DNA of 62,689 bases, the filler included, from Dugesia japonica (Eukaryota), in the NCBI GenBank assembly GCA_001938525.1. It is 5 parts of 5 records of this genome, joined end to end, with 100 filler letters (N's around TTAATTAATTAA, not from the genome) between each part and the next. Parts side by side here need not be neighbours in the genome. Positions count along the whole stretch, not along the records: positions 52,109 to 62,689 come from MQRL01499319.1; 4 more parts are not named here. One strand, written 5' to 3'. Position numbers and translations under genes: made by a program. Below the pieces are notes generated by a model. The model was not told the DNA's origin. It worked only from the letters and a program-made list of their open reading frames with translations, and did no database searches. Of the stretch, positions 1 through 62,689 are shown piece after piece. Within the stretch, counting starts at the first letter, position 1. Every line of letters begins with the position of its first letter.

Positions 1-420
1 AAATCTGGAGGAGAAGAGAAGTGTTGGGATGAAATTCTTTCAAAAGTTGAGTTTTCATTCAATTGCACGATATCAAAGGTGACATGATTCTTTCCGATGA
101 AAGTTATCTATGGAAAGAAAATTAATATTCATTCAACGTAATAATTCAAGATTAACCGTAAAGAAGTTCTGGAAAAGGCCGATAGTAACATAAACGAAAC
201 TTCAAAAAATGATGAATTAAAAAGGAAACCGAGTTGAAAAGGAATTGAAAGTAGGAGATAAAGTTCTGGTAAAAAGAGATCCGGCAAAACTAAAGAAAAA
301 CGATTATATATTATGGGCCTTTCACCTCATTAAGTAAGATTGGAGAATTCAGAAGGTTTGTATAGAGTGGCTAAAAAAGTGTTGAAACTCTGGATGAGAC
401 GGAGAAGTTGGAAATTGTTG
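1..420 (+). mobile_element. 3' end of a degenerate Ty3/gypsy LTR retrotransposon (integrase C-terminus), upstream of the first visible Wnt exon and probably intronic
   Basis: Manual translation around 245-325 gives LKVGDKVLVKRDPAKLKKNDYI followed by a frameshifted YGPF, typical of the GPY/F module. A purine-rich tract followed by TGTTGTGA at ~416 could be the PPT and LTR start. Confidence 0.5.
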
Positions 421-637
421 TGACCTTGAAGTTTTGTTTAAATATTAAACTGTAAATAATAAATATATTTTTGAATTTAAAGATGTCAATCATTACTGAT
501 GTAACTAAAGTTTTAACCAGAACTTTTAAAAATCATTAAACATTTTGTAGAGAATTAAAAAGAAAACCAAATCTTTTGAAAAAACAATTAAATATTTTGA
601 ATTCTCTATTATTAAAACTTAGTTTTGTAATATTTAG

Positions 638-1436
638 CAACACCTGAGTCTGCATTTATTTTGTCAATTATTTCTGCTGGTGTATCATATCAAGTAACTA
701 AAGCTTGTAGTCAAGGAGTCCATAGTAATTGTGGATGTGACAGAACAGTTTATGATGCTCCTAAAGATTCTAAATTTACATGGTCTGGATGCTCACATAA
801 TATACATTTTGGAGCTGCCTTTTCTAGAAGATTTTTAGATGCAAGAGAGAAAAAAAGATTAAAAGGACAAACTGCTGCAGCTTTAACCAACATGCATAAC
901 AATCATGTTGGCAGGGAAGTAATTCAATAATTTATTCAATGGAATTATCATTAATTATAATTTAGAGTGTCATTAATAAAATGAGAATTAAATGTAAGTG
1001 CCATGGAGTCAGCGGATCTTGTGAAATGAAAACCTGCAGTAGAAATTTACCCTCATTTCGAGTCGTTGGAGATCAATTAAAAGAAAGTTTTCAAAAAATA
1101 ATTCAAGTTGATTTCGTTGATAATAAATTAACACCGAAATATCCATCTAAGGAAATGTTTGCTGAAGTCGATATGCTTTATTTAAATGATTCCCCAGACC
1201 ACTGTAATCATGATTTCCAAAGAGGAACTTTAGGCACAAATGGGAGAATATGTAATGCTACTTATAAAAATACAAATCAAGAACCAGAAAACAGTTGTTA
1301 TCGTTTATGTTGTCAACGTGGGTATCATATTAAAACATATATTAAAGACGAGCAATGCCGATGTAAATTTAAATGGTGTTGTAAAGTGATTTGTGAAATT
1401 TGTCAAAGAAACGTTATTGATGCTATATGTAATTGA
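638..1436 (+). CDS. wnt: Wnt family ligand (Wnt4/Wnt11-like), last two coding exons 638-918 and 966-1436; 5' exons lie outside the window
   Basis: TPESAFILSIISAGVSYQVTKACSQG, WSGCSHN, NMHNNHVGR, CKCHGVSGSC (acylated Ser motif), YLNDSPDHC, GTNGRIC and CRCKFKWCCKVIC are Wnt hallmarks. The GT-AG intron 919-965 (47 nt) keeps the frame. TGA at 1434-1436; AATAAA at ~1540 and ~1581. Confidence 0.96.
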
Positions 1437-2114
1437 TAAACATTTTTAAAAATGCATGCTTTCATTTTCAAAATTCCAGAATTTCTATTCAGATTGGCCA
1501 TATAAAGATTTCTCAAAAGTTTTGTATTATATTTTAGAGAAATAAAATGATTCATTTTTTATAATAATTTAAAATTTTTAATATAAATTTCTGTCATCAA
1601 TTATTTCTTTTTAAATAATATTGTAAGAGTAGATTAATTGCAGAATTATATTCTGTGGAATTTTGGCTTTGATTTTTGAAAATATTAAAATAAACTTTAA
1701 ATGAATTTAAAATTTTTTTAAATATTTTAAAATAATACAATAAAATTCTAAAACTAAAATTAAGATTTATAAAAACAGACGTTTTTAAATTTATCAATTA
1801 TAAAAAAATTTAGAATTGAAGTTGAATCTCAAATTATTTTCGTCTGCTTAATTTGTTTGATGTACATTAAACTCGTTAAAATTCTATAGTAATTATCTCA
1901 GACTTGCTTAACATGTGCTTCTATTTAAAAGTAAACCTGTAAGTAGCTATTGAATATGTCTAAATTTTAGAGATTTCCTCAATTCAGTATGGGGATCCTA
2001 GCGCATCGCCCTATATTAAGTGATTTGTGCGATTATCTGTGATTTAATAGTTTAATCTATGATGTAATAACATCATCGGAAATTTAATCCATCAATTAAA
2101 TTTATTATGTAATT

Positions 2115-2925
2115 TTTATTGGTAATATTTTTTCAGGCTTTTTAGGCAGTAAAAATTTTCAAATGATTTTATTTGGCAAAATTTTTTCCTGTGGTTTTAG
2201 TTGGTAAAAGTTTTTTAAATGATTTTAGTTGGCAAAAATGTTTTCAAGCTTTTTAAGCGGCAATATTTTTCTAGGCTTTCAAAGCAGTACAATTTTTTCA
2301 GGCTTTTTAAGCAGCAATATTTTTTAGACTTTATTTGGAAATTTATTTGGTGAGGTCGAATAAGTTCAATTTTTGATTGGTCCAAGTGAATTTGATCAAA
2401 ACTTTCTCGTTGAGGTTGAATGTGGTACATTTTTTACTGGTTTAGGTGAAATTGGTCTAACTTTTCCTCCGGTTTGGTCAAATTGGGTAATGTTTGGGTA
2501 AATTAGTTGAATATTTACTCGGATTTGGTCAGTTTTGGTAATCTTTGGATGATTTGGTCAAATATTTCATCGGAAATGGTTAAGTTTGTTAATTTTTTGG
2601 AAGATTTGGTCAATTATATTCTCGGGGTTGCTCGGTTTGGGTAATTTTTGGATTATCTTAGTTAATTATTTCCTCTGGATTGCTCTATTTGGGTGATTTT
2701 TGGGTGAATTGGTTGATTACTTACTCAGGATCGGTCAGTTCGGGTAATTCTTGGACAACTTGGTCAATCATTTACTCAAAATAAAATAATTTTGGTCAAT
2801 TATTTACTTGGTTTGGGCTATTTAGGTTAATTATTTACTCAGTTTAGGCAATATTCTTCGTTTATTTACTCACTGTGGTCAGTTTGGGTAATTTTTGGAC
2901 AATCTTTGTCAATTATTTACTCACA
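2115..2925. repeat. Compound minisatellite: ~27-nt units (2115-2340) grading into ~52-nt units built from TTTGGTCAA/TTTGGGTAA subrepeats (2340-2925)
   Basis: Units such as caggctttttaagcagcaatatttttt repeat, and cgg-started units recur at ~2520, 2571, 2623, 2675 and 2726. Confidence 0.75.
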
Positions 2926-3539
2926 AGAGCAAGGTTTAAGAGAATTTGAATAATAATTTTTTTGATAAAAGAAACTCATTTTTATTATTCATAAATTTTT
3001 GTCCCAAAGTAATTATGTGAAAATTCTATTAGCATCATGACTTGAGTATAGTAATAACTTTTGCCAATATTTGGAATCATTTTATTTAAATAATTTTTTT
3101 TATTTATTTCTATATAAAATGCACGGCTAAGGACATTATTGCTAGAGCTTCGTAGTGGCAGGGACTAGAAAAGATGGCTGTTTTAGTGGACATCTTCTCT
3201 GGTCCGCGCTATAGAAGCGGAGGAACCAGAAAATGTTAGGCCTTAGGCCGAAGAATCCTAATATTATTCCAGTTGATATATTTTTTGTGTTTTTTCCATA
3301 TGTGTTTTATTTGAAAAATCATTAAAATTATTTATCACAGAAATGACAGAATATTATCGACCCGACCTTCCACTCGTTTTGACCAACGATGGTGAGGTGG
3401 GAACATTCTGGATTCCGTGGCGTTGTGCCGTGTAGCTACTCAATGATCAAAGAGATAAATATGAGAAAGAGAACATGTGTAATTATTAACAATATTTATT
3501 AATATAAATCAGCAGATTACAGAAGATAAAACAGATTAC

Positions 3540-5290
3540 ATTAATGAGAAGCTTGTGTTTGCATCTTTCTAACCAAAAAATCACAATTAGGGGTATAATT
3601 GGACAAAGATAATAATAAAGAATCTTCAATATAGAAATCGGTGAGAGTAGAAAGTTGTTTAATTTTCGTTAACTTGAAATTCAAAAATGCTGATTCAGAA
3701 AGAAATGTTGATCCGAAACAAGAATAAATATATTCGCTACATTTGGTGGTACTGGAATATTTCTCTAGGTTAACATATTTCTTAAAATCTTCTTCAAACT
3801 TTCAGGCTTGTAAGATTAAATCACTTTGTAAAATTAAAATTTCACTTTCTAATTCCTTTTGCTCCATATGAAAAATGTGCAAAATCTTTTGGCTAATGCG
3901 TTTCACACTTAAATCATTTTAAAAGGAAATGTTATATATTCCACAATTTCTTCAATTTTTTCAAAATCTTGGAATCGGACCTCAAAATCTTCAATTACTT
4001 TTTAGATTTCTGCTACGTATTTGTCAATATTATAATTAATATTTTTTTATTTTTGTAAATGATCTGACATATGTGGAAAATGATTCAGATTATTTTGTTG
4101 CAGATCTTCTTTAAGTAATACAAATTTTGTTTTATATGCATATATGCAGCTGATGATTTCAATTACTGTTTATTTTACCTTGTAACTCTAAATTTAAATC
4201 ACTTAACATTAAAGTCAAATCGGTAAGAACAGCTAAGTCACTAAGCCAAGTTTTATCATTTAAATTTTCACATTTTTTATCTTGCTCGTTGAGAAAATCT
4301 ATTATTTCAGGCAATAAATCACGAAAACGTTGATGAAATTTACCTCTACGTAGCCATCTTACATCGGTATGTAGTAATAATTCAGGTTGCCCCTCATCAA
4401 ACTGCATTTAGAAGAGACATCATTTAAGGGAATTTCCTTGAATTGAATTACCAATTTTAATTGCTAGGTCCATAACTTCTTTTGTGTTAAGCCACTTGCC
4501 AGTGAATTATGCAAATGTAACTCAAAGAAGCTGGAAGTCGTCTTCATTTTGACATATGGCTTTAAATCCATTTATGTGACCTATCATTGCAGCTGCGCCA
4601 TCCGTTGTTATTGAAATTAATTTAAAAGTGATACTTTCATATCATTGAGCAAATTTTTAAAGGCTTTGAATATATCTACGTCTCTAGTTCTTTCTTTTTT
4701 GAAGAAATAATTCCTAACAATTCTTCTTTAGATGTAAAATCCTTAAAAATCATACGAATGAAAACAAATAGTTGTGCTATATCACTTATATCTGTTGATT
4801 CATCACATTGAAGGGAAAAACAAAACATCTATTAATATCATTATATACTGATATTTTAAATCTTCACTCATCTTCTCAATTCGGCGCATCACAGTAATTC
4901 GAGAGAATTGTAGATCTTCAATTGCAGAAATAATTTCACTCTTGTTTTTAAAATAGCTAAAAAGTGAATTTGATATTTCCAAAAATGTTTCCTTGAAAAA
5001 TTCACCCTCGGACAATGGTTTACATTTTTTGCTAAGAGATAGCTAACTTTGAATAATGCAGTATTTACTGATTGTGACTTCAAGATTGACTTTTTAAAAG
5101 CATTTCGTTGATTTGTTAATTGCATTTTAAGATCCCTAAATTTATGTTTTCTCAATTTGGTATTTTGCGGATAATCTGTTTGTTATGTAAAGTTTAAAAG
5201 TGTCTCTCCAGATTACCTTTTTTACCAATGGCTATCGAGGTAAGGCATATTAAGCAACAACATTTATCATTTACCATTGTACTTACAATT
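3540..5290 (-). mobile_element. Decayed hAT transposase (SPIN/GTF2IRD2/Charlie-like)
   Basis: ORF fragments LLLHTDVRWL, DLAVLTDLT..LNLELQG and FSRITVMRRIEKMSEDL, plus manually read DESTDISDIAQL. Many stops and frameshifts. A SPIN-like terminus (CAGGGATGTCCAACCT on minus) ends at ~7235. Confidence 0.85.
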
Positions 5291-8019
5291 AAAACAGAAG
5301 AAAAATTAAAATTTACGTAGACACCGTCGGTAGATAATATGGATTAATAATTTTTCGATTTTTTTGATTTACTACTCATGTTCATGGGTATACTAAAATG
5401 CAAAATAAATACTTCATGACAATTTATTTTTCCTTACTTATCTGAAATGAATTAAACATTGAATTAATATTTTCCAAGAAAATTAAAAACTCATAAACTG
5501 CTGTCATTAACTTCGTTAACGGCTTCAGCTTGACGTCTGTGCCACAAATTAGTTTAAAGCATAAAGAAAAGATACTTAGAATTTAAACATCAGAAAAATT
5601 GAAATTTAACGTAGTCATTGCTGATAGATAATATGGATTAATAATAATAATATTGTTAATACTCAAGAAAAAAAGCTACAGTATGACACTACCAAATATT
5701 GCCTTATTCATATTTATTTCAACACACTACTGGTTGTCTTACTATGAGTCATAATTGCATGCATACTGTTGGCGGATTGCGCATTACTAGTTAATAATAT
5801 TGCGCAATATTATTTTCAACAATGATACGACTTAGAGACTTTACCTATTTCATTAGTAACAAGACAGTTTTTGCGCGATCAACCAAAAGTGTCTTTACTG
5901 TATTACATTGCTTTAGTATACTCATTTCCTTAATAAATCTATTGATTTCACTCTATCCCATTAGGTTACTGTACTTATTTGCTTACTATATCCATTATCT
6001 CTGCATATATAGACACATATAGACGTTGCTGTGTTCATTGATTAAGGGATTAATTTACTGTATTTAACTTGAAGAAATTTTTATAACTTAATAACTATGT
6101 AATTTGATTAACTGTATCATTAGTTGTAAAATGAAATAGATTATAACCATAGAATCATGCTAATCCTCAGTAAACATAAGAATCAGCTTAGTGTTTATTT
6201 TAACGAAAATAGTGACTATTGCTTATAGATTTATGTGTAATGGAACAAATTACGCATATTCAATGAATGTAGTCACGGTATTGATTAACTTGAACGATTG
6301 GATTAAGATAACTGAAACTATTGAATCCAATATGTGAGTGAAATACGTAAATGAATTGAATGTATAGGTTTAATAAATGTATCGGGTTCATTGAATGTAC
6401 TAGATTTATTGATTGTATTGGATTAATGAATGTATCGGATTTAATGATTTTAATTGGTTTCGATAGAGGATATACATATGCTGACACATTTTCTTTTATA
6501 ATATTAAACAATTGCTACTGTTCCTTTGCTACATCATCTTTAATGATAAGTTTGAACTTCTTTGTTAATATTGCTTCCATTTTTAGCGACATAAATATTA
6601 AAATTAAAACGATTTATATAAAGATTCAATCAATCATGTTATACTTACATTACCAAATCAAATTCATACATTTATACACACCTAAATTTATATTACTTAT
6701 TAGGTTTTAGTCTTGATAATAATAATTTTAATAGGTTTAATATAAATCTGTCTATATTTATTCAAGGTATGTATATTCTTTAGTGCATGGATGTGTTGGG
6801 TATTACAACTCAACAAAAGATTTTATGGTTCGAAAAATATAATTAAGATTTTACGGGTGTTGAATTCTTTATCTTTATGTGTGTGTTGATACTTTATTAT
6901 ATAAATGATATATGACACGATAAATAGACTGATATAGTGTGTTATCCTATATAAATAAATAAAATCAANNNNNNNNNNNNNNNNNNNNNNNNNNNNNNNN
7001 NNNNNNNNNNNNNNNNNNAATAAATAATTTAAAAAACAATATAATTTTGTTAAAACTAAATTAACATTATTGGATTAATTATTAGATTAATTTATTATAT
7101 TAATGGATTTTTAAATTTTTTTTGTTGTTGAAAAAAATACATTTTCAGTAAACTATGGCTCAGTATAGTTTTGCGGCCCAGTTAAATATTTAAGTTTACA
7201 ATGCGGCCCATTAAATTAAAAGGTTGGACATCCCTGTTTTAGTGTATACCTATTGAAATTTATATGTTAATGGAACTGATAAAGTACTAAATTACAATAG
7301 TGTATGAATTATTGTACTTAATAAATATTTTATTGGTATAAGTCATTAGTGTATGCTGTATTGAATCGAGTGTATTATTGCTTACATTTAAGCGATTTGT
7401 TATGAATTAATGAAAATTAGTATGTTTTAATGAAAATCAGCCTATTTCTATAAAATATGATTATACTTTGAAGAAATTGTTGTATAAAGACTTTGTATAA
7501 AAGGTCAATAAGTAGTGAAATTTTTGTATAATTTATTCAAGTTTGTATACAATTGTTATTGTTTCTATGCTATTGGTGTAAATAAACCTAATGAATGTTA
7601 ATAAACTTAATGTATTTGTCTATAAAACATTCTTAATAAATCAGTTAAACCTATCATATTCAGTGAAAACAGTATATGAAATACAATCCTATACATTTCA
7701 TGAAACTATAGAAAACGCTAAGAAAACCATTGAGTATTGAAAAAGCTATAGAATACTCAGAAAACCAAATAATAAGTTATAATCAAAAGACGAAAACATA
7801 CAACAGTATATAGATTTTATTAACAATCAAACTAATTATTTGGTATCTAGAGAAAAGAAGGAACACAAAAAACAGATGAGCAAGCAGAGGGCCAGGCTAG
7901 TAAAAGAAGGAGGAGTAAGCAAAAAGGTTGGCAGATAATGATGAACGATGTATATTTTATGGAAAAGGATACTTGACAACTCCTAATTATGCAACACATA
8001 AGTTTATTAAATCTATTAA

Positions 8020-8640
8020 GTAATCATTTATCTTGAAAACTAAGAATATTCATATAGCAAACCCTATGTAAAAACTGTTTAGAATTTTATTTTGAGTTCA
8101 ATGATATCATATTTGTTTGATTATGATAAGTATTTCTCGAATAAAAAATTTATTCATGGTGGGACATGACAGCTGGCCATTTTTTATCTTTTGACCCAAG
8201 CATATTTTTACAGCAAACCCTATACAAAATATGTTTAAAATTTTATTTTTAATCTAATGCCATCAATTTTTAGGCGATACGATAAGTCTTGGCTAAGAAA
8301 TTAATAAACCAAGTCAAAGTGGTTTAGAACATTACTACTTTGTAGTGAGAACCAAATATTTTACGAGAAAAGTAATGCAACATTCATAAAGAGAATTTAA
8401 TTTTGAGTTCAACCTTACTAAAATTAAAACCACACGATAAAAACTGATTGAAAAATTTATAAAAGCAAAATTAGAACTTCCTGAGCAAAATTTCGACCAA
8501 TAAAATTCGAAATCGAAAATTTTTTCAACACAAATTTTTAACTAATCAAATTTTAAAAATTCTAAACTAAAAATTCCAAACCACCTTGCCGGCGGCGGGG
8601 GGCTATGTGGTTCAGTGCGTTACTATCTATCTACTCCCCA
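8020..8640. repeat. Dispersed non-coding repeat with internal ACAGCAAACCCTAT subrepeats and a GC-rich end (copy 1)
   Basis: Aligns by eye with 59405-59895 (ggtgggaca..., catatttttacagcaaacccta, ...cagtgcg.tta.atct). Confidence 0.7.
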
Positions 8641-9399
8641 AAAATCCACCTATTTGCCTCGAAAACATCATTTTTCAAAAAATCATTATATCTAACCCCA
8701 CCACACAGAAAAAAATTGATTTAAGATTTATAATCTCCAATAATTAATTTACTTTCCAACAAAAAATATTTCAACCCCATGAAAAATTTGTTTAACCCCT
8801 ATATCTTACTTACAAAAATTAACCAATCAAATTATCGACCAAAGATTCATCAAATTAACTCATTTTTAGTACCAACATATTCACTTTCACATTACCTCTT
8901 CAAAAAGCTAATAAGTACCCACAAAACTAAAAACAACCCAAAAACCGTGGGCGATAACTCATCAGCTGTTCCAATGCGCTGCTACCCTTTATAAATAGAA
9001 CGAAGCATCCTAAACGATAAGTTCTTTTGACAATGTATAGACAGAATTTGGTCCTGACGCAACCATACCAACGTACTCTAAAAACGTGAAAATCAATCAT
9101 TGCACAATACAATTGAGTGCACTTTCACCTTTGCATCCATAACATTTTGCCGACTGCCCTCATCTCCATCAAACTTGCACCTAAATATTCCTCTCAACCT
9201 TATAAACACACGAACCCAAACAATACCTTCAATAACCAACCCCAATCCCTCAGGATCCCTGTCAAAAAAAAGATCCAATAAAAAATTTAATCATACTATA
9301 AATTTTTTTTTAAAAATCCACGATGACCAATATCTAATTTATAGAACAGTGTTATGTCGTTTCGCTAGGAACATGTAGTTGCATGATCAATTATAATGA

Positions 9400-10400
9400 T
9401 TATAAACCTGTTTAACTTGTTTGATAAAATTTAATGAGCCAAAAATATCGATTTCACTGTTTAATATAGTTTGCCATTCCTGGCAAATTGAAGAACTTTT
9501 CAATTCCCTTTCGAGTTTAATTTACTCTAAGATGATTTGCGGTAGATACATCATGAGCTAATTCAAGAATTTTTCTTTCGTACCTTTGAGGAACAACAAC
9601 TTGTTTTCAGAATTTTTAAACATCAAATTTTCTTTTTCTAAAAAAATAATTATCATGTTGTTCTAATGTTTCAAAAATCTCTTTTAGCGATTCGCCATTA
9701 TTTCGTTCAATTTTCAGCTCCTCTAAGTTTATTTCAAAGAGTTCATTTTTGTCTTCTGGGAATTATTCAATTGATATATCTTTAATAACTTTGGCATCTG
9801 AAGGTATTTGTTAAAAGTTTCAGCAGGAATATCATCATTCGATAACATCTTAGGTTTATTAAGTTTCTCTTCCAGTTTACTACCATTTTCTTTTTAATTG
9901 GGTTTTATCTACTTTAATCTAGTTATCATCTGACAAGTATGGTAGATATCATTACCTAGTAGAATACCATGCTTGCTTTCTATTACAATTAGTCTACTAT
10001 TCACCGGTACTCCTTCAATTTTCAGTTCCAATAAACGCTCACAGTTTCACGAGTTAGATCCGAATTTTGAAGATATCGAGGATGAATCACAGTGGTTGAT
10101 GTATCTGTATCTTGAAACTTTTAACAATATAATTTAGAATCTTGCCATTGAATATGTATTTATCCGGAACTTTGGTTGTGGTCAAAATAGCCACTCCACA
10201 CGTATAATATTTAACTGGTTTCTTAAAATTTGATCTTTAAAGCTTTGAATTGACTGTATTATTTGAATATCTTTAAAATTCATTGGATGCATCAAATCGT
10301 TATGTTATTAAAATCGTTAACTCCAGAACAGAATCCTTTTAAACAAAAGATATGATGAAATAAGGCCAGAGAATGCAGAGAAGGTAGGAAAAGTACACGG
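9400..10400 (-). mobile_element. Degenerate Ty3/gypsy LTR retrotransposon fragment, gag-protease-integrase (Gmr1-like order)
   Basis: Minus-strand translation gives KYYTCG (zinc-knuckle remnant, ~10205), QDTDTSTTVIHP and HGILLGND (aspartic protease, ~10110-9950), then KQVVVPQRYERKILELAHDVSTANHLRVN*TRKGIEKFFNLPGMAN (integrase HHCC region, ~9608-9470). Confidence 0.7.
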
Positions 10401-11077
10401 CTATCATCGAAAAACGAAAATTGTTTTAACTATGGCAAATATGTTAAAATTAAATGTCACCGAACACAAATAATAGGAAAGAACAACGCTATATAGAAGT
10501 GAGCACAATAACCAAATCAATCCAGAATGGGAACACTGGGAATTTAATAAACATTCGTGACTCCTATTTAAATTCTTAAACAAATAGAAACCCATGAATA
10601 TTTAATTACTGATAACTATAATTTGAATTTATAATTTTAAATTGTAAAAAGTTATTTATTATCTATTAATAAACAAAAAAAATTGTTTATCAAACTAACG
10701 ATGGATCATATTTTAAATGTTATTTAAATACTCAAAAGAGGGCAATATTGTAACGAAAAAATATCTTTAAATAAGATAAAAAAGTATCACACATTTATAT
10801 AAATTTTTATAGCAATTTTGTATAAAAGAATTCTATTAATAAACTCAATTACTTTGTAGAGGTTAATTTTTTTTCTCATTTAAGTTTGTTATTTTAATTT
10901 TTAATCAGAAGTTCTCAGGATTTTTATATCAATAATTGTAACCTATTTTCAATGANNNNNNNNNNNNNNNNNNNNNNNNNNNNNNNNNNNNNNNNNNNNN
11001 NNNNNNNNNNNNNNNNNNNNNNNNNNNNNNNNNNNNNNNNNNNNNNNNNNNNNNNNNNNNNNNNNNNNNNNNNNNNN

Positions 11078-11110
11078 AAATTTTCGACAATAGTCTTCTT
11101 CAGGAACATG
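11078..11110 (-). ncRNA. Minimal type I hammerhead ribozyme core (best-preserved copy of a dispersed family; truncated by an assembly gap)
   Basis: Minus strand reads gttc-CTGAAGA-a-GAC(tatt)GTC-GAAA-attt: a CUGANGA box, 3-bp stem II, GAAA box and palindromic AAUU stem III. Confidence 0.65.
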
Positions 11111-11463
11111 TTGGCTTCTTGAGATATTCAATGCAATAGATCTTTGAATATTTCCAAAGATCTATTGCATTGCATACAACATTATTTCAATGAATTTACT
11201 ATTTTTTTAAATTCTTCATAGACAGAAGTGACTTCAAAAGTAGATAATTGAAAACTTGAAAATTTTATATTGAAAATTTAAAATGCAAAATAAATATACT
11301 TTTAAACTTAAAATTTAATTTCAAATTTATTTAGTATTTTTAAGAAATAATTAAAATTATGTCTTAAGATAAAGAAAAACAGTTTCTTTAAATTAATTGA
11401 AAATTAACGTAACCATTTCAAAAATAATTTTTTCCTATTGTAAAATTTTTTTAGTTAATATAG

Positions 11464-12887
11464 ATGTTTCATTCTGAACAAATTTTTAATGCACTTAGTA
11501 ATGTTAGTCTTCTTAAGAATAATTTAATACACGGTGATGTCCCTTGCATGCAAGCTGCTAATTTAGCAGTTAAATACGAAGTATCTAGGAATATATCATT
11601 TTAATATTTCTATTTATTATATTTTAAAGGTTAATTTCAATACAAATAATGAAGATAGTAACGGTTTCAGAGTTGTTCAAGCAGTATACAAACAAGAAGC
11701 TCAAATACATGGCGAATTACATACATTATTAGAGGAAGGGAAAGAATTTGTCATTATGTTATATACCTGGAGATCATGTTCTAGAGCTTTACCAACAGTT
11801 AGTTTGGTCATATTATTTTTTAGTTATATCATTAATAAAAACTATGGTTTTTCAATTCGATGTATATTAAACATCTTACAACAATGACTAAGTAATGTTC
11901 AAAATAAAATTTCTTTCTTATTTTTTTATAGATTACTTTGGACATGCAAATATGCTTCTTAAAACACTTATTTGTAATACATTATGTAATTAATTTATGC
12001 TTAAAACTAAAATTTGGAAAAATTCGATTTTTATAGAATTAACAGGTGCAGGTATAATTTTCTAGAATTCACTTAATCTTCTGAATCTTGTTTCAATATT
12101 TCTATTTAAATTACATTTCCAAAATTTAAGAAAATTGAAAAAAATTAACATTTTGAATGGTCAATTCTACAAATTTTATTCAAAGAAGTAGTACGTAATT
12201 TTTATCAATCATGTTTCTTAAATAATAATAACAACAAAAAGAGAGTTACAGTAATTATTTCAGGTTTTTGCAGAAATATATTTAAAAATTTTCAAAATAT
12301 ATTTAAAAAGTTATAAAATATTTAAAAAGTTTCAAAATATATTGCAAAAACAAGACTTTATTTAAATGAATGTATATGAATACTGTAATATTTAATTTTA
12401 ATATATTTTGAACATTTTACAAGATTGTTTTATATATATAAATTTAAAAATAGATACTAGAATAATTGTTCAGAACAAGAATGATTTTATTATTCTATAA
12501 AATTAACGTTAAAAATATTAAAAATACATTTACACAGAAAGACATTAAATGCAACGGAAAATGAAAATCTTTTTGTAACAAATTTTTATATTTTATTTTA
12601 TCAAATGATTTATATATTTTAATTACTATTTTATTATTCTTAATTCTTAAATAATTTTTTAAACAAAACAAGATCTCATTTTGCGTCGTGAATTGGGTCG
12701 GAGGAATGACAGCGCAATTCAAAACAACGCAAATCGGAATAATTTTTCTATAATATTTACATACCTATTTTTGTCAATGAGCGCAAATCGAATTTTTAAC
12801 GACGCAACTTTGAAATTACGAAAGTTTTGTGAACGATGCAAATCGAGGGTTTGGTGTAGAATATACTATAAATTAATTTAAACCAAG

Positions 12888-12926
<39 letters not shown>

Positions 12927-15900
12927 CACATTAAAATGTTCTCATATTATAATAAGAAATAACGATTTATTTCTAAATATAAATTAATTCCGGTAAATAA
13001 GATCAATTAAATTTGTTTTCAACTTTACATAGCTATTTTAAATTTTTAATATTTGAAATAAAATATTATTTCAGTATTTATTTCTACATTAGAATTTCAA
13101 TTTGTTTTTTCTAAATATAATAAAATCACAAATTTAAAATGGCGGCAGTATTTTTAAGATAACATGAAATTTTTAAATATTTATAGAATTTGACACAAGA
13201 TAAAAAGAAACTAATAAAATGAATATTTTTAAATTTATTTCTCATGTAAAGCTATGATACGCTAGTAAGACATCTTTATTTTAATGGGTTATTTATTTAC
13301 TACAGTATTTAAACATATCAAATGAGATAATGTTAATTTGATAACAAACATATATCAAAAGTAATTTTCATGTATCTATTAATATCTTTTCATACAATGT
13401 AAATAATTTAAAGAATTAATGGTATGTTATTTTTAATAAATTTTAGGCATCTGGGAATAATAGTGAAGTTACAAATTCAATTCAAGAAAAAACTATTGAG
13501 ATTTTGAAACCTTATATTGATAAATTAAAAAAATTTCAACGTTTTCAAGTAAGTTATTTTACTGTATTATTTATAATTTTTCATGGTTTTAAAAATTTTT
13601 CAATATTTTTTGTAATATATCATTAATCTGTATTTGTAAAGGATTTCACATTAGATTAAAATTAATGTATTCTTTTTAATATATTTTAAATCATCTTTAT
13701 TATATTTTGAAATTGCTTCAAATTGTTTCTTCGTTTCGTAAACCAAACTTTTTGAAACCTAGAAGACATTTTACTGTTACACACGTTATTGTCACTGCGG
13801 CAGTAACTGCATATTTTCACTCTACCATCATGTTCACAGCATTGAATCACCTTCAAAGGGAGAATCAATCGTGCTTAATTTAATGCAGCTTAGGGTATCC
13901 ATAAGTTCGTAGACTCTCAATGAGTTCTTCTTTTTCGACTTATTTTTCTGTCATATAAGTGAAATTTTGTTCTGATGTTAAAACGTACATTCTCAAAAGT
14001 CATGATCTAATTTGTATATTGTTAAATAATTTTGCAAATTTAATGCAGGTTTGGCATATTTCATCATATATTTCGTTTACATACTTTTTTGCACCGATTT
14101 AAATTATTCATGCCTTTTTTACGGCAATGAAAATGGAAGAAAATTGCTAATTGACTTAATTAGATTTCATTGGAAAGAGGGACTAGTAGAACAAGCAACA
14201 GCAGCGGAAATTTGTGCGTAGAAGGTAAGCGAATCATCAGCCATGTTACAATATCAAATTTTTTCTCACTCTTCAATAGCGGAGACTTTTGTCTTAGTGA
14301 TTGTTAGATGAGTTTGAAATACTCATCGGTACATTAATGTCAAAACTCAATTCCATAGAAAATTTATTCACAAAACAAAACTATATCCAACATTATTTGT
14401 TTATTCAAACAAATTAAAATTTCATGTTTTAATTGATCATTTTTCAAATATTAAATTTTACACAAAAGTTTTACTTTATTATTAAATCGTCATTTAAAAT
14501 TTTAAAAATACTCATACGATATTTAACTTTTCATCTAAAATTTCAATATTTTTAAATAAAAAGATTTTATGAAAAATGATCACCAACCACACAAAAATTT
14601 CAACTCGATTTTCAAACATACTCTCACAGTGAAAAATTACGTTAAGAAGACAAACGACATTGAATCCATATGTCCTTTACAAAGCAGATAAGCCAATGCA
14701 AGAACTAACACATGTCAATTATCAGATAAACTTCGTACTTCAAAATAATCCACACATCATTACTTCATCTTCTTAGGGAAAATGAACAGAATCTATTGAG
14801 TTTTACCACATTATTTGTCCCCTTATAAAAGCAAACTGGCGCGTGGAAGTGTTTCGTAAACGTCTAGACAATTCTCAGTACAATCGTTTCTTTAAACGAA
14901 TTGTCAGATAGCCAATCTTTACTCGGAACAACTGAAAACAATGTATGCAATTTCTGTCCATAATTTTTTTTGCAACAAAACAGCGCACTACTGAACGTCT
15001 CTTGAACTACTCGTCAGAAAGTTTAAGACCTGGATGGCATCGATCTTCTACCCCTTCCAGCCTATAGTCCGGAACTAGCACTTTCTGTTCAGGTCTATGG
15101 CTCATTTTTACGAAGTTGACAGTTCGTGAATATTCAGCAAGTTGAAACTGGGATTCGAGAATTTTTTCCTTTTAAAGAAGCAGCATGATATCGCCGCATA
15201 ATTTAGAATTGAGTGAAGGATGGCAAAAGACCATAACACAATGAATATTAATTATGTTTGTATTTTTATATGATTTTTTAAAATTTTATCAATAAGTGTC
15301 TGAACTTATGGGACACTCTATTATATTATTAATTTGTTGTATTTTATTGTAAGATTATTTTACGAAAAGTATTTCTCAAAAAAAAAAATGATAATTATGT
15401 ACTTATCTTTAATATAACTGTATCCAAAAAGTGGATAATTTCATATAAAACAAGAGATTGTTTGTTGTTGATTTCTATTAAAAATTTAAATAAAAAAAAT
15501 ATAATTAAATTGAACAAGTCATCTTCCAATGTTTTTCAGCTGGCGTATTAATTTTCTTTATACTAATATTCATTTGCTGTTATTAACTATATAAGAAACA
15601 AGGTAAATTGCACACGGTTTTACTTAAATAAGGTATTATATTATTTATTATCTCGTTTCAGAATGAAGCAGTTACAAAGTTTTGTGAAGAAATCAATAAT
15701 TTATGTAAAAGACGTAAAAGAGAAGAATTTTTATCAGAAGCAAATATGTTAGCGATGTGTAATATGTTAAAGATGTTCGTATTGATTGATGAGATGAAAA
15801 ATATGAAAGCCGGAATGAAAAATGATCATACTCAATATAAAAGGTATCAGAAATATTTATGAATAAATCATATTTTAAATTTAAAAAAATAATAATTATA

Positions 15901-18900
15901 AAACAGAATTTGGAATTCATTCGGAATTACATTCTCTAAAATTAGAATTTTACAAAATAAATACAATATTTAAATAATAATCTCTAATTAATTATGTCAT
16001 TCATGTCAATTACATAATACTTTTGTAAATATTATTCTGATTTTCGATTACATTTCAACAAAATATTTTTACATGTATTCTACGAATATTTTAACACACG
16101 TTTGACTTTAAAAACTTACATTCTATATTTAAAATATTATGAAAATGAATAAAATTTATTTTCGCAATTGTTATCGGAGCAAAAAAGTTATTAATTGTAT
16201 GGTTTGGCACTCTTCTCAACAAAGCTATATAAATCGAATTATATACTTCTAAATTGAATAAAAATGGTTGCCTCATCTATTGACTGAAATAAATAAAGTA
16301 CAAGGATTATCCATCGGCAATCGTTGCTTATTAAATGACAAAGACTCTTCTTAATCGGAATGTCGCTGGTGATGAGAAATGGCTACGACAATTCTAAACA
16401 AAAAAGGTCATGGCTTTCACCAGACCAAACTTCAAAACCGAACATCCTTGGAATAAAGATATTACTTAGCGGATGGTGGAATGTACATGGAAACATCCAC
16501 TATGAACTGCTGGCAACTAAAAAAATATTATTGTTTTTTTTAGTTTCATTTGAAAGTAGACAACAAAATTGAATGAAATCTTTGATTAAAATGTCATTCC
16601 AAAAATGCAAAACAGAAAATCCTTGTCAACATTTTTCTTTATCTATTTTTTCTAAAGTTCTTTTATTAGTGTATAAACAACTTGTTTTAAAAACAAATTA
16701 ATTTTAAATTTTTAAAATATATATTCTTTATCTTTATCATGTATTTTGCAATACTTTTCAACAATCTCTTGTATGTTGATAGATTATTTTTCATTATCAT
16801 TTGCTATTAGTTTTTAAACTACATAAAACTTGTTTATATTGGTCCGAAAACCTCTTAACTCAATTATATTTGAAATATTTCTTGGGGTCGTGTTTAATCA
16901 GTATAACAACCTGAAATTTATTTTTAAATATAAATACTGGAGTCAAGAACACTACATTCATGGCTGCCCTAGTAACTCTTTTCAAATCAAACATCTGGAG
17001 TTACTTTTTTTATTAATTGTCCATCGCAGTCCTTGTCTATGCACTTATATCTAAAAACAGTACTATTATTTTTANNNNNNNNNNNNNNNNNNNNNNNNNN
17101 NNNNNNNNNNNNNNNNNNNNNNNNNNNNNNATTTTAATCTAAATCTGTGTCTTTTTTTGTTTCGTCTTATCTAGTAATAGAGTTTTTTAAATGTTTAAAA
17201 ATATGTTAATTTAAACAAATTATAAATCTAATTAAACTATTAGGATGAGTCATAAATTCGCTAGCACTTTTTTGCTTTGTATTGCATTCAATAAAACTCA
17301 GTAAATATTATTTATATATTTATCGGTATACATTTATAAAAAGCAATTGAAATGCTCTTTATTTTGTTTTAATAATTTGTTCCGAAGCAATTANAAAACA
17401 CATTTGATGATTTTTAGAAAAATAATGAAAAACATGGAAATTAAAACATACATCAGCAATAACCAAACGTAAAATTCATGAGATGAATTCCATTTAACTT
17501 CTTCCACATCTTTCTTATTCTCCAGACTTGGTCCCATCTGATTTTCATCAATTTAGATCTATGGAACATTTCTTGCGTGGAAGAAACTTTATCAATCTAG
17601 AAAATGTGGATATTGAGTGTCGCAAATTTTTTTGTCTAAAGAAGGATGATGTTTTGTGGAATTGAGGAACTTGCGCAACATTGGATTCAATGTGTTGAAC
17701 ATAATGGTGTTTTTTTTTGAAATATAATCTTTTTTGGTTGTTCAGTTATTTCTGTTAAAAGTTTTGATTAAATGTGCCCACAAACTTATGGCTCACCCTA
17801 ATATATATTCATGAAAGCATTTGAATTTTGATTTAATTCATATTATGTTATAAGATATTACATTATAACTATTAAAATACGGTAAATTTTAATATAATAA
17901 AGGAAACTTATTTACCAAAGAAAAAATTATTAAATTAAGAGACAATTTATTAAATGTCCATCATTAATTATTAAATATACAACTATTTTTGATTATTTTT
18001 ATTAAAGGATTTCTTTAATATTTTAGAGCTGCACAACATTTGAAAATTCAAGATTCTACTGATGCAACTGAATTTTCAATGTATTTGGCTCAGCAAAATG
18101 TTTTACGATGTGATTTGAAAAAGGAGTTAATTAAAATACCCGGTTTCGAAGATTTCTTCGTCGAATTAATTAATCTTTGTGTATCAATGTATTTAGAAAA
18201 ATTTTATCTCTATCAAGAGGAGAAGCATACATTAGTTTTGGTATTTCTTTTTTTAAAATAATTTTTCTTAATTGTCATCTTTTTTATATTTTTTATTAAG
18301 ATGTTATCATATTTTTACTATATTACTCCTATTATATTACAAACTTTATTAATGTGCAAACTTAACAAACATAAGTTTACAAATTATCAGTTTTATTAGC
18401 ATATGCGTAATAAATAATAATTACTTTTGTTACTACCTTAACTTAAAATATTATCACTGACTCATTACTTTGTTGCAGTGTCGTGTAAAGTATGTGTTGC
18501 AAAATAATAAGGAAAATATCTAAATTGCTAATATATTTAAGTTTTGTAATTTACATATATAATATTACAAAAACGATTTTGTTTTAAATTTAAAGTTTTA
18601 CCGGGTTTTTCAACATTCAGTCACCTGGATTTTAGCATCTTTTGGGAGTTTATTTACAAATTATTTATCGAAACTATTCGATGTTCTTTTTCATTTATTA
18701 TTTTTTTAAATTGTTTATTACGTTTTAAAAATTTTGCCGCCGGAAAAAATTGTCGTGGTTTGATGTACCGCGATTCGAAAAAAGTTGCTTTATTTGCTAC
18801 AAATAAATCTTCGAAAATCCATTTTTTAAACATTTTAAAGTTTTATAATTCAATATATATAAGGTATGTCTCAAAAGTAGTGAGACTGGTTGAGTGAAAT

Positions 18901-19867
18901 GATACATATCATAAAATGTTTAGCATAATTAAATAATGTAGAAATTCATGATCATTTTAATATATATATTTATTTTAATATTACTTAAATAAATCGTGAT
19001 ACTTTCAAATTACAAAAATAGAATGGCCAAATTTTTAAAATCAAATAATATGGACTAGAGATGTAACATTAAATTTGGCTTTCGGTGGGAAAAATTGTTA
19101 AGAAAACAGAAGAAATGTGGCATCAAGCGTTGTCTATCCGTTAATATCTTACTAAGAAACGCATTGTAGTCATGCATCGTCCTTCGCACTCTCCGGATTT
19201 GTCACAATGAGATTTCACATTGTCTAATATCCTGAAAAACCCGATGAGGGAGACTTGATTATTATCGGTAGAACAAATTCAAAGTACATGCATCAGAATA
19301 CTAAAATCGGTCATCCAGTTTCAATGTTTTCACAGTTTTCTTAAAGATGGAAAAATCTGCATTATCGGAAGGAGTCACGTTTCTTGATTAAAGTACATGT
19401 ATTTGTGTTCGTTTCCTTGTTTATATAATTTTTTATTGAAACAGTCTCACTACTTTTGAGACACATCTTGTATATATACTAAAATATTTTTTTAAAATTT
19501 TACAGGTTGTGGCCTTTTCTCTTTATTTAATGGATACTGATAGCAATCCAGCAATAAATATTAATAAAATGAAAAAGCTCTCTCTTTCGAAAATCGACCA
19601 AATATTTAAAGTATGTTTTTTGCTTGGAAAAAATTGTTAATGTAAATTTTGTAGGAATGTGAAGTAGTTAATGTATTCGGTGACATGAGTATTTCTCCAT
19701 TTGGGTTTATAAAATCCACACCTAATTATGACCCGAATAAATGGCCAGAAAGCACGAATAATAAAATATCAACACAAGGTCTTATAATGAATCATATTTT
19801 GCAATTTAGGTTGGATTGAAATTCTTTCAAATGACCAGAAAAAAAATGATTTAATTTCTTTGAAAAC

Positions 19868-19927
<60 letters not shown>

Positions 19928-22900
19928 TGAAAATAAAAAAGTAATAATGATAATACGAATTTATCAAGATAATTAAATTAATGTAAGGTGGAAAATATAA
20001 TAACATTCAATTGAAATAACCAGTAATTCTAAATAAGTAAAATGAATAAATTTAAAATAATATAAATGGATAATATCCAAGAATGTAATGTGATGTATTC
20101 ATTTATATCATAGGTTCTCAAACTTATTTGGTTTAATGTCTCTTCATAAAAAACCACACGGTACCACTAAAAAATTTTATCTTTAAAATGTTAATTAAAA
20201 AATAATTACTAACATATTTATGTCTACGAAGAGTATCACAGGCTTGCTGTCTTCTATGCTTTAAAATTTTTATGCGTAAACTTAAAACATTAAAGTAGTT
20301 TTATTAATTCAAAATGAAGAATCCGACTGGTGCATTAGTGAAGCTATGACTACAATATAAAATCGTACTTTTAAATACAATATTACTTTTATATTAAAAA
20401 ATTCTAATTATAAAATTTACATTTATCTTGCCCATAAGACTTTTGACCGCACATATGGCATATTCGTCAACATCGTTGGCCATTTCATCAATTNGCCGCT
20501 GCATTGTGTTATTGCTCATGAGTATAAATTTGATTATATCATCTCCTTGAATGTGCAATACATTACATTAGACTTTTCTAAAACCTTGAATATTCAATTT
20601 CTCTCCAATTCTACGTGGTTTTCCCGATTTAGCAATAAGTAATGAAATGTTATAGGAGGTGCGTAATACGTCCACATCTTGCTTTGATACAGCTAAAACA
20701 TGTCGTTAACAGTAGGTTGTTTTATTAACTTAGTTTTCATTTCTTGAAAAAATGTTAAATCTTGATCTTTTTATCTGGATGTATTATTTCCAAATGTTCT
20801 TTTAATTTTGAGGGTCTCATACATTCATTAGAAAAAACTTAAATAAACAAGATACATTGACAATAATTTTTTTGTTGATGGAATAAAGCCATACTTAAAA
20901 TAACATATGCTGTATTGTCTACATTTCTTTTATTCAGACTGGAGTCTTTGTCATCAATAATATTGAGGGATAAAAAATAACAAATATTTTTTAATAATTA
21001 TTTGTTATAATAAATAAAAATATTAATTGATTTTCCAATTTTCCAATATAAAAGCACAGATGCAATTATTATTACAGTTAATGATTTTAACGTATTGTTA
21101 TAAAAAACAACATTTTGGCTTGAGAAATATAAAAAAAATAATTCTACAGTTAAAATTTCAAATAAACAGGATGGTTTAATACACGTTCTTAAAGTTTGTT
21201 GGATAATACATGGCTTTTGTGTACCTTTTTTAGTAAATGATAATATCTTTAGCGTCTGATATATTTATTATTTTTTCTATTGTAGAAGCAATAAACACCA
21301 AAAACGTCTGATTAGAATAGGTGATCTTGTTCTCTTAATATTATAATTTTTTAGCTTTTGAGATGTATTTTTAAGTCAGTGTTGGTATAGAATTAGTATT
21401 TGTTGAGCCCTTTGGATCGATTTATAAATTATTTACGTGTAATGTCTATAGATCAATAGATAAACTTAAAAAAATGTATGATTTGTAAAAATAGCTTTAA
21501 AATATTTTATATTATTACTGAGACTTTACAGCTCTCAAATATTCTAAAATTTTCCAGACCCCCTTTATTCACTCCAATACCGCCATAGGGGGTCGTGTTA
21601 AACAGTCTGGCAACCTATGCTGTATATATTAGGTGTCCGTAAAGTTCTTTAACTATTAAATAAAAAGCAATTTTTAAGATACAGAAAATCTTTATTCTAA
21701 AACATATTGACCATTATTATCGACAATTTGTTGCCGTGTCAGTCAATATCATGATTCCGTTTTTTATAAAACTTCTGATTTCGTTCAAGGAAAAATATTT
21801 CCAGATACGTTTTGATACTATCATCTGAGGTAAAAGTTTTCCTAGGTAAAATGTTTTGCAGAGACCGAAACATGTAGTAATCTGATGGTACCACATTGGG
21901 ACTATATAGCGGGTGGAGCAGCAAATTTTATTCAAGTTCCAGTAATTTTTGTCGAGTATTCGAAGATATGTGAGGCTTTGCGTTGTCTTGATGGAAAACA
22001 ACATCTCAACGATTTAATAAATTTGGACGTTTCTGCTACAATGAATCTTTTAATTTGTTTAATTGCTAACAATGAACATTCGAGTTGAGCTAATGGAAGC
22101 CTTTCATACAGTTCCTATTAAATCTGCACAGTAGCACCAGCAGTAAAATATTAATGAATTTATTTTTACACTGTTTCTGCGCACTTTGATTTTTTCCTGC
22201 GCGGAACATTGATCTAATTACGTCTTAAGAGCATATCGCAAATATTGCTTGTTTATTGATTAACTGAATTTTCTTCAATTCACATGGAATCCAAATATCA
22301 AACTTTACGTATCCACTGGTCACTAACAGTTGTTTTTTGATAATTTTTAATACTATTAACTATTTCTCGAACTGTTGAGTGTTTTATCTACCTCAATGAT
22401 AGCTTTCACTTGATCCTTATAAGTTTCCTATGGCTTATCGGAATGGACGAAATAGACAAGAAATAAATAATTTATACATATTTTGGCAAGTACTTTCTGT
22501 TACTGCTTCTAAACCATATACATTACAAAATTTTCGTGTGAGCATTTGTAACTGATTTGCCTTTCTTGAAATAAAATATCAAATTTGTCGTTAATATACT
22601 TTTATACTGCCCATTTGAAAATGGCGCTAACCAAATGTAATCAAACCAAATAAACTAAAATATTTAAACATAGTTAACATTATTATTAATAAATATGTAT
22701 TTCAGATTTATTACTTTCACAAAAACGTAAAAAGTTATCAAGCCGTGCGTTTCTGAAAACCAAAAGAACTTTCCAGAAAACATAATAAATATGAAATAAA
22801 TTTATAATTTTATTTAATATTTTTCGCTCATTTCGTTACTCCTAAACATAATAAAGTAATTTGTTTATTATGTATTTTCATATAATCTTACAGGAAAATC

Positions 22901-24322
22901 TGTGATAATATTTTTTAGAATATAAATCACATAAATATTAATATTATACTTTATATTAATCTAAAATATATCAGTCTTCTTAGTCGATAAGTTATAAAAA
23001 AATTTAACACATTGATTTATAAAAATTTCGTATTTTTATTTTTGATGTTAAAATTAATTATTAAAGTATTTTCATGAACTTAATTATTTTCTTATTGATT
23101 AGAGCGGAATATACTAGTCTAACCGCCGAATTAGCAAGATATTCCAATTCAAATGTAATAAACCAAAATGAAGAATCAAAGGAAAATAATAAATCTGCTT
23201 ACGATTTAGCATTGAAGTCTTTGCAATTACTTTCTAAATGGACGACCCAAATCATAGATACAGTAATTAATATATTTTCTGTAATTAAATTAAATCGAAA
23301 CTATACAGCAAGTAAATAAACATTCGTTTTATTTCGCTCATTTAAATTCCATTTCAATTATAATTATATTTTTAAAAATAATGCTTACTCCATCCCATAA
23401 AAAAGTGGATTTAATAATTTTAATTTAGATAAACATTTAATCTCGTAAATATTGGCTACTTCATTCTACTTAGTACAGGATTTTTTACTCCAAATAATCT
23501 TTAAAAACCCGATATACCTCTGATTCCGATAACAATTTCAACATGTAATCTTATAAATTTATTATTTTTTTAAAAATAAATTACAAGAAATTATCATTGC
23601 ATTGTATCATTTAAACATGATTTTTATATTTCACAATCTATATAAATAAAATGTAAATTTCGTTTGCTTCTCTCGTGGACAATTTTATGTTGCGTGTTCT
23701 AGAGTAATTTTTAAATATAAACAAATAATAGGACAACAAAAAATATTGTATATTCACATGCATTTTTTTCTGTTTCATTCAACCAAACTGAGCCAAAGCA
23801 ACGCGTGGCCGGGTATGGCTAGTTTATAATAAAAATATATTTTGCAGTTTTAGATATTAATATTGAAAATTTTTAATATTTAAATATAGTGTAATATTTC
23901 TGTTTAAAATGGATTTTTTCATAATTAAAATTGTTTTTAAAAAATTATTTTTAGTTTAGTTGGAAACTTGGACATCTTGCAGATTCACATGTGAATGTAG
24001 AAATTCCAAAAGACGCAGAAGACTATGAAAAAGTAAATATATGTTTTAAAATATCAATTTTATTTAAATAATGCAGGCAACTCGTTATAATTATGATTCA
24101 CAAGAAAAATTTGCTTTAATAGAAGTTATTGCAATGATTAAAACAATTCAAACTCAATTAAGTCGAATGGAATGTCATTTTATGGAAACTGTTATACCTT
24201 ATATATATACAGAAATGCAGACATTTTTGCACATTACTATTCATGAAATATTTAATAAAATTCCTAAGAAAACTCAATTACCATTTATTGTTCAGTCTTT
24301 GTGGGCTATTGGATCTGATCCA
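11464..24322 (+). CDS. CYFIP: Cytoplasmic FMR1-interacting protein (CYFIP/Sra-1/PIR121), N-terminal 10 exons; the remainder is cut off by the end of the assembly piece
   Basis: Exons 11464-11580, 11630-11797, 13447-13548, 15662-15843, 18027-18240, 19506-19610, 19655-19809, 23103-23262, 23955-24032 and 24077-24322, all GT-AG with compatible phases. They encode ALSNV, MLYTWRSCSRALP, DEMKNMKAGMKNDHTQYKRAAQ, FGDM, ELARYSNS, FSWKL and ATRYNYDSQEKFALIEVIAMIK, colinear with known CYFIP. Confidence 0.95.
12889..12922. repeat. (TA)n microsatellite
   Basis: Directly visible. Confidence 0.95.
13891..15320 (+). mobile_element. Decayed mariner element in CYFIP intron 3, with a nested insertion (~14300-14620)
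   Basis: TIRs tagggtatccataagttc / gaacttatgggacactcta; transposase remnant near 15050-15110 reads LPLPAYSPELALS..RSMAHFL (YSPDL motif). Confidence 0.8.
16250..16530 (+). mobile_element. Mariner transposase fragment
   Basis: RNVAGDEKWL and KILLSGWWNVHGNIHYELL match mariner catalytic-domain motifs. Confidence 0.7.
17241..17800 (+). mobile_element. Internally deleted mariner (MITE-like)
   Basis: Imperfect TIRs taggatgagtcataaattcg / caaacttatggctcacccta; remnant LPHLSYSPDLVPSDFHQFRSMEHFLRGRNF. Confidence 0.8.
18860..19470 (+). mobile_element. Internally deleted mariner with ~27-bp TIRs
   Basis: TIRs tgtctcaaaagtagtgagactg / cagtctcactacttttgagaca with TA-rich flanks; remnant MHRPSHSPDLSQ*DF. 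Confidence 0.85.
19866..19922. repeat. (AAT)n microsatellite
   Basis: Directly visible. Confidence 0.95.
20109..21619. mobile_element. Non-autonomous hAT-like element
   Basis: Ends cataggttctcaaact / agtctggcaacctatg are imperfect TIRs. Flanks atttatat / ctgtatat resemble a degenerate 8-bp TSD. Confidence 0.55.
21629..22785 (-). mobile_element. Decayed near full-length mariner
   Basis: ORF LLHPLYSPNVVPSDYYMFRSLQNIL; imperfect TIRs taggtgtccgtaaagttcttt / aaagaactttccagaaaacata. Confidence 0.85.
23637..23822 (+). mobile_element. Miniature non-autonomous Helitron (186 bp)
   Basis: Sits between A and T, starts TCTATATAAATAAAA, and ends with GC-rich GCAACGCGTGGCCGGGTATGG followed by CTAG. No TSD. 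Confidence 0.75.
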
Positions 24323-24444
24323 GTAATATTATTGTTTTTCATTTTCATCTTGTTCTTAAAAGATGTTTCATTTTATTTAAAATTTATCTGTTATATTCAA
24401 ATATTAAAAAAACCATTAATATATTCTGAATTTATGTTTTATGA

Positions 24445-24507
24445 AATTATTATTATTATTCTTATTCTGATTATTATTATTATTATTACTATTATTATTA
24501 TTATTAC

Positions 24508-24543
<36 letters not shown>
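24445..24543. repeat. (ATT)n microsatellite at the end of an assembly piece
   Basis: Directly visible; explains the poly-Ile tail of ORF 24071-24595. Confidence 0.95.
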
Positions 24544-24643
24544 NNNNNNNNNNNNNNNNNNNNNNNNNNNNNNNNNNNNNNNNNNNNTTAATTAATTAAN
24601 NNNNNNNNNNNNNNNNNNNNNNNNNNNNNNNNNNNNNNNNNNN
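24544..24643. other. Artificial assembly linker 44N-TTAATTAATTAA-44N (also at 32869-32968, 42800-42899 and 52009-52108)
   Basis: Four identical 100-nt blocks; the 12-mer puts stop codons in all six frames. Confidence 0.95.
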
Positions 24644-25161
24644 TGTTTATATTCACGTAAACACTCGGTCTACCATCCATTGCATTATATTTAATTATTG
24701 AATCAGTTTCATTCATCGTACATAACTCAGTGCCTAACTCAGTATTGATTGTATATAATTTTTTATACTTTATAATTGCTGCTATTGAATTAAAACTTTC
24801 ATTGGTTGTGAGATTATACAAATTATTATTATTAATATTAGAAATATTATCAANAATAAAATATTCATTATTTATATTATTTACATATTTAGATAAATTT
24901 AAATCAAACATACAATCACATTCAATCTTATTCAAACAATTTTTACTCAGAAGATGACTTTATAATAATAACTCAGCAAAATTGTTGGGTTCTCAAACAA
25001 TCTAATTCAACTAATTAATTGACAATTACAAATATTATTTATTATAATATTTTGTGATCCCTAGTGAATATTATTTACTATCATTTAAAATAAAAGCTTT
25101 TATCAAATTTTTATCAAAGCTTTTATTTTAAATGAATTCTAAAAAAACGATCAATGGTTAC

Positions 25162-25476
25162 CAGTGGTGTAACTACAATTTTCGGCGCCCAAAGCAAAGT
25201 ACAAATTTTCGACCTTCTCCTTAGGTGCAATTTTTTGTATTTTTTTCATGGGAATAATCAAACTAAATTTTATGACTCTGTTTTTATATTAATATTGAAT
25301 TGGAAAAAAATAAAAGCAATTTAAATTTCTCAATAAATCCATTTTAAACTTTTTTTATTTTATAAATTCATAAACAAATTTTTCTTGCCTTGACCGATGC
25401 AAATTTATCAACAACATCATCAAAATTAATTTTATCAACAGTATTTTTCTCAATGCTTAAAAATGTTACGCCACTG
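25162..25476 (-). mobile_element. hAT MITE with perfect 8-bp TSD, retaining a transposase C-terminal remnant
   Basis: TIRs cagtggtgtaac / gttacgccactg; TSD ATGGTTAC at 25154-25161 and 25477-25484; minus strand reads LSIEKNTVDKINFDDVVDKFASVKARK. Confidence 0.9.
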
Positions 25477-26379
25477 ATGGTTACGTCCAAAAATTATCCT
25501 CGCAATAATTGCAATTGTAAATACTATCATTTATTCATAATTTTGTTATTTATTGATTTTTGATTAGTTTTTCCAAGTTATTGATTGTTATTTGATTTTA
25601 ATGATATATGATATGGATTTTGATTTTATATATTGATATTATGATTTGATTTTAATTTTATAATAATATTTTTATTTAAAATTTCTGTGAATTATTTGTT
25701 AATTATTCCCAATTTAAGTTAATTAGTTTGTCCTAAATTGGAGTTAATTAGACTTTGTGATGAATGTGATTTTTATTTTTTGTGAGAATATTTGCTGACA
25801 TTATTACTTTTTACTTTTCAGGTATACTTAGTGATCTTTCATTTCAATTAACCCCTTTAAAATCGGTGCAGTAGCCAATAAGGTGAAAACCCTAAGGTTT
25901 GACCGAGGCGAAACAGTAATAATTTTTTTAGCGCATTAAGTTGTTTGTGACTTAAAAATTATATTGTATTGCAACTGAATAATATTTTTTAAGGCAAATT
26001 TTTATGTATTATTAAATAAATATATTTAAATATAAAAAATTACGAAGTTGACTATTTATAAATTCAACAAAAGCAACGAACCCTTATTAAATTAGGTGCA
26101 GGTTTAATCGCTCCAATCACATATTTTAAGTAAAATATGATTACACTATTGTAATTTTCCTTTACAACTGACATTAGAGGTTCTTGTCTTTTTGCGTATT
26201 TAGCAATAATCCTTTGCTCAAATATTACTCCGACTTTTATAAGGATACCGTTAAAAATTGTCCTGGCATATTATAAGTATTTGTAAAGCCAAATATTATA
26301 TAATAAATTTAAACATGTGACATTTGTTTAAGTCTTTGCTGTTTAAATCTTTATTTATTAAATAATATATAAAATCAAA

Positions 26380-26580
26380 ATGTCAATTCAAAAATATATT
26401 CCAAAAAGCCAATATTTGTGGGAGATCCTGCTTCATTATAATATTACCAAGAAAATTTCAGCGGAAACGTACTGCCTGCTTGTAGAGATTTATAGTGAGT
26501 ATACTCCTTCACCTACAACATATAATGATTGGTTTTGTCGATTTAGAAATGACGATTATAATATCAAGGATAAATAGCTT
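26380..26580 (+). mobile_element. Mos1-like mariner transposase N-terminus (truncated)
   Basis: KKISAETYCLLVEIYSEYTPSPTTYNDWFCRFRNDDYNIKDK matches the mariner HTH region. Confidence 0.75.
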
Positions 26581-27769
26581 GAAAAACTACCTTTAAAGTT
26601 ATGGGTTCCATGAATATTTCCTTAATGAAGTAGATTTTGTATAATAATATAATTAAATCGCTTCTAGTTAATCTCTCACTCCAATTTATATTAAATCCCT
26701 TTTTTATTTTCATTTCTTTATTACTAAATTCTGACTTTGTCAAATCATATTCTTCATCCGCTCCTCTGTTCCAAAAGATGGTGTTAAATTTCGATTTAAA
26801 TAAATGCGACCAGTAAAAACCAACACAGCGGTAAAAAAATAATTCGCAATTAGTAAAAGACAAATAAAAAAAAAGTTAAATCTGTCAAAAACAGTAAGAA
26901 AGCAATGAAAAATAAGTCGAACCATAACAGATGAGTTGGCCAGTTAAATGATTTCAAGGGAATTGTCTAGGCAAAAATATAGTTATTGGGTAGAAGTAAG
27001 TAGGTCAGTAAAAATTACTTGACTATTTGAGGTAATGGTCATTTGTTCCAATGTGGCACTATCTAGTTTCTTAGATCTGGTTCTTTTATTCAACCGCTAG
27101 ATAATAATTAAAATGGTGACAATTTCAGATGCAATTTCCAGTGCTAGATTTCTGGTCTTAAAGATTATTAGAAACCTTAGAAAAAGTTGTACAAAATAAG
27201 GTTGCTCTATTAAAAACCATATGATTACAAATAGTCAATAGGATGAGCACCGATGATGCTAATAATTTTAAAAATAAATTAACCAAAACATGAGATATTG
27301 TGTCTTAAATAACAATGAGTCATAGACGGTTGAGTTCCACGTTTATCAGTTTAAGAAAGGCCAATCTTTTGAGATATAATTACAATTTTCGTCTGTATAT
27401 TTGCTGTATTTTAATTTTCTTTTTTTAATCTGTTTCTTTCAGTGGTTAAACACATTTGCAATCAAGATGATTTTCCATGAGTTTTAGTGATAATCCTTGG
27501 AGTTTAATGTGCTTAGTTCGTTGTATTACTTTGATCATGCAGTCTTACAAAATAAAAATAGTTAAAAATAACATGAAATCACAACTCAATTGGTTTAGTA
27601 CTAATTATTCTTTATAGAATCTTTATGAGTATGGGAACTACATGTATGAAACACACCGCGATAAACATGCTGATAAGTTGACCAATGAAACCAATTGTTG
27701 GTCAGTGTATATGTTTTGTTTAAGATATGACAAAATGGGACAAAATCTGAAACACTCAGTGTACTGTAT

Positions 27770-27950
27770 AGCTAAATTGATAATACCTTGAAGAACTAAA
27801 CCTAAAACTTTGAATAATATTTAAGGCAGCGAATCTTAAGAGAAGTTGAAATTCAGGTTCAAAGTGATGAACTCTTTCTTGTAATCGGGATGCACTAATC
27901 AACCACAAGCCAGATTCTGTCGACACTGTTCAATATTGTAATACAAGCGA
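27770..27950 (+). mobile_element. Possible non-LTR reverse transcriptase fragment
   Basis: EVEIQVQSDELF and ILSTLFNIVIQA resemble the LSPxLFNI motif region; short and degenerate. Confidence 0.3.
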
Positions 27951-28819
27951 AATTACTTCAAAATTAGAAAATTCACAAATACCTATTATATTAAAACAAA
28001 TAGTTAATGCATTTCAACAGAATGTTTTTTATTTTGAAAATTTTAACTTAAAGAATATTAAAACTTAAGAATATTTAAAATAATTTTTTCCATAACAAAA
28101 AAATATTTAACAATAAAATAGAAAAATCCATAATTTTATTTTGAATTTTAAAAAAAATTATTACTAAGATTATATAAATGCAAATTACGATTTTTTGAGA
28201 ATAATGAACATATGTTATTTATAAGGCATCTAATATTAAATTGAGAATTAAACATACACTTGATTCAATTTGGATATCTTACAAATTGTTGTCTAATTTG
28301 ATTTTATTAAAATACCTCACTGAAGCCGCAGTAATTCCGTAGTTCATGAAAGCTCAAAATAATTGTATGTGTGAGTGTGTATTTCTGTTTTCTGACCAAA
28401 ATGCATTGTGTGTAAATCAATCTATAATTTGAAAATCGACAAAAAACATCTTAAATTTCTGAACAATAGTTGACTGCATTGTGGTCAGTGATTTTGTTTA
28501 AAAAATAATTTACGAATAAAATTTTTTATTAAATTAGTATTTGTTTTTTGCAACATTGAATAAATAATTTAATAGATGGAGTTCAAATGAAATTTTAAAC
28601 AAATATAATTAATTATTTTAATTTCAGATTTTTTATCTTGATGTTAATCTATATGTAGATATAAATTCCTACGTCTGTTTTTGAATTTTTCTGTAAAAAA
28701 AGCTAATATAAATAATTTCTAAAAATTTTTTTAGCAAAAATAAAAAATATTTCTAATTTGACAAATTTTGAAAATTTCAGAAATAATTTTAATTGTAAAA
28801 AAACGATTTGGTTTTGAAG

Positions 28820-31064
28820 TTCAATAATGATAAAGAGAACCATAAAAATTTTAAAAATCTATTCTCAAGAAAATAGAAGTAGTGTTAAGATAGATTTGTC
28901 TGAAAGGCGAGGATATTCTTTTTTAACTTAAATCCGGACAGCATCTAATGTTACTTCGGAGAAGTGAAGTTTTAATGTCAAGTCATTATTTAAATCTTGA
29001 AATTCTTCTCGAATTTGCAGAGGCAGTGCTTCCGTAGATTTTATTACATTGGTTGGAAAAAGATTTTGAATCTAATCGTATTTTTCCGTATTAATGGAAT
29101 AAAAATATTGATCAAATTTATGCTGAAGCATGCTTAAATGTTCTTGGGCCAGATTCAGAATTAGCTGTTTGCTTTTAATTGTACTATGATTGGTCCATTT
29201 GAACATTTGCAAACATTCTTTTTGCAACTCTTTCTTCCAAAGTTCGAGTTTTTTTCTACCCCTGTAATTTTTCGTAGCTCATCATTATATTTTCATTTTG
29301 ACCTCGCATTTTTTTATTAAGTTCATTCAAATTCTCGAATTTATCAGCCATTTATGCAAGTTTGGCTATTCAGTAATCATCATTGAGGTGTTGGTATAGT
29401 TCGGGCATATTTTGATTTAAAAGAAATTCACGCTTTCGTGACGAAGCGCAAACAATCTAGCCTAAACTTTGCCTCGGGATAGCCAACGAATTTCAGTAAA
29501 AAACAATAAGGATTAATATTCGGATCCCATTTTTGCACAGAGTATTTCAAAGATTCACGAATTTATGGCTCTTGATTTAATTATGTTAACAATTTTAATG
29601 CATTCAGTCATCGTGTTCAAAGGTTCCTTGGGCAACTTATTGACCATCAATGCTTCTCGATGTATGCAGCAGTGTGTAAATTGTAATGTCGGATTTTTTT
29701 TGTTCTACACAAGAGGTAAAACGTTTTTTACTACCCATCATTGCTACAGTCCCATCCGTGCAAACAGCAATGCAGTTGCTCCATTGAATATTATATTTTT
29801 TGAAGATATCATCGATTACTTAAAAGATTTCTTCGCCGATATTTCACTCGGGAACCTCATTACAAAGTAAATAATGTTCTTTAATAAAGTAATCGTCAAC
29901 GAAATTTAAAATAGCTATCAGTTGAGCTTTATTTTTAATATCGGTTGTTTCGTCAATCTGAAGTGAAAATTTTTCAGCTAATAGCAGTTTTCTTATCAAT
30001 GTTCCTAAAATATCGCCTGACATATCGTGAATACGTCTTTTAACAGTATCAGCAGACAATGAAACTTTACTTACTTTCTTAACTTCATTGGGCCCAAGCA
30101 TAAGTCGAACAATTTCCATGCATGCTGATTTAATCAGTGTTTCGCCGATAGAATGTGATTTCTTCTGACGTGCAATTAATTTTGCAACATGGTAGGTAGC
30201 TTCTTAGGCCTTTTCAGACACTATAACTGCTGATTTCATAAATTTCTTCTGTTTTTTATTTTGTTCTAAGTGGTTCTTAAAATATTGTGTCTCTTCGTTC
30301 GCATAGCTGAGATGGTTTGAATTTAGATGGCAATTTAATTTACTCGGTAACATTACCTCGTTTGATAGCTGTTTGCCGCAAATGACGCACAATGGCTTTG
30401 GAGCCGTTTCGTCACCACATTATTAAAAACCATATTTAATATAGTCTTTGTCGTAATTTCCTTTCACTAGCTTCTTTGGTTTTTTTACAACACTTGTGCT
30501 GGGTGCTTCATCATCTTTACTTGAAGTTTGATCTTTTCCATGTAAAAATTTATTCATTTTTAAAGGGGTATAAAAATAATATATTGACACGAGTATATAT
30601 ATATATTACATGAAGAACGCTAACCAACCGAAATTAAGAGTAATTATCGTTAATGGTAGAAACTTGTTTAAGTAAATTTGTTATATTAAAATAGTGACAT
30701 TAATAGCGGAAGTAATAGGTCACGATAGTAATAGCCGAAGGTCGAACGTGATGTAACACGTGTAAATGCAGTTTTGCGCACGGGCATGAGTCTTCGGCCA
30801 CGCACATAAGGGTCATTTTTCTTTGTATATGAATAAATCTATTTGACCACGGTGTGTACAAAGCACACTATGCAGTTTTCAGCAGTTAGCATCAGGTGTT
30901 GGGACCATTGACAAATTAGTTAGCTATAATTATTGTATAGAATCTAGTATAGATTATATTTTAAAAAATAAACAATATTTGAAAAATTATAAAATGTCAA
31001 ATACAATCTATTTCACCGTGACACACCTGAATTTGGCTCACGGTACACTGGTTGCGGAGCACTG
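28820..31064 (-). mobile_element. Decayed Buster-type hAT transposon (ZBED5/SCAND3-like transposase)
   Basis: BED finger CVICGKQLSNEVMLPSKLNCHL, SLSADTVKRRIHDMS, FSLQIDETTDI, VCTDG, THCCIHREAL and EIRWLSRG. Terminus CAGTGCTCCGCAACCAGTGTACCGTG on minus at 31064. Confidence 0.9.
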
Positions 31065-31929
31065 TCTTAAACGATTACACACTTGCGTGAATGGATTCTA
31101 GCTTGGTATAAATAACAAAATGAAGAATCTATAAAAATAACTTTCATTTGCTATGTTATATGTCTTTAAAAAGATTTTTTCTAGATTAATAATTTACATC
31201 AGCTCCTGAAGAATGTTTTTGAAGAAAAACTTGATGCAGCAACTTGGATAGAGAAGTTTTCAATAATAGAGGCATATAGAAATAATAACTTTGACAATGC
31301 TGGTGAGAAAACCTTGTATTGGCCTGAAAATTATCATTATTATCAGATGAATTATTACTTAAAAAAGGATATAGAACGAGAAGCCATGTGTAATTTTTTG
31401 CCATTGCTTTTTAAAACTACACGAAATTTAATAAAAATTTTGAAGTGGTTCTTGAGTGCAATTAAGTATCAAGAGTCAGTGCAACAATACTGGAAAATGT
31501 TAATATGTAAGAAACTTTTTAACTTTTTTTAAAAAAGCACCATTATTCGAATTCCTTTATTTTTGTTGATTATTTAACTGAATTTTTCTCGATGAAAAAT
31601 TATTTAATACAGTGAAATCAGGAATCCATTTATTATTTTTAATCTGAGCATTTATTTTTGCAGCCATGAGATAGATAATCAAAAATATGAAAAAAACAAA
31701 GATTGAAAGAAATAAAAGAAGTGAAAGAAGCAGTAGCCGACCATTCCAAGACATACTGACACAGATGTACGCGATAGTCGACAGAAACGACTGATCATTT
31801 TATTATGAAACACTAGCAAGCAGAACGTGGAATTTAAAGAAACATTTTGAAACTAACCATTAACAGCTCTTGGATCAAATATTGATGAAAGGAAGTAATA
31901 AATTTCTGGGTAGCTACACCTCATTAAAA

Positions 31930-32120
31930 GTCAATCAAATTCCTTCTTTAAATTTGTAAAACGCGTTAGAAATTTGGTATTAGCAAGTTACCGTATTGAC
32001 TACTCCATAGATCAGCATGGAAAAGCCCTCAGTGACGGAGAATTTATCAAAGAGAACTTTTTCAGATAAGCAACAGCTCTATTTTATGATATTAAAAATA
32101 AAGATGATATTATTAAAATA
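31930..32120 (+). mobile_element. SPIN-like hAT transposase fragment
   Basis: ASYRIDYSIDQHGKALSDGEFIKENF..KNKDDII, homologous to the 4803-5155 ORFs. Confidence 0.6.
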
Positions 32121-33225
32121 ATGAAGAAGACAAAGTCAAAATATAGAATTATTATCAAAAACAAAAATAACAAATTTTGATCGAAGCTTCTATTTCAATG
32201 AATTTTAAAATTAAAGCTGCAATCAAATTTATTTTTCGTTTTTTTTGTTTTTTTTCATTAAAATATTAATAAAAACGTAAGATAAAATTTTTACAAATCG
32301 ATCAACCCAAAAATTTATAATCATACAAAATAAATTATTTAGGCAAAGTTATTTTTATTTCTATTATTCATTTAGTATTAAAATAATTATATTAAAGGAG
32401 AAATTACTGTTTTATAACTATTTGTTAATTATTAATTCATTAAATTAACAATAAAATTTTAATATTTCTTAATGTTTATAATTATCGTATTTTAAGGTCT
32501 GACAAACATTTTCAACAAACCAAACTTGTATTCATTAATATATGTAAAATACTAAGTTAAAATTATTAAAATTTCTCATTTATGTTTGATAATTTAGAAA
32601 AGATTTGCTTTTCTTGATTCTAGACACGATTAAATCTGATTTCTTTGATATTAGATTTTATTTATTAGCGTTTTCTTAATTAAATGTATTTATAAACTTC
32701 GTTTCTTTTATTTAGTTAATTTAATTATTTTTTCTTTATTTATTTATCTTTATTAATTTTTGCTACTAAATTTTCTAAGTAACTTAATTGTTTCTATATT
32801 ATTGTTGGGGTCATGGGTGATATGGCTCAAAAAATATATCACGCACAACCCTCAAACTGGGATTTAAANNNNNNNNNNNNNNNNNNNNNNNNNNNNNNNN
32901 NNNNNNNNNNNNTTAATTAATTAANNNNNNNNNNNNNNNNNNNNNNNNNNNNNNNNNNNNNNNNNNNNACAACTCAAGTGTTAATTTTTATGGAAACGAA
33001 TAACAAAATAAAAGATTCTGAGGAAACTACTTACAGTAATCACTTGTATTTATCTTATCAAACATGTTTTGTAATAGTGAAATAAATGATGTCTAAAAAT
33101 ATTAGTTGTGATTTGGAATTATTTGATTGAACTAATTGTTGTTATTTATGTTAAGCCTTTTTCTAAAATATTCAGGTAAAATTTTCTGATATTTCTAAGA
33201 ATATGTTCTTTCATATATCTGTAGA

Positions 33226-34075
33226 TGGAAAAGTATATACCAAAAAGGCATCATTTGCGCGAAGTTATACTGTTCCACTTTAACATGAAAAATCTGCCGA
33301 AAAACCTCTCAGAATGCAGTGAAGGCTTACGGCGATAATGCTCAATCAAAAGAAACTTGTAAAAGATGGTTTGAACACTTTAGAAGGGATGATTTTTTGG
33401 TGGAAGATAAAAAGCGTCCTGGGCAAAAGAAACGGTTTGAAGCATTGGTGGATGAAGATGAGTGTGAAAGATGCAAGGTCACAAGTAAAAATTTGCTTGT
33501 TCGACAAAAAAGGAAAGGTTTTAAGAATCAAATTGTTACAGGTGACAAAAATCAATTTATTTCAACAACTCTAAATACAGAAAAACAATTTGCAACCCTG
33601 GCCAGCCCTCCAAAACTACACCAAAGAGAAACAACCATGAGTAGAAGACTCTGCTATTCATCTGGTGACATCATAAGGAACCATCATGAGCTGTTAAAAC
33701 TTGTTCAAACAGTTACAGAGTATTGGATAAGGCAACATAAAGTCATTTTGCTGCATGACAACGCTCGGCCACACGTCACGAAAGGAGTCCAGGAAAGTTA
33801 AAGGAGCTTCGATGGAAAGTGCTACTTCATGCTGCTTATTCACCCTCCTGACTACTATCTGTTTCGGTCTATAGCACACTCACTTACCAATCAGCACTTT
33901 AAATCCTTCGAAGAGATTGAAGAATGGGTCTTGGAATTCATCAGCTCCTACAAAGGTGGGATAAATTTATTGCTAACGATGGCTATTACTTTATTTAAAT
34001 ATAAACCAAAAGAAGATGCATTAATAAAAGACAGAAAATTGTAAAAAGGCTCACTTTCAAGGCACATATCTAATA
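33226..34075 (+). mobile_element. Decayed Mos1-like mariner in an NF1 intron
   Basis: ETCKRWFEHFRRDDF, IVTGDK, KVILLHDNARPHV and PPDYYLFRSIAHSL. Confidence 0.88.
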
Positions 34076-34278
34076 TATTACGAAAAAATATGAAAGGTGT
34101 AATGAAGAAAATTAAGTTTTGTAATTTTAAAATCTTCAGTATTTTTACTTTTCATAATTGTAGAATACAAATTGAATTGCATGAAATATAATAATTTACC
34201 TTTGAAAATCTTTTTAAATAAATAATCCATGAAAATTTGAAGAAATTAATTTTCCTCTAATGAAACATTCAAACTAAC

Positions 34279-37200
34279 TTTGCAAAAAGTTGAGACTTAG
34301 CTTCCATCATATCCCCTCTATCAGTATCTTCTGGTTGCAAAGGTAATCCCTCTAATAAAGCAGCCACAGCAGTCATACAAGCTTGGTCGAGATCTCTGGC
34401 TCCATTGTTAATTAAATGATGCTCTGAAAGATTCATGTGATGACTGCTGCCCATAACCCAATCACATAAGTAGTCAACCAATTTATTACGAAACCTCATT
34501 TCCTAATGAAAATTTAATATATTTTATGTTTTATAATATTTATATATAAAATTTTGTAATCTTAAATTCATATCTATATTAAGATGAATACGAATAAATG
34601 TTCATTTTGCAGGAAATGATAGATCTTTGTTGTAACTTATGGGAAAAGAGTATTAGTGATCATATTAAAATTGATTAAGTTTACCTTGTGTGAATTGATG
34701 ACCTTTGTAATGGATAATGTTTCGTTTTTGTTTAACAATACATAGTATAAACAGGTAGATAATATGTTAAAATGAAGTTTTATTTTAAATGGCGTTATTA
34801 GAAGTATCTAATATACTTTTTTACTAATATAAATATTCTGAATAATTTTTAAAAATATTTCAAAAATAATTTTAATATAATACAATATAATATGTACCAA
34901 ATTATTTAAATTAAATTAAAACATTTTCTGAGATATGTATCATCTATGAATTACTTTTACATATTATATGTAAATGATGTGGTTAGATGAGCTTGTGGCA
35001 CTCATCGAAGATTTTAGAAAACAACCGTCTTTCCCGATTAGTTTTCGCGCGCAAATTAATCGAATAATATGTGCACTGTGCAAACAAATCAAATAATCTG
35101 TGCTCGCAAATTATTCAAATTTTCAATGGAAACTTTTTTTAAATTTTCTTAAATAATTTGTAATACAAAGAAAATAAAGACTTATATTATACAACTTTCA
35201 TCAAATATTAAATATTTTGGAAGAAAAAGGGAAATATGTTATTGAATATTAATAATAAAATAATATGNNNNNNNNNNNNNNNNNNNNNNNNNNNNNNNNN
35301 NNNNNNNNNNNNNNNNNNNNNNNNNNNNNNNNNNNNNNNNNNNNNNNNNNNNNNNNNNNNNNNNNNNNNNNNNNNNNNNNNNNNNNNNNNNNNNNNNNNN
35401 NNNNNNNNNNNNNNNNNNNNNNNNNNNNNNNNNNNNNNNNNNNNNNNNNNNNNNNNNNNNNNNNNNNNNNNNNNNNNNNNNNNNATTGAGATCCTGCTTT
35501 TCTGACCATGTCGATATCAATAAATGGAAGAATCAATTTGAAGATCAAACAAATTAAAATGAGAATTGTTTTGATACGAATAGATATGTTTGGAAAGTGT
35601 GCACTGAGTGAATTATTATGGAAGACAATTTAAGAGACATTAAAAATCCATCAAAAATTGATAATTGGAAAGGCACATTAGTTGAAGAATTCTTAAATTA
35701 TTTGATAAGATCTGATTTGTTAAAAAACATTGCTGGACGACGATGAGAAACAACCAATTTTGGCTGAAAAATGACTGAGATCAGAATGTAGTTGTATGTT
35801 TTAGCAAAAATATTGTAAGTTAATATCGACTTAATTGTTCTCGATGGAGTGGAAAAATTTTGTTTGATTGTGGAAGTCACAGCAATGATGATAGTTTATC
35901 TTTAAACTTTTGATGGTCTGTTTCCTTACAGAGATAATTGCAAATTTATTTTTAAATGTGAAAATTAATTTTTTTCAAGAATCATGTGATTTTAAGAAAG
36001 ACAAAAACTTTTTTGAATATGTACAGTGTTTATGCGCACAAATTATTCGAATAATTATACCAAACTTTTTATTTATAAGAAAATTGGCTCTAACAGAAAT
36101 ATTTGCGTGCGTAAACTAATCGGGGAACAATAAAACAGAAATAAAATTAAAATAACAATATAATTTTGTTTTTTAAACAAATTTAAAAATTCATACTTGA
36201 AACTATTAAAAATCATTTATTAATTTATTATAAAAATTTATTTAAAATATTTTACAATTGCAATTATTGCGAGAATAATTGTTGTACGTAACCATTGATC
36301 GTTTTTTATAATTCATTTAAAATAATCGTAAAATTTTACAGTATAATAAACAGACATTATTTAAACATCAAAATATTTAATAATTAAAATTTATTCATTT
36401 GTCTTTTAAAACTGTTTAATTTCAAAGACTTATTAATAAATTAAAAAAAGTAATTTCAATGATAAATAATTTTTAACTTATACAATAATAGATTTAATAT
36501 TTTTAAGATACATTTTATGATTACAAAAAACAAACTTGTCTAAACGTTAAATCATCTCGTCTTGCCATGACTTTCTGAACGAGTTCACACACTTTGATTT
36601 TTGTTTGAGATGCATGTGGACCTTCTAAGTGACGAACATAACTATAGAAAAATATATTAATAAATCAACGTAAGGAAATGTGGAAATTCTAACCGAACAA
36701 TGTTCAACATTAAATGCTCTATACTAACAGCTCCAAGATGTTCATTAGGTTTATCCAATTTAGCTCCTTTATCAAGGATATTTCGTAAGATGAAAATAAC
36801 GTTGTCAACAAACAATGTATTTGAATCTGTAACCTGAACCTGTTGTTGACAGCCTTGACCGGAAAATCTGCGATCCATGTGAACTCTTAACTGTTCAAAT
36901 AGAACGGGGTAAATAACTGGATTCAATTCGTATCCCATGGCTTCTTTTACATATTTCTGAATTTGATGCCCAAACTTCTCGTTATTATTCGTCAGCAAAT
37001 TGAGAAGTTTACCAATAAATCTAAAAAATTGAAATAATAAATACATAATAAAATTAATTTTAGATCAAGCATAGTAAAAATATACAAAACATGCAGTTAA
37101 TATCAAGCCTAAGAAAAGCAAGCATTAAATAACTTAAGTCATTGAAGGAGCCTAATAGCATCACCATCAGCCTCACTAAAAATCTTCGTCGTTTAATCAC

Positions 37201-37825
37201 TCACTCTATAAAAGAAGGCGCCACTTCTGAGCTGTAAATCATTGATTCAGACGAGCTACTTTTGTCAGTTAATTTCTCACAACGTTTCGATTCAATACTT
37301 TTTTGTCTTTGGAGAATATTGCGTTTGGTTTTTTTCGGATTCAACAATAATGGACTGACAGATTTTTTCTTTTTATTTGATGATAAAATACTGGATACAT
37401 ACTTTAAAGTATTATCAACATTTTCAATTTTAAAAGAAGTCGACTTCGGATGGAATGGTGGAATAAAGTTTATTTTCCAATTATCCGTAGAAAATTTCAG
37501 ATTTTCATTGGTCGAATCAGTATTTAGGGTATTTTTTGAGCAAAGAGAATCACTACTGAATGAACGAACAGAAGAAAGAGAAGATTGACAATGTAGAGAA
37601 TTTGTAAATACATGTAATCGTGGCAAATGAGTTAGTACATCATCCATTTCTTTATTGAGTTCAGTATTTGAAATGCTGATGTTGTCATCATTGTTTGGTA
37701 TTGAGAATTCACCATTGATTTTATCAACACAACTTAGAGGTCGAATAATAAAATCATTTGTTGTATAGTTGCTAAGCCTTCGAGATCTGACAGGTTCACA
37801 ACCATCAAAAGTTACATCGTTAGTT
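34279..37825 (-). CDS. NF1: Neurofibromin (NF1), internal exons upstream of the GAP-related domain
   Basis: Exons on minus: 37825-37205 (Ser-rich, less certain), 37020-36694, 36641-36536 and 34502-34279, all with GT-AG junctions in phase. They encode ELNPVIYPVLFEQL, SIEHLMLNIVRYVR, KIKVCELVQKVMARRDDLTFRQEMRFRNKLVDYLCDWVMG, RDLDQACM, GLPLQPE and MEAKSQLF. Confidence 0.93.
35025..36130. mobile_element. Non-autonomous pogo/Tigger-like DNA transposon in an NF1 intron
   Basis: Inverted ends (ccgtct)ttcccgattagttttcgcgcgcaaat / atttgcgtgcgtaaactaatcgggga. Confidence 0.6.
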
Positions 37826-39719
37826 CTAAACAAGCACAATTACCAGTGGTTTGATTCTGTTTATGTAAACATTATAAATACAATCAAATGCGAATTTATC
37901 AAAATGTAGTTTTTCAACAAACTTTTCTTTATTTTACTTATTTTTACTGTTCAATGTTTAAACCTTTTCAAAATACATTTTTGTCAAGCTTACCGTATTA
38001 TCAATAATCTTTCTCGCGAATAATGATCTAAATCTGCAATGATCCTAAACCGAATAAGTACTAGATGAAAGCGAAAAATTTATTGAGATTAAGAAAGATT
38101 TTTTGTTTTAATCACCTGTGTATATTTAAGATTTTAACTTTCATTTAATAAAAAATTATTCTGATAACAAGTCGATTATCACTGAAAAAAAATACTTAAT
38201 TATAAAAGCTAAAATTATAAAAATAAAAATCTTCAAAGAAATATATTTTGAAGACCGACATTCTCTCTTACTGAATATTTCGCAATTTTTAATTGACTGT
38301 AAATAGCTTTGAGAAAAAGGTAATTTATTTATATAGTTTCTGAATATGAAAAGAAATGAAAAAATACTCAAATAAAAAATGATTTATTAATAGATTTAAA
38401 AATCTCCAAACAACCAATCAGAATTCATCGTTTTCTTTTTCTATGCTTTAAAATTATTAATTAACGATTATTTTTAAAAAGTCATATATTTTAATTCATA
38501 TTACTGTCATAAAATATATAAACATTTAATTATGTCATTAAATACCTCCTTTAATCATTTTGTAACCACTCAATATTTAATGAATGAACGAATGAGTGGT
38601 TCTGACATTTAATATTTTTGTATCAACCGGTATAATTGATAAAAATATAAACGAATTGAATTATTTGGATTTGTAGCACATAAAACCGGTTATTTATGAC
38701 TGGTGCAAATTTGNAATTAAAATTAAAAAANATTTAATCAATAAAAAAGTTTTGAAATTGTACATGACTGACCATAAAGTCAAAGCAATTTTTTTATAAA
38801 CAGTACAGAAAAATCTAATAAAATGCAATCAGTAAGAATTAAGAATTCTGGTGCATATTTAATGTAGAAATTTAAAATCAATCGAATACTTGATGAATTA
38901 TTAATCAATTTGATATTATTAATCACGAATCTATTTTTCCCAATATATGTGCCGGTCACTTCCAAAATCGATTAGCGACATAATACAGAAAGTGGAGAAA
39001 AATAAAATAATACTTTGCTTTTTAAAATATAAATTCAAATAAAAATTAATTGTTAGGGAAACGTATTAGGAATATATAGTGGTTTGATACTAAAATAATT
39101 CAAAGTGAAGTTGGCTTGTGAATGGTTCATACAGAAAAACCTGTGCATTTCATTAATATATTGAAGTGTATCGATTACTATAAGATTTAGTTGTAATATT
39201 AAATTAATAATAATACTAATTAGACGTCAATGACATATAATTATTACATAATTAATACATAATTACTTATCAATCATAACGAAAAAAATTAATGTTAATT
39301 TAATTGAATATTTTCATGTTTTTTATTTTTTAAAAAACCGCTAAACTATTCGTATTTGTTTCAAATTAATCCAGAAAATAGAAAGTCATACCAAATTAAA
39401 AAATAGTAAAACACGTAAATATATTCAAATCTATACATTAAAATATTTTGATGTCTAAAAACAATTCAAATAAAAGTTTAAGTAATGTAACAAAATGCAA
39501 TCAAAACTAATCTATTGATGTAAAATTAAATACTAAGCGGGTTTACATATCTTTTATAATTGAGTGCTTTTAACTTTTATAAAAAAGAAGTTTTGATTCG
39601 AATTTTNNNNNNNNNNNNNNNNNNNNNNNNNNNNNNNNNNNNNNNNNNNNNNNNNNNNNNNNNNNNNNNNNNNNNNNNNNNNNNNNNNNNTTTAATAAAT
39701 ATAAAATTTAATTATTAAT

Positions 39720-40800
39720 TGATCATTTTCTTAAATTATGTTTCCAAAATGTTGATGAAATTCATAATTTTTTAGAAACTAATGAATGTCATGTCAACCT
39801 TTCAGACCAAATTCCATTGCGCACTACCATGTCTTAGAGAATTACACTTACCAACAAAAGCAGTAGAATATTAACTCTACTAACCATGTATATAAAGACA
39901 ATTATTATAACAGTGTTTCTACAGTTGGTTTGTTAAAAGAAAACACTTGTTTGTGGTACTATGCTGAAGAACCGTGGATTGCAAAAGGCACTAATAGAAA
40001 ATTCAAACAATCTTCAGAGAGGGGAAATAACTTTTATACGGAAGGGACCACTTCTTATCACATGGAAAGATAAATGGTTAGTTGGAATGATATCAACCAT
40101 TCATGATGTGTCTATGAAATCAACTGGAAAGCGAAAAANAAATTCTATGGATGATATAATTAAACTTACGCGCATAATAAAATACAACTATCACATGAAA
40201 GGAGTCCATTGTGCAGACTAATAATTAGCAAACAACTGTATCTTTTGAAAAAAGTATAACGTGGTCTAACAAAGTAGCCTTTTTACTGATCAACTATACT
40301 TTGTAAAATGCACTCAAAATTTACAGTAACTACAGGTCACAAAATAAATTAAGATACAAAAAATGTCAACGAAAAGTAGCTAAGGAATGAATAACTGTAG
40401 ATTGTAATGATTGCAGCACAATACCTGGTACTCCGTATTTCTAAAAGGCCTCCATACAATGATTCACCTTTTAAACTATCGGGACAACTAAAATACAACG
40501 TTTTAGAAACAATAGTCACTGGCGTAATAAAATCCAAGTATAACATGTAGAATGTTCTCTTCAAAAGGAAAGTGCAGTGAAGCGAGACATATTTCCAAAA
40601 CATGTTTTGTAACGTTACTATACAGTTAATCATATTAAAAAAATATTAAAGTTTTAAAAGATATGTTCAAAGTTTGATTTTAATTCATTATGTATAAATA
40701 CATTTTATTTAGATTGTTTTACTTCCATATTAAATTACGAAATAATAGCTGGTGACATGACATAGTTTCTGTGTAAACTGGCCGGTGAACAATGTGTTAA
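39720..40800 (+). mobile_element. Decayed piggyBac transposase, 3' part
   Basis: CGTMLKNRG, WKDKWLVGMISTIHD and YNYHMKGVHCAD (cf. YNxxMGGVDxxD); ends in TTAA at 40797-40800. Confidence 0.85.
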
Positions 40801-41029
40801 GAAACCAATTCATATTAACGTGTTTGCGTAATTTTAATATGAAAGTTAACATTGTCGCTTATTATAATCAAGTTTATTCATATCACAGCAGATGAATAAA
40901 CTGCTTCTATTTAGGAATATTAATTTTTCCCCATCCACAATTATAGCAATAAGTCACTGGAAAAGTAACAATAAATAAACGTTAATAAAAAATCTCCAGC
41001 AGCTCAAATGGACAATTTAAGAAAGTAAA

Positions 41030-41170
41030 TGAGGTAACTACTATCTATATATTTATACGAAATGGAATTTTTGTCAATTTTGAACATAAAACAAGAAATA
41101 GCCTAAATTCAAATGATGAATTACACGTAGCTCTTTCAAAATACAACAATCTAGTTATTAGAAATAGAAG
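41030..41170 (+). mobile_element. hAT transposase C-terminal dimerisation-domain remnant
   Basis: MEFLSILNIK..RNSLNSNDELHVALSK resembles the hATC tail. Confidence 0.45.
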
Positions 41171-41950
41171 CGTTATTTAGTATACATATGTGTATTTTTT
41201 TTAATAAATAATTTTTACAAAAAAACATTTAACGCTTCGAAAAGATGCGAAAATTTATTTTTAGATTTCAATGGAGTGAATCTCTAAAAGGCGAAGAAAT
41301 ATTGATATAAAACTGAAAAAAAATAATTATAAATTGTCTGTAAATATTATAGAAAATAAACTTAAAACATTCAATTATTTTTCATTTTGCTTATCCCCGT
41401 CTCTCAATGTGTTGACAACTACATTCTTGCTGCAATTGCGATTTTTTCAATGATTTTTATTTAATAATGTCTGAGTTTGATTTTTTAGGAAAATATAGAA
41501 AATAAAAGAACAAAACAAGATGAAGAAAGTTAACTTAATAAATCTAATGAAGGTTTTTGGTTACCTAAGTAAATAATAATTGTTATCAAACCATTAATTA
41601 TTTATTATATATTACAATGAGAAAGATAAATAATATCTCTTCGTCAATACTGCACGTAAAATGTTTTATTAAAACAAACTAACTGTAAAAAGATGTTTGA
41701 AATTTTGATTGTTTTGCATATTCTCAATTCGGAAACACCAGAGAAAATAGATTTTGCCGAACAAGAAAATTTCAATCAAAGATTTTATGTTATTATTAGG
41801 GTAATTTTTTATTCTATACCTTAAATAATATACTTTTTATACATAAAAAATAAAACTTTATATTTTATGTATCTATAAAAATGTTATATTTCTAAATAAA
41901 AATTATAATGATAAAACCGATATTCATTGCAAAACTAAATATCGATCCTA

Positions 41951-42799
41951 GGCCAATTCTACTAAATCATTTCGACTAATACTCAATTCAACTAACACAT
42001 TTTGACTATTACTCCATTCAACTATTACTTTATTCGACTAAACATAATTTAACTACATTATTAATAATATTTCTAATATTACTCATTTACTAATATTCTT
42101 TTAATTGTTTTAAACCGGCTGTTTTAAGTAAGTTTTATTNNNNNNNNNNNNNNNNNNNNAAGTTATTTTAAGTATTTGATAATGGAATACGAAATTTTAA
42201 AAACTGAAAAGGGCAAAGAAAGCATATTGTCAAACGGATAAATTTCATTAAAATAAAATAAAGCTTCGATCAAAAGTAGCAAAAGTAGAAGCAAGTAAAA
42301 AAATATAACAATTGAGAAACCTATCCAAAACATCTATCATTGGAAATACGCAAGAAATATTAACACAAGCAGTTTCAACAGTTTCTAGTGAGATTAGTTA
42401 TTATATGCCACTGAAACGCTCCGTGCAACGTTATATCAGAAAAATACGCCAAAAAGCAATTATTGACTATATGCCTATTCCGTTAGTTTTACAAGATTTA
42501 ATTATACCGGAAAAATATAAATTTACTGATAAAGGTGACATATTTGTACTTAAGGATACAGGTTTCCAAAATCCAAATACTCCAAATCGCATAATTTTGA
42601 TGGCAACTAATGAAAATGTTAAAACTCTAAGACGCTACGAAGAATATTTTATGGATGGTACATTTAAATCTTGCCCCAAATTATTTGCTCAATTATAGGT
42701 GATTCATGGCTTATATGAAGGTGTTCCGTTACCTTTAATGTATGCACTATTATGCAATAAATCTACTGAAAGCTATAAAAATTTATTCAAGTTATTACA
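41951..42799 (+). mobile_element. Mutator-like (MULE) transposon, left end and transposase fragment
   Basis: YFMDGTFKSCPKLFAQL*VIHG..PLMYALLCNKSTESY. The terminus has tandem (ttc/g)actaa subrepeats at 41951-42090. Confidence 0.85.
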
Positions 42800-44094
42800 N
42801 NNNNNNNNNNNNNNNNNNNNNNNNNNNNNNNNNNNNNNNNNNNTTAATTAATTAANNNNNNNNNNNNNNNNNNNNNNNNNNNNNNNNNNNNNNNNNNNNG
42901 AATTTCTTGGTATTCTATAAAAAAAGTAAATTCTTGTTTTTGAATAAAGTTGTGTTCAAATATTTTTGGAATATTATCAACCATGACATATATTTCGAAA
43001 AATGAAATATCACAATATCCTTGAATTATAAAATATGCTTTTTCTGTTGACCTATTTTAACGAAAATAAAGTTCTAATGGTTTTTCAAGGAAATAATATT
43101 TCATTGAGTTATCATTCTTTTTTGAGATTGGATTAATTATTTTTCCTTTTCTTTTTATTTTAAATGGTGGTATTAAACCATAATAACTTGGTAAATCATT
43201 CTTTACAATAAAAGTGGTTAATAAAAATATTAATACCTTATTATGCTAACCATAACTTTTTAAAATAAGAAATTGTAAATAATTATCAATTATTTCTTTA
43301 ATTTTGTTTAATAAATCTTGTTTAAAAAGTTTTTCTACTGATGATTGTTTTTTTATTTTATCAATGTAATCATTAACTTCTTTAACGCGATCAATATGAA
43401 GATCTTTCTTTATTTTAATAAATTCTTTTTTTAAAGAAATTAAAGGATCATTTAACATTTAATTATTAAAATTTATTTTGTAATTTAATTTTCACAATTT
43501 GGAATTAATTTTATTAAATTTTTCAGAAGAACAATTACTTGTTAGGTTTGTTATTTTTTGTTCAACTTCTACAAGTTTATCATTAATATTTTTATTGGGA
43601 TTATTTGGAGAAAAAATCATTCATTTTATTTATTTATTTTAATAATTAAATCACTTTTAGTTTTAATCCATTGATTATTATTTTTCAAAAGTTGTTGAAT
43701 ATAAATATTTTGATCATTTACTTCTTTTTTAAATCAATAACTTGTTTTTCTAATTTAGTAAAATATTTTAAATTAACTGCATCAAATTCATTTTTAGGAT
43801 CATTAATAATTTTCAAGCAAGTAATTAAATCTCCACTTTCATTGACAAGACTTTATTTTTGATTTGAATTTTGATAATTAAAAATATATTTATTATTTTT
43901 CGAGACTCGTGCGTCTCCAAAATTATTAATTATTTCATTTTTTAGGAATTTTGCGACTTCATCTTTCATTAATATTTCTATATCTAAATTTAAAAAATCA
44001 GCCATAGAATACAAATCAAAATTAGTTATAGTATTTATTTCAAACGTTTTTAGAAAATCTAAAATCATATACGACTTTACGTAGGACATTTTCT

Positions 44095-44744
44095 TATTTG
44101 AACTAATAAAGAAATAGTTTGGCCATTAAAATCTATTGGATTATTATTTTCATCTACAACACTAAATTTTAAAGAATCAATATATTTAGAGTTTAATCTT
44201 GAATAAATTGAAGGGTAAAGTCTTTCTTAAATTTTATAACCAAAACCTACAGTATTTACATGAAAAGAATATATTTGATGGAGTAGCATGTCCGTTGGAA
44301 TTAATATAATTACCTTTAACAAAACTACAAGTTATATTTATCATATTCATATTTAAAATATCATTATTATTTTCAAAATAATATTTTCCTGATAAATTTT
44401 CTTTTGGTGAAAAACCTAAGATTGTATGAACAAAATATTTATCATCAAATTTGATTGTATGTTTTGTTGTTAAATTACATTTTGTTATTGAAAGATCTGG
44501 TGTAACTTCTATTCCATAATCATTTAATTTATTAGATATTTCTTTAATTTCATTATCACCAAGATCAATGGATTTTTGTTCTTTATTAAAAATAAAAGTA
44601 TTATTTTTACGAGTAACATTAAAAATTATATTATAACAACTAAAATACAATAAACCGATTTCATATTCAGAATCTAAATCTATTGGAAATTTTAAATCAA
44701 CTTCTAAATTAGATTCTTGTTCAACAACTAAAAATTGATGAGAA
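44095..44744 (-). pseudogene. Maverick minor capsid (penton-like) protein
   Basis: FPIDLDSEYEIGLLYFSCYNIIFNVTRKNNTF, NMINITCSFVKGNYIN and IDSLKFSVVDEKNNPIDFNGQTISLLVQIRK. Confidence 0.75.
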
Positions 44745-45627
44745 ATTTTATTTAACTAAAATATTTATTTTTATAAACATTATATTTGTCTTGTGAAATT
44801 AATTCTTGGTCTAATAATTCTTGACAAACAGATTTAATTTTTTTGTGTAAATTATTATAACCAGCTTTTACTGCTGAAATTAATAATGTTAATCTTTCAA
44901 GCAAATTTATTATATCACTTTCAGCCTGAGCTTCTAAAAGTCGCGAGTTACTACGAGCTCGCATTCGCTTGCGACTTTCAGAAGCTTCATGATCTTTTTA
45001 ATCTTTACCTTTAATTTCTTTTTCAACAAGACCTCGCGATTGGAAGGAGCTTCTATTTTAAACTTAGGTATTTTTGTGGTTTTTTTCCAGTTAAAAATTT
45101 ACAATAATCAGATCTATGATAAACTGTAATATTAAATTTATTTAAATAAATATCTTTTGCTTCTGGATCATTACTTCCATTTCCTAAAATTAAATTCATT
45201 ACTTTTTCAGAATAAGGAATTAGTTCTTGGTTATTTAAAAAGTATTTCTTTCCATTTTCTTCAAATAAACATATTACTGTTTGTTATCCTTTAAGATTAG
45301 AATAAATTATTCTTTGAAAGCTTTTAGCAGAAATAACTTCTGTATCAAATAAATGTCTAATTATTGGAGATTTTAAAATTCAGTATTTAAAAAAGTACTT
45401 GAAAAAATGGTATTCTATTTTCAAAAGGACTTTTAAATTGTGAATCAAGTTTCCAATCCGGTTTTGTACTTAATTTTTCAATAGCTTTAATAGTAGATTG
45501 TTGTTTCAAAGTTAAAGTATCTTGTAAAGTTTTTTATTCAATTACATTATCACTAAATAAAGTATTAAACTTATCTTAATTCTTTCAAAAGTTATATTCT
45601 TGCAGATATTTCTTCGTTGTTCATTTT

Positions 45628-46156
45628 ATTTAGGACTATGCAAAAGTTTTAAATATAAACCATCACATTTTACTTTAACTTGTATTCCATTTTTATAGTT
45701 TTTACTAATAATCTTTTATTCTGAGTTTGGCAATCGAATTTTAAACTATTTATGAATTGCACTTCTTTGATAAGGTTTTAAATATAATCCTGAACCATTT
45801 TTATTTTCTAAACCTTCTTTTTCCAATTTTTCTATTTGAATTAATTTTTCTTTTTTCTGTAATTCAACTAATTCAGTTTCTTACTGTTTTTTGATTGCAT
45901 CTCTATAATAGCTTACAGTTGAAGCTATTCCAGAAGCTGTTCCAGCAACAGCAGCAGTTGTTATACCAGCTATTATCCCAGGAATTAATCCTAATAAAAG
46001 AAATAATTCACCTTCATGTTCTTTACCTAATTTCTTTTTTTATTTCTTCTTAAACTTTATTACCAATAAAATAGTTTTTACCATTAATTTTTATAGATTT
46101 ACATTTATTTGAATTTACCAAATCAATTAATTCTTGTTCTGATACTGAAGACATTT
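45628..46156 (-). pseudogene. Maverick small virion protein with a hydrophobic Gly/Ala-rich segment
   Basis: EGELFLLLGLIPGIIAGITTAAVAGTASGIASTV followed by GSGLYLKPY and DGLYLK repeats. Confidence 0.6.
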
Positions 46157-47574
46157 TATTTAAAAAAATAATATGACTACTAACTAGATTTTTAAAATGA
46201 CTAACCAATTTGAAAAACTTGATAAACAATATTCACTTATTAAAAGTTATTTATCTAATGATACTTACGCAATTATAATTCTTCAAAAGTGTTTTAAATA
46301 TATTATTTGTAATATTGTTACAAATATTAATGAAAAAGAGCTAATACAAACTAAAGGTGAAGTTGAAACTAAAATTGAAACTGAAAGTTAAGTTAAAGAA
46401 AAGGGTTCAGTCCTAATTGAAAATGTAAAACCTCAAACAAATTATAATCTTACATTTACAGAAGATCCTAACCCGTACCATTGATAGTGAAGAAGAATTT
46501 ACAGTAATTCATGTAAATCCAAAAGTTGAAGAAAAAGTTGTTTCAAGAATTAATCCAAGTTGTATAGCTCGAAATTCAAAATATGATGTTACTTTTTCAG
46601 GTGATGGTGAAATAATTTATAAACTAAGTGTTATTGAATCAGAATCTGAAGTTGAAATTAAACATAAATCAAAAAAATTAAACAAAATGTAATTGAATCT
46701 AAATCAAAACCTAAATTAGAAAAAAAACAAAAACTTGAAAGTGGGGTTGAATCAGAATCTGAAAGTGAAGTTAAGAATGAAGTTGATTCTGAAGTTCATT
46801 TTCAAAAACCAGACCTTTAGTAAAAGGAATTTTTCTAACACGAGAAGAAAACGATGTTATCGAAAGAGTAAAAATTGATAGAAGTGAATTTATTTCAATT
46901 GAAAATGATGATGAAATATTAGAAAAACAAAACAACAAACTAACATTTAAACAAGAATCTTTTAGATCACTTAATTATGAATTAAATCCAGCTAAAGGTT
47001 TGACTGTTTATGAAATGTCAAATGATAGTTATAGTTTATTTGACAAGAAAAGAATTTCATTAGAAATTAATTATTGGAATGATGGGATAAATAAAAGTAA
47101 GCAAATAAGTTTAATTAGTTATTCTAATGTAAGTAAGTTGTTAATTTTATTAAAAAAATTAATTTAATCGGAATAATGATTTCTTGGATTATTTATCAGG
47201 ACAAGAATTTCATTATTCAATAAAATATATACACAAATTAATTAAATTTATTAATTAAGTTGATAAGTTTCCAAAAACAATAACAAGTAAATTTTCCTTT
47301 TAATAAATTCATATACATTTTAAATTAATCGAAAAAACTGTAAATAAATATACTAAAGAAGAACAAATGTAATCCGAAGGTGAATTAGAATAATTGAATA
47401 TTTTAAACTTGTAATTAAAAATCTCAAAAAGTGACGTCCGCGGACGTCAAAAATTAAAAATCTCTAAATTAAAATCCAAAACAATAATTCCTCTCTTTCA
47501 ATTCAACTAAATTCTAATCTTAATACAATTCAATTAAACTCAATTCATCTTTCACCTCAATACCTCATTCGATT

Positions 47575-48327
47575 CACCTCCTCCTCAAAAAAATCTGCCA
47601 TTAAAACATAGGCTTCGCTATCTTAATAATAATAATTATACTTAGTTTTCCAATGAAAATTTACTTGATAATCATATTCCATTTTACTTGAAAATATATT
47701 ACTAAATAAATCATAATAAACATTATCTTTATCTGTTTTATTTAATTTTAAAAATATAAAGCAATTAAAATTAATTTTTATAGAGTTCTTATCCAAGTGA
47801 AAATAAGTTTGAGAAATATAAATTACATTACAATTTACATGTCTTCCTCTAGTAAAATAACTTTTTGAATTTCTTGATATTTTACATTTACAATATCATC
47901 AAAAATTATTAAATTCTTTTTTGCTTAGATAATTTATCACAAAAAATAATTTCATTTGGTTTATTAATTAGAACTACATTAATAGATCTTGGTTTATTTG
48001 ACAAGTACTTTTTTTCTATAAACCATTGAATAATTTGTAATGGAGATATTAAGGAACCAGGAACTAGGTTTTGATGTTCAAAAATAATATCTTTTTTTGT
48101 TAATCCATTTTCAAAACCATGGTAAACCAATTGTGATTCAAATTAATTTATAGTTGTAGAATAAATTATCAAGTGATCATAATCTAAAAACTCTGGAGTT
48201 AATACCATTTTCATTTACAAAAGATTTTTACCTGATCCTGAAGAACCAATTAATAATAATCTAAAATTAAATGGAAAGATTTTATTAATAAATGTTTTTT
48301 ATTTTCATTCCAGATTAACGTAGACAT
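47575..48327 (-). pseudogene. Maverick DNA-packaging ATPase (A32/FtsK-HerA family)
   Basis: FRLLLIGSSGSGK (Walker A), IIFDD (Walker B) and FTRGRHVNCNVIYISQTYF (arginine finger and motif C), with internal stops. Confidence 0.88.
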
Positions 48328-48332
48328 TTTTT

Positions 48333-48612
48333 ATTTCATTGAACTTAGAAAAAGCTTCGATCAAAATAAAATGTATTTGTAAAAAGGTTTATTTATATCG
48401 ATTTTATCGATAAAATTTAAAGAATTGGGTAACAAAGATTTTTTGTATTGAATATATCAAGAAGCCAATATGTTCCTGAAGAAGACTATTGTCGAGAATT
48501 TGAACCTTTTTACAAATACATTATATTTTGATCGAAGCTTTTTCTTAGTTTAATGAAATCTCAAATGCGATCAATGGTTAAGTCCAACAGTTATTCTCAC
48601 AATAATTGTAAT
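48333..48612 (+). mobile_element. Hammerhead-bearing Penelope-pLTR/retrozyme-like insertion with inverted 5' segment
   Basis: 48333-48389 is the reverse complement of 48503-48559. HHR-like gttcCTGAAGAaGACtattGTCGAgAatttgaac at 48472-48505; 3' hairpin tail at ~48585-48610. Confidence 0.65.
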
Positions 48613-49129
48613 ATAAAAGCAGACATTTTTATTTAAAAAAAATTAAAATTTATTATTTTCATAATGGGAAATTAGTATATCATCAAGAGAATGTTCTATT
48701 TTTATTTTTTCTGTACTATCTTTCATTTAAGATTTATTTAGCTTATTTAATACTAAATTTAATATACTTATACTCTATAGATCCATATTAGTAAAATTAA
48801 AAATTTTGAAATAGTTGATGGCTACTTGGATACTTTTTCAAATGGCATATTTTTATATTTATCTCTAACACTATCTACAATTTTCCACCTCCAAAACAAC
48901 TCTGGTGAATTTTCTATGTTTTTCTTTTTTTAAATAAGTCTCTTTGGGCTTGTTTTTTCTTTTTTTTTAATTCTTGTTTTTAATTTTTCTTTATCAGTTT
49001 CAATTAATGGGTCCTCTTTCAAGGCTTCTTTTAAAGTACCTTTTAAAATAAATTGAAAAGAATTATTAACCATTATTATCAATTTATTAAATTAAAATTT
49101 TTAAAACAGTTTTCTGAAGTTCATTACTA

Positions 49130-49600
49130 TAAAATCTACCAAGAATCTTTTCATTTTCTAAATAAGTAATTCCATAAGTGAAATGATTTTGTTTTATAAA
49201 CGTGGGTTACTACAAATATTTCATTTGTACATTTAGCTGTAAAACCTTTTTCAAATTTATATTTAAATTTAAAGATTCTAACTCGATCACCAATTTTAAA
49301 TTTGTTTTTCTTTTATAAAATCCTTTTCGTGATTATGATCTTTGATTATTTCTTTTATTTTATCTGAATTTTCACTAGAATCTTTTGAAGTTTTTCTTAT
49401 ACTAGAATGAAATGTATTATTATATTCATTGATAATTTTATCTATTCCATTTTTGATTTCCAACTAATCTAAAATAGATGATAGAATTGGTTCATGACAT
49501 TTTACTGCTAAAAATAAAGATTTTATTTGGTTTTCATATTTCTCTACAATTTTTTAGAAAAAGAATTGATTAAAAAATCTTTATTTCATCGATCGCTTTT
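49130..49600 (-). pseudogene. Maverick retroviral-like integrase, C-terminal part
   Basis: IINEYNNTFHSSIRKT and NKFKIGDRVRIFKFKYKFEKGFTAKCTNEIFVV. Confidence 0.85.
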
Positions 49601-50027
49601 TATTGGCTGAAATTATGAATTAATAATTATTTCCTTATGTAAATAATAAAGGCCTATGGCTGCTTAAATTCCGCGATGTTAAATTTCCCCAAAACTTTTA
49701 TACGCAAACTTTAAAACATTGTCAAATTAAAAATTAAACATAGATTAACTTGAAGCATATATAAGATTTTTAATATTTCTATAAATAAATTGTTTCTTAC
49801 TCAGCGTTTTACACAATTTACACACATATTATTCAATTTAGTTTGCTAAAGTTTTTTTTACAAGTTATCCATAATAGATAGTGTATTTTGTCAGACAATT
49901 TTGCTATTTTAAACCACCAGCTGCATTTATTAATATTATTGAAATATTTTATTTTCTCTAAATCTGTATTAAAATCTAGACATTCTTTAAATTGAGATCC
50001 TTACAATTCATTAAGTTTTAGATAAAA

Positions 50028-50900
50028 TTAGCTGACAGTACGCAATATTCGTCCAATAGCTTGATTATTCCTTAACCACCTAACCCTGAGACCGCATACA
50101 TGTAATTCTTCGTACAACTGTCTGTCAGTTCTTTCCAAGTTCTGACGTGCTGTTTGACAATAAAATCGAATCTTCTGTTTTTCTTGAGGTATAGAGACTG
50201 CTTGAGAGTAGTTTAAATATCCAATAGCAGCTTTATAAATTCTGAAGAAAAATACCGATTTGATATCAACAAATGTTTCATACGCATCCAAGTTATCCCA
50301 CGGGTGCAAAGAGCTTTTGCTAATCTTTAGAATTGAATTTTCACATTTCTTTTAAATTTTGTCTTCTTATAATTTCAAGATATTTATAAGCATCGTTTTC
50401 ATCATTGTCGATATTGCGGATGCAGGCAACCAAAGAAAAAAATGAAACCAATGAGCAAACTATAACTAAAGATAATAAATATAACGATCTTATGGGAAAA
50501 ACTGTGAATTGAGATGAAGGAGATGAATTAATTAAAATTTGATACCAAACCCATAAAACTGGTACTAAAACCCAGAAAAATAGTTTAATAATAACAAGAA
50601 AAACAGTACTTGATGAGAAACAGTATGAATTGTTCCAGAACTTATACATAGATATTAGGGAAAAAATTCCCGGGTTAGTAATTCTCGAGTAATTGTATTC
50701 TCAAATAGATAAACGAAAAGTTAACATATTTGGAATCAGAGATACTCATTGATTTCTAAAATTCAAGAGTATTGCCAGTTTTCCAGCTACCAAGATGATT
50801 TTAAAACATTCATTTATAACACGACTTAAGGGTTTTAAAAGGTAAGTATGTAAGTAATGAAAAATAACATAATAAAAAGACTGAATTAAAAAACAGGTTC
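50028..50900 (-). mobile_element. Degenerate REL-type non-LTR retrotransposon (R2/NeSL/Utopia/R4-like) RT-thumb fragment
   Basis: ENDAYKYLEI (cf. YKYLG) followed by KISKSSLHPWDNLDAYETFV (cf. LxPWQKxDAxxTF). Confidence 0.55.
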
Positions 50901-53093
50901 ATTATTTGGTTAAGAGTAGATAAACCTGATCATTTGAGTTAGTTTTGTAGCTTTAGATGTGATTCAAATATATCTTAATTTTAACTGTGACTTACGCAAA
51001 AGTTATTTTAGTCATATCATAAACCGTAAAGAGTGATATTGAGAAAAAATCAATAAAAAGAAGTTTAAGCAAACTTTTATTTATTATTTCATTAAAATAA
51101 AGAAAACGCTTCGATCAATGTAAAATGTAATTTTATAGAAATTCGACTTTTAGACATTTTTCTTCTTCAGGAATGATCATTAATAAAATGTGATCAATGG
51201 TTAAGTCCTATAATTACTCTCAAAATAATTGTATTTTCTTTTGTAGTTTATCAATAAAAATTGAATTCAACACTTTCATTTGATAAAGGAAATTCATTTA
51301 TTCCGGAAAGTAATTTACGGTTCCAAAGATTTCAGATTAGACAAGCTTGACTGGAGTTGGAAATAAAATTATTGAATTTTAAAATGGTTTAGAAATTTAC
51401 TTTGTTTCAACTCTTTTATTAAAGAAAAATAATTTTCGTTAATTCAATTTACTAAATAGGCAATTAAATATTTCATTGGTGTTATTATCCCAGTTAAATT
51501 GTAAATTGAAACATTTAAATTTGCTTTTTTCACAGAATTTCTCTGTAGAAAAAATCCTCATGTTTTGTGAAATTGAAAGTGACATATTACAAATGATCTC
51601 CTTGAACCAATTAGATTCAGTGTAAAAAGAAGTATATTTATATAATTATGAACGACATATTGTATTCCATGATTTAAATGGTACAATTCATCTTTTAAAA
51701 ATGTCTGAAAAATTATAATTCATCATCTAAATTAAACTAATAATAATTAGTCATAATAACTAATTTAACAAACTTAATAATAATATTAATAATTATTATT
51801 ATTATATTATTATAATTATTATTATTATATTATTATAATAATTATTATTACATATTAATAATAATAATTATTATTATAAAGTTTTCAAACAGCAAACACT
51901 ACTATTGATTACTTAGAATAATTCATGTAACTTTTGCATATTTAAAGGATTTATGAATATATTAGTTTGTTCGGAAAGTTACTTTGTTTAAATATATTAG
52001 TTGATTTGNNNNNNNNNNNNNNNNNNNNNNNNNNNNNNNNNNNNNNNNNNNNTTAATTAATTAANNNNNNNNNNNNNNNNNNNNNNNNNNNNNNNNNNNN
52101 NNNNNNNNTATTCAGATTTATGTGACGATTATCTTTTATTGTTAGGAATTTTGATTGAAGTTTAAATTCGAAAGCTTTTTTGGTTGATTATTGATGAGTG
52201 TCGAGGATATTATTTGTAATGTTTTTTTCCTATTTGTCCAAATTTAGAAGTTCTTGTAGCTATGGACGCTTTGTGTTCATCGAACCCATCATATTATTAC
52301 TTGTTAAGATTTTGTTTGGTAAGTTATTGTTCAGTTTGTTTTAGAAATCCAACACAAGTATCTGCAGAAATAGTCTGAAAATAGTTTTAAAATAAATAAG
52401 GAAAAATATATTCTGAAGTTAATNNNNNNNNNNNNNNNNNNNNNNNNNNNNNNNNNNNNNNNNNNNNNNNNNNNNNNNNNNATTGTTTAATAAAACTGAT
52501 GGAACACAAAACAAATGGAGATAAAGAGAAAAAGCAATGGAATTTGAAAACTAAGCATAAAATAATTAATAGGTGGACATACATATTGTATAATGAAATC
52601 CTAAATAATATGAACCAAATGAATAATTAAAGATTAGTAAAATTAGTAAATAAAAGATGAGAAAAATCTAACTTAAATATTTTTATAATATACAAAAAAC
52701 AACAAAGAATTAAATTGAATACGAATAATAATTACCTTTCGTTTTTCAAATAATGTAAATTTGGTTTTTTTTGTCTAAATTTACATATTAAAGTATGTGA
52801 TGCATATTTGTATGAACATCCCAAAGTTTAAGGCTTTTTGACATTCGCCTATTTCACCTGGAAATTTTTAGAGCATTTAAACCTGTATTAAAATCGTTAC
52901 TCATATGCATACTAAAATTCAATAAATAATTTGTTAACTTAAGAGCACGAATAAAATAATATTGAATTCATTTACGAGTTCAGTTAATAAATGAACTCAA
53001 TTATGGACTTTTAGTTAAAAAGAATCAATTAATAATTAATTCTACTCAAACAAATCGCCAAATATGATAAGATAAGACAAAAAAATTATCCTC

Positions 53094-53102
53094 TATATAT
53101 AA
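53094..53102 (+). promoter_or_regulatory. Candidate TATA box of the small peptide gene
   Basis: TATATATAA about 35 nt upstream of ATG 53133; weak evidence in such AT-rich DNA. Confidence 0.35.
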
Positions 53103-53132
53103 TTCAATCGAGTTTCAAAACATTATTATAAA

Positions 53133-53916
53133 ATGAACTGCATTTTCATTCTTGTTTTGTTCATCAACTTATTTCACCTTTTAAAGAGCGGTATTTTGAT
53201 TGTTATTTTCTATTTTAATATTTTAGTAATTATTAGTATTAATAATTGTCATTATACATATTAACCTGAATTATGTAAAAAAAAGTTGATTTTTCTACTT
53301 TAGACAATGACCGAGATTTCATGCCAGCACTACATGATTTTATAGATATTGATGCTCATAAACCAGGACGTAAGTAGTCAGTTAATATCATAAATAAATA
53401 TATTTTTATTTTAAAATGTTAATTTTAAAGAAAGTTTATAGGAAATCTGCAGTTTCGAAGTGTCTTTGATTGGATGTTTTCTTTTGAAACTTTATTTTTC
53501 CAAATTAAATTTCTAACAGAAAATTTTTTTTAATATATGAAAACATCAAAGAAATTTAAATTAGAAAAAAAGCGCATTACAATGAATTTCTATAAATAAA
53601 ACAAAGAAAAATTTAATAAAATTAATAATTTTTGATTAAAAATTCATTGAAAAGAAAAACAAACTTTGTAAGAGAACTGATGAAAATTTGTAGAGAAGAG
53701 ATTCTTTTTTTTATTAATAAATTTTTTTGAATTCTTTTCGATTAGTGTAAAAGATTTTAATTTTTATTTTATTTTTCACAATTTCAGTTAGAAGATTTTT
53801 AATTCGCAGCCATCTACAACGATTTCCAAATATAAAAATGAAGTATTTTTTTTATTAATAAATAATTTTGTTTCTTTGATTATTTAATATTCAGGTATCC
53901 AGATTTAATTAAATAA
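53133..53916 (+). CDS. Predicted 66-aa secreted peptide precursor (4 exons), not recognised as a known family
   Basis: Exons 53133-53190, 53304-53369, 53788-53842 and 53895-53916 with GT-AG introns in compatible phases (1,1,2). Product MNCIFILVLFINLFHLLKS-DNDRDFMPALHDFIDIDAHKPGLRRFLIRSHLQRFPNIKMKYPDLIK*; exon 1 is a signal-peptide-like segment. Confidence 0.65.
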
Positions 53917-56256
53917 ATTTATTTTTTTCTGATAAAAAAATAAATTCTTAATAAATTTTGTCTTTTATGATTTTATTTCGAAAATAGTCGTGATTTAAAG
54001 AAATTATATTTTGAAATTATTGTTACATAATTTTTTATTTATTTCTAAGATTAATTAATTAAATTTATTAATGAAAATTAAATAAACCAATTTTTTTTTC
54101 ATTAAATTGATGGCTTTGATCAAATTGTTGTTTTTTGTTTTTTTTCCATTTCTTTTTGGATAACTTTAAAAAAAAGAAATAAAAAAAGCGAAACAATATT
54201 TTGATTGAAGCTATTGATTTAATGAGATCTCATATGAGATCAATAGTTAAGTCCAACAATTATTCTCGCAATAATTGTAAACTTTATTTAAATAATTTTG
54301 TAATTGTTTGTATCTTTTTGTTTAAATTACTGTTCAAATAAATATTGGACTGATGGAATCGGATCACTTTTATTTTTTCTAAAATGTAATTTGCCATGTT
54401 AGATGAGTTTGAATTCACAACNAGCTTCCATAAAAGATTTATTCACAAAACAAAAACTATGAATATAAATTTGTTTTGTTCAAACCAATTTAAAAATTTA
54501 TTTTCGAAACGAAAAATAAAAAATATCACATTACATTAATTAAATTTATTTTAACTTTTTTATAAATAACGTAAAATTTATATTTATATATTTATGAAGA
54601 AGACTATTGTCGAAAATTTGAACTTTTTTACAAATAAATTTTGTTTTGATCGAAGCCTTATCTTATTTTAGTAAAATTAAAAAATACAATAAAAAATATA
54701 TTTTGTTGAAAATAAGAAATTTGATAATTTTTTCCAAATTACAAATATATTATAAAAATTCCAAAATTTTAATATACATTGCGAATTAAAAAATTTTATT
54801 TAACAAATTATAAATTTCAAATTCGATTTGTGTAAACTAAATAAATTTAATAACTCGTTTCCTTTTAACCGATAATTTCAAAATTAATTTTACAAATTAT
54901 TTTAATGATTCAATTTAAATATTTAGCAAATCTGATTTTAATAAATTCCATTTCAAAATACAAAAATATGCTTTTAAAAACTAGTTTTTTTATTATCGAT
55001 TTTCTACATAAATATGAAAAATGTCGAAAAGTCACTGTTTATAACTTTGAACAAATTTGTGTAAACTAAATAAATTTTATAACTTATTTCNTTTTAACGG
55101 TTAATTTAAAAAAAGTTATAAACAGATTTTCATATTTATGTAGGGTTTTAACTTCAATTTTGTTTCTATTATTTATTTATTATTTATATTATTTTATAAA
55201 TCATATATTTTAAATGTAAAATAAAAAACATGTTTCTTCGTTCAGGATTTGTTTTTAATGTTTATTTAAGAAGGAAACATCAATTATAACAAAAATTTAT
55301 AAATAATATATAAAATNTCAAATATTTAAATATATTTGATAAAATTAAAGTATAGAAACGAAATTGAAGTAATAAACCTCACTTTCCGAAATTAGAACAT
55401 CAAAAACACAAGCACATTAAAATTTAACAAAGATTTTATCATTGTAATGAAATATTGATTTATTATAGTGTCATAACTAGTAACACTTACAATTAAACAT
55501 TAATTTAAAAATAATTAAACAAATTTGGACATTACAGTTAATACAGTTAATAAGATCAATAAAATTTATTTAGAAAGACGTCTCGCCACCAATTAGCAAT
55601 TAACGAACCCCAGGTTGGTCAATTCTGTTATAAATAATAAAAAAAAGAAAGCAAAATATCTATATAGCATTTAATCAGCAGGCTTTTTTGGATCTGCTGA
55701 CTGTTCTTCGGGTTACAAAGATTCAATTTTTTGATATATATTGATATTATTATTATTTTAATTAACAATTAACTATATTTATTATTGACAATATTTATTT
55801 TNATCAATATACATAATCTCCATTATATTGTTTGTTTGTGGGGAAATAATGCTTCAGTTAAACAAAATATTAAAAAAAAATAATGAATAGAAAATTGAAG
55901 AGAAAATTATGAATTGAAAATAATTGAAATTAGATTTCTATAAATAAAAGAAACTATTAAATAGATAAAAATTGAGAACATTTTACATAATTTATCTGGA
56001 AGTCAAGACTATAAAGAAATTATTAAAGTGAAATATGACTCAAATTTAAATAGAATATTAATTAAAATTTATCAATTACAAATATTATTTTGAACTGCAC
56101 GAAATTACAGTACTAATTAAAAAGGTTAAACTTAAATTTAATGTAATTTATAATAAGTAAATAAATTAACCAATTAAAATAAAATTAATTCCAAAAATTT
56201 TTTTTTTTAATAATAATAAATTTTAATAATAAAAAATTCAACAAATCAACAAGTTA

Positions 56257-56290
56257 ATTACTGAAGAAGACAAAAGTCGAAAATTGAAAA
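56257..56290 (+). ncRNA. Minimal hammerhead-like motif
   Basis: CTGAAGA-a-GAC(aaaa)GTC-GAAA-att. Confidence 0.5.
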
Positions 56291-56688
56291 TATAAATAAT
56301 AACTAAAAAAAATATTAAAAAATAAAATTTTGGACGAGGTTTATAATTAAATNAAATCAAAATTAAATTTCGAATTTAATAAAATTTGAAATTATATGGA
56401 ATTTAATATTGATCTGGTACAAATATGTAAAAATTGTGAATGTCTGCAACTTTGAGCATTTCAGAAGAAATAAAGCAGGACAAGAAAAAATTCTAAATAC
56501 ATAATTTCCCACGTCTGTATGCAAATTTGTCGGAACACTCAAGTTAATAAGGTTAATTTAATTTTAATTTTTAAAAATTTTCATAGTTTAAATAAAACTT
56601 ATCTATCTATTGATTTATAATCATTTAAAAAGAATTTTGAATTCATAAAATTTAATGTTCTTTCACTACATCAAGCATTAAAAAAGTT

Positions 56689-56725
56689 AATTCCTGATGA
56701 AGACTAAGTCAAAAATTCGTATTAT
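56689..56725 (+). ncRNA. Minimal hammerhead-like motif (G12 mutated)
   Basis: aattc-CTGATGA-a-GAC(taa)GTC-aAAA-at-TC-gtatt, followed by the family motif TTTGATCGAAG. Confidence 0.5.
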
Positions 56726-56929
56726 TATCAATAACAAAAAATAAATTTGATCGAAGTTTATATTTTAATGTGTATATATATAGTTTCCATACATAGGTAA
56801 ATATTTTTAAATTAATCATTTAAACATTCATGGAATGTTAATGATTTATACAATATGCCAAATAATTATATAATTGTTTTAATTTTCCTGAAGTTTAAAA
56901 AGTAAACAATTTTTATGGAAGCCTTTTTA

Positions 56930-58020
56930 GTTAATACTTTATAGTTTATTTACAGTATTCTGAAAGATTTGTTTGAATAAAGAACAATGAATTGAAATAG
57001 TATTGTAGACTGGCTCAGAAAACAGCCAGTGGGTTCCTTCGGAATTTAATAGAAACAGTACGAGCATCACGCACAATACTGTGGTAAAATTTAGAACAAA
57101 ATTCACAAAAATGGAAGTGTTATCGTACTGCCACTGATAATAGCACAACACGTGCAATGATTTCAGCGATAACAAGAAGTATCACGAAAAGTATACGGCG
57201 GTTGTCAGCTGATCAAATATTAATCGCATTTTGACAACAAATAAATGGCATACATACAAATTGCATTTGGCGCAGCATTTGAGTGGAAACGATCAGGATA
57301 GACAAAATGAAATTCTGTGAATGGGTATTGAGCAAAATGAAGGATTATGCAAATTTGGCAAACTGATGAAGCAAATTTTTACATTAATGGAGATTTTAAT
57401 CGACAAAATCTACGTTATAAGAGTAATGCTAACTCTCACTGGATCTATTCGACGAGAATTCAAAGTGCCTCTATAGTGATAGTGTGGTCCGAAATTCGGG
57501 ATAACAGAATTATCGGACCATTTTTTGTTGGTGGAAATCTGAATAGTAACAAGTACCTCACTATGCTGCAAGGAAAGATTTTTCCATCCCTGCTAAATGA
57601 TGATGTCAACTTATAAGTTTACTTTTGGTATGATATAGCTTAAGTTCATTATGGTACGCACATACGACAATGGTTATATACGCAGATTTCAAATGCTTGA
57701 ATAGGTTTGCGTGGTTCTGTGTAATGGCCTCCAAAATCCTCAGATCTCAGTCCATTAGATTTTTATCATTGGTGCTATTTGAAAACCATGTTGTATCAAG
57801 AAAAGATTTGAAACATAAATGATCACATAAACGGATCACCGATGCCATTACAAGCATAACTACAGTTGTACCTACACGTGTTCTTTAGCAGTGGATAATG
57901 CGCATTGAAATATGTTTCCAGAGTAATGGTGACCATGTAGAGCATGTTAAATAAATAAAAGTAGTTTTCCTTTCTTTTTTATATTTATTTTTCATGTGTG
58001 TAAATTTATGAGACATGTAT
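56930..58020 (+). mobile_element. Decayed Tc1/Tc3-like transposon (copy 1)
   Basis: TDEANFYINGDFNRQNLRY, RIIGPFFVGGNLNSNKYLTML and WPPKSSDLSPLDFYHWCYLK. Confidence 0.85.
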
Positions 58021-58156
58021 TTTTTTCAGACAATTATGGAATTTTTAAACCACTGAAATTTCACTTAAAAACCGTCATTTTTAGAAGAGATAACCTAGTT
58101 ATTTTTAAATTTCTTTTAAAAGATACAAATATATCATTATAATTACAAGTAATATA

Positions 58157-59300
58157 TAGGCTATATCAAAAAATGTGTACGTTTTAAAATTTTAAAATAT
58201 TTTAAATTAAATGTATTTGTTTAATTAATTCAAAAGATAAGCATATATTTAAATCTGTATTATATAAGAAATAATTGGCGTAAATTATTTTTTTATACAT
58301 GGCAGCCACCAGCCTCAATAATTTTCTTCAGAGTTTCAATATATGTATCCAATGCTTTACCCATATAAATATTTGTGAATTTTGGTAGCTCACTATTTAG
58401 AAATGTTCTTATTTCATCAATATATTTAAAACCTGTACAACTTCTCTCCAGTCTTTTAAAAAGATAATTGTCACTTATATTTATATTTAGTGAATAAGGA
58501 GGTTGACGAAGAAGTTTTACATTTTTAGAGTCTAAGAATTCAAAAGTATAGTGAGCAATATAGGATAAAGTATTGCCATACATATGTTCATAAATTTTTT
58601 GTGGGAGAACACTTTGATGTCGTTTTTGAAGAAAATTAATGAGATTTTCAAGAAAATGGTACCCATTTGTGAAATAGCAATAATGACCATGTACTTCTTT
58701 TATATCGTTGATCTGACAGGAGTCTGAGAAGGACCATATCCACTAGCAACAGCTTCTTCAGTTAACCAATTAAAAAATTTGTTAGTTGCTTTAATTTTTT
58801 GACAATAAAAACTTTTCGTCCACAATTACAAGATTTAGTCTACACAACATATTTTGTAGTAAATCAATTAATAAATTACATTGATCAACACGAAGAGCTT
58901 TGCCGTCATCTGTAAGAACATAAGGTACCCATTTTGTGTGATAACATAGAACCTCTAGATCATCTTGAATTACACGTTGAATCACCGGATGGTTTATTTG
59001 CAAAAATTCAGATATTTCGTCAATAGTCATATTACCATATTCTTCTGTACACCTTTTAACATTATCAATGTTAAGTAAACGTTCCTCCCTTTTTCTTCTT
59101 TCACTTCCTTTCTGGCGATGAAATGTTTGTCTTTCTCCAGTTTGACATGGTCTTATAAGTCTTCTAAATATAATAACATTTATATATTCCTGCGGCCATG
59201 CTTTATGAAGGATCTCATAAAATTTTAAAAATCTCTATTATAAAGAATTATATCAAAACCGAAATAAAAATTAATCATTTTAAAGATTTTTCTATTTAAT
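58157..59300 (-). mobile_element. Decayed mariner-like element
   Basis: TKWVPYVLT, VIVDEK and LLRQPPYSLNINISDNYLF. Confidence 0.8.
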
Positions 59301-59404
59301 TAAAAAATTTTGAAAGCAAATTTGAGTTAATTTAAAATGAAAAATTTATAAACCAATAAAATTGTGATAAAATATAAAGAATTTTGTAACAGAGATCTAT
59401 TGTC

Positions 59405-59895
59405 GTATTTCTAGAGTAAATAATTTCTTTTATCCAAGGTGGGACANAGTACCTGGTCAATTTTTATCTTTCGAACTAAGCATATTTTTACAGCAAACCC
59501 TAGACGAAATATGTTCAGAACTTTATTTTGAATCGAATGCTACTATGTAAAAAGTGATATAATAAGTTTTGACTGAGATATTCGTAGATCAAGGTCAAGT
59601 GATTCAGTGCGCTTATGCTTTTATCTAGGAAACTAAAAATATTTCTACAGCAAATCCTATGTATAAAATGTTTAGAATTTTATTCTGAGTTCAAGGATAC
59701 CAAATTTTAAATTGTACAATAAAAATTAACTGAAAAATTTTTCGATCTTCACGTGGAAAAAATTGACCAATCTAACCCGAATTCGAAAATATTTCTTACT
59801 TATTCGTAACGTTTAATAAAAATCCTTCATTTCTGAATCACTTCGTTGGCGGGGGAGATAGGGGGTACTGGTCCAGTGCGCTTATATCTTTCTAC
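59405..59895. repeat. Dispersed non-coding repeat (copy 2 of 8020-8640)
   Basis: Same subrepeats and GC-rich end as copy 1. Confidence 0.7.
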
Positions 59896-59899
59896 TAAC

Positions 59900-60699
59900 T
59901 AAAAATGTTTATGACTGTTGTCAGTAGATCGAGTATTAGTTGCATTTTGACAAGAAACAAATGGCATCCATACAAATTGTATTTGGCGCAGTATATAAAT
60001 GGAAACGATCTGGATAGACGAATTAAATTCTGTGATTGGGTATTGAGCAAAATGAATGATGATAAAAATGTGACAAACAAGACCTTGTTCGCCGATTTAG
60101 GAAATTTTTCATTAATAGAGAGGTTAATCAGCAAAATCTACGTCATTAGAGTAATAATAACACTCACTGGATCTGTTCGATAAGAATGCAAGGTGCCCTT
60201 ATAGTGACAGTATGAGACGAAATACGGAATAACAGAATTATGGGACCATTTTCCGTTGGTGGAAATAGCGACCAGTACCTCAACATGTTGCAAGAAGAGA
60301 TTTTTTCAATCTCTGCTAAACGATGATGGTAACTTCCAAGCTTACTTTCAGCAAAATGGAACTTCCAGATGCTTGGATAGGCCAGCGTGGTTCTGTGTAA
60401 TGGCCTCCTCAATCCCCCCATCTCAACTTATTATATTTTTATCTTTGGGACCATATGAAGGCTTTAGTGTATAAGGAAAAGATTGGAAACATAAATCATC
60501 TCAAAGAACGGATCACTGACGCCATTACAAGCATAAATACAGCTGTGCTTACACGGGCTCTTCAGCAGTGGATAATGCGCATTCAAATCTGTTTCCAGAA
60601 AAATTGTGATCATGTAGAGCAATTATCTAAATAAAAATGTTTTCCTTTCTGTTTTATATTTATTTTTCAAATGTATAGAAACTTATGAGACATCCTGTA
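59900..60699 (+). mobile_element. Decayed Tc1/Tc3-like transposon (copy 2, 5'-truncated)
   Basis: Colinear with 57200-58020 (NKWHPYKL, RIKFCDWVL); right end aacttatgagacatcctgTA. Confidence 0.85.
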
Positions 60700-62169
60700 A
60701 ATATAAATGAGTGTATTTTTTCCCACAATTATGGACTTTATAACTACTAAAATTTCACTTACAAACCATCATTTTGGAATAGTGATACCCTAGTTATTTT
60801 TACATTTCTTTTAAAAGATACAAATATACCATTATAATTGCAAATAATATAATAATGATGACAGATATGTCTGTTTACATTTGTGTTAATAATGTTTGGT
60901 AGATAATTTACAGTGAATAAGACACGAAATATATAATAACCAAAAATATTGAAGTAAATAAATAGTTAAAACAACTGATATTTATAATTTGTTTAATCAT
61001 TTTTAATATTTTATTTAAAATTCCCATTAATACATCAAGAACAAATACAATTTACTAATTATTGTAACAACATTATAAAACAGTAGAGTACAAATGGGTC
61101 CAGCCACAGCACTAAAACATTTCATTAAAAAAATTTCTATCGAGGCTGCTAAAAATAACTAATAGTAAATCTAGATCACAAATAGAAAATAAAACTTTGT
61201 ACAACACTGACACCAAAGATCAGCTTTTACAATTCGTTTAACTTCTAACTTAATTTAATCACAACTGTTAAATAATTCACTAATTTATAAAGATAAAGTC
61301 ATTTGAATATTAATTTATTTTCAACATTAAACAAATTAAAATCAGTTGTAGAAATATTTATAAAATCTCGATTAAATATTTGTAGAAACAAATTAAATAA
61401 TGTAGTAAAAATTTTTCAAATTTCATGAATTCTGAAAACACAAAATAAATGAATGAATTTATTTAAAAGTATATACACAAAAATCTATCCAAATATTGTA
61501 TTTTATTGAAAAATATCCTTTGAAATATTTATACTTCCATAAAGATTCAACCAGTTTATTGGGGATGACATTACCACATTTTCATTATTCTAAATATAAT
61601 TAAACAATAAACAAAATCGAAAATATTTCTGAATTATCAAATAAAAATTACATATANNNNNNNNNNNNNNNNNNNNNNNNNNNNNNNNNNNNNNNNNNNN
61701 NNNNNNNNNNNNNNNNNNNNNNNNNNNNNNNNNNNNNNNNNNNNGTTATAAGTCAGACCTGTGGTTTAATGTAATATTTATTTCCTGGTTCACGGCCACA
61801 ACTAAGTTGCACTTGCCTAAACTAAATATGTACATATTTGAAATAATTTTAATTATTATATTCCTCTCCCCCAATGTTGATACGCGTCTAATATTATTTA
61901 TTGAAATAACTCAGAAAATTTCGATGTATACTGTTATAAAATTCAAATTATATGTCAGCCCTACGATTGGATGTAATAGTTATTTCCCGACCGCAGTCGC
62001 GACTAAGTTGCTCATGTCTGATATAGAGAAATACCATTAAAATTGATGAACTCAAAATTCTTTTTAAATGATTGTAACATGATTATGAAAAGATTAACAT
62101 GTTCAATTTAGTCCAGAGATTCAAATAATAGTCTTTATCAATTTTTGGAGTCACTTAAAATTTTCAGTG

Positions 62170-62505
62170 CAGGAGTCTTAAACCTATTACCCTTGGGTAA
62201 GTTGGTTACCCAATTCCCTCCTCCGAGTTAGTAACTTGGGGGTTTTAATATGTAATTAAAATATTAAGTATAATTAATAAAATTGAATATTTTCTCAAAT
62301 TTAACGTGATAAAAATTCACATTTCGGGTTTATTTAAGAATTTGAAAAATATACATAGATCAAGTTATTATTTTATCTAAAAAATCTTTTTTCTTCACTA
62401 AGAAGGCGATATATAAGAAAAAATATATCACTTACCCAAATCACTTTTTAAAAGCCCAATTTTGGTGGATTTGTACCCATTGGCAAGTAAGGTTTACGAC
62501 CCCTG
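62170..62505. mobile_element. hAT MITE
   Basis: TIRs caggagtcttaaacct / aggtttacgacccctg; 8-bp TSD tttcagtg / attcagtg. Confidence 0.85.
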
Positions 62506-62689
62506 ATTCAGTGGGTCTAATAATGATTTGAGGGTCAATAAATTATTATTTGTAACAAATTTTATATAAATAAACAGGCTTAATGATGAAAAATGTCAAG
62601 AATCTGAGAATTAAAAAATTTATACGGCCTAACGTTCAAACCCTTGTTGACACAAATAAACCCACCATATTTTACAATCACGCTTATCA

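Follow-up and report, generated by a model that had tools for sequence, protein, structure and literature searches.

The insertion at 48333–48612 of the window (the whole stretch of 62,689 nucleotides of Dugesia japonica DNA that was analysed) raises the question of what kind of element leaves short, dispersed copies with a hammerhead-like motif and a structured 3' tail. The initial annotation described a recurring module of about ten copies, and this is borne out by a profile search and by motif scans, both of which exceed chance. An nhmmer profile seeded with 8 copies and run over the whole window establishes the repeat family as real, with 14 matches at 11 loci (E<1e-4), six of them outside the seed; in the reversed window the best match had E=0.38 and none reached E<1e-4. 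Relative to shuffles of the window, three exact matches were found to CTGAWGAAGACN{3,4}GTCGA (0.00 expected), four to GATCAATGGTTAAGTCC with up to two mismatches (0.00 expected) and nine to TTTGATCGAAGC with up to one mismatch (0.30 expected). The seven ribozyme-like heads and five tails listed at the outset are all present where they had been placed. Altogether the family accounts for 2.3% of called bases of the window, and two more fragments containing only upstream sequence lie at 59366 and 62019.

The head at 48472–48505 (+) corresponds by consensus match, descriptor match and fold to a minimal type I hammerhead, for which a cut site is predicted. The segment parses as GTTC CTGAAGA A GAC TATT GTC GAGA A T T T GAAC. 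Stem I, which the initial annotation did not describe, pairs GTTC with GAAC (48472–75/48502–05); the core CUGAAGA (48476–82) is followed by an extra A and by stem II, GAC/GTC; and the 3' core runs G12-A13-G14-A15.1, mutated at position 14, before an AU/UU palindrome. The predicted cut falls between 48501 and 48502, after U48501. Every position agrees with the published consensus for minimal hammerheads of Penelope-like elements (PLEs), NNN CUGANGAH G...C GAAA N palindrome N U H NNN (PMC4209133), except A14, which is G here, so that the GAAA previously assigned to this copy in fact reads GAGA. The substitution, at 48496, is private to the 48.4k copy: A makes up 99.95% of the depth in the DNA-like contig set X1, and 87% of reads in RNA runs X9 and X12. 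A14 is a core residue in hammerhead biochemistry, and the 48.4k hammerhead is therefore predicted to be dead through A14G.

At the level of the family the motif retains the features of PLE minimal hammerheads, namely the CUGANGA...GAAA core, the extra nucleotide, the palindromic 15.2/16.2 pair and a short helix I. The G10.1-C11.1 pair, the extra A between positions 9 and 10.1, and an A-U pair at 15.1-16.1 are kept in all seven heads, and 15.2-16.2 is paired in six, with one double change. Helix I is GTTC/GAAC at 48.4k and ATTC/GAAT at 51.1k, and 75% of its cells are paired; over all stems the proportion is 86%, versus 19–45% when the alignment is slid. The hammerhead reading of the initial annotation is upheld by stem I, the extra A, G10.1-C11.1, the palindromic A-U at 15.2/16.2 and U-H, and its link to Penelope-like pseudo-LTRs (pLTRs) by the match to the published consensus. 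A descriptor allowing at most one core mismatch returned two matches versus 0.075 expected per window. By this descriptor the core is perfect in only one of the seven heads, at 11.1k, and there an N gap hides stem I. In the 56.2k head H17 is absent or G.

Covariation across the seven heads is thin: stem I and the 15.2/16.2 pair each show a single double change, and 20 of 500 shuffles reach the observed score. Stem II had been described as kept while its loop varies; it is kept in six of seven heads, yet never covaries. Among the variant rows listed, minority letters fall at 0 of 34 positions in the hammerhead and at 13 of 110 in the element sequence on either side of it (p=0.025), a comparison in which the 80% likeness filter favours conserved parts. 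The MFE fold of 48460–48515 consists of exactly stems I and II, and its stability does not exceed that of shuffles (z −0.04). For the dimer of the 48.4k copy, folding energy lends no support, since the cofold minimum lies at −12.6 kcal/mol and the hammerhead conformation reaches −5.2. The proposed pairing of TTGATCG with CGATCAA appears in the MFE fold of one of the four copies folded, and such long-range pairing is not conserved. An Rfam search of the window did not find a hammerhead, returning one chance match (MIR837, E 2.2).

Published PLE minimal hammerheads share with the planarian family the CUGANGAH core, a G-C pair closing stem II, GAAA, the palindromic 15.2/16.2 and U-H, together with a short stem I and a mostly single, dispersed occurrence (PMC4209133). 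They differ in that most of those listed have a stem II of 4–8 bp, compared with 3 bp here; a Caenorhabditis briggsae example in the published alignment also has 3 bp and an oyster one has the same A-U-U-U-GA junction (PMC4209133). The hammerhead given in that source for a Schmidtea mediterranea PLE has another sequence, a 5-bp stem II and a U-A-U-A junction.

Within the insertion, a direct copy, defined by profile match and contig depth, extends over 48409–48620 (+) and comprises a pLTR and a tail; depth jumps 138-fold at 48408 and drops 1270-fold beyond 48615. Preceding it is an inverted, 5'-truncated, tail-less copy at 48333–48389 (−), absent from the initial annotation, which is equivalent to 48503–48559 and stops just past the ATG. 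The arms 48325–48389 and 48503–48567 form an inverted repeat of 65 nt at 91% identity. The junction between the copies (48390–48416) includes a perfect 16-nt palindrome at 48401–48416, the null probability of at least 16 nt within 33 nt being 0.004. Within the direct copy, downstream of the hammerhead, are the conserved TTTGATCGAAGC motif (48527–48538, +) and an ATG opening a 20-codon frame (48553–48612, +), which makes up the optional tail and is likely the N-terminus of an ORF. The tail contains a terminal 9-bp hairpin (48587–48609, +) adjoining the tail-bearing 3' end. The whole is flanked by a target-site duplication (TSD), AGACATTTTTTATTT, at 48322–48336 (+) on the left and 48621–48634 (+) on the right, exact over 10 nt and 14–15 nt long if one slip in a T-run is allowed. 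The last 4 nt of the left AGACATTTTTTATTT also complement the AAAT that follows the ATG of the element.

A similar head-to-head arrangement is found at 5 of the 11 loci (11.1k, 25.1k, 48.3k, 51.1k and 54.1k), with arms of 22–94 nt. At 25076–25533 (+) the insertion has 27-nt arms, a tail and a 12-nt TSD, and is split by a nested hAT-like element at 25162–25476; the tail that had been annotated at 25148–25520 is a single one, interrupted by these 315 bp. The head (−) and tail (+) listed separately at 51.1k and 51.2k both exist, as parts of a single head-to-head insertion (51080–51233) that joins a tail-less copy with a degraded head (−) to a short tail copy (+) through a 10-nt junction palindrome. 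The insertion at 54099–54283 (+) has 58-nt arms (72%) and a tail, and the subfamily A head with the perfect core (11078–11193, −) carries a 22-nt fold-back at its 5' end, its 3' part lying in the N gap. Both ends are visible in four of the inversions; in these the inverted arm terminates no more than a few bases past the ATG, and the tail is found only on the direct arm. Junction palindromes occur at two of the five junctions, of 16 nt (48401) and 10 nt (51172), with null probabilities of 0.004 and 0.07.

Inverted arms with a terminal hairpin, in a genome rich in DNA transposons, could conceivably be the termini of a MITE or Helentron-type short element with a chance resemblance to a hammerhead. 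The arms, however, vary in length, their junctions shift and over half of the loci lack an arm altogether; the TSDs are unlike one another in length (10–15 and 12 nt) and sequence; and the excess of descriptor matches over expectation speaks against a chance look-alike. The variable arms already largely refute this reading, to which we give next to no chance.

The remaining copies are without head-to-head structure. Subfamily A contributes a tail-less head at 54586–54675 (+) and a fragment of its upstream part at 59366–59403 (+). Subfamily B is represented by a tail-less head at 32112–32265 (+) followed by an inverted piece in tail-to-tail orientation (32.2k) and with a weak 9-nt TSD, a 5'-truncated copy with tail (36252–36326, −), a degraded head (56238–56357, +) and a tail-less copy (56615–56770, +) in which the head is preceded by about 80 nt that are likely the 3' end of an ORF. 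A short tail-less copy lies at 42241–42275 (−). Loose read ends at 48470 and 48545 point to more subfamilies, differing upstream of stem I and in an A-rich spacer after the head, which resemble the 54.1k and 32.2k pieces.

The 5' ends of copies are ragged and the 3' ends fixed, falling into two classes, either at the ATG or about 55–60 nt later, after the hairpin; eight in the window are tail-less and five tail-bearing. Loose 3' ends pile up at 48612 (383 contigs, and 363 RNA reads in X9), and the sequence continuing beyond them is heterogeneous (agreement 0.52–0.57). The hairpin forms in four of five copies, in agreement with the structured 3' tail originally proposed. All five tails are free of stops from the ATG while other frames are broken in most, in a setting where 22% of 60-nt segments have a stop-free frame by chance and the tail copies are not independent; variable columns are distributed 4/8/9 over the codon positions, with no clear coding signal. 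Of the five loci tested for TSDs, two have clear ones, of 10 nt (exact) at 48.3k and of 12 nt at 25.1k, and the remaining three gave 9, 8 and 7 nt. Null probabilities were 0.003 for at least 10 nt and 0 of 1,500 for at least 12 nt, for a null window narrower than the search window. At both clear loci the end of the TSD complements bases around the ATG.

This layout is the known Penelope-like structure of pseudo-LTR, inverted copy and optional tail. From the dispersed copies, ragged 5' ends, two fixed 3' ends, tail-less inverted arms and TSDs at two loci, we consider it likely that the repeats are heavily 5'-truncated insertions of an autonomous PLE, reduced to a pLTR with its minimal hammerhead. 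We infer that target-primed reverse transcription of the PLE kind, begun at either of two internal sites, produced them. By analogy with the Anolis Poseidon element PAc, the RT/GIY-YIG protein of the element would bind its RNA at the start of the ORF and nick AT-rich DNA. Reverse transcription would start internally at either of two sites, the hairpin end or the ATG, giving tail-bearing and tail-less ends, and one cDNA from each site, joined head-to-head, would produce the inverted structure. cDNA synthesis would usually abort within 200 nt. The hammerhead would cut, after U48501, only as a dimer or with help from protein, and would ride as a passenger. Against descent from an autonomous PLE stand the missing RT and intact ORF, TSDs that are clear at two of five loci, thin covariation and a tail longer than usual.

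Inversion and tail are general marks of PLEs (PMC8557442, PMC8969392), and structural parallels come from two systems. In the rotifer Adineta vaga, Pen2a combines a direct pLTR with an inverted pLTR that is shorter by the tail; pLTR and tail together hold the first 22 codons, TSDs are 8–10 bp (9 bp in Pen2a) and junctions carry palindromes (PMC3846280). Pen2a and Pen3a thus share with the planarian family the head-to-head inverted pLTR, the optional tail extending the start of the ORF, TSDs, junction palindromes and solo pLTRs (PMC3846280). The rotifer tail measures 31 nt compared with about 55–60 nt here, where 30–40 nt is usual for PLEs; the planarian window moreover holds no full-length ORF, and the copy number is orders of magnitude higher than in A. 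vaga (PMC3846280). In PAc, two starts of reverse transcription delimit the tail, the distal one lying in a stem-loop within the ORF start; its targets are AT-rich, and its hammerhead, which cuts only with protein, is dispensable for insertion in vitro (PMC11167929). Both families have a tail delimited by two 3' ends, of which the distal one falls at a stem-loop in the ORF start, as well as AT-rich targets and a hammerhead in the pLTR. The PAc ORF begins inside the hammerhead, with the stem-loop 111–118 nt into it (PMC11167929), whereas in the planarian family 51 nt separate the predicted cut from the ATG, and the hairpin is 35–57 nt into the frame.

A motif-level candidate for a link to an ORF was found upstream of subfamily B. 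The segment 56615–56673, upstream of the 56.7k head, matches 62019–62077 (−) at 86%, and in one of the six frames four of nine changed codons are synonymous, compared with 0–2 in the other frames; taken alone, the excess has p=0.05 for that one frame. Further upstream in the same frame, the 62k copy shows K-I-L, N, R and E-S spaced as in the C-terminal half of PLE GIY-YIG domains (compared with Fig. S2 of PMC8557442), one residue short between N and E. Such a motif occurs once in the six frames of the window, at 62164 (−), versus 0.105 expected per shuffled window for a pattern drawn after the candidate had been seen. The fragment at 62019–62164 (−), whose 3' 59 nt match 56615–56673, resembles by motif a decayed GIY-YIG C-terminal half, and would link subfamily B upstream to such a terminus. 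The likely ORF frame of the 56.7k copy enters the hammerhead and stops at the loop-II TAA (56705–56707), a feature not seen in the 56.2k and 32.1k copies.

Other searches for coding sequence returned no relative. Pfam matches to RT or GIY-YIG were found in none of the 112 frames of at least 62 aa (all 112 searched), of 147 of the 245 frames of 44–61 aa, or of 32 read-through frames. Neither the window nor the homology searches yielded an intact RT ORF. An alignment of the tail peptide gave 464 candidates with none at E<=10, a profile search of 1.84 billion proteins gave two matches, both to unrelated multi-stretch proteins, and the best score of an Atlas search (0.84) was at noise level. The GIY-YIG-like remnant gave 384 candidates and no relative, PHROGs one weak, unrelated match in 31 frames, and exact-pattern scans of metagenome, viral and prokaryote collections nothing. 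A putative sign of attachment to a PLE ORF is the GIY-YIG-like remnant linked to the 56.7k head, with no RT.

The initial annotation favoured a non-autonomous family without cognate ORF, which was not established. In its most specific form, this reading holds that a master RNA of about 210 nt, with a fixed 5' end near 48409, keeps the pLTR, the hammerhead and a tail that binds the RT, and that a PLE protein copies this RNA in trans in a SINE-like manner; the enzymology would be the same and only the master would differ. Short copies are in great excess and the ORF was not found, the copies at 48409 and 59366 begin at the same base, and depth is already 151,000 at 48408–48423 after the 138-fold step. 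Non-autonomous PLEs are also known, such as Chlamys MRC1 (PMC8557442). The depth drop at 48408, however, coincides with the fold-back junction of the 48.3k copy itself and for this reason cannot show a 5' end of the family; subfamily B continues upstream into coding-like sequence, and other copies have ragged 5' ends. In view of the open tail frame, the GIY-YIG-like remnant and the published description of dispersed single minimal hammerheads as truncated PLEs (PMC4209133), the reading is the weaker one, and we judge a dedicated short master unlikely, though credible.

Short, ribozyme-bearing and PLE-related elements are also known as non-LTR retrozymes, which reach more than 100,000 copies in axolotl but are defined by tandem units and circular RNA (PMC7229834; bioRxiv 10.64898/2026.07.22.740005), neither of which is seen for the planarian window. 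Under such a reading, the hammerheads of tandem units of 150–450 nt would release monomers that circularise. Two subfamily B heads with damaged cores, at 56261 and 56694, do share an orientation at a spacing of 433 nt, and may represent either a partial tandem or separate insertions. Only 78 of their 102 aligned bases agree, however, and the spacer does not recur as a unit. Among the X1 joints listed, two with inserted letters, each from a single contig, return inside the element. No tandem array of the element was found in the window, where the retrozyme analogy accordingly fails; retrozymes have canonical hammerheads with loop-loop contacts (PMC7229834), and inversions, tails and TSDs are marks of PLEs. 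We regard a retrozyme origin as highly improbable. No planarian species was found among the retrozyme hosts in the accessible portions of PMC7229834 and bioRxiv 10.64898/2026.07.22.740005.

RNA from the family is present at 105, 8 and 3 reads per million records in runs X9, X12 and X8, in both orientations, and 91–100% of these reads run on into unlike flanks. No pile of read starts or ends was seen in the three runs at the cut site or elsewhere, nor, among the back-joints listed, one spanning a unit (two of the three libraries being oligo-dT). The depth profile likewise shows no step at 48503, one base past the predicted cut. These data fit copies carried inside host transcripts and show neither cleavage nor circles; the lack of such a pile-up is also reported for PAc (PMC11167929).

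The abundance of the family can be given as a rough order only. At 80% likeness to 48392–48850, 12,631 X1 contigs contribute, and depth climbs from 5' to 3' over the element; summed depth over its centre is 0.75–2.25 million, which is no copy number, with the listed single contigs on the element at depths of 7–25. Extrapolating 12 loci per 61.6 kb, from a window picked for containing copies, to the 1.52-Gb genome (PMC6114478) gives ~300,000 copies. A copy number of ~10^4–10^5 or more is suggested, apparently far above the 2,000–9,000 of schistosome, coelacanth and frog PLE hammerheads (PMC4209133). The kind of element is already known, and the family is notable mainly for this number.

The inverted arm of the 48.3k insertion begins at 48503, one base beyond the predicted cut, in a single case. 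Starting 1 nt from that position, it looks as if the 3' cleavage product had served as template. On the boldest interpretation, the 1.5-Gb planarian genome contains hammerhead-bearing PLE ends of the order of 10^5, a ribozyme load on the axolotl scale, and the 5' breakpoints of these ends preserve a trace of ribozyme action in vivo; we hold this combination to be a long shot. If it were true, a genome-wide peak of arm starts at the cut base would provide the first footprint, in a genome, of PLE hammerheads cleaving while the element transposes. What these hammerheads do has been termed unclear (PMC8557442), and an abundant family whose copies show junctions, TSDs and two discrete 3' ends offers a test bed in a model animal amenable to RNAi: it would allow statistical tests of RT start sites, of the formation of inversions and of cleaved RNA as template.

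No paper on the planarian family was found in the literature, Repbase and Dfam lying outside the search, and no mention of Penelope in the accessible portions of PMC6114478 and PMC11410931. Four Schmidtea Perere entries are listed in PMC6515669; since Schmidtea PLE entries (Perere_Smed, PNL2_SM) exist, a catalogued relative is possible. Unclassified repeats constitute 22.7% of the D. japonica genome (PMC6114478), and the family puts a name on part of them.

The window is AT-rich (GC 18–32%, with 1,059 N), and mariner, hAT-like and other decayed elements occupy much of it. Host genes include a Wnt gene at 631–1433 (two exons with a short intron), of which the exon at 966–1433 is 99% identical to D. 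japonica Wnt and 89% to Schmidtea, and a CYFIP/FragX_IP gene at 23065–24541, within an intron of which the 25.1k insertion may sit. The 315-bp hAT-like element at 25162–25476 has 12-nt imperfect TIRs starting CAGTGG and an 8-bp TSD, ATGGTTAC, and is younger than the copy in whose tail it is nested. A second dispersed repeat (14351–14422 and 54426–54499, 80%) has a TTTTATGGAAGC-like motif resembling TTTGATCGAAGC and is possibly another PLE subfamily. An apparent homology downstream of the tail (36149–36257 versus 54454–54565, E 1e-9) was rejected, the reversed control reaching 1e-11. Further repeat pairs lie at 8027–8524 and 59405–59794, with an internal 157-nt duplication and with the 59.4k copy adjoining the fragment at 59366–59403, and at 57187–58156 and 59903–60851, a 1-kb pair sharing 75% identity, in which Tc1-like transposase motifs can be made out by eye but Pfam gave no match. 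The 48.3k insertion is itself enclosed by a decayed Polinton/Maverick-like stretch at ~43000–51000 (−), with a weak, below-cutoff Pox_A32 match at 47626–47895 (E 0.0019), and by eye we also recognise in it a Walker A-like motif around 48250 as well as pieces resembling an integrase and a capsid protein.

Follow-up and report, generated by a model that had tools for sequence, protein, structure and literature searches.

We describe a candidate small-peptide gene in Dugesia japonica (NCBI GenBank assembly GCA_001938525.1), centered on a 66-nt segment of the plus strand, 53304-53369, that is very probably a genuine coding exon. Coordinates refer to the window, the whole stretch of 62,689 nucleotides that was analyzed, which joins 5 parts of this genome; the locus lies in the part at 52109-62689 (MQRL01499319.1), hereafter the piece. 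A small spliced gene on the plus strand is likely, yet unproven because no relative turned up. Among complete models of the locus, a small secreted precursor is the most economical, and we give it roughly an even chance. The locus is best filed as a candidate orphan among small secreted prepropeptide genes in general.

The piece reads as eukaryotic DNA rich in non-coding sequence, and its composition does not resemble that of a human contig at all. Its GC content is 25% overall, with long stretches at 8-20%; its mechanical ORF list holds no long ORF, no tRNA was found in it, and no Rfam family scored above threshold. The sole Rfam match within the piece, to the plant miRNA-precursor family MIR837 at 54113-54211 (plus strand), scored 24 bits where the gathering score is 117 (E 0.37) and is almost certainly a chance match in AT-rich DNA. 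A 58-nt direct repeat (54826-54883 and 55055-55112, 88% identical, spacing 229 nt) lies in featureless, AT-rich surroundings. Assembly gaps occupy 52424-52481 (58 N) and 61657-61744, and isolated Ns occur elsewhere, for example at 54423, 55091, and 59447. Common regulatory motifs are of no evidential value here because they are too frequent: AATAAA occurs 6.9 times and TATA-like motifs 4.5 times per kb per strand. Two TATA-like motifs, at 53094 and 53096 on the plus strand (spanning 53094-53102), lie 31-39 nt 5' of the candidate start codon at 53133. They are a possible, weak candidate for a core promoter; a start site about 30 nt downstream of them would leave nearly no 5' UTR, placing the motif too near the ATG.

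The initial annotation proposed that this region hides a four-exon gene, built from an ATG, three in-phase GT-AG introns of 113, 418, and 52 nt (one with a GTAAGT donor), and a stop codon. All of these elements are present, with exact coordinates. Joining 53133-53190, 53304-53369, 53788-53842, and 53895-53916 yields a 201-nt frame for 66 aa, which opens with the ATG at 53133 and closes with the stop codon at 53914-53916. The donors of introns 1, 2, and 3 read gcg/GTATTT, gac/GTAAGT, and gaa/GTATTT, and the acceptors of all three introns are T-rich tracts that end in TTTAG or TTCAG. The gene was also said to be invisible to the ORF track, as indeed it is: the ORF list gives just one ORF, of 43 aa, at 53133-53264, and this ORF is exon 1 continuing into intron 1. 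If the orphan gene is real, it would have escaped annotation because each of its exons is shorter than 70 nt.

As the main argument for a gene, the in-phase GT-AG introns carry no weight. Starting from the ATG at 53133 and allowing up to three GT-AG introns, 19,667 complete models can be built, 7,999 of which code for at least 60 aa. Strict sites (GTA donors and TTYAG acceptors) leave 17 models, 6 of them of at least 60 aa; the strict alternatives include a donor at 53236 and two read-through forms, one of exon 3 to the stop ending at 53858 (64 aa) and one of exon 2 (43 aa). For signal-like ATGs, the null was a first-order Markov sequence of local composition (150 kb, both strands), with GT-AG completion required inside 800 nt and a product of at least 60 aa. 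It produced 77 ATGs with a signal-like start, of which 69 could be completed, corresponding to ~29 per 62.7-kb window; under the strict site classes, which were chosen post hoc, 4 could be completed, or ~1.7 per window. With null counts this high, an ATG, three in-phase introns, a stop codon, and a hydrophobic start are together a chance yield. All nulls in this study are Markov models set up after the locus had been seen, and their splice and codon criteria are generic rather than species-specific.

These counts are among the grounds for the reading that there is no gene at all, only a chance chain of open stretches and GT/AG dinucleotides in AT-rich non-coding DNA, selected by a reader with many degrees of freedom. 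The 7,999 alternative models from the same ATG and the ~29 signal-like models per window in random sequence both favor it, as do the absence of homologues in our searches and the frequency of hydrophobic starts, AATAAA, and TATA motifs at this composition. We consider it very unlikely. Set against it are features of exon 2 that the initial annotation did not use and that are jointly expected only ~1e-4 times per window, and the placement of all three strict exon-like segments of the piece on one strand.

Exon 2 (53304-53369, plus strand) is the best-supported part of the model. It spans 66 nt, is open in a single frame, begins and ends in phase 1, has a GC content of 0.38, and codes for the 22 acidic residues. 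Intron 1 on its 5' side (53191-53303, plus strand, 113 nt, phase 1) has a GC content of 0.16 and an acceptor composed of a pyrimidine tract and TTTAG. Intron 2 on its 3' side (53370-53787, plus strand, 418 nt, phase 1) has a GC content of 0.18 and combines a GTAAGT donor with a long T-rich tract and a TTCAG acceptor. A small GC island within intron 2, at 53430-53470, has no usable frame. Within the 4.4 kb at 52480-56900, GTAAGT occurs on the plus strand only at the exon 2 donor.

We defined an exon-like segment as a TTYAG acceptor, then 50-250 nt with at least one open frame, then a GTAAGT donor. Three occur on the plus strand of the piece (52248-52318, 53304-53369, and 62112-62196) and none on the minus strand. 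With local composition preserved in blocks of 100, 200, or 500 nt, the nulls predict 0.16-0.18 such segments per strand per piece and 0.01 for the kilobase around exon 2; they yield three or more on either strand with a probability of at most 0.0025. Composition sets exon 2 apart as well, since 5 Mb of AT-rich Markov sequence produced 39 exon-like segments, none with a GC content as high as 0.30. Its GC is distributed over codon positions 1, 2, and 3 as 14/21, 6/21, and 3/21, a bias with a null probability of 2e-5 to 1e-4 among open stretches of the same length. Moreover, a periodicity scan of 52109-56908 in 60-nt stretches, made without selection, peaks at exon 2, with a value reached by the maximum of a null 4.8-kb sequence in 1 of 60 runs. 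From these rates we infer, as a rough product, the joint expectation of ~1e-4 per window given above. Because the splice-site, GC, and periodicity tests all exceed their nulls, exon 2 is not a product of chance; 53304-53369 has the canonical acceptor and donor, the open frame, and the codon-position bias of a spliceosomal coding exon.

Two other accounts of exon 2 were rejected. A decayed trinucleotide repeat could generate periodicity, and TRF finds no tandem repeat at this position. An exon on the minus strand would place the GC-rich phase at codon position 2, and the minus strand has no exon-like segments. The third exon-like segment of the piece, 62112-62196 (plus strand), has a TTTAG acceptor, an open frame, a GTAAGT donor, and a GC content of 0.33, and no useful phase with exons 2 or 3; near 62441, a 10-nt stretch matches its donor region in inverted orientation. 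The segment could belong to another plus-strand gene as an exon, or form part of a repeat.

The candidate first exon is more contested. Exon 1 (53133-53190, plus strand) consists of the ATG and a 19-codon hydrophobic, signal-like start, and ends in phase 1 at a weak GTATTT donor at 53191; an alternative in-phase GTA donor is available at 53236. A signal-like first exon ending in phase 1 would arise by chance within 400 nt upstream of the exon 2 acceptor in 2-4% of cases, and in 0.8-1.6% if a GTA donor is also required. Phase-1 introns are known to be over-abundant at signal-peptide cleavage sites (PMC1626468). Base composition counts against exon 1: GC occupies the third codon position in 11/19 codons, compared with 6/44 in exons 2-4 (Fisher p = 0.0006). 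In terms of three-base periodicity, GC in exon 1 falls on position 3 of the proposed codons, opposite to exon 2, an effect that is not significant region-wide. Another frame of the exon 1 region has a pattern rich in first-position GC, like that of exon 2; it was rejected, as it has no ATG and no upstream AG. On balance, whether 53133-53190 is the first coding exon joined to exon 2 is an evenly poised question.

The leading alternative places a real exon 2 in a different or larger plus-strand transcript, spliced from the exon-like segment at 52248-52318, with exon 1 either spurious or an alternative first exon. This rival or additional 5' exon can be drawn as 52219-52318 (plus strand), with an in-frame ATG at 52219; its exon-like part, 52248-52318, has a TTTAG acceptor, an open frame, and a GTAAGT donor at 52319. 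It satisfies the strict exon-like definition (~0.17 segments expected per strand in 10.5 kb), ends at a much stronger donor than the GTATTT of exon 1, and joins exon 2 in phase because it leaves one spare base. The discord in third-position GC between exons 1 and 2 points in the same direction. The assembly gap at 52424-52481 sits within the would-be intron from 52318 to 53304. In one variant, 52248-52318 belongs to the 5' UTR and is joined to an acceptor before 53133, for which TTYAG acceptors occur at 52871, 52983, and 53014 (for example, the TTTAG ending at 53014); in another, the gene extends past the left edge of the piece at 52109 or into the 58-N gap. However, 52248-52318 has no codon periodicity in either open frame, and the start of the product from 52219 appears, by eye, less signal-like. 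A signal-like phase-1 exon 113 nt from exon 2 would, on this account, be a 2-4% coincidence, and exon 2 is found in no protein among 1.84 G representatives. We judge the larger transcript unlikely, and return to the small secreted precursor as the preferred reading.

Downstream of exon 2, the model is carried by exon 3 (53788-53842, plus strand, 55 nt), whose codons specify RR and the greater part of the basic tail. Its acceptor is the first TTYAG past the exon 2 donor, and the in-phase frame stays open for 23 codons, a combination with a chance of 0.15; the periodicity of exon 3 is weak, with GC at 6, 6, and 3 of 17 for the three codon positions. We think it reasonably probable that exon 3 is the next exon after exon 2. 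Intron 3 (53843-53894, plus strand, 52 nt, phase 2) pairs a weak GTATTT donor with a TTCAG acceptor, and exon 4 (53895-53916, plus strand), 22 nt including the stop codon, has a GC content of 0.18 and is without independent support. If intron 3 is left unspliced, exon 3 instead reaches the stop at 53856-53858 and the product is 64 aa. Whether or not intron 3 is spliced, the frame closes within 7 codons past exon 3, beside one of two plus-strand AATAAA motifs (53857-53862 and 53912-53917, one by each alternative stop); because the motif is so frequent, its presence near the stops is only consistent with a poly(A) signal. Of the four exons claimed, then, the frame arithmetic stands, and intron 3 and exon 4 are indistinguishable from read-through to the stop at 53856-53858. 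We regard intron 3 as a tentative feature, somewhat more likely to be absent than present.

The joined 66 aa yields exactly the segments that had been quoted for a signal peptide, an acidic segment, an RR pair, and a cationic tail. The layout comprises a 19-aa hydrophobic start, a 23-aa acidic segment, RR, and a 22-aa tail; the net charge is +1 for the signal and -4 for the acidic segment, and, past RR, +4 for the tail. A hydrophobic core is present, with a Kyte-Doolittle 11-residue mean of at least 2.5 within the first 25 residues, a level reached by 1.6% of random ATGs with 19 open codons. The n-region contains no basic residue, and cleavage at the exon 1/2 junction would put S at -1 and L at -3. 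The dibasic pair occupies residues 43-44 and has K at -6; the motif by itself does not demonstrate cleavage.

Two other hallmarks of bioactive peptides are absent from the product. There is no cysteine after the signal segment in the 66 aa, and therefore no cysteine framework such as defensins, knottins, and toxins of that type have. An amidation glycine is missing from the spliced model: L separates G from RR, and the C-terminus is K. The string G-R-K-stop ends only the 43-aa reading that retains intron 2. The tail, of net charge +4, contains two prolines and has a helical moment (muH) of 0.38, a value attained by 14% of its shuffled versions; because of the prolines and of a moment so common in shuffles, a classical amphipathic helical antimicrobial peptide is not clearly indicated.

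The right-hand part of the piece has a different character. Decayed transposon remnants span 57.0-60.9 kb. Two partial copies on the plus strand, 57240-58156 and 59925-60851, lie in direct orientation and are ~83% identical over ~900 nt (77-92% by segment). Both are broken by stops and frame changes, their longest open frames being 89 and 92 aa, and Pfam assigned no family to either. Between them, a third transposon-like remnant on the minus strand (58290-59220) holds ORFs of 96, 79, 52, and 41 aa. In PDB, its 96-aa ORF matched only the SETMAR domain derived from mariner, and not significantly (E 0.84); a search of the transposon ORF of this region against 5.8 G proteins gave no candidate. We call the remnants mariner-like, a putative label that is tentative because it is based solely on the weak SETMAR match. 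A 64-nt inverted repeat (56615-56678 and 62014-62077, 84% complementary, 5.3 kb apart) flanks the whole transposon cluster; it could mark both termini of a larger composite element, or consist of two oppositely oriented copies of a short one.

Searches for relatives of the candidate gene ran exon by exon, and bear out the statement of the initial annotation that no family could be recognized: none returned a similarity or a family-profile match. The exon 1 ORF had no candidate among 5.8 G proteins of 24-75 aa. The exon 2 stretch had 0 matches at E <=0.001 among 1.84 G representatives of any length, a search that an exact copy of its 22 residues should have passed, according to its estimated score. 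No Pfam family was found for any of the exon stretches, and back-translated, degenerate DNA patterns of exon 2 gave 0 matches in metagenome contigs or prokaryote genome contigs. Within the 10.5-kb piece, exon 2 has no paralogue and no similarity to the transposon remnants. Substrings of the peptide matched nothing in 8.4 million papers.

The absence of homologues in these searches also favors a further alternative, in which the exons are a relic (a pseudogene or an exonized fragment) or belong to a long non-coding RNA, and no functional peptide is made. The coding signature is found in exon 2 only and not in exons 1, 3, or 4, the surroundings are decayed transposon DNA, and constraint cannot be read from very short open frames alone. 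Yet the frame runs unbroken from the ATG to the stop codon, with canonical splice sites, and exon 2 is unlike the transposon remnants or anything else in the piece. We hold a relic or non-coding origin to be quite unlikely. For the preferred reading, a secreted orphan peptide, as the initial annotation had it, the case consists of exon 2, a signal-like exon 1 in phase with it, a compatible exon 3, and exons for which the searches returned no relatives; the part that goes beyond this is the prepropeptide function, which we infer from the layout.

The layout resembles the acidic-propiece and cationic-peptide precursors of anurans and Hydra, or a small neuropeptide precursor; for each of these, the exon-wise comparison gave no similarity or family motif. 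Anuran skin antimicrobial precursors consist of a signal peptide, an acidic propiece, a dibasic site, and a cationic mature peptide (e.g. PMC7073735). The candidate shares this order of parts, with an anionic segment of net charge -4, a dibasic site, and a cationic, cysteine-free C-terminal peptide of ~20 residues. The differences are considerable. The anuran family is defined by its conserved signal and propiece, whereas the model here is similar to nothing searched; the dibasic site is RR here and KR there; the tail here has two prolines and no marked amphipathic moment; and the source is not a frog but a genome of ~25% GC with mariner-like remnants. Arminin-type orphan peptides of Hydra consist of a signal, an anionic N-terminal part, and a cationic C-terminal part. 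By that description, the candidate is comparable: it would be a small, secreted, taxonomically restricted precursor in which an acidic part precedes a basic one. No similarity turned up in the exon-wise searches, which returned no such comparator.

Arthropod neuropeptide and peptide-hormone precursors offer another parallel. Like them, the candidate is small, carries a putative signal peptide followed by a phase-1 intron (PMC1626468), and contains an RR site preceded by a basic residue at -6. Unlike them, it lacks a G-[KR]-[KR] amidation site in its spliced form, contains no repeated peptide copies, and carries no Pfam peptide motif. Myticalins, a multigene family, carry the signal and the cationic peptide first, followed by an anionic C-terminal extension (PMC5577615). 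The candidate resembles them as a small multi-exon gene with a signal peptide, a linear cationic peptide, and an anionic propeptide; however, its parts stand in the reverse order, and it is single-copy, with no paralogue in 10.5 kb.

If the model holds, expression of the locus would proceed as follows. Transcription and splicing would join exon 1, coding for the signal peptide only and ending in phase 1 near the cleavage region, to exon 2 and then to the exon that begins at 53788. The frame would end either at the stop at 53856-53858 (3 exons, 64 aa) or, past the 52-nt intron, at 53914-53916 (4 exons, 66 aa). The 19-residue start would direct co-translational entry into the ER, and signal peptidase would cut near the exon 1/2 junction, where S at -1 and L at -3 make only a moderately good site. 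A convertase might then cut after RR (K at -6) to give two peptides, an acidic 23-mer and a basic 20-22-mer free of cysteine. That exons 1 and 3 share a transcript with exon 2, and that the product is secreted, are predictions from the sequence; processing at RR is, from the same kind of evidence, doubtful. Taken to its full extent, the proposal is a tentative one: an orphan gene of restricted taxonomic range, whose small secreted prepropeptide would give rise to one acidic and one basic linear peptide. Such an orphan gene may be recent, possibly born in the AT-rich intergenic DNA beside the transposon cluster.

On its own, a single further candidate for an orphan secreted peptide is of modest interest. 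In such AT-rich DNA, an in-phase chain of GT-AG introns proves nothing, while splice-site class, GC contrast, and codon-position periodicity can pick out a 66-nt exon that has no homologue. If the model is true, the locus would be a micro-exon small-peptide gene of the kind missed by ORF- and homology-based annotation in extremely AT-rich genomes. Such genes often code for lineage-specific secreted effectors, including immune, venom, salivary, and signaling peptides.
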